DNA of 64,000 bases, taken from positions 744,001 through 808,000 of the forward strand of contig JAKMXF010000321.1 in the NCBI GenBank assembly GCA_024704765.1, read 5' to 3'. Under the pieces are notes generated by a model. It was not told the DNA's origin. It did not search any database and worked only from the letters and a program-made list of their open reading frames with translations. Below, piece after piece: positions 1 to 64,000 of the stretch (positions within the stretch are counted from its first letter, which is position 1; each line of letters starts with the position of its first letter). Source of the stretch: Oopsacas minuta. Taxonomy: Eukaryota > Animalia > Porifera. The translations under genes were made by a program, and so were the position numbers.

Positions 1-189
<189 letters not shown>

Positions 190-299
190 TACGCCAATTT
201 GAAGTATTTTTAGCATATAGGATATTAGATTAGATATCTAGTGAGAGTGTCGTATATATTGCTTCTTTGATATGAATAAATATTAGTAGTTTGACTATA

Positions 300-438
300 T
301 AGTAAACTTTCGTTATAACGAAATGCTCGGAACTCTGGTTTCATATCGTTATAATCGGTATTTCGTTAAGCGAAGTACTATCAATTATTTTCAAGCTATA
401 GAGGTAAAGAATCACTTAGTTATAACAGGAGTTGACAG
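300..438. mobile_element. Tc1/mariner-pogo (Tigger-like) MITE
   Basis: Imperfect TIRs tagtaaactttcgttataac / gttataacaggagttgacag with TA flanks; a related copy lies in reverse orientation at 3470-3538. Confidence 0.5.
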
Positions 439-565
439 TAATAGGGGAATAAGAGTTCATGGTTTAACTCCTTTTAATATTATCAATACAAGCAGAATAA
501 ACCGAAGGCTATAGAATAATTCTCAAATATAAATAGGTAAAATGCTGATGCTCTTTCCTCATGGA

Positions 566-1871
566 TCAGGATGGATATGTGAATAATTGGCCTGTCACAT
601 TAGCCAAATTTATATTAATAGAGAAACTACAATAATTTTCGAGAAAATCATATAACCTCTGAATAAGAGAATACACATTTATAGAAGTGAAAAGAAAGAT
701 ACCTGTTGGAGCTAAGAACATTATCCTCTGTCCTGGTAATAGAGATCCTCCCTCTACCATTTTCCTAATTAACATACAAGCTATGTGTGTTTTACCCGCT
801 CCAGTCCCTAGAATACGTGATGAGCAATAAAAATAGTAACAGATCTCGAAATATATAATTACGAAAGCAGAAGTATATATAATCTCAACACAATCATATT
901 TCGAATAATCTCTTTTCAGTTATTAAATACAGTTTAATAAGTTTCGAATCCAAGAAAATATACAATTTGATGTGTATATGTTCTGCTTTCTCAGTTCCGA
1001 ACCGGTAATGACCCCTCTATCAATCAGATCACAGATCTAATTGAAAATGATTGTTCGGGGCCTACTGGAACAGGGAATCCTTATAGGGAACACCGTAAAC
1101 CTACTGGCCAGTTTCACGCTTCGACTAATAAGCTGTTCACAATAAGTAACCAAGGATGTTCTATTAATTTCCCTAATGGACTGGTTTATAGATAGGGACG
1201 CGGGGTACATTAGTTTAGGTGTGAACGATGTCAAAATAGGATATTTTCATTCAATCTGAATTGTTTACTAATATGAATTTCGAAAGAAAGCTTAATAATT
1301 ACATGAAATAAATAAACCATTTTACACAAACTAAATTCACTAGATATAATGTAGTACTCAAACTACTCATAAAAGGTATACACATTCATTTTATGCTTCC
1401 ATCAATGGTTGTCTCCACCTCCCCAATCCAGACATATATGTGTCAAAGGTGGAATTTGATACGAGGGCTTTTCAAATTTCCTACCCCTGGGAGATTTCAA
1501 AAAGTAAAATCCCCATATCTTATGTAGGGTATTCTGGTGAGTAATTAGGGATAAAATGAGTAGGTCTTATCGAGTCTTTCTATAGTACAATAATATAACG
1601 TTAAGATCCTATCTCGAACAGAATTTGATTCTCCTGATAATTGGAGAGAGAGAGAGAGAGAGGACGCAAACATTAGTAACATACCTAGTGCTATGATCCT
1701 ATTCCCATTGAGTGCAGATTGAAGTAACTCAGTCTGATAAGGTCTAGGCTTCTTCTCAGGTACAACCACATCATCTCTGTGTTGATCGTAGTTATTATTA
1801 TTGTAGCGTCTATAATGGTGCCGATTTTTATATTGGTTCTTCTTGTAATGGTGAGGATGCTGAGCTGCCAT
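566..1871 (-). pseudogene. Dicer-type DExD/H helicase N-terminal fragment, two exons (1871-1685; 807-~703 or read-through to stop at 566)
   Basis: Exon 1 ends ...KPRPYQTELLQSALNGNRIIAL-G with a GT donor at 1684. An AG acceptor at 809-808 resumes in phase with TGAGKTHIACMLIRK...RIMFLAPT, giving Q-motif, Walker A (LGTGAGKT) and motif Ia as in Dicer helicases. Reading terminates at 566, 375 bp from the convergent ferlin stop. Confidence 0.7.
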
Positions 1872-2474
1872 CTCATAGAGGCTTATTATAGACTAATCAT
1901 ATACACTATATATATATATAAAAGAAATGTATTGGTAACGGAAATATAATTATTCGGTAGAAACTGAAATCCAAAGTTTTATTTCGCTCTTTCTAAAGAG
2001 CTGAAAATCTCTGGTCTTAAAAGAGGATAGTCAGGCTAGCGGTTTACGAACTGTCCACAGTGAAACCTCCACAAAAGGAGTTTGTGGAAACGGAATGAAA
2101 ATATAGAGCGAACTCTTAGTCCCATACAGATGAACTTCTACAGAATGGGAATTTGGCCGAAATTATGAAAACGGGGGAGCCTTTTTCAGCGTCCCTGACA
2201 CCCGTTTATGTTACGTAACACATTGGACTATTAAGGAATGTTTCGAAGACATTAGCGTCAACACATGTCAAAATTGTGGGACGTCCGGCCAAAATCGCGA
2301 CAGTTGGCAAGTGTGAGCATGTATAATCTCAAATAACTGAGGTAGTCGATAACCTGTAAAGTCAGAAAAGAACGTGTGTATAATATGATCAAGTGGTTAC
2401 ACGATAGCAATAATATCTATAATAATAATAATAACAATAATAATATGATTAAACTAATGACGTAAATAGGTCAG

Positions 2475-2768
2475 TTATGTTTCAGATGGATTCTGCACTA
2501 CAATCAATAGATACTCCTTATCAGGAGCTACCATTATCTCATGCTTCAGTGTTCTAATACGTAGAAAACAGAGGTCATTCTGTGGATCAATATCTCTGAC
2601 AGCACTCCTAGCTTTAGAACTGAGCTGTTGTATTAGAGCAGCGTATTGAGTAGTAGCAGAGTTATCTAATGTTGTCCTGATAGGTATACCCTCCGCATTC
2701 ACTATGATTACACCGACTACTCCGGGATGGGATTGAATGCGACGCATAGTCTCCTCTACCTCACTCAT
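2475..2768 (-). CDS. DYNLRB: Dynein light chain roadblock-type, intronless, 97 aa
   Basis: [36 protein letters not shown]...[36 protein letters not shown] is the classical roadblock/LC7 sequence; start placed at ATG 2768. Confidence 0.95.
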
Positions 2769-3469
2769 TGTATAGCTAATACAGATCAAATATTCATGTT
2801 AATAAATATCCAAATTCCTAGATAATTCAACTTCAACAGGGGGTGGGTAAGGGAGGCTAAGTACTCACAACGCTGAAGCTTAGCTCCCTCCACTTTGGAC
2901 AATCCTGGATCCGACTTGTTTCTATAATTGTAAAATTCGATACCAACAGCCATGACTATAATAATCTCAAAATGAACTATTCAAAGAATTGCAGAAATGA
3001 CAAATATGAAACAATGATTATGGGATATTTCCAAAACTTGGATATTCTCAAAACCGGACATTAGAAACCCAAAACAGACGCCTGGCAAGCCAAATTTCAG
3101 CTCAACATGAGATTCACCTGAACATGCATACGGGCTAGCGGTTCATTATCATTATCTCATCATTTTGTTACATATCAACAGAAGAATTGGTTCATTCATG
3201 AAAAATATTAAAATCAAATGACAGAAGTCAAATTTGATATGGAATTATGATAGACGAAGAAACCCCATCTCTATTAATCCAATATATTTACAGCATATGT
3301 ATACGTGTAGCTATTATATTGAGTAAATGGTGAAATAATGACAATAATAGATGTGGGCAGCTGAGTAGTTCAATATTCGAAATTATTTAGCGAATAGATC
3401 AATATTCGTTTACCAACCAAACATCAGTATTTGGTATTCGGTTGGCCCAAACCGAATATAATCTATTAT

Positions 3470-3538
3470 CAGTAGTACCTCCACTCATAACGAAATGAAT
3501 CGAGGTCCCGAGCACTTCGTTATAACGAGAGTTTACTG
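3470..3538. mobile_element. Short Tigger-like MITE, same family as 300-438
   Basis: Reverse complement cagtaaactctcgttataacgaagtgctcggg aligns to 300-335. Confidence 0.45.
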
Positions 3539-3934
3539 TATTCGGTTGGGCTACTATTCATCAAGACTGATATTTGGTTCGATCGGTTTCAACCCTAGAA
3601 AATATCCACGAAAATTATCCAAATTTTATGGAAATCTACTAATCTTATCTCGCTCTGAGTAAGGGATTAGAAATTAGAAAAGTAATTAAGGGAAATATCT
3701 AATTGAATATCTTAGAAGGATTCAAATAGTAATACATAATTACATAATTGATATGAGCTATGACGTACTTAATTAAAATATGTGACAAATGTCTGCACCG
3801 CATAATAGGAGGAATAATATCCAAATTATCCTATGATATAATTACAAATATTGTATTAATAATTAATAAATCGGTTTAATTTAGTATTTATAGCAATACT
3901 GTTCTCTATACGTGAGAAATCTTTACAAGATCTT

Positions 3935-4701
3935 TGCTCGATAGGATCACACGCATTTACTAGTGTTATATATATCAATAGATCTATTGATATTTTTATG
4001 AAAATTATTTCCTTGTTAAGTGATTTTTCATTTTCCATGATGATTTGGTTGTTTGGTGCTTCTCTTCTCCATTTGAGCTTTGCTGCTAGAAATCAGTTGA
4101 AGATTAAAATTGTTCTTCGATTCATCTTAATAGGAATATTATTTAATCTAATAATGGTGATATTTGTGTCTTTCCGTCTACTCAAATATTCGGTATTATC
4201 GCACAAAACCTGATGGATCAAATCAGTTTCTTTATTGTACTCGACATAGCTAAGAAGAGATTCTTTCCTGCCATGAATAGTCGTGTTATAGATGCATATC
4301 ATCTCCATAGTACTAATGTGTATCTACAACAGAAGAGATTGCTCAAACAGTATAAGGTACTAGTCTTTGTTTTCTTGTTCACATTTGAGTTATATATTCT
4401 GAAGGATCTTTTCTTGTGTAACTTCTTTGTGATATTAGATTCAATCTCTCTAAACCCTTGTTTGTTTCATGCGACATATATCCCTGTGCTCATAATATCA
4501 GAATCTACAAAGGGTACTCTTACACTAGTGAGCAATTTCTTTACTTTATTCGCCCACATAATTGACCTTATTGTATGCTTTAATTTCATCCTAGTAAATT
4601 TGGAAATTATGTATGCGAAGGCTGAAAGATGCATCAAGAGGTGGATTTATGACACAGACAAATATCGTTATAAAGTCTGTTCTGATCCTTTATTGCCTTG
4701 A
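3935..4701 (+). pseudogene. Orphan 7TM family copy A: lacks N-terminus/TM1-TM2 and has a frameshift near 4165
   Basis: ORFs 3998-4213 and 4213-4701 align to TM3-4 and TM5-7 of copies B/E. The upstream tacgtgagaaatctt...gatctttg block matches copy B's 5' flank but is joined directly to loop-2 coding sequence. Confidence 0.8.
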
Positions 4702-5656
4702 TTAGAAATTACAAAAGGAAATGACTATATTTTAATTCATTTGTCTGCATTTTATGTTTCTTGTTAGTGTAAATTGAAATATTCAGACCTGAGTTTGATT
4801 ACTACTGAATGATAATGATTACGATTATGACTACACTCTTCAAAAATTGTTGGACTATGATTACAGGAAATGTTGTAATCGATTACAATCGATTGCAAAT
4901 GTAATTATAATTATCAGCCCCAAGCCTGTTATAATCTATGCCATTATAATAATCCTTAAAATCTATAATGTACAGTGAGCGATATTCCACTGTTAGTCTA
5001 TTAGCAATTCGTTCACTGGTCCAAAGATCCAAATTTTAAGCAAATTTCATGATGTGCATTGTTTATACGTAATTGTTGCAATTTCGGGAATATAAATTTG
5101 GATATTTCTTTTTGGTTTGAATTAATACGGTCTAAAGTGTAAACAGTTTGCTAAACATATTTCACTAGAGGCTCGAAATACAACTTGGTATAGAAATTCC
5201 TCAGTCAATAATAATTAAATGGAGTAATGAGTAAACCTTGGATAGAAGGTGGACCAATTCACAAACAGGTAAATGGGTCAAATAAGTGGATGGTTACTAT
5301 GTATGAAATAAGTATTGTGAGCGAGCATAGAGAGAGAGAGAGTAAACAGTTTAGCTGATACAACGGAGAGTAAATTGTGTCCACTCGCTGTGATACACAT
5401 AACCAGTTAAGGGAAATGTCAAACTATAGTAATCCAGGAGTATTACATAGTAATTGATATTCCCCACTGAATTAATAGGTGCTAATGCTTGCACTGGTAA
5501 TATAAGAAAGAATATCCAAATTATCCTAAAATAGAAGTTACAGGATATTTACCTGTAATTTGCAATCTAGTAATCTATCTAATTAAGTATTTATACCAAT
5601 ATAGTATGTATACGTGAGAAATCTTCAAAAGATCTTTGAGAAGCAGAATAATTGGG

Positions 5657-6772
5657 ATGAATAACAGTTCTTATCTACACACAGAACTCCACATTCTAAA
5701 GAAAACTAGGTCTATAGGGAAGCTAATCGGTGTGGGATTAATACTAACCTATATCATATTATGCCTCGTGTGGTTACCCTATGTTATAGCCAGGATTTTC
5801 TCACGAGTTAGAAACAAAAGGAGACTCATTACTTTAATGAGTCTAGATAGTAGTTGTGATTATACGTATCGTCTCTTTGTCCAGAAGGAAGATATTTTCC
5901 GGTATGTTATATTTCTTGTATTTCTTTGCTTTGAGCTGATGTGCTGCTTGAGTATAACTATATTTGGAGTCATAATAGAACTCAAGTTAAGCTTTAATAT
6001 GATTCCAGTTGGTCCGAACTGCTCAGTAAATTCGAAAACATTCAGCAGTTTTTCTTATGATATTCAGAAATTTCTCCTTTTGTTCGATGCTTTTTCATTT
6101 TCCATGATGCTTTGGTTGTTTGGTGCTCTGTTTCTTCATTTGAGTTTTGCAGCTAGAAATGAGTTGAAAATAAAAATAGTGCTGCGCTTCATCTTGTTTG
6201 GGATACTTATTAATCTCATCATATTAATATTCTCATGTATTCGATATACCAGCATTTTCGGTGTCATCATACGAAGTTTGATGGATCAAATCAGTTTCTT
6301 TATTGTGCTTTACATAGCTAAGAAGAGATTCTTTCCTGCCATGAATAGTCGTGTTATAGATGCATATCATCTCCATAGTACTAATGTGTATCTACAACAG
6401 AAGAGATTGTCCAAACAGTATAAGATGCTTGTCTTTGTTTTCTTGTTCTTATCCGAATTAGTTATCCTGAAATTTATATGTTTTTATGATTTGTATGCAA
6501 TAATTGAAACAATCTCTCTAAATCGTTGTTGGTTTCAAGTAACCAATCATTTCCCTATACTCATGATATCAGAATCTTCAATGGGCACACTTACTCAAAT
6601 CAGCAGTTATTGCTTGACATTCAATGACTTGATTGATCTTGTTATATATTTTATATTTATTATTGTAAACTTAAACATTATGTATGTCACAGCTAAGAGA
6701 TGCATTAAGAACAGGTTTTATGACAGAGAAAGATATCGTTATCATGTCTGTTCTGATCCTTTATTGTCTTGA
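5657..6772 (+). CDS. Orphan 7TM family copy B (intact, intronless, ~371 aa)
   Basis: Seven hydrophobic segments; N-terminal NNSS sequons; basic loop after TM1 (RNKRR); loop Cys (NCS; RCWF); start taken at ATG 5657. Confidence 0.85.
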   Translation: MNNSSYLHTELHILKKTRSIGKLIGVGLILTYIILCLVWLPYVIARIFSRVRNKRRLITLMSLDSSCDYTYRLFVQKEDIFRYVIFLVFLCFELMCCLSITIFGVIIELKLSFNMIPVGPNCSVNSKTFSSFSYDIQKFLLLFDAFSFSMMLWLFGALFLHLSFAARNELKIKIVLRFILFGILINLIILIFSCIRYTSIFGVIIRSLMDQISFFIVLYIAKKRFFPAMNSRVIDAYHLHSTNVYLQQKRLSKQYKMLVFVFLFLSELVILKFICFYDLYAIIETISLNRCWFQVTNHFPILMISESSMGTLTQISSYCLTFNDLIDLVIYFIFIIVNLNIMYVTAKRCIKNRFYDRERYRYHVCSDPLLS

Positions 6773-8130
6773 TTTTGGAAATTACAAACAGAGTATAACT
6801 AGATTATTGCTATTTGTATGCATTCTATCTTTCTTAATTGTAGTGTATTGCAATATTTAACAAAAATAAGCACACTATACACTATGTAACAATGTTGCAT
6901 CAAGATTAAACTTTTTCATCCAACCTGCTTTCATCGTGTATAGTGGGCTTTAGGGTTTGTTTATGTTCCAAAGTAAATTCGTGACCTGGGATACTCACTA
7001 TATATCGTGGGCGGAAAGCATACTTATGTGCAGGGACGTCGCCAGGATTTCACCTAGGGGGTCAAAGAAATGTAGTCTTGATTTAGATATTGATAACAAT
7101 GTCCAGCCTCGATCAAGTGATTTAATCACGGAATACTGAACACTGAAGAATTGACAACTATCAATCTACGGGGAAATGTATTTTCCACAGTGAAACGAAA
7201 ACTACCTCTCTAACTAACTAACTAATTTTGTTGTACAAATTTTCGGTCAAGTTTGAGAATTGACAAAACCAGAGAATTGATATATCCGAGTTGGCAATAA
7301 CTGCGTACATCCATTTACACGCTGAATAGATTCCATATATTATACAAGTTTCGTTAAAAAAAAGCCTATAAAAATTCATGCAGAGAGCTTTGGATATATG
7401 TATAATGCCAACCTGGTAAAGAAAAACGCGGGACCAGATGTACTAATTAAGGGAGACACCGCGGGACGCAAATTCAAATTCTCCTGAACTATATAAAAGC
7501 GGGACAATTTAGGTTTTTGGGAAGTTTTGGTGAGATATTAGCCACAGACATGTTCGAAAGCATCGGGGCAGTTGGAATGTATATACTATATGTCACGAGT
7601 TCAATTAATACAACATATGTAGTTTCATGAACAAATAGTGAAATGCAACTTTTCATATCCGACAACATTCTATTACTGCTACTGCTACTATGTAAGTACA
7701 ATAGGATATTACTAACAGACAATTCCTTACAACACATCTTCCATTACACAATATGCAATTATATTAATTTAGTTCATTTCATAATACCTTGGGACTATTA
7801 GATAATTCTATTATACTGTTATTGCAAAAGTTCTTCAACAAAACAAAACATTAATAGTGAAAGCCCTAATAAGTTTTGGTATTAGTTACAAAGTACATTT
7901 AATAAAGGTAATTCCTAAATATTGCACAATTATATCCGTAAGCATGTATTCAGTATGTGAGCTCTTACAGTCATATATATAATTGTAATGTTTTACAAAT
8001 TTCTTTCTAAGGCTTAGGATTTTTGTAATCAGTATTAATGACAAAATAATATTAACAAATATTACATTACGAACCCACGTGAATATATTTGATGTTCGCC
8101 AGCCAGTATTATAATATTGATTGAGTATAA

Positions 8131-9261
8131 ATGACAAAAAATAATTTTAGTAGTGAAAATGGATTCTAAAAGAGTTTTACAAACATTATACAACATTAAT
8201 ATATCATTTAGTGTATGTAACAATTGTCTCGCGATAATAGGCATACTGTATTCAGTTTGGAAACTATTTCATATCCTGAAAAAGAAGAGATATGTTAATG
8301 CTATGGGAAAGAAGTTTGGATATGAAACTTGTAAATGGAAATACATTGAGAAGCAATTGAGAATTACATTATTTCTGATGCTACAAATCATAGAATCGCT
8401 GTATATAACATTGTATAACACAGAATCTATCCTCAGGAAGGCATATATAAGTTCGTTTTCTGGGAAAGATATTAGTATATCGAATGATTGTGTTCTTATC
8501 AACGGAACGTATTTATCCAATGAATACGATACCAGCAATTCTGAAATAGCATATAACGTGATGAAGAGTATTCAACAGGCTCTATTCTTGTATGGACTAT
8601 GGATAGCCTGCATATTTCTATCTCACATTTGTAAGGCAATGAACAAACTTGTAGAACGAAAGAAATTTGTCACATGCTCATTATTAGGTAGTATAGGAGC
8701 AGTAATTGTATTTGTGGTTAACAGTATACCAGTTCTCAGACTTATAGGCTTCCCTTTGCTATGGTGCTCAGTCAGATTATATTAGTATTTGCAATGTTAA
8801 AAGCTTGGAAGTATTTATATCTTTTCTATCAAAAAAACAAAGCTTTTCACTTTAGCTATTCTACAACCTCACCATACATGCAGCACAAAGCATGGTTATT
8901 CAAACAATACTTCATTGTTATATTTACTCTAGGGATAATATTCCAACTCTATATAATGGGGGACTTATGTGACGTAGTGTATATAATCGAAGAAACTTTG
9001 ATAAAAAACCCATGCTGGATCAAGAAGACTTTAAACATACATGTATCTTCTCCAAATCTGGTTCTGCTAAATAGGTTGAATACCTCCTATATTGTGGTTA
9101 GGTTTTCTTCAGTGATTTTCAAGTTACTTTTCAATATCGGAGTGAGCATCATACAGGTGTATATTCTTGTGTGCTATATTTATGGAAGGAAGAAACCCAA
9201 GCGTAAAATCTCTATTAATAACGATTATTCATTGTCAAGTTCTCTGTTACCTGAATCATGA
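8131..9261 (+). pseudogene. Orphan 7TM family copy C, highly divergent; one frameshift near 8758 and possibly a second near 8160
   Basis: ORFs 8153-8785 and 8761-9261 retain family landmarks: TM2 Glu, ISNDC..NGT loop, FKQY, FQLYI, NPCW and terminal SLL. An out-of-frame ATG at 8131 gives MTKNNFSS, resembling the family N-terminus. Could be an intact gene with consensus errors. Confidence 0.65.
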
Positions 9262-9974
9262 TGATATCTAAACTGGTGATAGAAATTATGAAAATAATAT
9301 TTATTAGACATTAAGTCTCACGGAAATTTACATTCCATATTATTTGCTATACATAAAGTCCAGTTTTTATCAGGAAAATTTGTGTAAATTCTATTATTAA
9401 TATGAATTATTGTGTGTGTTCGTATTTGAATGAATTTAATAATCAGTCTGGATTCAATTACAAATCTGTTGTTCGTGAGTGGACTTAATCACTTTTCGAG
9501 GTAAATATAGAAAGTATAGGCCAGTCAAATAAATTAATAATTGTGTGTTAAGGACTTGTTGACTGGATACAACAAAATAAATACTCAAGACAGCGTTATT
9601 ATATTTAAACCTGATTAATTTACATAGGGAATCTATAAATTTACAATATCGTAACAAACATGGCTACAGTCCTGTTTACTCATTTAAGTATTCTCGGGTA
9701 TTAAATATAATTGTAAATAAATATACAAAATGTAAATAAGAAGATATATAAATACATACAAATGAATATATAGACATGTAAAATCATAGAGCATCATATA
9801 CGACTTGGTTATAGAATGGAAAGAAGAGAACTATACAAGAAGAGAGAACTGGAAATGGGAAGAGACCTATACAAGTAGAGAGAACTAGAAATGGGAAGAG
9901 AGCTATACAAGCAGAATAAATATATTATTGGGTGTGATCAGTAGAAGCATTAGATATAAGTGGATTCTTCAAAT

Positions 9975-10272
9975 ATTCAGAATTGTAACGATACCTCAGT
10001 GCTTATCTATATGCGATTACAGATTCTATTAGCAATAATCCTTACTGGTTCCACGTCACCTATCATGTCTCTATGTTCACTATACCAGATTCTACTAAGC
10101 AGATTCTTAATCAAATCAGCGATTATTGTTTTGCATGTATTCGCTTGATTGATCTTGTTGTTTACTTAAATTTTATTCTTGTAAATCTAAATATTATGTA
10201 CGTCACAGCCAAGAAGTGTTTTAAGAGAAAGATATCGTTATCAAGTGTGTTCTAATCCTTTATTATCCTGAT
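9975..10272 (+). pseudogene. Orphan 7TM family copy D, 3' fragment (late TM6 to C-terminus)
   Basis: One frame reads LYAITDSISNNPYWFHVTYHVSMFTIPDSTKQILNQISDYCFACIRLIDLVVYLNFILVNLNIMYVTAKKCFKR, homologous to the B/E C-terminal third; ends in ..cctttattatcctga like B's ..cctttattgtcttga. Confidence 0.75.
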
Positions 10273-10809
10273 TAGAAGTAGCTTTATTATATTTAGTATC
10301 TATGTTTGTTAATATTTCCTCATGATAGTTAACCTTGTATATATTAGTCAATAATTAACAGAATTGGTTATATTCTTCTGGGTTATGCAATTACTGGGAA
10401 TATATTTAACTTTTCCCATATCACATATAATTCACCTAGTTAGGAAGTATCCCAAAACATAAGTGATTTTGGGTTCCAATCTATATTTGTATAATTATAA
10501 ATACGGATCGGTGTTATCATATGATTAGTGATAACAGTAAAGTATATTTATGATTAGTATACTATAATCAAATCGTATTAGCCTTTATTATACATGTATA
10601 CAATTGTTAAACTTATAATTACTTATGATGTAAGATTAATTGAAACTTTTGAAACTTTTGAACCTTCTAAAAATAATGTCATAAATGTTATGATAGAAAC
10701 AACTTTCTATATAATACAATTATACTATCATTGAGGGTATAATCATATCACAAGATAAGTATAATTCAACTATAAAAGAACAAATATAAGATTGAACTTA
10801 AGACATACG

Positions 10810-11997
10810 ATGAATAACTCTACTGACATAATAAGTAATAAAGATCAAAATACAGAATTTTTTTCTATTTGGAATTCTGTTGATGATAACATCTATCATC
10901 TTGACCAAGCATTAGCAATAGTGTACACATTCTTGTGTGTATTCTGGTTAGTTTATGTCGTATTAGATCTAGGATCACAATTAAGATACAAGAAGAGACT
11001 TGTAATATTAACTTTGTGCTACAAAGACGATTATAACAATCGTATTTTCATCCAAAATGAGAAAATACAACGCAATTCTGTTTTTTTGCTTTTTCTCTGC
11101 TTTGAACTTACATACAGTCTAATAATAAATATTTATGGGTTCGTATATATGTTGTATATTCCTGAAATTATTAGAATCTCAATTGGCCAAAATTGTTCTC
11201 TGTATTCGGAAAGTTTTCTCGGGACTACATATGACACTAGATTTATGAATATATTTCTGAATATTATCTCTTTGTTTGGTGATTTTTCATTTTTCATGAT
11301 GATTTGGTTGTTTGGTGCTTCTCTTCTCCATTTGACTTATGCTGCTAGAAATGAGTTGAGGAGTAAAAGTCTCCTTCATTTCATCTTAATAGGCATGCTT
11401 ATCAATTTTGTTACAGTGGCCGTAGCATATATTCCATATACTAGCCTATTCGGTACCATAGCACAGAGTTGGATGGAACAAATCAGTTTCATCATTGTGC
11501 TTTTCATTGCTAAGAAGAAATTCTTTCCTGCCATGAATAGTCGTGTTATAGATGCATACCATCTCCATAATACTAATGTGTATCTACAACAGAAGAAATT
11601 GTTAAAACAGTATAAGCTGCTTGTTTCATTCTTCTTATTTACCTTTGAGCTATACATCTTTAAGAATATTTTCTTCTTCAATTTGTATGCCATTTTCCAA
11701 TCTATTTGTGTAAATCCTTGTTGGTTTAATGTGACCTATCAAATACCGATGTTCACCATATCAGAGTCCACAAATATTCTTCTTCATAAAATCAGTGCCT
11801 ACTTCTTAATATTCGGACATATTATTGACCTTATCGTCTATATTGATTTGATTCTAATCAGTCTACTTTTCATATATATCACTTCAAAGAGATACCTTCA
11901 GAGAAGATACTGCGATAGCAAAAAAGATCATTATCGTTATCAAGTATATTCTACACGTACTACACCCTTATTATCTGCTGCTGAAAAACATTATTGA
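10810..11997 (+). CDS. Orphan 7TM family copy E (intact, ~395 aa)
   Basis: Seven hydrophobic segments, MNNST N-terminus, NCS and NPCWFNVT loops, conserved FFPAMNSRVIDAYHLH loop; start ATG 10810. Confidence 0.88.
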   Translation: MNNSTDIISNKDQNTEFFSIWNSVDDNIYHLDQALAIVYTFLCVFWLVYVVLDLGSQLRYKKRLVILTLCYKDDYNNRIFIQNEKIQRNSVFLLFLCFELTYSLIINIYGFVYMLYIPEIIRISIGQNCSLYSESFLGTTYDTRFMNIFLNIISLFGDFSFFMMIWLFGASLLHLTYAARNELRSKSLLHFILIGMLINFVTVAVAYIPYTSLFGTIAQSWMEQISFIIVLFIAKKKFFPAMNSRVIDAYHLHNTNVYLQQKKLLKQYKLLVSFFLFTFELYIFKNIFFFNLYAIFQSICVNPCWFNVTYQIPMFTISESTNILLHKISAYFLIFGHIIDLIVYIDLILISLLFIYITSKRYLQRRYCDSKKDHYRYQVYSTRTTPLLSAAEKHY

Positions 11998-12397
11998 TAA
12001 TATATTATAACCAATGGATGTACTACAGTTACTTAATATATTATATATTTTGGAAAATTAATGAAAATTAATAAAAATAATTTAGTGTATGAAAAAATGA
12101 GAAAGAAATTTTATAGATAGAATAATATGAATGTTCACATGTCGATGGGTTACATGGGTGATCACTAGATGTAATCCATTTGAAGTTATGCTGCTATTTA
12201 TGTCATTTTGCTGAGACTTCAGAGATGTAATAAAATACTGATTTTATCATAATTTGGTGAATAATTATCCAGTGAATAATATACTCTAAATATTCATTTT
12301 CACGAACAAAATAATAGTCATATAAACATACAAGTCTGAATATTAAAGAAACGAAAGTTATACAATTATAACAGATAAAAGCAGATATTAATGTATG

Positions 12398-13582
12398 CTA
12401 GGAGATGAGAGATCTAGTCAGCTGGTTGTTATCCACACGATATCTTCTGTAACCTGAGCGAACCCGTTTTGCTAAACTGAAGATGACGCAACATATAGCT
12501 GCGATATTAATCGCAATATAAGAGGAATATCCTATAATATCAAACAAATGCACCAACATTAGAAAATATCCTTCAGCAGATACTAATGTATTTACAGTAT
12601 TAACATATAAATTGATGGTAGAAGCATGGAATGTGTTACGGAACCAACAGGGATCCAAGCTAACAGATTCAGAAGCTAGAAAAACAGCATAGAATATGAC
12701 ATCTCTCAAAATGAAGATTTGGAATATGAGCATTAAGAAAATGATAAGTAGCTTAAAATGACGTGTAAACCTCTTCTGTTTCTTATACACACTAGAACTA
12801 CATACACCTTTTCTATTTACAACACGACTATTGATTGCTGGAAAGTATCTCTTCTTAGCAATGTAAATCACAATAAAGTAACTGACAATACTCAATAAAA
12901 TCTGTGCAATCTTACCGAAAATAATTGTATAAGGAACAATCATGAATAATAGAGTAACCACATTTAACACTGTCCCGATTAATAGGAATTGAGATACCTC
13001 TTTCAATTTCAGTTTATTTCTAGCTGCATTACTTAAGTGCAGGAGGGCAACAGCAAACAGCCAAATCATCATAGAAAATGAAAAATTCTCCAAACAGAAC
13101 AAGCAATTGAGGAATACAATTATCGATTTATCCTCGTACATTTCTGTAATGAATATATCTGATTTTGTAATACATATATTTTCTATAGGGAGTATTGTAG
13201 ATGGTAAAATGAATGTTAGTAAGCTATATAACATACCATAAATGTTAGTAGAGAGACAGAATAACAACTCAAAGATGAAAAACAGAAGAAAAATGGAAAA
13301 TCGAGTAAAAGTTTCATCAATCCTGAATATTTCATCTTGAATTTGATAATCATCAAATAATAACTTCTTTCTTAACAATAATTTTTTCCTCAAATTTAAA
13401 ATCAAAACCGAAACAGCATAGATTAACCAGAAAACACAGCTAACCGTATAGATAGATTCTAGGATATGAATTGGATAATACCAGTGATCCTTAAAGCTAT
13501 CCAAATTGAGATATCTTGGGTCTGTCTTGTTGAGAGATATTTGGATAGAATCCTTGACAGATGGTTGGCTAGCATTTTCCAT
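12398..13582 (-). CDS. Orphan 7TM family copy F (intact, 394 aa)
   Basis: Shares FSFSMMIWLF, AARN, YIAKKRYFPAINSRV and DPCWF motifs with B/E; seven TM segments. Confidence 0.88.
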   Translation of the reverse strand: MENASQPSVKDSIQISLNKTDPRYLNLDSFKDHWYYPIHILESIYTVSCVFWLIYAVSVLILNLRKKLLLRKKLLFDDYQIQDEIFRIDETFTRFSIFLLFFIFELLFCLSTNIYGMLYSLLTFILPSTILPIENICITKSDIFITEMYEDKSIIVFLNCLFCLENFSFSMMIWLFAVALLHLSNAARNKLKLKEVSQFLLIGTVLNVVTLLFMIVPYTIIFGKIAQILLSIVSYFIVIYIAKKRYFPAINSRVVNRKGVCSSSVYKKQKRFTRHFKLLIIFLMLIFQIFILRDVIFYAVFLASESVSLDPCWFRNTFHASTINLYVNTVNTLVSAEGYFLMLVHLFDIIGYSSYIAINIAAICCVIFSLAKRVRSGYRRYRVDNNQLTRSLIS

Positions 13583-14232
13583 TTCACTTTTACAAATACA
13601 TACAATATTCTGTTCTAATGAATTAACTTAAAATTTAGTATTTTGTATTTGTATATGTTTACATTAATAGGATACATTACATACATGCTTGATTATTTGG
13701 TAATCACTCACGTGCTAGTATGTAATGCTTTTAATATATCAGTATTATGTTTATTGGAATATATAGGGATATTACAGAATAGTTTATTGTATGTCAATGT
13801 TTAGGGATATATATATTATATAGAAAATGTGATGTAATTGTGCAAGTATCATGTTCCACTAATCTAAGAATATCGAGATACTTTATCTTACACAATAATT
13901 GTCAAGTAAATATATTGACAGAACTTATATACGATTAATCAACAATGGTTATCTCTTGAATACAAGTAAATACCATGAAGATAATGTTTGTAAATTGGAG
14001 CAGTTCAAACTTCAAGTACAGTTACCTATAGAGGTGTAAGGCAGCAAAGTGACAGTTCCATCAATTTGTATTGCAAAAACCCTACCACTGTTAAGGGAGG
14101 GTAAAATCTTCAGGAATTTTGCGTTATCTTTTATATACCACCACTCTATACATAAAGTTACAAATATTTATAAATTCACTTTACACAATTGAACTATTAC
14201 AAAGAAGAAGTATATTTGCTATATGAATGGCA

Positions 14233-15462
14233 TTAATTGTCAGTAATAATTACTCTGCTATTGCTGTCTTGTTGAGTAGACTGTGAGAGTAATTGTTTTG
14301 AAAGTCCAGAAAATTGATATATTCTGCGATTACAAAACACATCTCTATGAGAGCATAAACAAATCTGATATATTAATGCTGCTAGATTGAGTATGGTTAA
14401 ATTACTGTAGACAAACATTTCTATAAACCTGTTACTAACCAACAAATAACTACAAATATTCACCAGATTATGAATAATTGTATCAGACAGCTGAAACATC
14501 GGAAGATGATACGTAACATTAAACCAACAAGAGTTCAAACTCACAGAATTCAAGATAGCATAGGGTAGGTGAAGGAACGTATCTTTGAGTGTATACAACT
14601 CTAAACTAGTCAAGAGCAAGAAAACAACCACTTTATATTGTCTGAATAATCTCATCTGTTTCTGACACTCTTTCTCAATACACAAATTGTACTTCTCAAG
14701 GATACGACTAACCATGACAGGGAAATACTTATTCCTTGCAATATATAATACAATAAAGAAACTGGTATTGTCCATCAAATTCATTAGAATGAAGCCGAAC
14801 AGACTTATGTATGGAATCACAGATAATATTGAAGTGATGAGACTGATGACAGTGCCTAACAATACAAATCGGACCACTACTCTAACTTCTATCATATTTC
14901 TAGCGGAATAATACAAATGGAGTAGAGAAGTACTGAACAACCAGAGCATCATGGAAAACGAGAATTTCCTCAAAGAAGATAGAAAATTATGAAATATACT
15001 TCCTAACCTGTAGTCATAATATTGTACAAGAAATGAGTTAGACACCAAACTACAGTTATTGCTTATCTGTATTGACATAGAAGGCAGATATGATATTGTT
15101 GTTACGAATAATATTCCGTGTATGTTAATGGAAAAACAGAAACTAAATTCAAACATAATGAATAATAGGAAAATGGCATTTTTAACTATACATTTGTGTT
15201 GGTATGCGATTTTCTCCTGAATACCTTCCTGGTTAGCTGAGTATCTAGCTGATCTGCGTACTAAACCTTGCTGTTTATAATGGAAATGTATTTCTCGAAA
15301 TAAGTAAATTATCCAAAATACACAACTAAGCAAATACACAAAGCTTACAGCTATTATGAAATAATTAGCATCATCTAATACATGCGAGAGAACAAAAGTT
15401 CTCGTACTATTAGAATATTTGGCTAGTGACATGTAATGTACAAGTATTATATAATTAAGCAT
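14233..15462 (-). CDS. Orphan 7TM family copy G (intact, 409 aa; alternative ATG at 15432)
   Basis: Shares ISNNCS, FSFSMMLWLF, ARNKYFPVMVSR and NSCWFNVTY motifs; seven TM segments. Confidence 0.88.
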   Translation of the reverse strand: MLNYIILVHYMSLAKYSNSTRTFVLSHVLDDANYFIIAVSFVYLLSCVFWIIYLFREIHFHYKQQGLVRRSARYSANQEGIQEKIAYQHKCIVKNAIFLLFIMFEFSFCFSINIHGILFVTTISYLPSMSIQISNNCSLVSNSFLVQYYDYRLGSIFHNFLSSLRKFSFSMMLWLFSTSLLHLYYSARNMIEVRVVVRFVLLGTVISLITSILSVIPYISLFGFILMNLMDNTSFFIVLYIARNKYFPVMVSRILEKYNLCIEKECQKQMRLFRQYKVVVFLLLTSLELYTLKDTFLHLPYAILNSVSLNSCWFNVTYHLPMFQLSDTIIHNLVNICSYLLVSNRFIEMFVYSNLTILNLAALIYQICLCSHRDVFCNRRIYQFSGLSKQLLSQSTQQDSNSRVIITDN

Positions 15463-15859
15463 TAAATGTGCGTATATTTATATGGAAAGTATTTCTACTT
15501 GCTTTACGTGTATTGGATTTTTCATTAAAGATTGCGTAATATTAGTAATTCAATCATGGAAATATTCGCTTATATTATATGACTAATTGATTATATAACC
15601 TTACCTAATTTCTAATATTTTCTGTGCAAATATTGCATAAAGTTATCTTAACAGCTGTAAACAGAGGTTGACCAAGATGGACCAAATCATCAAATCTAAA
15701 ACGTGAGATATATAATATTCTAACTATTTTATTTTGAAATGTACAATTTTGCTATGAATAGGGAAGAATTTTGTAGTCAGGGCAGATGAGAAATCAGGAG
15801 AACTACGATAAAATTTTAATAGTTGAGAAGCTGTCATAAATGATGTATACATACCATAT

Positions 15860-16400
15860 ATCAGAGAAAATCGGTGAAAATATTAATACAATAAATGGCA
15901 AAAAGTATTCAATCAAACTTTGTGTGATGACACCGAAAATACTAGTTACCGGAATAAATGAGATTAATAAGTATTCCAAACAAGATGAAGACAGCACTAT
16001 TTTTATTTTCAACTCATTTCTAGCTGCAAAACTTAACTGGATAAGCAGAGCACCAAACAACCAAATCATCATGGAAAATGAAAATTACCAGACAAGGAAA
16101 TTAAAATCTTAAAAGTCGATGAATGTTTTGGAATTTACTGAGCAGTTCGGACCAACTTAAGATTACATTAACCCTTAACTTAAATCTAATATGACTTCGT
16201 ATATAGTTATACGCAAGCAGCAGATCAGCTCAAAGCATATAAATACAAGAGTGATAACTTACCAGAAATTAGTTTCTTCTTCATGAAGAGACGATTCGAA
16301 TAATTACAACTACTATCTAGATGTATTAAAGTAACAAGTCTCCTTTTATTTCTAATTTGTGAGGATATGTTAAGGGTGACGTAGATTATCTACACATAAT
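15860..16400 (-). pseudogene. Orphan 7TM family copy H, degenerate TM1-TM4 remnant close to copy B
   Basis: Reverse complement aligns to 5800-6230 (e.g. ggtccgaactgctcagtaaatt; atgatgatttggttgtttggtgctctg; gctagaaatgagttgaaaataaaaatagtgctg) with multiple indels and stops. Confidence 0.75.
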
Positions 16401-17935
16401 ATATTGTAGATAAGTTCAAAACCCAGACCAATGGAAGATATTATGTATAACCAGGACAAGCTGGCCTACGGGGAGAACGGGAGATTTCCAGATGGCCGGT
16501 GGGTCGGTGGGCCAGTGAGCTGGTATAAACCCTTCTGTGTAGTGTATGATTTTCAAAACACCATAGAAAACAACTGCAAACGACGATTTCAGATATGGGA
16601 GTATTTCAAGGCCTGCTCACTATAATGACCATTTTGCCCATTTCCTATTGTCAATTTATTACTGTAATCTATTTTCCAAAATATATTTACTCCTTATCTG
16701 GCTGTCTGGGCTACAGTAGAGGTCGCAAGCTCGGCGTATTCTTGCATTCTAATTAGCACATGTTAGAGTATAAAATTTGATAGTACAAGACTATCCCAAT
16801 TGATAAACGGACATAAACACTCATATCTGCAAGAGCAAGACATTTTGACACCTATTACGTAGAGTTTTTAGAGATCTCATTTAGATCTTAGAATTTATCA
16901 CATTCCGCACACATGATAAATAACTAGCCTCTAGCTCTTACTTACCTGTTCCTCAATCAGTTCTATACAAATAACCAAAAATGTGACTTTCAGTTTCTAT
17001 TTTTAGTGAAGTGGGTTGGTTTAAAAATTGACCTGGGCCGAATTATTGACCAGTCCGTCCCTGCGTATAACATATGAAATATTGCATAGACCTTAAACAT
17101 AATAGCTGAATTAAAAGGAAAACCTTTTACTTTTTTAGGGAAATATATATGTATATCAATTTTCATGTTAATCCGACTGCTAGATTTCGCACGGCCGCGC
17201 GGATAGACGTACAGACGTAGTACATCGTCCATACCATTATGGCAGTTCATTATAAAACTGCAATAAAAATTGCTCAAGTTGCAAGCTTGGCCATCTGTGG
17301 GTTCGAGAGCTCTGATTTAGGTACAGCATACATTTCATTGAATATGTAATAAATACCACATAGCACATGCGCGTGTTGTGTCAAAGCTTGTGCAACGTTT
17401 GTGCACAGACAGAACGACATTTCTCTGCTGCTTGTTGTTCAAGTGTATACATTAATTTGAGTTGTTGTCTAGTTTATTTACCTAGGATTAGTTGAAAAGA
17501 AGGCTTGGATGTTGTTCTAGTTTATATTAACACGCTATTTGTGATAATTACTCTCGAATATACATGATAAGTGCACAGAGTGAGTCATCTGTGCTGTGTT
17601 CACAAATTTCACTGTTTTGACCATTATTTACTACTTGTACACTTTCTTACAATTTTTTTCTATGGCTTTTTCAGTCATTATATCTTGGTTATACTTTTTA
17701 CTGTAACATAGAGTGAATACATATTCTAAATCTGAAATAATATGATAACATAAACCCGTACAAACTAAAGAATTATCATAACTTTGTCCCGCTGAAACAT
17801 GTGCACATCAAATCATCTCAGACTCTCAGTAATATGTAATAACAATAACTCTCTCGTAGATCAACTCTATAAATTGTGTAAAATATCGAGATTTATTTGG
17901 ATTAGCAAATCTAGAGGTTTAATGGCTTGTTGTCA

Positions 17936-18035
17936 CGTACAAGAAATGAGTTAGAAACCTAAGTACAGTTATTACTTATCTGTATTGAGATATAAGCTAG
18001 ATGATATTATTGTTAAGGATAATTCCGTGTATGCT
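17936..18035 (-). pseudogene. Orphan 7TM family fragment I (~100 bp of the loop-2 region of copy G)
   Basis: gtacaagaaatgagttaga..acagttatt.cttatctgtattga..tag..g..agat.atatt.ttgtta.g.ata.attccgtgtatg matches 15024-15124. Confidence 0.65.
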
Positions 18036-18200
18036 TGAGCTACAGTGGATGGTATTGGAAAACTGAATCTTAATATATAAGTTACAAACAACAAAACAGC
18101 GATAGAATAAATAAAACAAAATATTTATAATCATTAGTCATTACACACAATTATAGCATAACAATTAGATAAGTAAGCATGTGAAAATTGCTGAGAAATG

Positions 18201-20159
18201 TTATTTCTTCCTGACAGCTATCCTAAGTGCAACATAAGTAAGAGTGAAGAAGAACATCGTATGAATAACTAGACCAAGGGGACCATTCCACAGGTCCCAT
18301 GCAGTCTCATACATAATCAGCTGTGAATCTAGAAACGATTCTCCTGAGATATAACTATCTACTGAGATAGATTTGTAGACATGATACGTCTCGTGAAGAC
18401 ATGTACCATTGCCTGTCAGATTCCTGATTGAAGGAAGACAGAACTCCAAATCAGTTAGCTCGTTAATTAGTAAGGTTTTAACACCTAATCTTACAATACT
18501 AAAATATTTGAGTGCTTCACTCGGGAATGGAATTAGATTGTAGTTGAAATTACCGCCTATAACTACCATGAACATGAACAAGAATTCAGGACCGATTATG
18601 GTAAGATATATGTTATTTGTTAGTGCACTGAAGAACATAGTAATACTACTAGCACTATACAGCACTAACTGTAGTGATAGGATGTATAGAAGATAACTAG
18701 TCACTGATAGTTTGAATCCAAACATGAAGTATAGAATTGTAGAAGCTACGAATGAGCTTAATACTTTAGAAGGAAAGAACTCTGGTAACATCTGACCAAA
18801 TACATAAGGAAGTGTGCGGTAGTAGCCTTGTTGATGCTCATGAATGAATTGTTGCTTTCTAGCATGGATACTACGTGTGCCTGTTGCAAGCCCGAATAGG
18901 TGATGTAGTATTACCATAGTAAATAGTCCGTAGCGATCATGCAGACCCGCTGGAGTCAATGGAGACTGTAGGAGAATTAAGCCAAACAGCATATAACCTA
19001 GACTAGCTAATAATGTGTGGGTAAGATAAGCTAATGGAGATCTCCCTACAACACGAGAAGATCTCAGTAGAGTTATAAGGAACTGCCATATGAAGCTAGT
19101 TGGGTATCTCACTACTCTACTGTTGGATGTATACGTTTTGCATCTATGGATATCTTCTAGCTGTTTGTACAACTCATTGTAGTTATGAGATGAAATGTAT
19201 TGTGTTGCTAATCTCCTCTCATTATATTCGGTTTCTATTTCGTGCATCTTAAGTTGATTCTTTAGAAATCGAGATTCTCTTACAATCAGATCCAAGAAGA
19301 AGTCTCCAGGATTTTCTTTCTCCTCACACTGATAACCTATCTCAGAGAAATAACCAGTAACATCTGTCCACTCTCCGTGATATACTGTCTCACCAGCTGA
19401 CAACAGAGTCACACGGTCCAACAGTCGGAGGATGGCATAACGGGGCTGGTGGAGTGTCACCACGATTAAACGACCTTCCTGAGAGAGAGTCTTCAGCTGA
19501 CGCATTAGTTTCAGAGCTGTGTAAGCATCTAGACCGGAAGTGGGTTCATCCAGGAATAGAATGGAAGGTGCGATTACCAACTCCGTGGCTATGTGAGTTC
19601 GTTTCCTCTCACCACCAGATACACCTCTGGAGAAATCTGTCCCTATTCTAGAGTCTGCTACCTCACTTAGACCCAATTTATCAATAACCTCCTCTACCAA
19701 TCTAGCTCTCTGCTGTCTATCACTCTCTCCCTGACTGAGACTACGCTTTGAGAGTCTCAGACTAGCAGAGAAGTGAATGTTCTCTCTCACACTCAACACT
19801 CCCTCTAGGAAGTCCTGCTGCACCACGTATCCAGCCATGAACCTGAAATGATCCGGTTGTGGTTGTCCGTTTACTCGAATGTCTCCAGTGAATCTTCTAT
19901 GACTAATGCGTCCTGCTAACAGATCCATGAGTGATGTCTTTCCACTCCCTGTTGGTCCGAGAATAGCATTGAGACCTGACCTAAATATGCCACTCACTGA
20001 CTGGAGAACTGGTTTTGGACGAGAAGACAAGCAGACATACCTCCTTTGAGGTACAGAGTAACTCAGATCCTGGAAACTTACCTGCTTCACTTTCTTTCTG
20101 TCAAATTCGTAGCTGAGATCATCATCTGTTAACAAATATCTCTTTTGAGGATCCATCAC
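18201..20159 (-). CDS. ABCG-subfamily half transporter (NBD-TMD), 652 aa, ABCG2/White-like
   Basis: Walker A GPTGSGKTS, Q-loop YVVQQD, signature VSGGERKR, Walker B/D-loop LFLDEPTSGLD, H-loop TLHQP, then six-TM ABC2 membrane domain; intronless. Confidence 0.93.
   Translation of the reverse strand: MMDPQKRYLLTDDDLSYEFDRKKVKQVSFQDLSYSVPQRRYVCLSSRPKPVLQSVSGIFRSGLNAILGPTGSGKTSLMDLLAGRISHRRFTGDIRVNGQPQPDHFRFMAGYVVQQDFLEGVLSVRENIHFSASLRLSKRSLSQGESDRQQRARLVEEVIDKLGLSEVADSRIGTDFSRGVSGGERKRTHIATELVIAPSILFLDEPTSGLDAYTALKLMRQLKTLSQEGRLIVVTLHQPRYAILRLLDRVTLLSAGETVYHGEWTDVTGYFSEIGYQCEEKENPGDFFLDLIVRESRFLKNQLKMHEIETEYNERRLATQYISSHNYNELYKQLEDIHRCKTYTSNSRVVRYPTSFIWQFLITLLRSSRVVGRSPLAYLTHTLLASLGYMLFGLILLQSPLTPAGLHDRYGLFTMVILHHLFGLATGTRSIHARKQQFIHEHQQGYYRTLPYVFGQMLPEFFPSKVLSSFVASTILYFMFGFKLSVTSYLLYILSLQLVLYSASSITMFFSALTNNIYLTIIGPEFLFMFMVVIGGNFNYNLIPFPSEALKYFSIVRLGVKTLLINELTDLEFCLPSIRNLTGNGTCLHETYHVYKSISVDSYISGESFLDSQLIMYETAWDLWNGPLGLVIHTMFFFTLTYVALRIAVRKK
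19299..20080 (-). repeat. Left arm of 782-bp inverted repeat (NBD coding tract shared by the two ABCG genes)
   Basis: Reverse complement matches 21805-22586 at every position I compared; the ORF track shows the identical 65-aa antisense ORF in both arms. Confidence 0.9.
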
Positions 20160-20578
20160 ATTTATTTATTTTCATTCATTTAATTAATTATATATGCTAC
20201 GGGTAAATTCTCTGTATACTCTATCATTCTAACCTTTAATATTCTGAATCCTTATCATAAAAATATTAGTACAAGTCATTACATTATGTAGTAAGTAGTT
20301 ACATAATCCATATACTAAATACCAATAAGGAAATGGGACCTTTACTATGTTTCATGTTATATTCTAGGAGAATAATTTGATTATCTTCTGACTACTGAGT
20401 TTAATGTCTTTCTCAGTTGCGCAGCAGGAAGAGATAATGGTTTGCGGCTCCTCCATTAAGATCTAATTAATGTTAGGATAATTCTATTATTGCATCAAAG
20501 GTCTGTTAATGTATATTACATCCGAAATTATCAATTATAGGTAATTAATCTATTGAAGATTATCACACTGTAGATACC

Positions 20579-21034
20579 CAGTGGCGTATACAGGGGGATT
20601 TCGGAGTTCAAACACCCCCCTCATAACTGGTTTCCAAAAGAGATATGTTGTTATTTGTAATTCGATTTTTCTTAATATTTACAGAATGCTATCCAATTTT
20701 GACAATTATTTTTCAACAAGTTTTCTAGACGATATCCCTGAAGATTCCAGCTGACTAATGTATTAGCAGAGAAAATTTGTATTCACTAAATAGTATAAAT
20801 ATAATTATGTAACAAAATTATCATATTATCTAAGTATAAACATCTAAACAACTTTGGTACAACTGCACAATATTACACTCCTCCTACTATGTGACAAAAA
20901 TAGCTGTACATCGATGTTTGAGCGTCTAAGATTCACAAAATTTCTGGGGGGCTTGGCCCCCAGACCCCCCTTACCGTCGCTCGATTCGCTCGCTCCAGTG
21001 CACCCTCCTCATGATAATCCGGAATACGCCACTG
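20579..21034. mobile_element. Non-autonomous hAT-like MITE in the ABCG divergent intergenic region
   Basis: TIRs cagtggcgtat / atacgccactg flanked by a 6-bp direct repeat gatacc (20573-20578 and 21035-21040). Confidence 0.75.
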
Positions 21035-21743
21035 GATACCAGATGACGGAATAAATTATCGATGTCCATAACTCCATATTTGGATTTCAAACAATATACC
21101 GATTCACAGCTTATCCACATACATAGCACTATTTATGAAACAGGAAATATTAATATCTAGTCATTCTTTCAAACTTTCGAATAATAAGTAATATTATCTA
21201 GCCAATCAAGTTCCGAGTTTACTCAGAACTTAATTCGGAATTTAGTTTTGAGCAAGAGAGCAGGTAAGCAAACGAAATCACATTGTAATAGTTAAAAAGT
21301 CCTGTCTACAAAGTACTTATCGAATACTACATAGAAAAGAGTCCCAAGCAGCAGAAATATTTAAATAAAATTGGTTATACGATATAATAGCCATTACTAA
21401 TGTTAATTAAAATAACAAGTTGAATTAGTAATATATATTTGGAATTATTACTGCATTCAATTGAGGAAACTAACTATGATCTATTTGCTTACAAACTCAA
21501 TAAATATTCAGAATGCAGTGATCCTCATTTACTAAAAGAACAAGGCAATTCTATTCGAATAATATCATCTCTCAACAAAAATGCTCTTACAAGTAAAATG
21601 TCTTAATGGTGATTAAATATACCTGCAAATGGAAAATATTGCAATTCGATAAATTAATTATACAAATAGGTTTCTAACTAATATTAGATAGACTAAAAAA
21701 TCTCATATATTCAGAATAATACAAGAAAATATTAAATTTAATA

Positions 21744-23681
21744 ATGGCAAATTTAGAATTGTCTAAAAACGGTAATAATTACAATTGTAACAATTTGGAC
21801 CAAATAAGTTTCCAGGATCTGAGTTACTCTGTACCTCAAAGGAGGTATGTCTGCTTGTCTTCTCGTCCAAAACCAGTTCTCCAGTCAGTGAGTGGCATAT
21901 TTAGGTCAGGTCTCAATGCTATTCTCGGACCAACAGGGAGTGGAAAGACATCACTCATGGATCTGTTAGCAGGACGCATTAGTCATAGAAGATTCACTGG
22001 AGACATTCGAGTAAACGGACAACCACAACCGGATCATTTCAGGTTCATGGCTGGATACGTGGTGCAGCAGGACTTCCTAGAGGGAGTGTTGAGTGTGAGA
22101 GAGAACATTCACTTCTCTGCTAGTCTGAGACTCTCAAAGCGTAGTCTCAGTCAGGGAGAGAGTGATAGACAGCAGAGAGCTAGATTGGTAGAGGAGGTTA
22201 TTGATAAATTGGGTCTAAGTGAGGTAGCAGACTCTAGAATAGGGACAGATTTCTCCAGAGGTGTATCTGGTGGTGAGAGGAAACGAACTCACATAGCCAC
22301 GGAGTTGGTAATCGCACCTTCCATTCTATTCCTGGATGAACCCACTTCCGGTCTAGATGCTTACACAGCTCTGAAACTAATGCGTCAGCTGAAGACTCTC
22401 TCTCAGGAAGGTCGTTTAATCGTGGTGACACTCCACCAGCCCCGTTATGCCATCCTCCGACTGTTGGACCGTGTGACTCTGTTGTCAGCTGGTGAGACAG
22501 TATATCACGGAGAGTGGACAGATGTTACTGGTTATTTCTCTGAGATAGGTTATCAGTGTGAGGAGAAAGAAAATCCTGGAGACTTCCTGCTTGATACTAT
22601 CTTCAAGGAAAAAAACAAGGATAATAAAATAGGTGAAAGATATATCACAGATAATCAGATGATCAAACTTAGCACAAAATTCAATGCTTCGAATCAAAAC
22701 CAGCATTTAATGGCTACATTGGAAAATATTCATTCAAATAATATAGCATCTCCTAGCAAACCTTCAGCTCGTTATGCTACTAATATCTTCTCACAGATGC
22801 TGACTTTATCTAACAGGACAATGCGTGTATTCCTTCGCTTCCCATATCCAGAAATCCTACAGTTTATATTCAACATACTAGCTATAGGGATTGTTAAGTT
22901 TTTTACCTGGAACACAGATTTATCATTAGATGGTCTTCAAAACAGACTCACTCTGACAATTGTACTTCTCTGTCTAATGTCTACAATATGTGCTCCTTAC
23001 TTAACTACATTCTTTTTCAGCAAAAAACAGTTATATTTCGAAACTAATCATTGCTATTACCGCGTGTCTGCATATTTCTTATCTAAAATCTTAACAGAGA
23101 TAATTCCTCGTTGCATACTACCAGCTCTACTAACTTCTTTCATATACTATTTTGTGCAAGGATTCGTGGTTGCTTGGGGAAATATAGGAATTTTCTTATT
23201 GGTTATCTTTTCATATACATTTGCGGAAACTGCCTTGATTAGCTTGATAGCAATGTCTAGTGGTGTTGAGTTTCAAGCTATGTTCCTAAAAGGCTACCTC
23301 TTGTTCATAATGGTATCTTTTTCTGGGTTCTTCTTCAACATTCAAGAAACTCACTTTATTCTAGAATATTTCACATATCTATCTTTCTATAGATTATCCT
23401 ACTCTACCATTCTAGCTAATGAATTGTCTGGACTAGATTTTTGTCATCCGATAGTACGGAATCTAACTGGAGATGGAAGCTGCCCTCATTTCGACTATAG
23501 AGTTAGTCCAGAAATAGTTTTAGAATCACACACCTCTGGAGATGATTATTTAGCTAAGCAGGGGATTTCTGTATCCAATCCTTTTGACATATGGATCGGT
23601 ATAATCCTCTTACTAGTGTATGGATGTATCTTATATTCCTTAACTTATTTGAAGCTTAGGTTATTCGCAAGAAAACAGTAA
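21744..23681 (+). CDS. ABCG-subfamily half transporter (NBD-TMD), 645 aa, ABCG2/White-like
   Basis: Same NBD motifs as the 18201-20159 gene; distinct N-terminus, linker and TMD; intronless. Confidence 0.93.
   Translation: MANLELSKNGNNYNCNNLDQISFQDLSYSVPQRRYVCLSSRPKPVLQSVSGIFRSGLNAILGPTGSGKTSLMDLLAGRISHRRFTGDIRVNGQPQPDHFRFMAGYVVQQDFLEGVLSVRENIHFSASLRLSKRSLSQGESDRQQRARLVEEVIDKLGLSEVADSRIGTDFSRGVSGGERKRTHIATELVIAPSILFLDEPTSGLDAYTALKLMRQLKTLSQEGRLIVVTLHQPRYAILRLLDRVTLLSAGETVYHGEWTDVTGYFSEIGYQCEEKENPGDFLLDTIFKEKNKDNKIGERYITDNQMIKLSTKFNASNQNQHLMATLENIHSNNIASPSKPSARYATNIFSQMLTLSNRTMRVFLRFPYPEILQFIFNILAIGIVKFFTWNTDLSLDGLQNRLTLTIVLLCLMSTICAPYLTTFFFSKKQLYFETNHCYYRVSAYFLSKILTEIIPRCILPALLTSFIYYFVQGFVVAWGNIGIFLLVIFSYTFAETALISLIAMSSGVEFQAMFLKGYLLFIMVSFSGFFFNIQETHFILEYFTYLSFYRLSYSTILANELSGLDFCHPIVRNLTGDGSCPHFDYRVSPEIVLESHTSGDDYLAKQGISVSNPFDIWIGIILLLVYGCILYSLTYLKLRLFARKQ
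21805..22586 (+). repeat. Right arm of 782-bp inverted repeat
   Basis: Runs from taagtttccaggatc to cctggagacttc; identity stops abruptly on both sides. Confidence 0.9.
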
Positions 23682-24650
23682 TCTCCCTACATATAATTAT
23701 TCATATACTCCGAATATTTATTGTAATGTAATTGATGGATGTTGTATATTCATTAAACATATGTATTATCATATCATACTTATCAACCTCTTCTAACTAT
23801 TTCCCTGGTTTTCTAATTTATATGCAAATATGAATAATTTTTCTCTTTTGATGAGATAAAAAGTATCAAACATTCAATCGTACATACATACATACATATA
23901 GACAGGGTTTCTTCCAACTTTTATATGTAGTGCGCCTGAATGAGTTCTCGGTTTCACTTGCGCGCCTAGACTATTTGGATTATCGAAGCATCAAACTTAA
24001 ATTCTAAGCAAATCATACATCCATTACATATTATACGATTAATACTACATTCCAGAGGTGTCATGCTAGTAGTGTTAGGGCTCGACCTACGTATCATTTA
24101 TCAAGCTTCCTCCCTTTAATTATGAACAATTTACCTTTTAAATTATTTTACAATATAATGAATTCAAACTGATTAATCGAATAAACAATAATACAATTCA
24201 ATTGACTTTTATGATTGTTACCATTGTAATATTATAGATATTACTAAATAATAATGAAACCGAGACAATACTAACAACAATACTAACCTACTTACATCGC
24301 TATTTATATCAGCTAACTTTGTATAGAACGTTCTAGAATAATACTACAGCTAAGTAGTATGTAGATACTACACCATTATTACATTATTCGCCGAATTAGG
24401 CGTATACAGCGGGCCTAACTCTCAAAATTTTCTTACTCCTAACTATACAAATTTTTTGTAAATACGCGCCTGTAGGCGCACGTAGCGCTCCTGGGTGAAA
24501 GCCTGTATATATATAACTAATTAGCACCTTAGTATGCTTATATTAATAATATATTATATTCGGGATTAGTTATTAATGAGAACAAATAATTAAAATTCTT
24601 CTTCCTAACATGTATGTATAAGTGTGAATCTCAAGCAGTTTTCAAACTAC

Positions 24651-24752
24651 TTGTATCTGTATACTAGTTGTATCTGTATACTAGTTGTATCTGTATACTA
24701 GTTGTATCTGTATACTAGTTGTATCTGTATACTAGTTGTATCTTTATATTAG
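24651..24752. repeat. 17-bp minisatellite (ttgtatctgtatactag), 5 perfect copies + 1 degenerate
   Basis: Directly visible head-to-tail units with no spacers. Confidence 0.9.
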
Positions 24753-25630
24753 TTGTATGTGTATGCCAAAATACATGCCAACAACAATGTAACAAATTCA
24801 TGATTGGAGTGTGGTACATGAATGCTCTGCTCATGATAATGATTTCCATACAAAGGTCTATTATAGCAATATGCATCCTTTTACCCGCGCCTAGAGTATA
24901 CATTTAGTATTACTGTATTGGGGGTCTTGCCCGAATGTTGAAGCGCCTAGATCGATATTAGCTGAAATTCATGCGGCTAAAACCCTAAAAGTAACTACAC
25001 TTTACAAATCAGTGTAGCATCGAAATATCAATGAAACTCCCACAAAACAATTTCGAAGTCTGTAATATAATAGAGATCAATTATTATCCAGTTTTATGCT
25101 TATCAGAATATCTTTATGATTTATTCCTGGTAACATGAGCTATAAATCATAATAATGAATTCAACAATAGAATTTAGGGAGATTATATCATATACTAAGA
25201 GTTAATTATACAATAGGTTAGGAGATTACATATTCTCATTTGGATAATATAGTATATGACATATAATCCATTTAATTTGCTCTTGTACCTTGAACACTGT
25301 TAAACTCGTACATCTATCTGATACATGTAGAGAGCAACAGTATAAGCAATGATTGTGCAATAATGTTCGTATTCAATTCAGATATCTATATATACTGCCT
25401 TAGGAAATGTTAATACAAAATTCGTTAAAATATACAAGATACATTCTGTTCGACTCGATATATAGACAATAGCACTTTGTGTTCATAAAATACAGGTATG
25501 TAAGCATGTATTAATTAATATTTGTGTATATATTTATAAATGTATAAATATTAGTTCGGCTCGGGCATCTGAATTATTTTTCTTACAAATGAACAAAATC
25601 AATAGTCTTAAATTACCAGGCAAACAAATA

Positions 25631-25700
25631 TTTTAGTGCAGCTCCTATAGGGAGGTGCTCTAATGGCACGGACGATGTACGATGTCCGTACGTCTGCGCA
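25631..25700 (+). mobile_element. Head of a dispersed repeat family resembling Helentron-associated (DINE-1/HINE-like) elements
   Basis: ttttagtgca(g/a)ctcctatagggag...ggca(c/t)ggac.atgta...gtccgt recurs at 58186-58270 (+), and in reverse at ~17178-17275 and ~62630-62695. T-run, short palindrome and GTCC-type microsatellite organisation; class assignment is inference. Confidence 0.45.
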
Positions 25701-26706
25701 ACCTTCGAAATATAGCACTCCTTTTTGCACGTTATTCTAAATAATTCTATAGTCTGTTTGAAAGGAAAGATGTATGGTATGCTATATTGAATTTGAATTA
25801 CACGATTCTGGAAAGTGGCATAACTATGTATTTAGAATTTATAGAATTGGTACAAGAATTGACAATCGGTTGTGGAGAAAGCACACATTAACCGAGAGCC
25901 GCCTTAATCTGAGCTCTACAGTATGCAATACATACATAGAAATCACGTATAATTTGTTATATCGGCTAACGTATCCCTAGTCCAAAATCCCAAGTTACTG
26001 TTTGGCCGTAAGAATAGTTGGCTAAGGAGTAATCATATGATAAATCCTGTCGATACAATATTCAAAGTTAGAGTCTATGTGTCAGTATACCTCCTCACTA
26101 ACCGTTGAAACAAAATTTTGTACCATTTTGGAATGATAAATCGTGTAGATATATATTTGAAAAGAATAATTAGGGACTACATACTTGATTACCCTCCCCC
26201 TCCCCTTCGAACAAACAGATGAAATGAAATTTCTTGCTCTATCATAATATTCAAATACATATATTCAAAAAGTGTGGAAACCTAATTAATCATATGGAAA
26301 TCATACAGATGTAGATTTGAAAATTTCAATGTTGGAATCGCCATACTCAAATACCCCAGAGTAGCCGTTGGAACGAATCTAACCTAATTTTGAAAGATAA
26401 ATAAAACGTATGAAAATGTGATTAATCATATGATAAATATGGGAATTTGTAACTTTCATTATTTAGACTCTCAAAATTTCAAAATCGGGCTCTAACGCGT
26501 CCATCTACCCTTGACACTCTTTTGAAACCTAATCTCTAGTATGCTTTTCAATTTCACATTCTTATTTGTATGAAATTTCAGTTTAGAAACCAAGAAAAGT
26601 GCTAAAGTTAGCCCTGCTTCGTAACTTGATAACAATAAACCGTATTACCTTATTCTAATGAACATGTTCAATTTCAATTATTAGATTAGAGCAGTGTACG
26701 TTTAGT

Positions 26707-29700
26707 ATGGCTTGTTATGCTCAGTTCAAAACAGATCAAGGTTCTAATGATCTTGAACAAAAGATAATTCAAGATGCGACTACCCTCCAATCTTTGAATG
26801 GGGATTCCAGATTTCCCGCTTCGATGACATACACAGACAAATATTCTGAAACTGAAGACTACAAGAGGAGTTTGGATATTGAGCCTTTAAAATGTTCTTC
26901 ACTTGGATCAGAAGTGAATATTCTGCAGGAACAATTAGATAAACTTGGCCTTCTGCAAGAACATATAGAATATATCATCGAGAATGGTGAAAAATTAATG
27001 AATAAACCTCTAATACTATCTAAGAAACTTAAGATTACAATCAAAATAGCAGAAAAAGCGCTAGGGATACTCAAGATGTATAAACAGACGTCAACTAGCA
27101 AAGTTAGCCCTGAAATAATCAGCAAAATACAAGATTGTTTGAAAGAAAATCCTGAAATTGAAAATCACGAAGACATTTCCATTCTCTGTGATATTGAAGA
27201 AGCATTAATTTCTGAATATTTCAGAACGCAACCTCTGACTGAAAAACAAAAATTTTCAATAAAAGAAAAATATAATGCAGGATATCCAATTAGTGACATT
27301 GCGAATATACTCAAAATATCAGAAGAAAAAGTTAAAAAATATGTAGAAGAATCATTCTTAACATTTTCTGATGAAGAAGGAAAAATAGTTCTTGAGATCA
27401 TTCAGAATATTATTGGGGAAATAACACCATCCAATGTACGAAAGAAGATAATTGACAGGGATTTGAAATTACAAGATCAGCTTTGTTGCATATTACCCGA
27501 TAGAAATGATGTGCAGTACAATGAATTGAAGAAATACTTTAAGAAATTTGAAGAATCCAAATATTTCTTTGAGTTAGATACAAAATTGACAACTGAAGAT
27601 ATTTCCTATATCAATCAATATGGTGCAAAAGATATCGAAGAACTCAGCATCAAATTACAAAAGGTAGAATCAGTAATAAGAAAATATCTAGAACAGTATC
27701 ATCCAGATCAAAAACTGATCCAACAATGTCAAATTGAACAAAATAAACAAATCCAAACCTATTGGAACATTTCGGAAATGAAGAACTGAAATTCCACTCA
27801 TATAGAATGGTAATTGTAAATTCATTTGAGGAAATCATGAAAGATGCAGAGTTGCCAGGAAAAACACCAAAGGAAATATTTCAACAACTTCTACCATTAA
27901 CATTCTATTACCTAAAGTGTAGTCTTCCCTTTGATGATATTACTCAAATCCTTGCAAATACATGTAATATATCTCTCACAAATCATGAAATATTTCATAT
28001 GATATTCCAGTTATCTGACCCCATATTAAGAGGATTCTGTATTGAACACTATTCATTCAGTAATCCAGTGCCATTCTACTATCCTATACTATCTCAAAAT
28101 GATAAGACAATAAGTTTCAAACCAACCAATGAGTTGTGGTATTCTATGGAATCGTTTAATGGACTAATCTCATTTGGAATAGGAAGAGCTGGATGGAATC
28201 AGATGGGAAAATCATATCTGTTGGATTTGACTTTTGGTACTGACTTTGTTAACGCAAGTCCTCAAAAGAGTGCATTTCATTCAGGTTCGATTGACATTCA
28301 AATGACAAAAAATCTATTCGGTGAAAAGGTGGAGGATAAGAGTGAATCCACTAAATGGGCATACCTTGACTGTCAGGGAAACACCAAATTTGAGGTTATC
28401 AATGCTATATCTCAACACTTGGACATTGCATTAGTCCACATCAGCTATAATGATTACATTAATCGTGGCGCATTGTTGGAAAATGACATCCTTAAATCAA
28501 CACAAACTGTCAAACGGGCATATTTCCTTATCAGAGATTATAATGAAACCGAATTGAAGAGACAAGAAGAAGATTTCTATATCCACAAATCAGCAAAATT
28601 GATCTTCGTTCCGAATCTCACAAACACAAACATCAATATCCAATCTGTAAAGAAAAGATTAAGAGAAATTGGTCACGAAATTTTGCATCAGAAATCTGAA
28701 AAAAATATTGGAGGCAAATTTCTAGAATCTGTACTAGATCTTAAGCATGAAAGACTGAATGCTATCAGATCAGACAACCAATTGGTAATGAAGATTAAGG
28801 AAAACATAATCAGCGAAACAAAAGAGTCTGATAAATTGAATTTCTCCTCCTTCAATTATTATCCTCTGTTTGTGAAATATATGAATTGTTTCTATAAATC
28901 ATGTTATGAAACGGACCAGAAACTTATTGATAAACTGAATGGAGAAAGACAGTTACTCAACACGCAGATTCTCAAACAGGATAAGGGTGAAGTTGTTGAC
29001 CATTTCAACCAAATATTAGATACTAATCGTTCAACACTGATTTTGTGGAAATTATCACAGGAACTTTCTCAATTATCGAATGAACTATTCCCTAAGAGTG
29101 TGATTGAACAAAATAAAGAGAAATTTACTCTAGAAATTCTTTGGAGAGAAACATTGTTGTATATTAAGTATGGGAATTTGGGTTTGAGGGAAGCAGACCA
29201 CTTCAAAAGAAAAATAGCATCAAACTACAGCAAACATGTGGAAATGGGAGAGGCATTTGAATTAATTGATGGTGATAATCTAAGTTACTTTGATAAAGAA
29301 ATCGATTCGCTATTGGCCGATGTATATGAAATGAATAAGGGAAAAGAAGCTCCAATTGTTGTAAGCATATTCGGACCACAAAGTTCAGGAAAATCTACAT
29401 TATTGAACTATTGCTTTGGTTGTAAGTTCTTAACCAGTGCTGGCAGATGCACTAGAGGAATTTACGGATCACTCTCTAGATTAAGTCGAAAGGTTAATGG
29501 TGCACATCAATTGTTAATTCTTGATACAGAAGGTTTGGATGCTATTGAAAGGAAAACGATGATGAATGATATTGAGAAGAAGAGTATGCAAGATACATCT
29601 ATTATTCATTTTGACAGAACTATGGTATTGTTCTGTCTTGCAGTGTCACAAGTTGTAATCATAAATGTGAAAGGAGATATAGGCAGTCAAATGCAGAATA

Positions 29701-32700
29701 TGTTACAGATATGTGCATATGCTCTAAACAAACTGAAAGTTAGGAAAGTACCACCACCAAAAATCTTCTTTGTATTAAATCAACAAGCAGATCCTGATCC
29801 TGAGAAACATTTAGAATCTATCAATATTCTGATGAATAATATCAATAGGAATCCTATATGTTAGATACTGAGGGTGTTAAAATGTCAGATTTAATTCAAA
29901 TCACAAAAGAAAATCTATTCATCCTTCCTTCAGCATTCAATTCGGATTCAATGAATAAACCAAATTCTAAACTATTTGATTCAGACGTAATCAAATTATC
30001 TCCGACTATTTCATTTGCAGAAAAATGTGCAAAATTGAGACTTTCTATTATTGACAAGTTAGATAACATGAAAACTGATGAGATAGAACACTTTCAAACA
30101 ATGAGTGAGTGGATACAAATGTCTGGCACTGTTTGGGACACAATAATCAATTATCAAGATATCGTGAAGTATGATGATTATCAAGAGATTAAATGCAGTG
30201 AATTGCTCAACTGTATAATCTCTGAAATAATGGAAAAACATATTTACAGTAACAGAGATCGCTTCGATCAAGCTGCAGAAAAACTAACTCAAGAAATACA
30301 AGACTTAAAAACACAAGTGAACTCAAATCAAAAACTAACAAGCGTAATGCTAAAGTTTGACGAGACCTTCAATATACACTACGAACGTTGTTTGGCAGAC
30401 TTTTTGAAGAAATGTGAAGGTGATAGGCAACTCAAGGAATTGTTTCGTATTTGTAGCGAAGCGAAATCAAACCTACTTAAATTACTATATATGGTGAGGA
30501 AGGAGTATGAAGATAGCTTCAAATTTCAGGTTAATGCAGCTCATACGGAGATTAAATTATCCAGAGCATGATAAAATTTCAAGAATTAATCATTAAAAAC
30601 GTGGATAAATATCTAGAAATCAATGTAGAACAACAAAAGTGTGCTTTCGAAACAATCTGGGCAGAATGTTTCGGAAATTGTGACTTGAGAGAAGAAGAAG
30701 AAAATGAAATTAATCAGAGTTTTAGCAAGTTGTATTCGATATTTATGATAGAATCAAAGGGAATGGAAAAAATGTCAACAACATTCGAACTATTTCGTAG
30801 TAGGAACTTTCAAATGAAAGAAATAATAAAAGACATTTCTGAAGATACTCTTGCAAGGTTCCAATGTCATCCAACTCATCTCAAAGGGTCAGAGAGAGTA
30901 TTCTATGTTACCAATAGAAATAATCAAGTAATCAAGGAAATGACTCCTTACATAGGGAAAGAGGATTATGAGTACTTTAGTAAAGATTATTTCTTCGGAA
31001 ATTACAAATTGATTCAACAAGACAAGAAGCCTAGAATTACAGGATTAGCCCCAAAGGAATGCCACCCATTAATCAACTATTGTTCAGGATACTTCAACCA
31101 TCCAGACATAATTTGGGGCAAATTGAACAAAGAAAGTCAAATCCTATTGTTGGTATCTCAGTTAAGAGATCCAAACAACACCAAAAGAAGCACATGGAGT
31201 AAATTATTGAAGAACATTAAGAAGGAAATGAAAGTTTCATCGAGAAAGATCCAAATATTTCACCAGCAACAGTCAGAGAGATGGTTAACTACCAAACTCA
31301 ACTATTCAAAATTGTAAACTATGAAATCGGATTCATTCATGCAAAGTTGACTAATACCGCAGAGAAGACAATAGAAAAATTCGTGTTTGCTCTTGCATTC
31401 GAATCTATTTGGGAAATAACAAGAAATAAACTATCCGAGGATAAAAAGATAAAGGAAACGAAGAAAATTACTTCCTGCCAGTACTTTTTGCAAAAAATCG
31501 AAAATCGAAAAATGGTAAGAGGGGAATGGGATCGTGAGAAAATGAGAGATAGCGACAAAGCAATCTCTCAAAAGTTCGCGGTGGACTTCATAGAAAGTGT
31601 AGGAAGAGGAATATCAAATATGTCTAAGCATCTCTTCGAATGCAATTTCAACGAACGAAAAGATAATTTCTCAAACGAAAGCATCTTCTTTAAAGCAAAC
31701 TATATAATTACAGAGGAGCTGTATAAATCTGATGACAAAGTTTTTGATACAAACCATATGGTTGTCCAATACATATGTAATCGAAACGAATTAATCAGAC
31801 GCTTATTCAAGGAGAAATGGAGTCAAGTTGAAGACGAAGAATACAATATTATCGTTTCACAAATGAAAGCTGATTTTGCAAAACACATGAATGATATTAC
31901 AAAGGTTCTAGAAGCAATGACAAATGACTTGATTGAATCATGCTCTGAACAGAGAAACTCTGAGCAAAATGCATTCGATTCAGATAGCAACTTTGATGTA
32001 ATTGATTTAAAAAACAGCAAAAAGAATAATTCTGAACAGAAGTCGAGAGAGAGAGAAAGTCCGTTCAAAGCAATGGTAACATATTTAAAGATGTATCTAG
32101 ACCCCAAAGTCAATGCAGAAGAATTCAATAAATATTTTTCAGAGATTTTCGAATTAGATGGAGTAAAAATCAAAAAATCTGACACTTACATATTATGCAA
32201 TAAACCAAATTCACGACATTGTGTTCTTAGTGAAGATCTCTTCAAAAAGTTGGAAAACACTAAAATGTTTAACTCTGAAAATATATTCAACATCTACGAG
32301 TATATCACAGAATTCACGCGGGTTGTTAGCGAATACAAGTATGAAATTTCTCGTGAAGACTTTGGAACAATGGTACGAGATATAAAAGAAAGCTATGAAA
32401 AAGATGTACTCGGTTGTCCAAACCAATGTCCAAGTTGTGGCAAGTTTTGTGATAGAAAACTCCATCCAAACGATGGGAAATGTCAGATAAAGACTGGTCA
32501 CCAAATGTGTTCAATGGGGGGTAAGGCGTGGAAGGATGACAGGGATAAATCTGTAGTATTATTCACCTGTGACGACTATAAAGATGATACTAAACTTATT
32601 CTACATGGTAAAATGCTAAATTGGCGTCAGTTCAAAGAAAAGTCTAAAATGGATTGGAACTGGGCACTCCTGAGGAAGAAAAGTTTCTAGCTTTACAGCG

Positions 32701-33357
32701 AAGTAATCAAGAAAAAATGAAACGAATCTGGGATAGGTTTGGTCAAGCAATCATAATCTACTACGCACAAAAAGGAATAGAAATGAAACATACACGATAT
32801 ACTTCTGTTGATGATAGTTACAATTCGTCATCTTCGCTTGACTACAATATCTGTTTCGTTATTGATGGAACCGGATCCATGCATACAGATATCAAGAAAG
32901 CAAGAAAATCTGTTAAAAAATTCATCAAGAACTACAAACAAAGAGGAAGTATATCAAATTTTAAAGTCGTTATCTATCGTGATCACTGTGATAAGACAGT
33001 TGTTGAAATGTTTCCGATTGGAAACAACTTTACTTCACAACACGAACAAGTTCAACAATTTCTTAAAGAAGTTAAGGCTACTGGTGGTGGAGACTATCCA
33101 GAAGCAGCATTGGATGGTCTAGCGACTGCAGCCACTAAATGTAAATGGAATACTCATACCCAAAATAGAAACATAATCATCCATATATTCGACGCACCAC
33201 CACATGGAGACTTTCCGAATTACAATCGACATAATAAAATGAGTGATAAATCAAACTGCTGTTGTTGTAATCATGGTACTTTGTGCCCGTTTGATTGGCA
33301 AAGAGATGTCTGGGACAGAATGAAAGAATTCCAAATCAAGTATTATGGAATAAATAC
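26707..33357 (+). CDS. Very large inducible GTPase (VLIG/GVIN1-like) with C-terminal VWA domain; ~2,260 aa if five single-base frameshifts are corrected; 3' end lost in the gap
   Basis: Six consecutive overlapping ORFs (26707, 27762, 29858, 30568, 31281, 32654). G1 GPQSSGKS (29373), G2 RCTRG, G3 DTEG; degenerate upstream P-loop GIGRAGWNQMGKS; CPNQCPSCGKFC...H...H motif; VWA MIDAS DGTGS, YRDH, GGGDYPEA, DAPPHG. Confidence 0.8.
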
Positions 33358-34122
33358 NNNNNNNNNNNNNNNNNNNNNNNNNNNNNNNNNNNNNNNNNNN
33401 NNNNNNNNNNNNNNNNNNNNNNNNNNNNNNNNNNNNNNNNNNNNNNNNNNNNNNNNNNNNNNNNNNNNNNNNNNNNNNNNNNNNNNNNNNNNNNNNNNNN
33501 NNNNNNNNNNNNNNNNNNNNNNNNNNNNNNNNNNNNNNNNNNNNNNNNNNNNNNNNNNNNNNNNNNNNNNNNNNNNNNNNNNNNNNNNNNNNNNNNNNNN
33601 NNNNNNNNNNNNNNNNNNNNNNNNNNNNNNNNNNNNNNNNNNNNNNNNNNNNNNNNNNNNNNNNNNNNNNNNNNNNNNNNNNNNNNNNNNNNNNNNNNNN
33701 NNNNNNNNNNNNNNNNNNNNNNNNNNNNNNNNNNNNNNNNNNNNNNNNNNNNNNNNNNNNNNNNNNNNNNNNNNNNNNNNNNNNNNNNNNNNNNNNNNNN
33801 NNNNNNNNNNNNNNNNNNNNNNNNNNNNNNNNNNNNNNNNNNNNNNNNNNNNNNNNNNNNNNNNNNNNNNNNNNNNNNNNNNNNNNNNNNNNNNNNNNNN
33901 NNNNNNNNNNNNNNNNNNNNNNNNNNNNNNNNNNNNNNNNNNNNNNNNNNNNNNNNNNNNNNNNNNNNNNNNNNNNNNNNNNNNNNNNNNNNNNNNNNNN
34001 NNNNNNNNNNNNNNNNNNNNNNNNNNNNNNNNNNNNNNNNNNNNNNNNNNNNNNNNNNNNNNNNNNNNNNNNNNNNNNNNNNNNNNNNNNNNNNNNNNNN
34101 NNNNNNNNNNNNNNNNNNNNNN
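33358..34122. other. Assembly gap (765 N)
   Basis: Run of N; the corresponding interval in the inverted copy (~62058-63106) is about 1,050 nt. Confidence 1.
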
Positions 34123-34275
34123 TAGTACAGTAGAGAATCTGGAAAATAAGTAATCTGACAAAATGATAGACTATTACAGCAGCTATGTAACACCTGCTGA
34201 AACAATAACAACAATAACAACAACAACAATCTAGTGTATTACATTGTGTAAGCATGTATATGTCGATGTCATTCC

Positions 34276-34587
34276 TTACTGTCCTGCTTGTTGTCTTAAC
34301 ATTACATAGATCTTCTCTTTGATCCAATCTTTATTGTGTGGTACATAAGTACCAGTTGACTTCTGTAGCACGAGACAGGTCAGGTCTACGAGATTGTTAA
34401 TAAATTTGAATAGTTGATTGATGTCATAGGTTATGCTGGGTGAGTGAGGGTTGATTTGTTTGAGATGTTCCTCAAACATCTTACACACACCCTCAAGACA
34501 TTCTTGTACAGACTCGTAGTCACAGTATGTACAAGACTCTGTCCGTTTCTTAGGCTGGACTAATAGAATTGTGTGTGATGCAGACAT
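34276..34587 (-). CDS. ERH: Enhancer of rudimentary homolog, copy 1 (103 aa)
   Basis: [12 protein letters not shown]...[21 protein letters not shown]...[11 protein letters not shown]...[17 protein letters not shown]; true start ATG 34587. Confidence 0.95.
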
Positions 34588-37405
34588 AATATAATTATAG
34601 CTAGTTGGGGTTATAAAATTCAATTTATCAATTATGAGTAGAATGCAAGTAAATAGAAATTTGATATTTATATTATACAAAATGTTATATAACAACATAA
34701 CATACTATAGTATTAGTTGATAACAGGATCTGAGCAGTTGGTAGCAGGGGGCAAATATGATACAAAATGTTAGCATAAATACAGGGTATAATATCAGTAA
34801 TCGTAACAGGACTAATTGCTAGCAGGGGGCAACAGGTACCGGGATCATGTAAAGCCACCTTGCCATAAATAACGGAACAGGGTATAATATTATGAATCAG
34901 GTATAAGTATTTTGTTTTTTGCTTCCTTATTGATGGAATTTTTCCTTCGTTAATCAATTAACTATTCTAAGTAAAGGTACCGGGATCATCAAATTCACCT
35001 TGCCGTACAGGTAACGTCAGGTAGTACTAATTATTCTTCATTTGCAGCCACATAGAATGATACACTATGAATTAGTCCTTCGTATCATCACTAATGGTGT
35101 TTACTGATCCCCGATTGTAACCAACTGGCAATAGGTGCCAGTAATCGAACTACAGTGTGTAATGAAACCTTGATCTTAAGAAGCAACTATATGTTAAAGA
35201 AAACAATTGTACTTAAAATGTTCGTCAAAGCGAACTAGTGTGGCTATAACAACATACAAGAGGTTATGCGGGTCTTAAGAAGCCTATAGGATAAAAAATT
35301 TTCTCTTAAAATGTTTTTCAAAATAGTCAATGTGATCTGAGTGTGGCTATAACAGTAACATACAAGAGGTTATGTGCCATAATGTGTACTCTACACGTAG
35401 AGTAATTCTATACACGTAGCGTGTATGCAGTATGCATAGAGCTGCAACAATCTCAGGTGAGTTATCTATGTTCCATTCTGAATGCTTACTAAAATATCAA
35501 ATACAGAATGTCTAGTTGTCAATGGACTAGATTTCTGAGATATACGTAGATATCCACCACTAATGGCTTTCCTATAACTACTCGCTCTATCAGATTATGT
35601 TATGTTGTTGGGACTTGGGAGAATTTAAAATTCCTACTGGTATTGTCGTTTACTAATATTGTTGTTAATGCCCCACAATTTGTAAGTCTACCTTGTTTGA
35701 AGCGATTAAACATTCTATCTAGCAAGCAAGTACCTAGATAAATATTCTGTTAAATCAAACAATATTCAGTGATTTGGTTCACAACCAACTATCCATATTA
35801 TCAGTATTCGGTTGAGTTAGTATTAGTATCTGTATTTGGTAAGGCAACTAACCACCAATCCAAATGGTACCAACGATAATTTCATTTCACATCCCATTTA
35901 TCAGTATTTTAATTTTCTATGATTATTCCTTTTCCTATTGATTGTGTCCGTAACTATTATATTATCATTATCTCATTAAATAAATGGAATAATGCTCTAC
36001 ATGCACGTACATACACACTTAGCACATTTAGCCATATATTCTCTATTATAAGCCGTAAACCCCTCAATTCCACTATTCAATTGATGCGATATTTCCTCAC
36101 GGAAGGTTAATAGAATTTAGTATTGCTTCTATGTGAAGGTAAAATACATTGTATATGTACGTATATCGATAAGTCCTATAAAATAAGAGGCAAATCGTGT
36201 ATATTTCGCTAAATAGAAATAATAATGTATTGTAGAGCGTTGTGATTCATTAATTAAAATAATTTGAAATTGTATTTTTCAGTATAAACTTGATATAACG
36301 ATAAGAATATTGCTTTGTATAAGCGGCCACATTTTCATTGAAAATTATAAAATAGATAGATATACCTTGTATATTTATAATGATATATGCATGCGATACA
36401 TATAATGTATTGTTGATACATTTCCTTGTCAGGGCTCAAAATATGTATTTGTAATAATTCTGAGACATTCTATAATAACAATTTGATCGAATTGCTTAAC
36501 ATTTTCAAAACACTTTGCAATTTTCCAAACTTATTTTATCGGGAAAATATTGATTCCTACTTTCTCTATGCATGCGTGGCATCCGTTTGAATACCTGTAT
36601 TTTAGATGCCTTCTTATCCAACCTGGCAACCCCCTCATAAACGGCTAAACAATTACTATTGTTCCTTAGTAAATAAGAATATGTATAGTAATATCTAGAT
36701 GGCGATAGCAAATCATATTATGACATAATGTTACCAATCTGAAATGAAACAATCCGCACTATCCTTACTTAATTAAAATTAACTTAACTATAATCAATGT
36801 TGTAAGGGTGGCGTGGTGGGTGGCTATGACATAAACTGACAACTTAATAACTGCTTTCACTCTTAGTGAATAGAATTCAATTCAATGCACATGAATACTA
36901 TATTCAAAGAATTACAAATATTTATTAACTAATCCACACTTAGTTCTGATCATTTTACGTCACAACTAGCTAATGCCAGACAATGAACATAGAATATTTA
37001 ATGATAAATTAGAATCAGTTGTGTGTGGCGATGTAACTAAATAATGCAAGGTTATATCCTGTTCAGTGGCTGGAAGATTGAACCTGAATTATTGCATAGA
37101 ATAATATTGATATGAACACAGTTCAATTATTGCATTACTAATAATGTAAATACATAAAGAAATACAGTTAAAATGCTGTCATTTTACTGTATTTTGATTA
37201 CAACTTGCATAATATTAATACCGATAAAACCACTGAATATATTACGCTTCAATATTAATTCAAATGGTAATTCAAATAACCACAATAATTTCTGAACTTG
37301 TAAGAGACAGCACGAAACTTTGCTTACTGCCAAAACAATATAAAAGGATGTTGTGTATAACTATATTATATTAATATTATATTATTAAAATCAAGGATAG
37401 AGCTT

Positions 37406-38287
37406 ATGGAACCTAGGATGGCTTCACATTGTCAAATACTTTTCTCTGGCTGCATTAAGAAACTGAGTAGAAAGTTATTTTGGCAGAATCGTATCATAAC
37501 ACTAAATTCGCTAGGAGAGATATACATTACAACTGAAGTGATTTCATCTTTTCAGAATACTGATACAAATTCAATGCCCCCAATCAATATAACAGAATCT
37601 GGGGTATGGAACAGACCTGGAGATGCTAGTGATGGTTTGTGGCCCCAGAAGCTAGATCTGAGACAGAGTATGGTGTTAGAATGTAGCACAACCAGATTCC
37701 TGTTCTTTCCTTCTATACTAGCAGCTGAAGAATTCACAAATCAGCTGGACATACTGAGCAATATTAACTCTTCGTCAGAGAATATTCAAATCACCCCTGA
37801 GATGGTTACAAACTTAGATAATAATACAAACTCTACAGAAAAGCTAAAATACAGTAGTAGTAATGACGTAATCTCCAGTGACAAGGAAGCAACTATACTG
37901 AAACACATACCAGGTGAAGATACAGAAGTGTGTTTTGATTTCAGATCAGGTCCTGGCTACTTAACTAGTAAACATACTCTTGACAACAACGCTAGCACAC
38001 ACGACAGCAAAAGAACTCCTTTCACACCAATATCTATCCTCAAGCAAAGCAGTGAAAATAACAATAATTTTGAAGAAAAGACTGAGACTATTAAACGTGT
38101 TCGTTTCGATACATCCACTAGTGTACGTATAGTTAATGTAATGAATAACAACACAGAAGCACAAGCAGATACAGACAATTTACTACTTTGTATAAACAAG
38201 TATATTATTAAGAGCCACAAGCAGAAGTATCAAACAGAAAATCGCGCTAATCTATTAAGTAATTTGATGCATAAATTTGTAAAATAA
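37406..38287 (+). CDS. Orphan protein: N-terminal PH-like domain + low-complexity tail with SILK and RVxF motifs (paralog 1, 293 aa)
   Basis: ILFSGCIKKLSRKLFWQNRIITL resembles PH strands b1-b2; first ~120 aa clearly homologous to 42548-43561; SILK at 38033, KRVRF at 38093. Confidence 0.7.
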   Translation: MEPRMASHCQILFSGCIKKLSRKLFWQNRIITLNSLGEIYITTEVISSFQNTDTNSMPPINITESGVWNRPGDASDGLWPQKLDLRQSMVLECSTTRFLFFPSILAAEEFTNQLDILSNINSSSENIQITPEMVTNLDNNTNSTEKLKYSSSNDVISSDKEATILKHIPGEDTEVCFDFRSGPGYLTSKHTLDNNASTHDSKRTPFTPISILKQSSENNNNFEEKTETIKRVRFDTSTSVRIVNVMNNNTEAQADTDNLLLCINKYIIKSHKQKYQTENRANLLSNLMHKFVK

Positions 38288-38411
38288 CGCTGTATTATTA
38301 TATTATATTTATTAAATTTGCAAATTACTAATTTCCCTAAACATCAGCTGATTGCAACAATAGCATAGTTAGGTTACAATATAATCTTACAAATAAATAA
38401 TTCAAATTAAC

Positions 38412-40637
38412 TTACAAACGAATCTTCATAATAAGATCTCTATCTAGGTCTACTCTAAGTTTTAGAAAGCTCTTTACCTCAGCTAAACTTAATCTGGATG
38501 AGACTAACCCTGTATTTGGTTTCCAATAATCCCTGATTTCTCTTAAAGACTCTAAACTCAATAAACTAATTATCTGATTCGTTCTAGATAATTTCTCGCG
38601 AATACTCACACTAGTTTTACTTGACAAATAACTCGAAATAGCTCTAAATTCTTTATCCAGTAAGAGAGCACCCATTTGAGAGAATTGAGATTTCAGGATC
38701 ACCCTCTCCAGTTGTTGACAAATGTCTTCCAAAAGATGATCAATAATTAACTCAAAATTCCTTTTTTTCATATCAGCATCAAATCTACCCAGCTGTTCTT
38801 GTAAAGATAGTAATAATCCTTGTACTTCAGCACTACTGTCATGATGAGAGAACTCATCTGTTGAAATGTTAAAATTTCTTGTAGAATAATTGTCTAAATG
38901 AGCATGCACTTTAGGTAGAAGAAACTGTTTGTATATTTCGGATATTTTAGAGTTTAACATAACTTTGAATACTTTTGAATGAGAGCGGAATTCATCTAAA
39001 CATGTTCGTATTCTAACACAGTTCAATTCCTCAGAGGAAAGGAAGAACTTTTCCAAATCTATTTCCAGCTCACAAGCTAGTTTATCAATATACTCCAAGC
39101 ATGTCTCCACCTGGTTAATGTATTTAGATTGAGTGAGTAGAGTAGTGTGATCAGCTGATTTACTAGCTCCAGGTAGTTTAGCCTGTAATACTCCAGCTAT
39201 ATCAACTCCACTGCTAGCCTTATTCTCGTTCTGTAAGCGAGATTTAACCTCTAGTAACACAGAGCCAGCATCATTTAGCATAGCGCCAATACAATCAGGA
39301 CTTGAAGTAAAGATAGCTCGTCTCAGACATTTGTGCAAAATATAGAATGTATCATCTAGCAGAGAATTAGAACCAGATGTCTGGTTCAATTCAGAAGCCC
39401 TGTATATACTCTGTCGCATAAAATAATTCTCAAACATTAAATAATGAGATAGTAATTCTTGGATTTGTTGTTTTGATTCTGAGACTAGCATTTTACTTTC
39501 TTTGATAAAATCCTCGGTTAATGTTTGTTGAGTTTCTAATTCTGATAAAGAAGTTGATATTAGAGTGTGAATAAACGCGAAATAAATCTCCGCGTGAGAT
39601 ATTATCGTAGTTAGCTCAGTTAGAATTACATCAAGTTCTTTTGTGTCTAATTTCTTTTGATTACCTGTCACACCTGTCAATGTCTTACTCTCATTAATAA
39701 TAGTTAGTTTCTGATCAATCTTTCTAATCTGTTTCTGTTGTAAGAGAATCTTCCTAACTTGTATATCACATTCCCTCTGTAACTCTAGTATAATATAAGT
39801 AATATATCCTGTACCATAGAGTACATCAACTGATGATTTCTTGTCTTGGAGAACCTGTTGTATGTCTGTGAATAGAGAAATAATAGGAATAGCTAGACCT
39901 ATGCCAGGCTTGTTTACAGCTGATTGAGATACTGCATCAGAGAATCTACCCTCTGTAATGAATGATATCCTTCCACGTAGAAACTGAGAATACTTCTGTA
40001 GCCCTTCTTCATGAAGAAACAAGAATGGAAATATTTTGAAGTATCTTTCAACAGCTTTTTCGTTTCTATCAACTAATGCTTGCTCAAATTTCTCCTGCAT
40101 GAGCGTCTTTAGCTCCACCTCAGCCTGTCGTATACTCTGAAAAGAAGCATCTACAGTGCTTACGTCAGAAAATCCTGATACAGTATCTTTAATCATTCTC
40201 TCATCTAACACTAGGTAGCGGTGTAGATGTGCTGCTGCTCGTTCATAGTCTCCGCTAGCTAGACTGTTGTTAACCACCTCTGAACAGCTACGAAGATCTA
40301 TCACGTCATCTACTCGCTTCATGCAAGCAAACACACGACTCTTCGCGAAATCTAACAGCTTAACCTTTTGGCATACTTGATCAAGCATGAGATGTGATCT
40401 GGTTATGTCTTGCTCCAGACGAGTAACGTCTTGGTTTATCGGATTAAGTTCTGTTGACAAGGAAGACAGAGAGTAAATAGCTTCTTCTAACTCTTCTCTA
40501 CTTCCCTGACAACTCTCTAGCTCAGCCAGTAGCTCTATTTCCTCAGCATCTAGTTCAGTAAGTTCTTTTGTTATAGCTGTAATATCTAAGTTGTCAGGAT
40601 CCAAATTGGAGAATGTGTAATCCCATTCACTAGACAT
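38412..40637 (-). CDS. COG4: Conserved oligomeric Golgi complex subunit 4, intronless, 741 aa
   Basis: KVKLLDFAKSRV..CMKRVDDVIDLRSC..V...L..GDYERAAAHLHRYL and C-terminal FSQMGALLLDKEFRAI...REKLSRTNQI match COG4. Confidence 0.93.
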   Translation of the reverse strand: MSSEWDYTFSNLDPDNLDITAITKELTELDAEEIELLAELESCQGSREELEEAIYSLSSLSTELNPINQDVTRLEQDITRSHLMLDQVCQKVKLLDFAKSRVFACMKRVDDVIDLRSCSEVVNNSLASGDYERAAAHLHRYLVLDERMIKDTVSGFSDVSTVDASFQSIRQAEVELKTLMQEKFEQALVDRNEKAVERYFKIFPFLFLHEEGLQKYSQFLRGRISFITEGRFSDAVSQSAVNKPGIGLAIPIISLFTDIQQVLQDKKSSVDVLYGTGYITYIILELQRECDIQVRKILLQQKQIRKIDQKLTIINESKTLTGVTGNQKKLDTKELDVILTELTTIISHAEIYFAFIHTLISTSLSELETQQTLTEDFIKESKMLVSESKQQIQELLSHYLMFENYFMRQSIYRASELNQTSGSNSLLDDTFYILHKCLRRAIFTSSPDCIGAMLNDAGSVLLEVKSRLQNENKASSGVDIAGVLQAKLPGASKSADHTTLLTQSKYINQVETCLEYIDKLACELEIDLEKFFLSSEELNCVRIRTCLDEFRSHSKVFKVMLNSKISEIYKQFLLPKVHAHLDNYSTRNFNISTDEFSHHDSSAEVQGLLLSLQEQLGRFDADMKKRNFELIIDHLLEDICQQLERVILKSQFSQMGALLLDKEFRAISSYLSSKTSVSIREKLSRTNQIISLLSLESLREIRDYWKPNTGLVSSRLSLAEVKSFLKLRVDLDRDLIMKIRL

Positions 40638-40781
40638 GTTGCTAAGTTGTCATTTGTTAGTTATTAGAAATTTATCGAACACGGATAAATGTATAGAAGC
40701 TAGATTATATTGAAATCTTAAATTGCTCGAATATGGTCCCAAAACGTCAAAGCATCGTAAATTACATCGGTTTTGTAACAT

Positions 40782-40883
40782 CAGTGGTTCTCAACCATTT
40801 TTCACCGGCGGACCCCCTGCCATTAGAAATAGACTCTCTTTTATACTCACTAAGCGTCGCAGGCGCCAGGTTGAAAACCACTG
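40782..40883. mobile_element. hAT-Charlie-like MITE
   Basis: 15-bp TIRs cagtggttctcaacc / ggttgaaaaccactg; no intact TSD. Confidence 0.65.
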
Positions 40884-41195
40884 GGTTATGTCTAAGTAAT
40901 TATTGTGTACCTTGAGCTTCGATATAACAGGGTTGACGGTAAAATGGCAAGTATAACAAATGAATTAAAGTGTATTAAAAACTGTAATAGACCTGTGTAG
41001 CTGTTGAGAGCACATATCTATCAATATTTTGAAGTTTTATATAAATTGCTTAAAAGATACAAAGAAAGTGAAATGAACTGGCAAAAATTAATTAGAATAC
41101 AAATAACAGATATGTCTTTAGAGAATATCTTGGACCATGAACTAACTAATAATATGACAATACAACGAATTAATTGAATTCCTAAAGTTCAGCAC

Positions 41196-41246
41196 TGCGT
41201 ATATCGCGTATGCTACAATAACATTGTAGCATACGCGATATACGCA
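41196..41246. repeat. Perfect 24-bp inverted repeat with 3-nt loop
   Basis: tgcgtatatcgcgtatgctacaat-aac-attgtagcatacgcgatatacgca. Confidence 0.95.
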
Positions 41247-42547
41247 AAATTCTCCCTGTGACAACAATTCAGGAATTTCTGAATACGCACAATACGTACT
41301 CTAACCTCAACACATATTTTTCGGGCGAAATAGCTACAAAAGTCTATAATACTAAATTCGTGAATTCAATAATCAATTAAAAGCATTTCAATAAATATGT
41401 CAGCAGAAGTTCTACATAATACAGTAATTCACGCAGGGAGTCATAGACGTGGAATAATCACATTTTCCCAGAAAAGTATGTGTGCGATACTCGGCCTTCA
41501 GGCAATGGGTAAATGATATATAAATACAAATCGGTATTCAGTACTAACGTATGAACGAATAATAACTTAATAAGGAGTCCTTAAGGAAATAAAAGTGAAA
41601 TTGACAAAATAATAAAGGAACTTCAAGCCTGAAGATCCAATCAGAGTTTTTTATAAAGAACATCTCTGCGATTTCAAATTACTAGACTCACGACACACAC
41701 GCTGAGTACAGGTAGGATAACATACGGTATAACCGCGATATTACAATGTGACCTGTGGAGTATATGCGTACGTATTTATAAAAGGTTTACAATAATTAGA
41801 GCTTACTAAATACCATCAGATCTATAACTTCATATTTGGCCACTTAATCTTGTTTGAAACGTATAGATAACAAATTTATCGTATGAATAGCAGTCAAAAG
41901 ATCCATAGCGCAACCTCATGCATAAGTAATATAATAGGATTTTAATAGTAGCTTAACTTGCAAATCATATGAAATATATAATGAATTAATCATGCATTCT
42001 GAGTAATAATTAATTAATAATTAGTTAATTAAGTATATTTTAGAGAAAGTTGGTAGTTGTGTACTTTCGCAGGGAAACACAATTAAGAAATTACATACTC
42101 AACCATACAGTTAAGGTTAATTATGTGATTTAAAAGGTGTGGAAAAACGATAAACAGAGCAATAAAATCAACGAAATATGTAATTAACTACGCTAATTAT
42201 CCACAAATAAACTTTTGGTTAAAATCAAAATAATAACAAGAATCCTAAAATGATTCATCAGTGAAATTACTCCAGATTTTATAACTTTAATATTTATTAC
42301 ATAATCTCTTAATTAATCAAAATAATAATAATAATCAAATATGTTATAATAAATATAACCACATAAAAGACACACAATAATACTGCCAATAGCAGATAAC
42401 TATGCAGAAGTATTATTTTATCGAAAGCAATATTAATCTTAGGCAGAATCAACTGTAATATTATTTGCGATTTTAGATAGAAAACACTGAGATTAGTATA
42501 AATAAGGTGAATTCAGTTGTTAGAATAATTAATAAGAAACTTCAACA

Positions 42548-43561
42548 ATGACTATGATTAGAAGTGTCTCACTCGATGATATGAAGGATCAAGAACCTGA
42601 AATTCTATTCTCAGGATATGTAAAGAAGATGTGTAGGAGGTTCAGGTTATGGCAACAACGTGTACTCACTCTAAACTCTCACGGAGATTTATACCTCACA
42701 AAGATTAATAATAAAGATCCAATTTCCTTTTCATCTTACTGTCCACAGAAGAATCAGAAACCTCCAGTTAACATATTTCAACTCGGGGTGGTTACTAGGC
42801 AGGGACAAGTCAGTGATGGGAAATGGCCGAAAAAACTAGACCTAAGACAGAGCTTGGTAGTGGAAAGTAAATCCACAAAATTTCTATTCCTCCCTTCTAT
42901 TCAAGCTGCAGAAGCCTTACGAACTCAACTACAAATACTGCAATGGAGAACTGACTCAGAATTGGAAAAAGAAGAGGAGAGTTTGGTAGTTAAGAGAAGA
43001 CATGCAATTAAAAGACGTGAACATCCTATCCAAAAAGAGCAAAATATTCATCCTAAGTCAAATATAGCTCCAGTACAAGCAGTACAAGGAATATTAAATA
43101 TGAAAGAACTGGGAAAGTTCGCTGAAAATGTAAAGAGCCAACTAATCCAGAAAAGCGAAGCAATACATTGTCAAGAAGAGGGTGACCAATCGATTACAGT
43201 CAGCTGTATTCTCAGTTTAGATTTTGAAGTGAGAGAGAATCTTGTATCGTGCAAGGTGTCACACAGTTTAGAAGATTTGACTAAAATGGATAAATTACCT
43301 TCAAAATCATCATCATTACTACGATTGCTGAAAAATAGCGAATATGATAACAAACCAAAGCCAATACTCAAAAATTCCAAACAAGAATACTTTTCTCGAC
43401 CACAAAAGTCACAAAAGAAAGTTCGATTCGATTCAGCACAAGCTTTCAGAATATCAACACCAGCAAATCCTCGATCTGTCCAACTCAACTGGCAAAACGA
43501 AATTCTCCCAAACTTCTATCAACATGTGAGGAAACACAGTTTTGATGCCATTAACAATTAG
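42548..43561 (+). CDS. Orphan protein: N-terminal PH-like domain + tail with ILK and RVxF-type motifs (paralog 2, 337 aa)
   Basis: ILFSGYVKKMCRRFRLWQQRVLTLNSHGDLYL...SDGKWPKKLDLRQSLVVE; KPILK at 43358, KKVRF at 43415. Confidence 0.7.
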   Translation: MTMIRSVSLDDMKDQEPEILFSGYVKKMCRRFRLWQQRVLTLNSHGDLYLTKINNKDPISFSSYCPQKNQKPPVNIFQLGVVTRQGQVSDGKWPKKLDLRQSLVVESKSTKFLFLPSIQAAEALRTQLQILQWRTDSELEKEEESLVVKRRHAIKRREHPIQKEQNIHPKSNIAPVQAVQGILNMKELGKFAENVKSQLIQKSEAIHCQEEGDQSITVSCILSLDFEVRENLVSCKVSHSLEDLTKMDKLPSKSSSLLRLLKNSEYDNKPKPILKNSKQEYFSRPQKSQKKVRFDSAQAFRISTPANPRSVQLNWQNEILPNFYQHVRKHSFDAINN

Positions 43562-44472
43562 ATACTAAATGTTATAACTCAATAATTCTATTTGTATATT
43601 TTTATACTTTTTTTGTTATGAATATATTATCGTAAATATATTAGAGAAATCTAATTTTATATAACGCGTATAAGAACAATTGGGCTCAATCGTTTTTCAA
43701 ACTGCACTTATTGCATTGTTTCTAACGGTTTCTTCATTTCTTGGCATTGTTAATCATAGGTTGGGATTTGGGGATTTTCCTAATAATTAAACATTCTAAT
43801 GTGTTATGTTTTCCTTAAGTGCTTGCATTTGTCCATCCTAAAATTGTATTATTTTTACAAATCTGTAGAATTTCGTAAAAGTGTGGTTAATCAAACTATG
43901 ATTGCAAAATTTGCTGCGTACTGTGGGAGTGAACATGTCTCTAACTAACAACCGACCCTCTTGTGTATACTTCATAGTGTTGTTCACATCTTACAACTAC
44001 GGTACACTCCAAATAATAGGGTCACATCGGGACCAGATCATTTGACCCGATTAACCAGTAAGCGGAGGATACTGTATTTAGCAAATTAACACGTGCTTAA
44101 GAGTGAATAGCTTAGTTTTCGTTAAGAATTTGAGATATCTTCTGTTGTAGTTTTAGGGAGATATTCCATTAGAAACACTGTAATGATTTCTAATTGTATT
44201 TGCTCTCAGAATAATTACATTTTCAATGCCAAGTTTAAGATGTAATTTCTATAAACAAAATCATTTACCGTATTAGACCAGCAAAGAGGCTGCTATATAA
44301 TACAGATGGGAAGGTAGCCGACCAACGATCCAAAAAGGAGAGGTCAGTTTAATAAACTAAACCCTTACCCCAGTTTGTGTGATGGAACATTTCTAAGGAA
44401 AAATAACTTAAGGAACCTGTTAGCTTATTCCATTTATTAGTTGACCTTAAAAAAAGTTTAATTCACAAAATG

Positions 44473-44509
44473 CTCGCATACTATCATACACAGTATGATA
44501 GTATGCGAG
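44473..44509. repeat. Perfect 17-bp inverted repeat with 3-nt loop
   Basis: ctcgcatactatcatac-aca-gtatgatagtatgcgag. Confidence 0.95.
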
Positions 44510-47372
44510 GATGAAGTTAAATTTGTTTAGTCAATAGAAAATATTGCCAGCTGTAAATTTGTGGGTGAAGAAAGCATAAAGATTGCTATTTAGTATACCA
44601 AAATGTCAAATGCAGATTACTGCTGTGGAAAATGAAATTTAAGAATTTTTGTAATTAAAGGCTGAGGTTTGCGCCTCCAGATACCATAAGTAAATATAAT
44701 TATGAATTCCTTATCTAAGTTCAATAAGATGAAACTAATTATAAGGTGAAAAGACCCGTGCTTGAAAATATTGAAAATAGAAATATTATTCCAATAATGA
44801 ATTTCTTATCAAATATTGAATACAAGAGCTAAATACTAATATGTTATGGTTAAGTAATTAAATTGCAAGAAAACGCCAATTGCTACACAATCAATTATTG
44901 ACACCAGAACTCATCAATGTGAAAATATGCAATAAAATATTAAATACAGCAGAAATCATGTATAAACATGTGAATAATTGGATACTAAATCAATAATATA
45001 AAAGTAATCAGACCAGGAAGGGATATTCAGATTATGTTGCAGTTTGGTCCTACAAATGAATATATTTTAGAAGGTATAAACTTTTGGAAACACTCTCAAC
45101 AGGTCCGTAACAGGCACATTTGAATACAGGGATTCATCCAGGCCCCTAGCGCCATACGCCTAAAACCATAAGCGTCAAGTTAGGGTACCTGGGGGTCTGG
45201 ACCCAACAGGTTTATTGATGGGGACCGTATTTTTGTGAAATTTAAATATAGTTAGCAGCAATTTTGCATGGTAGGCCCTAGGTCTGATTTTGTTTCCTAA
45301 AACTTAGCACCAAAGCCTAAAACTACATTAGAATTCATTCATACGCCTAGAATATATACGAACGTACATTTCGGCTGTAATCAGTTAATAGCTGAAAATT
45401 ATGGCAGCCCAGCAAATGCTAAGTCTGGTCTGGTCTGGTCTACGGATTCAATCCGATAAAGATAGATAGAATAATATTCTGATCACATATGAGTGAATTT
45501 TACCAAATTTAAATAATTATTGTTATATTCTGTTGATTTGGCCAAATTTCTGGGAAATCAAAATTCTAGTCAGTACGATACATTATATATACGTATTTTG
45601 AACGAACATGTGATAAAGACTCTACTCTGACGTTGGCTGAGCTAAAATTAGTATTCATCCGGTTTATTATTGAGGAAATAGAAATTGATAATAGCATATA
45701 CGTACAGTATTTGATAATATAATTACGTCACAAAATTTGGCCAATTCAGTATTGTAAACAATTAATTAAACTAATCAATAACATAAGCTAAGCTATTGTA
45801 AATATTAATCATAACATAACTCATGAAAGAGGAAGAATTAAATAACTGTGAAAACTGAGGCACGTCAGTAAGAATAATAAATTGTCATAACGCAAGTAGA
45901 TACAGTCAATTAACACCTGTACAAGGTGTAATTACTAATAACAAATCAGATTATTATAATCAGATTATATTTTACCAAATTTCTATGTGAAAATAGCATT
46001 GTTAGAGAATTAGTGTTTCTGATTCAACCGAAATATAAATATATTCAATACTTCACTACGTTGTTGATTTTTTCAATTTTTCCTGTAAATTTGTATTAGA
46101 AGTTACTGAATTAGTAAAATCATAATCTGTCAGATGTTTCGTCAAGGAAATACTACAAAATTGCAAACATACGAACACACATACAAATACATAGAATATT
46201 AAGATCAAATCGAAATAAAACACTCACTGATGGAAAATGGAAACATTGCATTGAATCCTGAATTCTATGATAGATTCAAACAGAAAATTTTCTATTTTTA
46301 ATATGTAAATTACTTGTGAGATAAATTCCTCTCAAAAATATTTCAACACAAATAATATATCTCAATTTGAACTAAATTTTCGAAAACAAATTAATTATAT
46401 TTTTTCTCAAAATATTGAAAATATCCCAAATTTTAAATCTCTACAAACATAATCGTAAATAAGGGAAAAATTAGTTGCAATAATAAACGGGAAGTTGCAT
46501 TGTGAAACAATCAAATATTTCTAGAAACAAATATTGGCAAATTTACCAAAAGAATAATAAACAAGAATGATTCCAATAAATTGAAATAATTATTAATTTT
46601 ATTGAGAAAAATCAAAAATAGAAATCTTACATTAGTGATTAGTCGTAGAATCATTTTGAAACAATTTTAGAGTTTGATCGCCCAAATGACCCGACTATTT
46701 GCTTACAAATCTCAAATAGCACCATATGGAATATGAATTCCAATCACAACAAAATTAATGAGATCTTAGTGTATGATATAATTTTGTCAGTTTCTTTAAA
46801 ATAATAATACAATATGCAGGTGTAATAATCTATGTATTGACTACTCACTCTGTATATAATATTTTAATAGTGGTGCTATAGAATAATCTTGTCACATACA
46901 CACATGGAATGGGCTGTCCTTTCCAAAACCGTTTTCGGACGGAGAGAGGAATAAACTGGTTAAAACGGTAAAATTGCCCACTATTTTTGCTTGAAAATGC
47001 GCTAAAATATGGATAGTGGATTGAATTTAATTCCCATGCCGTTGGAAGGCTACGATGGTTAGATAACTGAGTTCCCGAGGCCTGTACCGAAACAGGGAGG
47101 GACACTTAACACATAATAGCCAAATGCTCCTGAAGGGACATACAAATGACCTAAGCGCAATGACCGCCACTGATACATATATTAAATTAGAATTAGCCTC
47201 CATGGGATTTATAAAATAATTAATATGACCAACAAATACACAAATTACTGTTAATACTATGCATGCATAATAATACTAAATCTTGGTTACACTCATATTC
47301 AACAGTAAACACAAATAAGCAATAAACTAGCAGAGGGTAAATAATATTCCTTACAAAAACATGACGTCATAA

Positions 47373-48337
47373 TCACTGTAGAATCTTAATGAACTCACTA
47401 TGAGCTGAATCTAGTTCAAATATCATTTCCCTTGCTTCCTCCTCACTCAATTCATCGTATACAGACATACTATCCAATTTATCGAGCCATTTCTTAACTT
47501 TAACTACAGAATTGTGGTCATTTGATAGGGTACTCATAGTGAGGAGAGTTTCAAATAACTCTTTCAAATCAGGATGTAACTCATCCATAGCTCTGAGGTT
47601 AAGCTTCAATCTGTCTGATATAGTAATGAATAAGCTTACTACATTGGCTATTACCTTGGATTGGTTTCCTGAATCATTCTTTATTGTGATAGGTCTATCT
47701 TCTTTAATCCTTTCTAGAGCAGCTGGACAGTCTAGGTTGTATTTCTTAGTGAACACCTCGATTTTGTTTTGATACTCGTGTGATATCACTTTGAATGCAG
47801 CCTAGATATAAATGTAGTATGCATTATAATATCTAGGGTTTCTTAAACTGTGGGTATATCACCAAATTTGGGCACTCTGTCAGGCCACAGAGATAGTTTG
47901 ATCGAACTTTAACGTGAATTACTAATTTGTTACTAATAATTACTATCACATCTTGGATGTTAAAAGTCATATAACTACAGAGCATGTCGGTAGGAATAAA
48001 TACATTCATTAAATAATATTCACAATACAGAGGGTCCGTTTGTGACCAAGTGGCCCATTTAATCGGTGACTCTATTACGAGGAGTCTATCGTAGTTGAAT
48101 TTCTTACAAAATAATATATAAATATTAATAGCATGAATATTAGCAATTCACCTTATACTGCACCAGTAACTTAGAACAAGCAGCTGTATACTCCTGTGGA
48201 TGTACTGCATCTTTAATATAAGCTTTCTCTAACATCTGGATAGTCTGTACAAGAGCAAATAGTACTGCTTCATTGTCTATCTGTTCTCTCTCACGTGCAT
48301 TTGTGTGTAGCTTAATTTCTTGCTGTAGATCTGTCAT
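47373..48337 (-). CDS. VPS28: ESCRT-I subunit VPS28, two exons (48337-48152, 47801-47373), 204 aa
   Basis: Exon 1 ends [13 protein letters not shown]|GT; AG|AAFKV resumes in phase 0; [33 protein letters not shown] motifs. Confidence 0.95.
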
Positions 48338-49144
48338 AGCTTAAAATATGAATAAAGTACAGTAGACCCTCGGTAATCCGTACAGCAGGAAACCTATTTA
48401 TTTATGGAATTTGACCAAATAATATATGATATTGGAGCTACTGATAACTTAAGTACTCATTTTCTCAAACGTTGTGGTGATGTTAGGCATATATTTGTAC
48501 AAATATGTAGTCAAATATTCCAAATTACAAAATTCCCATTATTTCACTTATCCGAACACTAAACTTGAAATTCAAAGACGAAGATGTTCGAATAACCGAA
48601 GGTGTAAAGTATAGTATTCAATAGTTATTACTGATAGTATTAAACTAATATAATTCTATGATTCAACTTCTACAATGAGGTAATTGGTATTAATTAATTA
48701 GTTAATTAATTATTTTCTAATTTTGCTAGTATCTGAGCTAAAAATGGATACCGGTGCATTTCTGACGATTTCGCCATTGGAAATTTGTCACTGATGCAAA
48801 ATCTATACGCGTGTATACCTGGTAATAATAAAGGTACTCTCACAGTATACTTTGTTACATATAGTATATTTAAAATAAATATTATGGAAAAAGGGCTCAA
48901 AAAGGCTTGAATTTAAGTCCTTAAACAAGGGATGGACTTGGACCTAAGCCATTTAGGCTTCAATGCCTGACATAACTTAGGAAATACAGGTACTTTTCAG
49001 TAATTATACAAGAAAGATATTGAAAAATTGCAGAGATCTAACAGATATAGCTATCAGTTGAATAATATAAGAGTAGTACTTTCACTAAAGATAATTAAAT
49101 AAACAGAAACAAGCACCACAACTGATACAAAATGAAATGAATAA

Positions 49145-49786
49145 TTATTTAGTTATAGGAATTTTCACGTTATGTTCTTCATCAGTTTCTATACCGATCT
49201 CATCCAAAAGTTCCCGTTTCGATTTCGGATAATTTTCTAGAATCTGATCTAACATGTCAGAAGCTAATCTTTTACGTTTCTTCCAGTGTCCTATATTACC
49301 TGAGTGTTGTTTTTGTATACGAGATTTTTCTGTGGGAGTGATCTGTTTACCACCAGATGATTTTATGGTATTCAGTCGTGTCTCTAGATCGGTACACAAT
49401 TCTATAGTTTCCTTAACTTTAAGTTTAGTATCTTCTAGGCTAAGAGAGTTACTAACAGTTTTTATTTCAGATTCTAATGCTTTTATACTACCCTTTAGAG
49501 TCTGTATTTTATCCTCACAGTTACTGATCTCGTTATCTAGCTCTTTCATTTCGCTATCACTGAGGTTAGGCATTGTACTCTGCTCTATACAATATACCTT
49601 AGTTTTGTTATAAACCTTCTCTTTAACTTTATTCTCTGTGACGTACAAATCTAGAGCTCTCTGTACAGATGTCTTTCCTACCTCCTTGTTAAGATTGCTG
49701 GTAATGTCCTGAGCATTGTATGGTCTGTTCTGCTTACGTAGATAGGCTAGAACTTTCTGGTATTCTGCTAGCTCCTTCTTACTCAT
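49145..49786 (-). CDS. PSMC3IP: Homologous-pairing protein 2 (HOP2/TBPIP), 213 aa
   Basis: VLAYLRKQNRPYNAQDI..NL.KEVGKT.V...L winged-helix start, KEKVYNKTKVY, coiled coil, WKKRKR.ASDM...ILE.YPKSK..L.DEIGIETDE. Confidence 0.93.
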   Translation of the reverse strand: MSKKELAEYQKVLAYLRKQNRPYNAQDITSNLNKEVGKTSVQRALDLYVTENKVKEKVYNKTKVYCIEQSTMPNLSDSEMKELDNEISNCEDKIQTLKGSIKALESEIKTVSNSLSLEDTKLKVKETIELCTDLETRLNTIKSSGGKQITPTEKSRIQKQHSGNIGHWKKRKRLASDMLDQILENYPKSKRELLDEIGIETDEEHNVKIPITK

Positions 49787-50362
49787 TCCTCGATTCTAAT
49801 TAGATTGAATGAAAATGTAAGGATTTTACGAATACAGAGGAACATGTTAATAACTACTATGTGATGGGATGTCTAACAGTGGATAATATGTAGAAAGGGA
49901 GACATAGAGACAGGTATTTATCGGAACAGTTCTGAGATCAACTCTAAATGTTGTAGGCATGTTGGGGATACGTATTTTTACTATTGTCAGACTGGTGTTG
50001 CTATTTGACCATACAAAATATATTATTTCCCGATAAGTATATAGTTTGTTGCTGTATAGTAAACACAGGTTGATTATATGGAGAAGTATACTGTATTAAG
50101 ATGACGGTTATAACAGCAGGGGTGTAATGTAACTAGCATTGAGGCAGAGGATGCAATTGCCTACTTGCATCCTCGCCCTTTGCTTCATCTCCATATTGTA
50201 ATCAGAATTTTAATAATGCAAATCCTCGACCTTGCGTTTTGAGATTATAGTCATGCCCCAGAACAGGTTACACTGTAATTCTTGGATAATTATTTCGCAT
50301 TTTTATTATCCTTATGCATCACATATACAGAATATGAAATATACAAATATATAATCACATAA

Positions 50363-50863
50363 CTACAATATGATAGAAATAGTAGTAACAGAGTGTAGAG
50401 AGCTTAAAGAGGTATCTGTTAGTGGATTATCTGATAGAGTGACGTCAGTTAAAGATGGAAGAAACATAAAACATTCAGTAGTGACATTAGTTATATTATT
50501 ACTGGTAAGATTCAATACAGCTAGAGAAGGTATTTTCCTTATAGAATCGGGAATTTGTATAAATTCATTATGAGAAGCATTGAGTATTTTCAATAGAGTT
50601 AATAGACTAGCTTGATCTGGTAAATCACTCAGTTTATTAGAAGATATGTTTAAAATAGTGATTGCATGAAATGTGGTAAAGAATTTAGCTGAGAGAATTT
50701 GTATAGAATTAATAGAAATGTCTACTGAATTAATTTGTGTATGTTTTAACATTAAACATATTCCATCAGGAAATTTCTTGAGCTGACAACCTGTGAGAGA
50801 GAGATCTCCTGTTTCTGAAGCTGTTAGACTAGCTTGACCTACTTTAGCAGCTTCTTCAGCCAT
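50363..50863 (-). CDS. LRRC20: Small leucine-rich repeat protein, LRRC20-like (166 aa)
   Basis: MAEEAAKVGQA...GDLSLTGCQLKKFPDGI..ML...SAKFFTTF..IT.LN.S.NKLSDLP follows the LRRC20 pattern; start ATG 50863. Confidence 0.7.
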   Translation of the reverse strand: MAEEAAKVGQASLTASETGDLSLTGCQLKKFPDGICLMLKHTQINSVDISINSIQILSAKFFTTFHAITILNISSNKLSDLPDQASLLTLLKILNASHNEFIQIPDSIRKIPSLAVLNLTSNNITNVTTECFMFLPSLTDVTLSDNPLTDTSLSSLHSVTTISIIL

Positions 50864-51425
50864 TATATTCCAGCTAAGTATTGGGGGAGTATAAATAGAA
50901 TATGAATAGGAGATATACAGTCGAACCACCGAGATTTGTTGTCCGGGGGATGTATGGATGTCAGTAATAACACTATCTCTATTCTATTTCTATTCCTTTA
51001 ATACAGATTACAAGATGATTATTATTCCGAGTTAGATAGGTCATCACAGTCAGTGCTGGCTAAGAAACGTGTTTGAAGGAAATACAGCAAAAGCAACAAC
51101 ATTATGAGGAAAATTACCCGGAAAGTTGAAAACTTTTTGAACTGATTCAAATAACCGCAAGTGTGGACGGTTTAGGGAGGTTCCAGGATCTCGGAGGTTC
51201 GATTATATAAATCTACACAGAATTTTCAAGCGATTAATCATTGTTTGATTATGAATTAGTGTCCAGAGTATAACAAGACAGAAGTAAAATAACAAACAAA
51301 GTAGCACATATTCTAGGCCACTATACTAACCCAAACACTCAGTTATACAAATGGGTGACGCTGATAGTCCATAAATTTAAATTCGCACTCTTAGATTTGG
51401 AGATGGAGTGAAGACTTCTTACTTG

Positions 51426-51604
51426 GATCTTCTCCATTAATAAATACAGTAGACACCGCTTAATATTGGCCACATCGGATCAGGCCATTTTGACTCGATT
51501 AAGCGGAATAAGGTATTAATCGGAGTAATGTAACACTAGTTGTACGATTCTGTTTCTGGCCAAGTGCTTGGTTAACCGGTGACTCTATTAAGCAGAGTCT
51601 GCTG
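51426..51604. mobile_element. Tigger/pogo-like MITE
   Basis: TIRs cagtagacaccgcttaat / attaagcagagtctgctg flanked by TA on both sides; relatives at ~43990-44078 and ~48027-48093. Confidence 0.7.
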
Positions 51605-51749
51605 TATTTCTAAACATATGAAGGTACAGTTCGATTGTTGGTTTAATTGGTTAGTTAATTACGTACAATACCATTAGCATAAATATTAGAATATAAACAG
51701 CCAACAGTACAAATAGTAAGAGATGACGTCATGATACTAACAACTTCAT

Positions 51750-52163
51750 TCATTCGTCCAGTTTTTTCAAACGCAAATTAACGAATTTTGATACAAATGT
51801 TTTTTGCGGAATTTTAGGAATCCTTTGAGGTAATTCTGAAAATGGAAACCATTTTCGATGAGATTTATAATATTTTTCCCTCCAGTCATCTCGTAACTCA
51901 ATCATTATGAGGGTATAGACACGAGTTCTAACTTCAAATCCATCTTTTGAAATATGAAAATACTCTCCTATGTACTCAGGCTCCCCACCTACAAATCCTG
52001 TCTCTTCTAGAGATTCTCTGATAGCGGAATCAGGCGCCTCTTCTCCTTCCTCAATTCCTCCTCCAGGTAGCCCCCACCTTTCTGGATCTTTATTCGATGT
52101 ACACAGAAGTACTTCTTGTCTAGTAGAGTCTCTGAAGCATATAGCACTTGCTCTCTGCTTCAT
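51750..52163 (-). CDS. Nudix hydrolase, diphosphoinositol-polyphosphate phosphohydrolase (NUDT3/4-like), 137 aa
   Basis: KQRASAICFR...EVLL.TS.KDPERW.LPGGGIEEGEE...SAIRESLEETG: Nudix box plus DIPP-type N-terminus. Confidence 0.85.
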   Translation of the reverse strand: MKQRASAICFRDSTRQEVLLCTSNKDPERWGLPGGGIEEGEEAPDSAIRESLEETGFVGGEPEYIGEYFHISKDGFEVRTRVYTLIMIELRDDWREKYYKSHRKWFPFSELPQRIPKIPQKTFVSKFVNLRLKKLDE

Positions 52164-52927
52164 TTACTGCAGCTACGTAATAGCTAATCAGTTCTTTCGT
52201 TATAAATTATGAATTACTAAAAGAGCTATCCTGTATACATATAGAACTTGTATTAAATCCTATAGAAGCTAATACAAATCCGTAGAAAGATTATATGCCG
52301 TTATCAAAAATTCGAGAATGTTTTATTTAATCTCATAAAATGACCTGGCTCAATAAGATTATTCATATTACAGCTACAGGTCGGATGGCACGGGTTTTGT
52401 GGTACCATAGCAATAGTACAAACTACAAACAGCACCATAAGGTAGTCAAGTGGCGGCGGACGCGGCCCTCCATTAAATCATTTGCGTTATGTTGTGCAAT
52501 GGGTAATACTTTTAAAAATCGGATATTTTAAAATGTGCGATAGTCTTTGGTGTTCTTATTAAGTTCTAGAGACGTCTGTATATGCATTAATTAGTCATGA
52601 TAATTCGCATGATGGATCCAAAACACGAACACAATACATTATAAGAATCAAGACATGAGTAATAAATTGTCATGGATAATCACATAAACTTGACACAATC
52701 AGAACCATCAAACTGATTATGAGATATACCTTACCTCCAGAGACCTGACGTAAGGAATAGAGAAAATACCAATTATCTGATAACTATAATTAAAATATGA
52801 AATAAAATAAAATATAAAGATGCTCATCTAGGCAGAATCCTTAAGTAAAGATCAAATTATGTACAGATGATTCAATCCAATTTCTGTAGGATGTAACCAC
52901 TATTTGAACAGTATTATAACCTCACAC

Positions 52928-53527
52928 TCACATATAAATAGGAATTTTACTAGCAATAGGTTTTCTACACACATGACATTGTGACACTTTAACTGAGCAC
53001 TTAGAGCAGGTAGTGTGACCACATGGAAGAAAGGCAATAACCTTATGTTGATCATCATCAAAATCTTCAAAACAGACTATACAACTTGGTTTCTCTCCTG
53101 ATGAAGTTGTGGAGGCAGTTTTAGGGGCGGATTGGCTAGTCTTCTTGGGGGAGAGATCTGGTGGAGGTATATAAGAGGCAGGTTTTGTACTGTAGGAAGG
53201 TTTTGTACTGTAGGAAGGTTTGGAAGAAGTAGGTTTATAAGTAGGGGTGGATGTAGCAGGAGGTTGTGAACTCCCGATGGCAGCTTTTTCAATGACACGT
53301 AAACACGCTGGATTATAGGTCCAAGAGGATCCGTTTACTTCCACACGGACATCTCCATCTTGATACAGACGGGCTATCTTTCCTTTCTGTCCTATCGTTC
53401 CTGCCATAGCATCCACCCAGCCTCCGTGATCCACTTGTAGCTGTTTGACGCGTTTCTCATCTCCCATCACCTGTACACGATCTCCTATACTAAGGCCATG
53501 AGAGAAACTAGGCTGATCTTGAGCCAT
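52928..53527 (-). CDS. Mind-bomb repeat (SH3_15/REP) + Pro/Ser linker + C-terminal RING finger, 199 aa
   Basis: LSIGDRVQV.GDEKRVKQLQ.DHGGW.DAM...IGQKGKI..LY.DGDVRVEV.GSSWTYNPACL is the Mib REP domain; CIVC...FLPCGH..CSKC......CHVCR is a C3HC4 RING. Confidence 0.85.
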   Translation of the reverse strand: MAQDQPSFSHGLSIGDRVQVMGDEKRVKQLQVDHGGWVDAMAGTIGQKGKIARLYQDGDVRVEVNGSSWTYNPACLRVIEKAAIGSSQPPATSTPTYKPTSSKPSYSTKPSYSTKPASYIPPPDLSPKKTSQSAPKTASTTSSGEKPSCIVCFEDFDDDQHKVIAFLPCGHTTCSKCSVKVSQCHVCRKPIASKIPIYM

Positions 53528-54013
53528 CTGATATCAATCTAGCTGGAAGAGAAACTAAATATACATTATAAAAGCTGGGTTAGCAAATGTTGAATCAGTC
53601 AACTCATGTTATATAGAAGCTTAAGGGATCGCGATAGTTTAACCTTCACAACTGGACTGTGCAGTGGAAAATGGAAACTTCTGGATATGGAGTGAAAAGT
53701 GATAGAGCGAATTCCTAGTACCAGCCCTCATAATTCACATACAGGGAAACATGAAGAATATTAAGGAGAGCACTCAATTTATGATTCAGGAACGGGAGAT
53801 GAAGCGGCGCTCCATTTTTGGAGAAGCGGGCAGATTATCCCTGGGTATAAACTAGCCTAACTTAAATTATACCCCCGGGTATAATTTAAAGGCAGGAAGC
53901 ATCATCTGTCCTAGCCCAGATTATACCCGGGGTTAAACTGGGTGGGGAGGTTAATCTAGGCTGTTACACCGGGACGTGACGTTGTGGTAACCTCCCAAAT
54001 TCATCATCCAAAG

Positions 54014-54528
54014 CAGAGTGGACCATGGGTCAATGGGTCATGGGATAGACCCCAACCTATCACTTTCCATATGCATCATACCGTTTGTACGGTTTATTGC
54101 AAAATATAGACAAGTAAGGATAATAGTTAGTATGAAAAATATGACCTAACTAACATGTGCTAAATTAAAATAATTTCAGGAATATTTCGAATTTTTAAAA
54201 TTTCGTAATACAAGCTATCGCTACAAATGCTGTATGTCATGGCTCCGTGGCCCATGACCCATGACCAGGCCCGACGGAAGCTCGCGAGAGGTGGGGCGGC
54301 CTTGAATTGTGATGATCGCAGATAAATAAAGTTAATTTGAAGGGATCGCGAACCCCTCAAATATAAATTACGGTTATGAAATAAAGTCTGAAAGTTTGAG
54401 AACAACTCCCCTAGAGATTACATTTGTTCTCAATGCAAATCAAAGTTGAGCATAAGTTATGGCAGTTCGAACTAAGTGATCAATAAATATATCTAATTCT
54501 GTAATCTATATAATATAATATAAATTGA

Positions 54529-54575
<47 letters not shown>

Positions 54576-55439
54576 TTGTTTCTTTGTTGACAAGGAAAGG
54601 ATGTACAGTATGCAAGGTTGAAATTGTCGCATAGCTATGTATTATCGTGTTTCATTAGGAAGAAATAGAATTCAATAAAACTTCACTAAATATATCGAAC
54701 ATGCTGAATCCGATTTTCACACTTTTGGATGAATCATATGTAAATTTAGTGTTGATTTTATGAATATACAGGAAACAATTAGCAATATCTCAAAATTTAC
54801 TTAGCTACTTGCTCTCAACAGCTACAAAGGGGGTTTACCTAACAAAATATTTCAATAATATATATTCCATATACGTATATTTGTGAATTACATTGTTCTA
54901 AATATATCTATATTATAATACTCAAAGGGCCGTCAATTTGGAGAATGATCGATTCCTCGAGGCGCAATGCGCCGAGTTTATCGCAAAGCGACGAGCCAAA
55001 GGCTCGCAGCAATTCATAACAAAATTGAAATTATACTATAGAAGATCCTCCGGCTTTAACTCGGTGCCTAACACATTTCTCAAATATAAAAAACTGAAAT
55101 ATATTAAAAGATAACAGAAATATTATCGCGAACCACGCCCGCGAAACTTTAAGTACCAAAAGATTCACATAAAAGTGGGGCGTCTCAGGCCGGCCCTGCC
55201 CATGACCCATTAGTAATTCAATGTATTCTCCGGTTAAATTACGAATCTCTCATCATCAAAATGATGATATACAATTGTACATAGAAATACGTGACATATT
55301 TGGCAGAGTATTAAGTTGAGCTTTTTTGAGATGTATCGTATATTCTACCCCATTAGGCAAATACTATAATAGCTCTATAACGAGTACTTTGGAGCTCGAT
55401 GGGTCATGCGTCAGCAATGTTGATCCATGGTCCACTCTG
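54014..55439. mobile_element. TIR element (cagagtggaccatgg...ccatggtccactctg) with nested insertions
   Basis: Terminal inverted repeats at 54014 and 55439; internal ccatgaccc(a) subterminal repeats; no clean TSD. Confidence 0.55.
54505..55006 (+). mobile_element. Non-autonomous Helitron-like element
   Basis: A^TCTATATAATAATA start followed by a (TCTG)n microsatellite and a 3' hairpin cgagcc-aaa-ggctcg; related segments at ~59720-59885 (+) and ~59980-60280 (-). No canonical CTAG end seen. Confidence 0.45.
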
Positions 55440-56723
55440 ATATGGACGGAGGGGTGAAATAGCTAGTGTTTTGGGACCCCGATTCTGTGCACTAAATTAC
55501 GGTTAAATGTCAAGGAAAACTTATTAATAAAACGCAATTAATCTGTGTGTATGTATGTTTGTATGTTCGGAATTGATTGAAGAAACTGGAAGACCCCCAG
55601 GGCCGATTTTTGGCATACAGGGGTATTTCTGGACTGGCTCTGAAAATTCGAGTCTTGGACGAATATTCAAACCTATGACGAAATTATGACGTCATTGTCA
55701 CCCTTTTGGATTTCGGAAAAATCACATTTCCAGCCACTGCTCAGCCAATATGGATGTTAGAAGGTTGAAATTTGAATCACAGGTACCCCTCATATGCCAC
55801 ACGTTCTAACGTTATGATTTTGGCCAAATGCAATCTCATCGTTAAATTATTACGTCATCATACTGTACAAAAATTGAAAATTTTCCAAATTTCGAGAAGT
55901 TCTAGAATTTCTTAATATACAAGGCACGAAGTAACAAGATTACTAAACAAAAGCTACGTAAGAGTTCCAGTATCACCACTGAAGGCCATTAGATGGAATT
56001 TGGATAATAAAATATTAAGGTGGAACTCTAAACTCACAATTGAGGTAGTATAGTTCTGATATAGTCCTTAAAATTACAATCTGCGATTGCTCTCCTTTAT
56101 TAAATTGATCAATACACTCGCAACCGTCCCCAACAATAGATCTTGTACTAGATGGAAGGAAGTTTATTCTGCTAATTTAATTTGAAATTATTCTATAATT
56201 ATGCCAAAAAATTGTCCAAACCTACAGACTGGAAGTTCGGGCCTCTGTTACACCGGCAACAATCAAAGGCTATGCCGCCCAAGGCAACTGCCTAGTATCC
56301 TTATGGTAGACCGGTCCTGTATAGCTTGGCCTAACGGCTAGCAAAAGTTCTTTTGCTGCTACGCCCATGGTTTTAACCCTCTTAACATTATGATAAGTAG
56401 ACACACTAGCTCTTAATCCAACTAATCTTAGACAATTCTCACTTATACTCATTTATTATAAATTTGACTACGAATATTAATGAATTAATTAATGAATTAT
56501 CAGTTGACACAATCGGAACTATTCCTCTAGCACTTTGTACTAGGATATTATACAAAGCGTAGAATGATTTGGTGTACACATGCTTTCAGGGGGACAAAGT
56601 TATGATTTGTAATATTATTTTATTCTAATACAAGTATGTATTACTAATTGTAAATATTGTAAATGTATTCATTCTAGATATAAATATGAATATGAATTAA
56701 AGAATTTTGATTTGGTAGTTAAG

Positions 56724-57855
56724 ATGTTCAACAGCTCAACCCTCAAATGGTCCTTGACGATATACTCACAGTTAACAAGAATGCATATTATATCGGTCAG
56801 GGATTAGGATTTATCTACACTACATTATGTGTCGTGTGGTTAGTTTATGTCATGCTCTCTATGTTCCTACAAATTAGAAACAAAAGAAGACTTGTTACTT
56901 TAATGCAACGGGACAGAAGCTTTGATTATACGATTCGTCTCTTTATGCAGAAAGAAACTATATTCCGGTATGTTATCTTTCTCGTATTTCTTTGCTTTGA
57001 ACTGATCTACTGCTTGCGGATAAATATATTTGGATTAATACTAGATCTCAAGGTAAACTCTACTGTGATTCCAATAGGTCCAAACTGCTTAGTAAATTCG
57101 CAAACATTCATCGGCTTTTCGTATGATAATAGATATATCATTATTATTCAGCATTTAGTCAGTTTGTTCGGTTATTTTTCATTTTCCATGATGATTTGGT
57201 TGTTTGGTGCTTCTCTACTCCATTTGAGTTTTGCTGCTTGAAATGAGTTGAAGATTAATATTGTTCTTCGTTTCATCTCAATAGGAATAGTTGTGAATCT
57301 TATAATAGCAGTATACGCATTGATTCCCCACACTAGTATTTTCGGTCTAATCGCACAAAGTTTGATGGATCAAATCAGTTTCTTTATCGTAGTCTACATA
57401 GCTAAGAAGAGATTCTTTCCTGCCATGAATAGTCGTGTTATAGATGCATACCATCTCCATAATACTAATGTGTATCTACAACAGAAGAGATTGTTCAAAC
57501 AGTATAAGGTGCTTGTATTTGTTTTCTTGTTCACATTTGAAGTGTATATTCTGAAGGAAATTTTCTTGTTTAACTTATTTGTGGTTTTGGAATCAATTTC
57601 TCTAAATCTTTGTTGGTTTAATGTCACATTTCGCCTACCTATGCTCACAATACCAGAATCTATAGAGAATCTCTTATTCTAATCAGTCATAATTGTTTTG
57701 TGTCCGTTCATTTTATGGATCTTCTTATATATTTTAATTTTATTATCGTAAACTTGAATATTATGTATGTAACAGCTAAGAGATGCTTAAAGAGCTGGTA
57801 TTATGACAGAGAAATATATCGTTTTCAAGTCTGTTCTGACCCATTATTGTCTTGA
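56724..57855 (+). pseudogene. Orphan 7TM family copy J (nonsense TGA at 57239-57241, frameshift near 57680, probable frameshift near 56745)
   Basis: Full-length alignment to A/B; the AGA codon of AARNE is replaced by TGA; the C-terminal segment continues in another frame to ..VCSDPLLS* at 57855. Confidence 0.85.
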
Positions 57856-58895
57856 TCAGGAGTTGCTCCGAACAGGAAAATAATGATCACAAGTATATAT
57901 GTATGTTTGTATCAATGCATTCGTAATATCGTATAAATTGTGAATAATTTGCAAAATGATATTTATTAATGTCAATTATTAGAACAAACTGTATTGCATA
58001 AAACTATTACCAGTTTAGTACATTGATATGTTTGCCGATTTCTCACTTTGTAGATATAGTGAATGGGCCCAACTTGATCAACCTCTATGGTTGTACAGAT
58101 GGTTGTACAGATCACTATTACTTAGTTAAGATATTACATATACTAGTAATATAATCTCACTTATTAAAACTCAGTGATTATTTGTTTTTAGTGCAACTCC
58201 TATAGGGAGATGCCCTAATGGCATGGACAATGTAGGGCGTCGTCCGTCCGCGCGGCCGTGCGAAATCTAGAAGTTTAATTCACATGAAAATTGGCATACA
58301 TATACATTTTGGGTCGGAGATTTGCACCTTGGGTATGAATTTTTCTAGTGACTATTTCACACCTTTTTGGTGATTAACCATATTTTCACACCTTTCTATG
58401 TAAAATACAAAAGCAAGCTAGAGATTAGGTCTCAACATGTTGTAATTGGGTGCGTAGAGTCCGATTTTGAGATTTTGAGAGTCTGAAAGTCATAAATTCA
58501 CAGATTTATCTTAAGAATAATCAAATTTACACAACTTTTTGCATATTATTCAAATTATGCTAGAGATTTCGTTTTACCTGCTAGTATGAGAGTATAATCT
58601 AAGCTAGGATAGTTTAACCTTTTCGGGATATTCTGGGCTAGCCTAGATAACCTCCATCCCCAGGGGATTTAAACTGGGTTGCTACACCGAGATGTTAGAG
58701 ATAGTAAGTGAAATTTTCCGAGGCTGGTGTATCGCGTGATGGTGGCCTGATAACTAATTCACTAGGGCTAACGATTATAGCTAGTGTGAGAAATTATTAT
58801 GGGGTCATATTTCCTTGGATTGGTTTCCGATATGCTAATTATACTGCGAGATCACATTGGGGCAAGCGAAACACTCTGGAGCAGCATCTCGGGAG

Positions 58896-59583
58896 CAAGG
58901 GCGGCGGAAGCACGGGGGCTAGGGGGCTGAGCCCCCCTACTTACCCCTCATATACGTACATTATACTAATTTCAATAATATTAGTAAAGGACATTTCATT
59001 AACTATCTGCGTTAGTGAGTGTCACCAGCCTGGGCATTCAAATGATTACTTCTGTGAATACTGTGTGAGAAATTTTCAATGTCTGTAAGTTTCCAAAACA
59101 ATGTTTTCAGAAGTTGATAAACTTTTGCAGATGTATCTAACTATTCCACTTATATCGGCTATTGCAGAGAGGGCATTTTCAAACCTAAGACGCCTCAAAT
59201 CATATTTGCGTTCAACTAGAACTCAGAAACGCTTGAATCATCTTGTTATCTTATATTACAATCAACAGCAGACTGATAATCTGGATTTCTTGAAAATTGC
59301 TGTCGATTTCACTTCAAGAAACGATAGAAAACAACAGTTCTTTTGGCAATTTTATATAATTTTGCCATTTTACAATACCAATACATAGATATACTTAAAT
59401 GTAGCAAATATTTAGTTTGAATACTAATTGGGATTTTGTGGCCAATCGTAGGACTTAAAATCCTCATAGAATCATAGTCATAGAGTATATATGTCGCCTA
59501 TATATTTCGTTCTCCTATTTAAAGGTGGACATAGTTACACTGGTTAGCCCCTCCCTAGTTTTTATTAGCTTCCGCCGCCACTG
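58896..59583 (+). mobile_element. Internally deleted hAT transposon retaining the transposase C-terminal dimerisation domain
   Basis: TIRs caagggcggcggaagc / gcttccgccgccactg; perfect 8-bp TSD ctcgggag (58888-58895, 59584-59591); ORF 59101-59388 LLQMYLTIP..SA.AERAFS.LRRLKSYLRST..QKRLNHL. Confidence 0.9.
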
Positions 59584-61590
59584 CTCGGGAGTCCATACGC
59601 TCTGAATGCACAAGTGGCGGTGTCTTATCCTAAAACATATAGTTTATTACTTTGGGAGATGTATTTGGGAGGTTACTGTAACGTCCTGTCCCGTCCTTCC
59701 GTATCTACATTTCGGGACCTTGATCTAAACGGCTACAAAGGGGGTTCATCTTACAAAATAATCCAATAATATATATGCCATATGCGTATATTTGTGAATT
59801 ATATTGTTCAATTTGGAGAATAATAGATACCTCGAGGCGGAATGCGCCGAGTTGATCGCGAAGTGACGAGCCAAAGGCTCGTTTATTATTCTATGTAGAT
59901 CACTCACCACATAATCTTGTTTATATCATCGCGATATCACTCTAATAATTAGGAATTAATTAATATATATAACTTACAAGCCTTTGGCTCGCCGCTTTGT
60001 GATGAACTCACCGCATTGCGCCTCGAGCTATTCAACAGACAAACAAACAACAATTGAGATTTAATAATATTGATGTTGTTTACAATATTCAGACTTAGCA
60101 TACTTGAGTATACCAGTATAGTCGTTGAAAGTATGATTCTACCTCAATTTTTAGAAGTTTGTTTACTTTATATTCATAACAACAACAATAATTTTACATA
60201 TGATTAATCCAAAAGCGTGAAAATGGGATTCCGGATGCTCGATATATTTAGTGAAGTTTTATTGAATTCTTATTACTACCTTCATAAACACCACAAATCA
60301 TTGAAATATTGATCTATTAACAATTTTGCAATTTTATGCCTTGTTAATTTGAGGCACGAAGTGCTGAGTCTCAGCGAACACAAAGTGTTCGCAAGCGGCT
60401 CGTGTTATCTGAAATGAGAAATTATCGTTGGAACCATTTGGATTGGTGGGTAGCTGCCTTACCAAATACAGATACAAATATTAACTCAACCGAAAAATGA
60501 TAACATTCGGTTTCGATCAACCGAACACTTCGAATATGGATATTTGGTTGTCAACCAAATCACTGAAATTTAACAGCGTACTCGTTTGCTAGATAGAATG
60601 TTTAATCTTTTCAAACAATGTAGACTTACAAATCGTGGGGCATTAACAACAATATTAGTAAACGACAATACCAGCAGTAATCTTAAATTCTCCCAAGTCC
60701 CAACAACATAACATAATCTGATAGAGCGAGTAGTTATAGGAAAGCCATTAGTGGTGGATATCTATATATATCTCAGAAAATCTAGTCCATTGACAACTAG
60801 ACATTCTGTATTTGATATTTTAGTAAGCATTCAGAATGGAACATAGATAACTCATCTGAGATTGTTGCAGCTCTATGCATACTACGCTACGTGTATAGAA
60901 TGACTAACACAGATGTAGAGCACAAATTATGCACATAACCTCTTGTATGTTGTTATAGCCACACTCAGATCACATTGACTATTTTGAAGAACATTTTAAG
61001 AGAAAATTGTTTCTCCTATAGGCTTCTTAAGACCCGTTACAAGTTCGATTTAATGATTATAGTTGGTTAAAATAGGATAAACATTTAATACATACTCTTA
61101 ACAATTAATCTTAATTCATAGTGGTATCATTAAACACTGTAGCTACAGTACTGGAATGGAATAATTCACAGTACCGGTACCAGGGATCAGAAAACACCAT
61201 TGAAACATACAATAGTGAAGCATCATCAACTGAAACGAAGGAAAATTCCATCAATAAGGAAGCAAAAAACAAAATACGCATACCTGATTCACAATAATTC
61301 CGTTACCTGTACGGCAAGGTCAATTTACACGATCCCGATACCTGTACTGTAGAATTGAATTAATTGATTAATGAGATTATACCCTGTATTCATGCTCTAA
61401 ACTTGCCCCCTGCTACCAACTGGTCAGATCCTGTTACCACTACTAATAATATAGTATGTTATGTTGTTATATAACATTTTGTATAATATTCGCATTATCA
61501 ATCCGTTTGGAATATCAAATTTCTATTTACTTGCATTCTACTCATAATTGATCAATTGAATTCATAACCCCAACTAGCTATAATTATATT

Positions 61591-61902
61591 ATGTCTGCAT
61601 CACACACAATTCTATTAGTCCAGCCTAAGAAACGGACAGAGTCTTGTACATACAGTGACTACGAGTCTGTACAAGAATGTCTTGAGGGTGTGTGTAAGAT
61701 GTTTGAGGAACATCTCAAACAAATCAACCCTCACTCACCCAGCATAACCTATGACATCAATCAACTATTCAAATTTATTAACAATCTCGTAGACCTGACC
61801 TGTCTCGTGCTAGAGAAGTCAACTGGTACTTATGTACCACACAATAAGGATTGGATTAAAGAGAAGATCTATGTAATGTTAAGACAACAAGCAGGACAGT
61901 AA
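61591..61902 (+). CDS. ERH: Enhancer of rudimentary homolog, copy 2 (103 aa)
   Basis: Differs from copy 1 at two residues (TYSDY vs TYCDY; VLEKS vs VLQKS). Confidence 0.95.
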
Positions 61903-62969
61903 GGAATTACATCGACATATACATGTTTACACAATGTAATACACTAGATTGTTGTCGTTTGTATTGTTGTTATTGTTTCAGCAGGTGTCACATAGCTGCT
62001 GTATTAGTCTATCATTTTGTCAGATTCCTTATTTTCCCAGATTATCTGCTGTAATAATAACTTTATGTTTGTATTTGTCTATTATAATTAATCTCATTAA
62101 ATCATTGAATATTCCAGAAGTGTCTGCTATAAACATAGAAACTATCTAAAATACTAATATAGTACACTTCATTATTGGATCACATCAAACATAAAAACGC
62201 GGAAAATGGTTTTGGATTCATTAAAACTCAGGTTGATGTAAGTAATTGGTAGTTCTATTAAGCTGAGCTATTATATTCTCTTGCAGACCATTAACCGCTA
62301 CTCATTTTTTGGACCGCGCTGCCGCCCAGGAATGTAGCGTACCCCCAAATGTAAGAGAATTTATCACACCTATCCTTTTGATTCTCTTCTTTCCCTTATC
62401 TATTTGTTAATGCTAACGTTTGAAGTCACATACTACTTTAATCATATGTACATACCTTCTATTAGTTCTATTCAAGGTATAAGAATGTCCAGCCGATAGG
62501 CTGGTAGTGCAGTTCTAGCCAATTTTGTACCCAACTTCCAATCCAGCCGTCGAAGCCATTTCTCTAGCATCGTTTGAATATTCGTGAAAAGGTCAAAATG
62601 CGATTAATCATGCAGATATGGAATTGAATTTGACGGACCGTCGTGCATACTGTCCATGTCATTCGGACATCCCCCTGGGGAGCTCCACTAAACCTCGACC
62701 TGAATTTAGAAAATTCCTGAAGCTACTGAAACAGGAAATTCTGACTAAAGACGAAATTTGACTACAACTATAGCTATTTGAACACCATTAATACTAACAA
62801 TAATAAGAAGTAAGCCAAATACAAATATTTATAAAGTAGAGAGCTGAAAAATATCCAAATATACATAAACATCCATTATCCTAATATGATGATAGATAGA
62901 TACAAGAGTCCTAAGTACGCTAATTAGGCCTAAAGCCTCACCGCTAAACTAACAAGATAAGATAAAATG

Positions 62970-64000
62970 TCAATGCATTTCGGAGTCAATGAAAATACGT
63001 AGAATAGCATTATCAACCTGTTCTTTAGAAACTTCCTGAAGATTTCCAATCAGATCTCCCAATTCAGTTTTCATCACTTGTTCAAACTTGGACAATTTCT
63101 TTCCAGTATTTATTCCATAATACTTGATTTGGAATTCTTTCATTCTGGCCCAGACATCTCTTTGCCAATCAAACAGACACTTGGTACCATGATTACAACA
63201 ACAACAGTTTGATTTATCACTCATTTTATTATGTCGATTGTAATTCGGAAAGTCTCCATGTGGTGGTGCGTCGAATATATGGATGATTATGTTTCTATTT
63301 TGGGTATGAGTATTCCATTTACATTTAGTGGCTGCAGTCGCTAGACCATCCAATGCTGCTTCTGGATAGTCTCCACCACCAGTAGCCTTAACTTCTTTAA
63401 GAAATTGTTGAATTTCTTCGTGTTGTGAAGTAAAGTTGTTTCCAATCGGAAACATTTCAACAACTGTCTCATCACAGTGATCACGATAGATAACGACTTT
63501 AAAATTTGACATACTTCCTCTTTGTTTGTAGTTGTTAATGAATTTTTTAACAGATTTTCTTGCCTTTTTGATATCTGTATGCATGGATCCAGTTCCATCA
63601 ATAACGAAACAGATATTGTAGTCAAACGAAGATGGCGAATTGTAAATATCATCAACAGAAGTATATTGTGTATATTTCATTTCTATTCCTTTTTGTGCGT
63701 AGTAATGTATGATTGCTTTACCAAACCTATCCCAGATTCGTTCCATTTTTTCTTGATTACTTCGCTGTAAAGCTAGAAACCTATATTCCTTAGGGAGTTC
63801 CCAGTTCCAATCCATTTTAGACTTTTCTTTGAACTGACCCCAATTTAACATTTTACCGTGTAGAATAAGTTCAGTATCTTCTTTATAGTCGTCACAAGTG
63901 AATAATACTACAGATTTATCCCTGTCATCCTTCCACACCTTACCCCCCATTGAACACATTTGGTGACCAGTCTTTATCTGACATTTCCCATCGTTTGGAT
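62970..64000 (-). CDS. 3' end of second VLIG-VWA gene (5' part outside window), VWA domain complete
   Basis: Continuous ORF homologous to 32464-33357 and reading through the junction that is frameshifted in copy 1; supplies the final ~45 aa missing in the gap. Confidence 0.88.
   Translation of the reverse strand, partial: PNDGKCQIKTGHQMCSMGGKVWKDDRDKSVVLFTCDDYKEDTELILHGKMLNWGQFKEKSKMDWNWELPKEYRFLALQRSNQEKMERIWDRFGKAIIHYYAQKGIEMKYTQYTSVDDIYNSPSSFDYNICFVIDGTGSMHTDIKKARKSVKKFINNYKQRGSMSNFKVVIYRDHCDETVVEMFPIGNNFTSQHEEIQQFLKEVKATGGGDYPEAALDGLATAATKCKWNTHTQNRNIIIHIFDAPPHGDFPNYNRHNKMSDKSNCCCCNHGTKCLFDWQRDVWARMKEFQIKYYGINTGKKLSKFEQVMKTELGDLIGNLQEVSKEQVDNAILRIFIDSEMH

Follow-up and report, generated by a model that had tools for sequence, protein, structure and literature searches.

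A 64,000-nucleotide stretch of the genome of Oopsacas minuta (Hexactinellida; contig JAKMXF010000321.1, here C321), referred to below as the window, carries a cluster of related seven-transmembrane (7TM) genes. We consider it somewhat likelier than all other readings taken together that these genes are part of a multigene family restricted to glass sponges, which encodes bare seven-helix, N-out proteins with a GPCR fold and forms a chemoreceptor-like or recognition repertoire. On this reading, such a repertoire would be present in an animal without neurons.

The copies were located by tblastn and hmmsearch against the six-frame translation of the window. The block 3845-16431 contains eight copies that can be recognised as members of one 7TM family, four of them intact (B, E, F and G) and four broken (A, C, D and H), and a ninth, broken copy (J) lies outside the block, at ~56.7 kb (Table 1). 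The first-pass annotation had placed nine copies at 3935-18035, five of them broken, and an extra copy at 56.7 kb. All were recovered except copy I (~17.9-18.1 kb), which was rejected because its hmmsearch match spans no more than 22 residues, with a score of 1.9 and an i-Evalue of 0.026.

Table 1. Family copies and duplication arms (window coordinates unless prefixed C321)
Feature	Position	Strand	Description
Copy A	3845-4698	+	Broken; first ~100 profile positions (TM1-TM2) missing or decayed; frameshift near 4168-4180
Copy B	5657-6772	+	Intact, single-exon, 371 aa from first ATG; profile 7-388, score 468
Copy C	8153-9261	+	Full length, one frameshift at ~8758; divergent subfamily, ~25% identity to E
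Copy D	9989-10268	+	C-terminal remnant, ~90 aa; profile 288-388 only
Copy E	10810-11997	+	Intact, single-exon, 395 aa
Copy F	12398-13582	-	Intact, single-exon, 394 aa; profile score 420; other subfamily, 37% identity to E
Copy G	14233-15462	-	Intact, single-exon, 409 aa; third subfamily; profile score 426
Copy H	15872-16431	-	Decayed fragment; profile ~20-234, pieces in two frames
Copy J	56747-57855	+	Young pseudogene, 66% identity to B; found by tblastn and hmmsearch
Inverted segmental duplication, left arm	9361-35892		Large; carries D, E, F and G
Inverted segmental duplication, right arm	60407-64000, on to C321:808001-826111		

Full-length ORFs that match the profile and align end to end with their relatives bear out both the intactness of B, E, F and G and the intronless organisation claimed for the family; the majority of Oopsacas genes are single-exon (PMC10282587 Table 1). 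The TTG start of copy B at 5636 in the ORF list is a tool convention. In the tree, B falls in an Oopsacas-only clade of seven paralogues (dN/dS 0.54 against the nearest), and F is paired one-to-one with a sister sequence from other, mostly putative, glass-sponge assemblies. Copy A was recovered by hmmsearch in two parts, one covering profile 101-212 and the other, in a different frame, 209-387, with stops upstream in translation; H contains three TAG and nine TAA codons within the match; and the translations of J show a stop in place of the conserved Arg codon at the end of TM3, and a shift of frame near 57661-57676. Copy C comprises two overlapping ORFs, covering profile 8-205 and then 206-373 without a gap but in two frames. 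A long homopolymer was looked for at the frameshift junction and none was found; C is either a pseudogene or bears an assembly error at the frameshift.

Part of the cluster lies in a young inverted segmental duplication with reciprocal loss, of D in one arm and of G in the other. The arms are 98.2% identical by blastn over 4.4 kb in the receptor part, 93.5% over 6.7 kb, and 88-96% near the inner ends. Copy D is truncated by a deletion of ~2.5 kb: the alignment breaks at window 10010-10012, where the other arm is longer by 2482 bases, and its counterpart in that arm (C321:822702-823835) is an intact 381-aa ORF. The counterpart of G has undergone a 1350-bp deletion, seen as a jump of the alignment from window 14375 to 15725, and only its last 143 bp remain. 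Copy E differs from its other-arm duplicate by three synonymous changes and one codon indel, and F by six nonsynonymous and no synonymous changes. Coding sequence is ~3.5 times less substituted between the arms than the spacers (9/2373 versus 21/1591, p 0.001), which indicates that E and F are under constraint. The genome-wide count suggested in the first-pass annotation gave 21 intact and ~15 broken loci, and the tree holds Oopsacas-only clades of seven and three members as well as clades of 58, 43 and 34 sequences with none from Oopsacas. The four intact and five broken copies in the window, the genome-wide counts and the reciprocal losses between arms all support the birth-and-death evolution proposed at the outset.

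Recent Oopsacas paralogues have dN/dS values of 0.43-1.08. A regional analysis, also suggested earlier, was run on five independent pairs pooled: omega was 0.65-0.67 for loops plus outer TM halves versus 0.34-0.40 for inner halves plus cytosolic parts. Amino-acid change is concentrated in the outer half, where nonsynonymous density is 2.5 times higher (chi-square p 1e-11); the outer/inner contrast in N:S is modest (p 0.016, ~340 substitutions). A gene-wide dN/dS below 1 with higher values outside fits relaxed constraint and diversifying selection equally well. In duplicating, decaying and varying mainly on their outward half, the copies resemble chemoreceptor families.

The N-out topology originally proposed agrees with the distribution of charges (K+R per 100 aa: 23.6 in the parts predicted to be cytosolic, 3.8 outside) and of NxS/T sequons (3.4 per 100 aa on the predicted outside versus 0.67 on the cytosolic side). 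The TM2 Glu, first noticed in the window copies, was found in all of the close members (135/135) and in most of the distant ones (56/65). Cys residues in ECL1 and ECL3, likewise described before as a non-canonical pair, are kept or lost together: 212 of 226 members have both, nine have neither and five have one only (Fisher p 6e-13, phylogeny not corrected for). The Cys of the ECL1 hairpin and that of the ECL3 C-W-F motif probably form a disulfide in place of the usual TM3-ECL2 bridge. ECL2 is indeed very short, at 1-2 residues in the models. None of the canonical class A switches (DRY, CWxP, NPxxY, TM3-ECL2 disulfide) occurs in the family. The reported lack of DRY and NPxxY thus holds for the canonical motifs, but the main subfamily retains weak remnants of both: TM3 ends on its cytosolic side with an Arg (AARNELR, R in 120/135), and TM7 carries N-L-x-x-I-Y near its inner end, spaced one residue wider than NPxxY. 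The conserved cytosolic face comprises this ICL2 AARNELR motif, the TM5/TM6 extensions (FFPAMNSRxIDAxH) and the C-terminal tail (YRY...PLL); the variable parts are the N-terminus, ECL1, ECL3 and the outer helix halves. Column entropy averages 0.63 for ICL2 and 0.76 for ICL3, compared with 2.0 for the N-terminus, 1.8 for ECL1 and 1.9 for TM7.

The AF2 model of copy E (pLDDT 87.8, pTM 0.85) has seven long helices, matching the seven hydrophobic segments counted in the first-pass annotation. With residues numbered in the 401-codon frame starting at 10792, it places Cys135 in an ECL1 beta-hairpin and Cys310 in an ECL3 Cys-Trp-Phe, and buries the TM2 Glu105. An AlphaFold model of a distant genomic member (L001 ORF, pLDDT 92.9) follows the same plan. 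ICL1 is a helical hairpin of ~33 residues, and helix 8 is absent from both models. Both were compared with 48,161 PDB chains using VIA-align: the best Z was 17.6 for copy E (FZD1, rmsd 4.5 Å, 292 aligned) and 16.5 for the L001 ORF, and the best 50 rows for each model were all GPCRs, GPCR-fold domains or designed GPCR-like folds. All 50 of the 50 Foldseek matches listed were GPCRs, and the nearest structures in the ESM Atlas were GPR143-like, GPCR-kinase and GPCR-PIPK (TM 0.55-0.60). The predicted structures thus show a GPCR fold, which together with the N-out topology is in line with the GPCR-like architecture first suggested.

By sequence, the family could still be assigned to no named family. 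Pfam gave no match for the copies and none recurring among 80 members at E<=10; a PDB sequence search gave no meaningful match; and hhalign probabilities did not exceed 1.1% when the family was aligned with 7tm_1, GPR157-like and cAMP-receptor-like proteins of the same sponge. A language-model feature search placed E nearest to the THH1/TOM1/TOM3 and GPR137 clusters (0.93, 180/256 features), with recognition below the tool's threshold. The balance of these results favours a sequence family of its own, outside every described GPCR class. The genome has one to two 7tm_1, 59 7tm_2 and 21 7tm_3 matches, the 7tm_2 matches being counted per exon and corresponding to fewer loci (estimate ~40).

Oopsacas is the only named sequence source of family members. 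One member was found in a Vazella pourtalesii tissue metagenome (PMC7426153 supplement), and all other matches lie on long ENA contigs, most of whose assemblies are glass sponge by inference; in at least one of them COG4 shares 80% identity with its Oopsacas counterpart and the neighbouring ABCG pair is kept. Between species, the receptors are 50-56% identical at most versus 80-85% for COG4. The search for relatives thus led no further than glass sponges (Vazella) and ENA assemblies with COG4 80-85% identical, as expected of the lineage-specific family first described, and its restriction to glass sponges is rather probable.

A different origin, as a very divergent branch of a described class (Rhodopsin/class A or Frizzled/class F) expanded in sponges, is unlikely. 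Classes A, B and F match the fold about equally (Z 15-17.6), with FZD1 giving the longest alignment for both models; the TM3-end Arg and TM7 N-L-x-x-I-Y of the main subfamily recall DRY and NPxxY, the TM2 acidic residue recalls D2.50, and demosponge Rhodopsin-like receptors are likewise reported to be highly divergent (PMC4302439). However, 0/80 members match 7tm_1, Frizzled or other GPCR Pfam models at E<=10, hhalign against the sponge's 7tm_1 protein gives 0.3% (a weak test, with a single-sequence template), structure ranks no class first, and the conserved putative disulfide joins ECL1 to ECL3, not TM3 to ECL2, alongside the 1-2-residue ECL2 and the ~33-residue ICL1 hairpin. There is also only a small chance that the family consists of internal-membrane 7TM proteins that do not signal (GPR137/THH1-TOM1-TOM3/TPRA1/GPR143 type), with a copy number unrelated to ligand sensing. 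THH1/TOM1/GPR137-type proteins are endomembrane 7TM proteins, not chemoreceptors. They are nearest in the feature search, Atlas structure matches include GPR143-like (TM 0.59), TPRA1 (0.49) and GPR137-like (0.49) proteins, and the conserved C-terminal PLL could be a di-leucine sorting signal. Nevertheless, the recognition score falls under the tool's own reliability mark, no member matches PF06454, PF27607, PF02101 or PF10160, and sequons of the N-terminus and loops are retained on the predicted outside. A housekeeping 7TM protein normally has a single gene that evolves slowly, in contrast to the 21 intact and ~15 broken copies of this family, its dN/dS of 0.43-1.08, and a between-species identity well below that of COG4.

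Two further readings fare worse. Insect-type odorant or gustatory receptor-like seven-helix ion channels are suggested only by the automatic UniRef name of LOD99_11768, 'Odorant receptor', and by the overall appearance of the 7TM family, which is clustered, intronless and evolving fast. Such channels are N-in, whereas this family is N-out; neither LOD99_11768 nor any member matches 7tm_6, 7tm_7 or Trehalose_recp, and no OR, Orco or GR chain is among the best 50 structural matches of either model. Topology and fold tests already contradict this reading, which is extremely improbable. Multiplication by transposition, with the ORFs as mobile-element cargo or non-functional relics, is very improbable: transposase genes (MULE/FLYWCH, DDE) do occur within clusters of related assemblies, many copies are broken, and the single-exon structure throughout is compatible with retroposition, but nucleotide similarity between copies is limited to the coding region and a short 3' flank, with no common terminal repeats and no accompanying transposase. 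The lower substitution of coding sequence between the arms (~3.5 times), the deep subfamilies with one-to-one sisters in other glass-sponge assemblies, and the usual single-exon state of Oopsacas genes (PMC10282587 Table 1) also argue against it.

For the preferred reading, a chemoreceptor-like or recognition repertoire, function is inferred from anatomy and evolution. Clustered, single-exon, rapidly pseudogenising 7TM families are a hallmark of chemoreceptors (olfactory, vomeronasal, nematode srx), and a sensory or recognition role gains indirect support from the way amino-acid changes cluster in the outer half. The variable outer half may bind diverse extracellular ligands, for example environmental, microbial or conspecific cues, and the invariant inner face would relay the signal to a single, shared cytosolic partner. 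This partner would most likely be heterotrimeric G proteins, since Oopsacas is reported to have eight G-alpha genes (PMC10280926) while its genome gave no more than one or two 7tm_1 matches. As the class A switches are absent and the models have no helix 8, G-protein coupling is not to be assumed by analogy.

Among known systems, GPR137 and THH1-TOM1-TOM3 (PF06454, PF27607) are 7TM proteins of similar length and form the nearest feature-search clusters (0.93), but they give no HMM match and a structural TM-score of only 0.49, and they are low-copy and conserved whereas the sponge family is multicopy and fast-evolving. Class F and class A receptors (FZD1 8j9n, MRGPRD 9dqj, CX3CR1 7xbx, P2Y1R 7xxh) superpose over 240-292 residues (3.7-5.1 Å, Z 17-17.6) and share the cytosolic extensions of TM5 and TM6 and the conserved TM2 acidic residue. 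Sequence identity to them is nevertheless 6-10%, the sponge family has no CRD, linker domain, DRY, CWxP or NPxxY, its models lack helix 8, and no class is preferred. GPRch1-3, RSF and Hi-GOLD of choanoflagellates and early animals, recognised as GPCRs mainly via 7TM clustering and predicted structure (eLife 2025, PMC12716839), are also sequence-orphan with short unstructured termini; unlike the present family, they were defined from choanoflagellate queries, and they are compared here by description only. No mention of a glass-sponge-only GPCR family was found in that paper. Lineage-specific chemosensory GPCR repertoires (nematode srx/srt/srg-type, vertebrate TAS2R and V1R, olfactory) differ in having no sequence or profile similarity to the family and in their TM3-ECL2 disulfide as opposed to the putative ECL1-ECL3 one; the family also has an almost absent ECL2 and a long ICL1 helical hairpin, and its host has neither neurons nor sensory organs, so that a chemosensory role is putative. 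They are nonetheless alike in being bare 7TM proteins of 350-400 aa with a GPCR fold, TAS2R14 and nematode Srx/Srt clusters being among the structural neighbours, and in their single-exon tandem clusters, many pseudogenes, species-specific expansions and variable outer half.

Searching the window's six-frame translation with the four intact proteins (tblastn) and two family profiles (hmmsearch) recovered eight copies of the orphan single-exon seven-transmembrane (7TM) family within 3845-16431 and one more at 56.7 kb, four of them intact and five broken (see table). The first-pass annotation had placed nine copies in the block; its copy I was dropped, being a 22-residue match at chance level (hmmsearch, i-Evalue 0.026). 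Its other calls stood: B, E, F and G are full single open reading frames (ORFs), and the isolated copy J was recovered in broken form. The TTG starts of B and E in the ORF listing follow a bacterial-code convention. Pairwise identity among the four intact proteins is 34-50%, so the cluster is a mixture of old subfamilies and not a recent tandem run. The window has a G+C content of 29-40% and its genes are mostly single long ORFs; the Oopsacas genome comprises 61.5 Mb on 365 contigs.

Receptor copies and neighbouring features in the window and on the adjoining part of its contig, C321 (plain coordinates are window positions)
Feature	Position	Strand	Description
Copy A			frameshifted; first ~100 profile positions missing
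Copy B	5657-6772	+	intact, 371 aa counted from first ATG
Copy C			divergent subfamily, full-length; single frameshift at ~8758, no long homopolymer at the junction
Copy D			C-terminal remnant, ~90 residues
Copy E	10810-11997	+	intact, 395 aa counted from first ATG
Copy F	12398-13582	-	intact
Copy G	14233-15462	-	intact
Copy H			stop-ridden fragment
Copy J	56.7 kb		frameshift, and a stop replacing the conserved Arg codon
D' (counterpart of D in the right arm)	C321:822702-823835		intact, 381 aa
Inverted segmental duplication, left arm	~9361-35892		includes the D-E-F-G segment
Inverted segmental duplication, right arm	60407-64000, on to C321:808001-826111
ABCG half-transporter	18201-20159	-	head-to-head with the next
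ABCG half-transporter	21744-23681	+	head-to-head with the previous
Inverted tract common to the ABCG pair	19293-20080 and 22593-21805		789 bp, 99.7% identical
Overlapping ORF chain	26707-34153	+	URGCP-like/dynamin-type GTPase domain 27762-29864; VWA domain 32654-34153
Minimum G+C of the window	32001-34400		0.237; several long overlapping ORFs on both strands (33251-34327)
COG4	38412-40637	-	single-exon, 741 aa

A profile search of the whole genome returned 49 matching pieces. All 17 loci fetched from outside the window proved intact, with ORFs of 359-401 aa; together with B, E, F and G they make 21 intact genes, and some 15 other loci are broken. Contig C321 carries nearly all of them between 660 and 1010 kb, with a few distant members at 336-350 kb. 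A FastTree maximum-likelihood tree was built from 226 full-length sequences (340-460 aa), omitting fragments and five Oopsacas-derived sequences identical to included copies. Two of its clades consist of Oopsacas sequences only (seven members, B and D' among them, and three members), clades of 58, 43 and 34 sequences have no Oopsacas member, and F, G and several distant members each have a one-to-one sister, a topology that indicates old retained subfamilies combined with lineage-specific expansions. These counts and species-specific clades agree with the birth-and-death turnover of chemoreceptor type proposed in the first-pass annotation. Transposase genes lie within receptor clusters of related assemblies (locus L005, 14940-16286, FLYWCH/MULE; locus L006, 11745-12641, DDE_3/Transposase_1) and may contribute to cluster rearrangement.

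Between the two arms of the inverted segmental duplication lies a spacer of ~24.5 kb. Their identity is 98.2% in the 4.4-kb receptor part, 93.5% in the GTPase/VWA segment and 88-96% towards the inner ends. Since the duplication the arms have lost different receptor genes: in the right arm G was removed by a 1350-bp deletion that left its last 143 bp, and in the window arm most of D went with a ~2.5-kb deletion. The two copies of E are distinguished by three synonymous changes and a one-codon indel, those of F by six nonsynonymous changes. Substitutions are fewer in coding DNA (9/2373 bp) than in the spacer DNA between genes (21/1591 bp, p 0.001), which indicates that the intact genes are under constraint; gene conversion could also contribute to the low coding divergence. 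Upstream of 14 subfamily representatives no shared k-mer exceeded shuffled controls, and poly(A)-signal spacing is uninformative in this AT-rich DNA. A Logan contig holding exactly one family gene (SRR29297748, 1329 nt) has no poly(A) tail and was not counted as a transcript.

Among the neighbouring genes, the near-identical tract common to the two ABCG half-transporters suggests gene conversion; the COG4-adjacent pair is also kept in a related assembly (locus L021). The overlapping ORF chain is either a pseudogene or one giant gene interrupted by short introns or frameshifts, and the low G+C over the end of its VWA part is probably low-complexity or repeat sequence.

For the taxonomic range of the family, a word-indexed search returned 244 clusters and an exhaustive profile search of 1.84 billion representatives 132. 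Among the 20 clusters looked up, Oopsacas is the only named source; all other sources were ENA or Logan contigs, many of them 0.3-2.5 Mb long. The contigs of run SRR11455650 include one member, P0019 (53% identical to E); according to the PMC7426153 supplement, this run is a metagenome made from tissue of the glass sponge Vazella pourtalesii. The COG4 gene of the window served as a yardstick of divergence. Five ENA proteins are 80-85% identical to it. One of the five shares the 418,925-bp contig ERZ25072740 with a family member and, like COG4 in the window, has two head-to-head ABCG genes beside it. This identity and these conserved neighbours suggest that the assemblies come from other glass sponges. 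Receptors reach 50-56% identity at most between species and so diverge roughly 3 times faster than COG4. No named demosponge or calcareous sponge gave a match, nor did any other organism, although very distant relatives may escape sequence methods. No earlier account of the family turned up in literature searches, which also covered the accession numbers; the family is absent from the genome papers of Oopsacas (PMC10280926) and Aphrocallistes (PMC10282587) and is not described in a 2025 survey of GPCR families in animal relatives (PMC12716839).

The fold of the family was examined by structure prediction. The AlphaFold2 model of E (alignment of 30 sequences; pLDDT 87.8, pTM 0.85) has seven long helices, a beta-hairpin in ECL1, TM4 and TM5 joined by an ECL2 of one or two residues, a short helix following TM6 that bears the sequence C-W-F, and TM1/TM2 and TM5/TM6 extending far into the cytosol. 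A ~20% identical genomic member, the L001 ORF, was modelled on the same plan (alignment of 55 sequences; pLDDT 92.9), and helix 8 is absent from both models. In exhaustive structural alignment against 48,161 PDB representatives (VIA-align), E aligned best with FZD1 (Z 17.6, rmsd 4.5 A over 292 residues), which heads the list by a tie only, and the distant member reached Z 16.5; both exceed the tool's level of Z ~13, below which helical-bundle scores may mean a common arrangement only. All of the best 50 rows for each model were class A, B, F or T GPCRs, GPCR-fold domains or a designed GPCR-like fold, and neither model preferred a single GPCR class. Foldseek against the PDB gave GPCRs in every row shown, with a best E-value (2.4e-3) just short of the mark and low global TM-scores, so the assignment of the fold rests on VIA-align and on the ESM Atlas structure search, which returned GPR143-like, GPCR-kinase, GPCR-PIPK and nematode Srx-type clusters (TM 0.53-0.60). 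The models thus predict an arrangement as in solved GPCRs, with the seven TM segments and the very short ECL2 of the first-pass annotation.

Mapping the model segments onto an alignment of 206 sequences gave 23.6 Lys+Arg per 100 residues in predicted cytosolic segments versus 3.8 in extracellular ones, and 0.67 versus 3.4 NxS/T sequons; 93% of close members (the relatives near E) carry an N-terminal sequon. These figures agree with the annotated topology and predict an extracellular N-terminus and a cytosolic C-terminus.

Sequence comparisons gave no link to any named family. Pfam searches with the four intact copies and six other members, and then with 80 members at E<=10, yielded scattered chance matches only, and a PDB sequence search with two family profiles found nothing or gave chance-level matches to a designed helical protein and to CFTR; the first-pass annotation had likewise been unable to place the family. 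A divergent member of a known GPCR class is possible at the level of deep homology, but every defining sequence feature of the known classes failed on test. For class A, 7tm_1 (PF00001) matched 0 of the 80 members at E<=10, and D/ERY, CWxP, NPxxY and the TM3-ECL2 disulfide are all missing: C-W-F sits in ECL3, not in TM6, and the minimal ECL2 has no cysteine. Comparison by hhalign with the genome's own 7tm_1 protein gave a probability of 0.3%, and with its three Dicty_CAR/GPR157-like (PF05462) proteins 0.1-1.1%, single-sequence templates making this a weak test; PF05462 itself matched none of the 80 members. Frizzled (PF01534) was likewise unmatched in the 80 members, and the cysteine-rich domain (CRD) with its linker is absent, the N-terminus being ~30 residues without a domain.

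Other identities fare no better. The one pointer to an endomembrane role like that of GPR137/TOM1 is a list of language-model neighbours, with a recognition score under the tool's reliability mark; copy number and evolutionary rate oppose it, the GPR137/THH1-TOM1-TOM3 profiles (PF06454, PF27607) matched 0/80 members, and structural similarity reached TM 0.49. For profile comparison, PF02101 and PF06454 found no usable match in the Oopsacas genome. The family is under-annotated, gene E being public only as a 232-aa C-terminal fragment (P0001), and the paralogue LOD99_11768 (P0114) misleadingly bears the UniRef name 'Odorant receptor' without support from any Pfam model. An insect-type odorant channel, as that name would imply, finds no support, being contradicted by the N-out topology and the fold; the profiles 7tm_6 (PF02949) and 7tm_7 (PF08395) of these N-in channels were unmatched, and OR, Orco and GR chains were missing from the best 50 VIA-align rows of either model. 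That the copies are mobile-element cargo or non-functional ORFs is unlikely, since their coding DNA is constrained and orthologous subfamilies are conserved. We conclude that this is, with high probability, a separate, glass-sponge-restricted multigene family of GPCR fold.

A small set of residues is kept even among distant members at 12-20% identity: Trp52 in TM1, Glu105 in TM2, Asn-Cys135 in ECL1 and Cys310-Trp-Phe in ECL3 (numbering of the 401-codon frame of E starting at 10792). The C-terminal tail likewise keeps an Arg and a Pro-Leu-Leu motif. The TM2 glutamate noted in the first-pass annotation is present in 135/135 close members, and in distant members the position is E in 56/65 and D in 4/65. 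The annotated ECL1 and ECL3 cysteines were also recovered, 212 of the 226 sequences carrying both, nine neither and five a single one. Because both were lost together in perhaps three to five separate lineages, the Fisher p (6e-13) overstates the evidence; the pattern is nonetheless what an ECL1-ECL3 disulfide predicts. The reported absence of DRY and NPxxY holds for the canonical motifs, but the main subfamily does have an Arg at the end of TM3, within A-A-R-N-E-L-R, and the inner end of its TM7 bears N-L-x-x-I-Y, which exceeds NPxxY in length by one residue. These two motifs may be functional analogues of those of class A; in distant members their conservation is lost and the TM3 end is variable.

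Variation is unevenly distributed over the protein. In the main subfamily, mean column entropy is lowest in ICL2 (0.63) and the cytosolic extensions of TM5/TM6 (0.76), and highest in the N-terminus (2.0), TM7 (1.9) and ECL1 (1.8). Gene-wide dN/dS (Nei-Gojobori) is 0.43-1.08 for recent Oopsacas paralogue pairs (dS 0.04-0.47) and down to 0.27 for an older pair. Pooled across five phylogenetically independent pairs, omega was 0.65 for extracellular segments and 0.67 for the outer halves of helices, versus 0.34 for their inner halves and 0.40 for cytosolic segments (0.66 versus 0.37 for outer versus inner), and reached 1.39 in the outer half of TM7. Nonsynonymous density is 2.5-fold higher in the outer half (p 1e-11), and the ratio of nonsynonymous to synonymous changes (159:62 outer versus 72:50 inner, p 0.016) differs significantly but modestly. 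This is the pattern expected of a diversifying ligand pocket above a common cytosolic partner; relaxed constraint in the outer half would look similar. Judged by sequence, the family has the operational marks of a chemoreceptor family, namely tandem clusters, pseudogenes, lineage expansions and outer-half variability.

Pfam profile searches of the Oopsacas genome gave 1-2 matches for 7tm_1, 3 for Dicty_CAR, 59 for 7tm_2 and 21 for 7tm_3; as the search counts exon by exon, the 59 correspond to fewer loci, an estimated ~40. The matches are mostly large multidomain proteins, which leaves the orphan family as the main small ectodomain-free 7TM set of this genome. Eight G-alpha subunit genes are reported for Oopsacas (PMC10280926), which together with the family's conserved cytosolic face points indirectly to G-protein coupling.

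Fold, predicted orientation, conserved residues, pattern of variation and turnover are shown by these analyses, and we lean towards reading the family as a repertoire of ligand-sensing surface receptors. Ligands would bind an outer site formed by the variable N-terminus, the ECL1 hairpin, ECL3 and the outer helix halves, held by the putative ECL1-ECL3 disulfide, with the buried TM2 glutamate inside or beneath it. The signal would be relayed to the invariant surface of ICL2, ICL3 and tail, which would engage a single shared partner. A heterotrimeric G protein is the most plausible such partner, although G-protein coupling of the family is put forward more tentatively than its sensing role.

Sponges are without neurons or sense organs, and glass sponges halt their feeding current on water-borne stimuli; we know of no receptors for this arrest. 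The family, which has 21 intact genes in this genome and numbers hundreds in related assemblies, is the largest set of small, ectodomain-free 7TM proteins in the animal and the obvious candidate for the role. A bolder and rather unlikely reading is that of a class-level GPCR family, evolved or retained in glass sponges only, with its ECL1 hairpin disulfide-bonded to ECL3 and no ECL2, acting as the main repertoire of bare chemoreceptors in place of a near-absent Rhodopsin class. If so, it could supply the sensory trigger for the syncytial action potentials by which the feeding current is arrested. The unusual extracellular lid makes structure determination and deorphanisation worthwhile, and for GPCR evolution the family would be a further one missed by sequence methods and recognised only through structure prediction.
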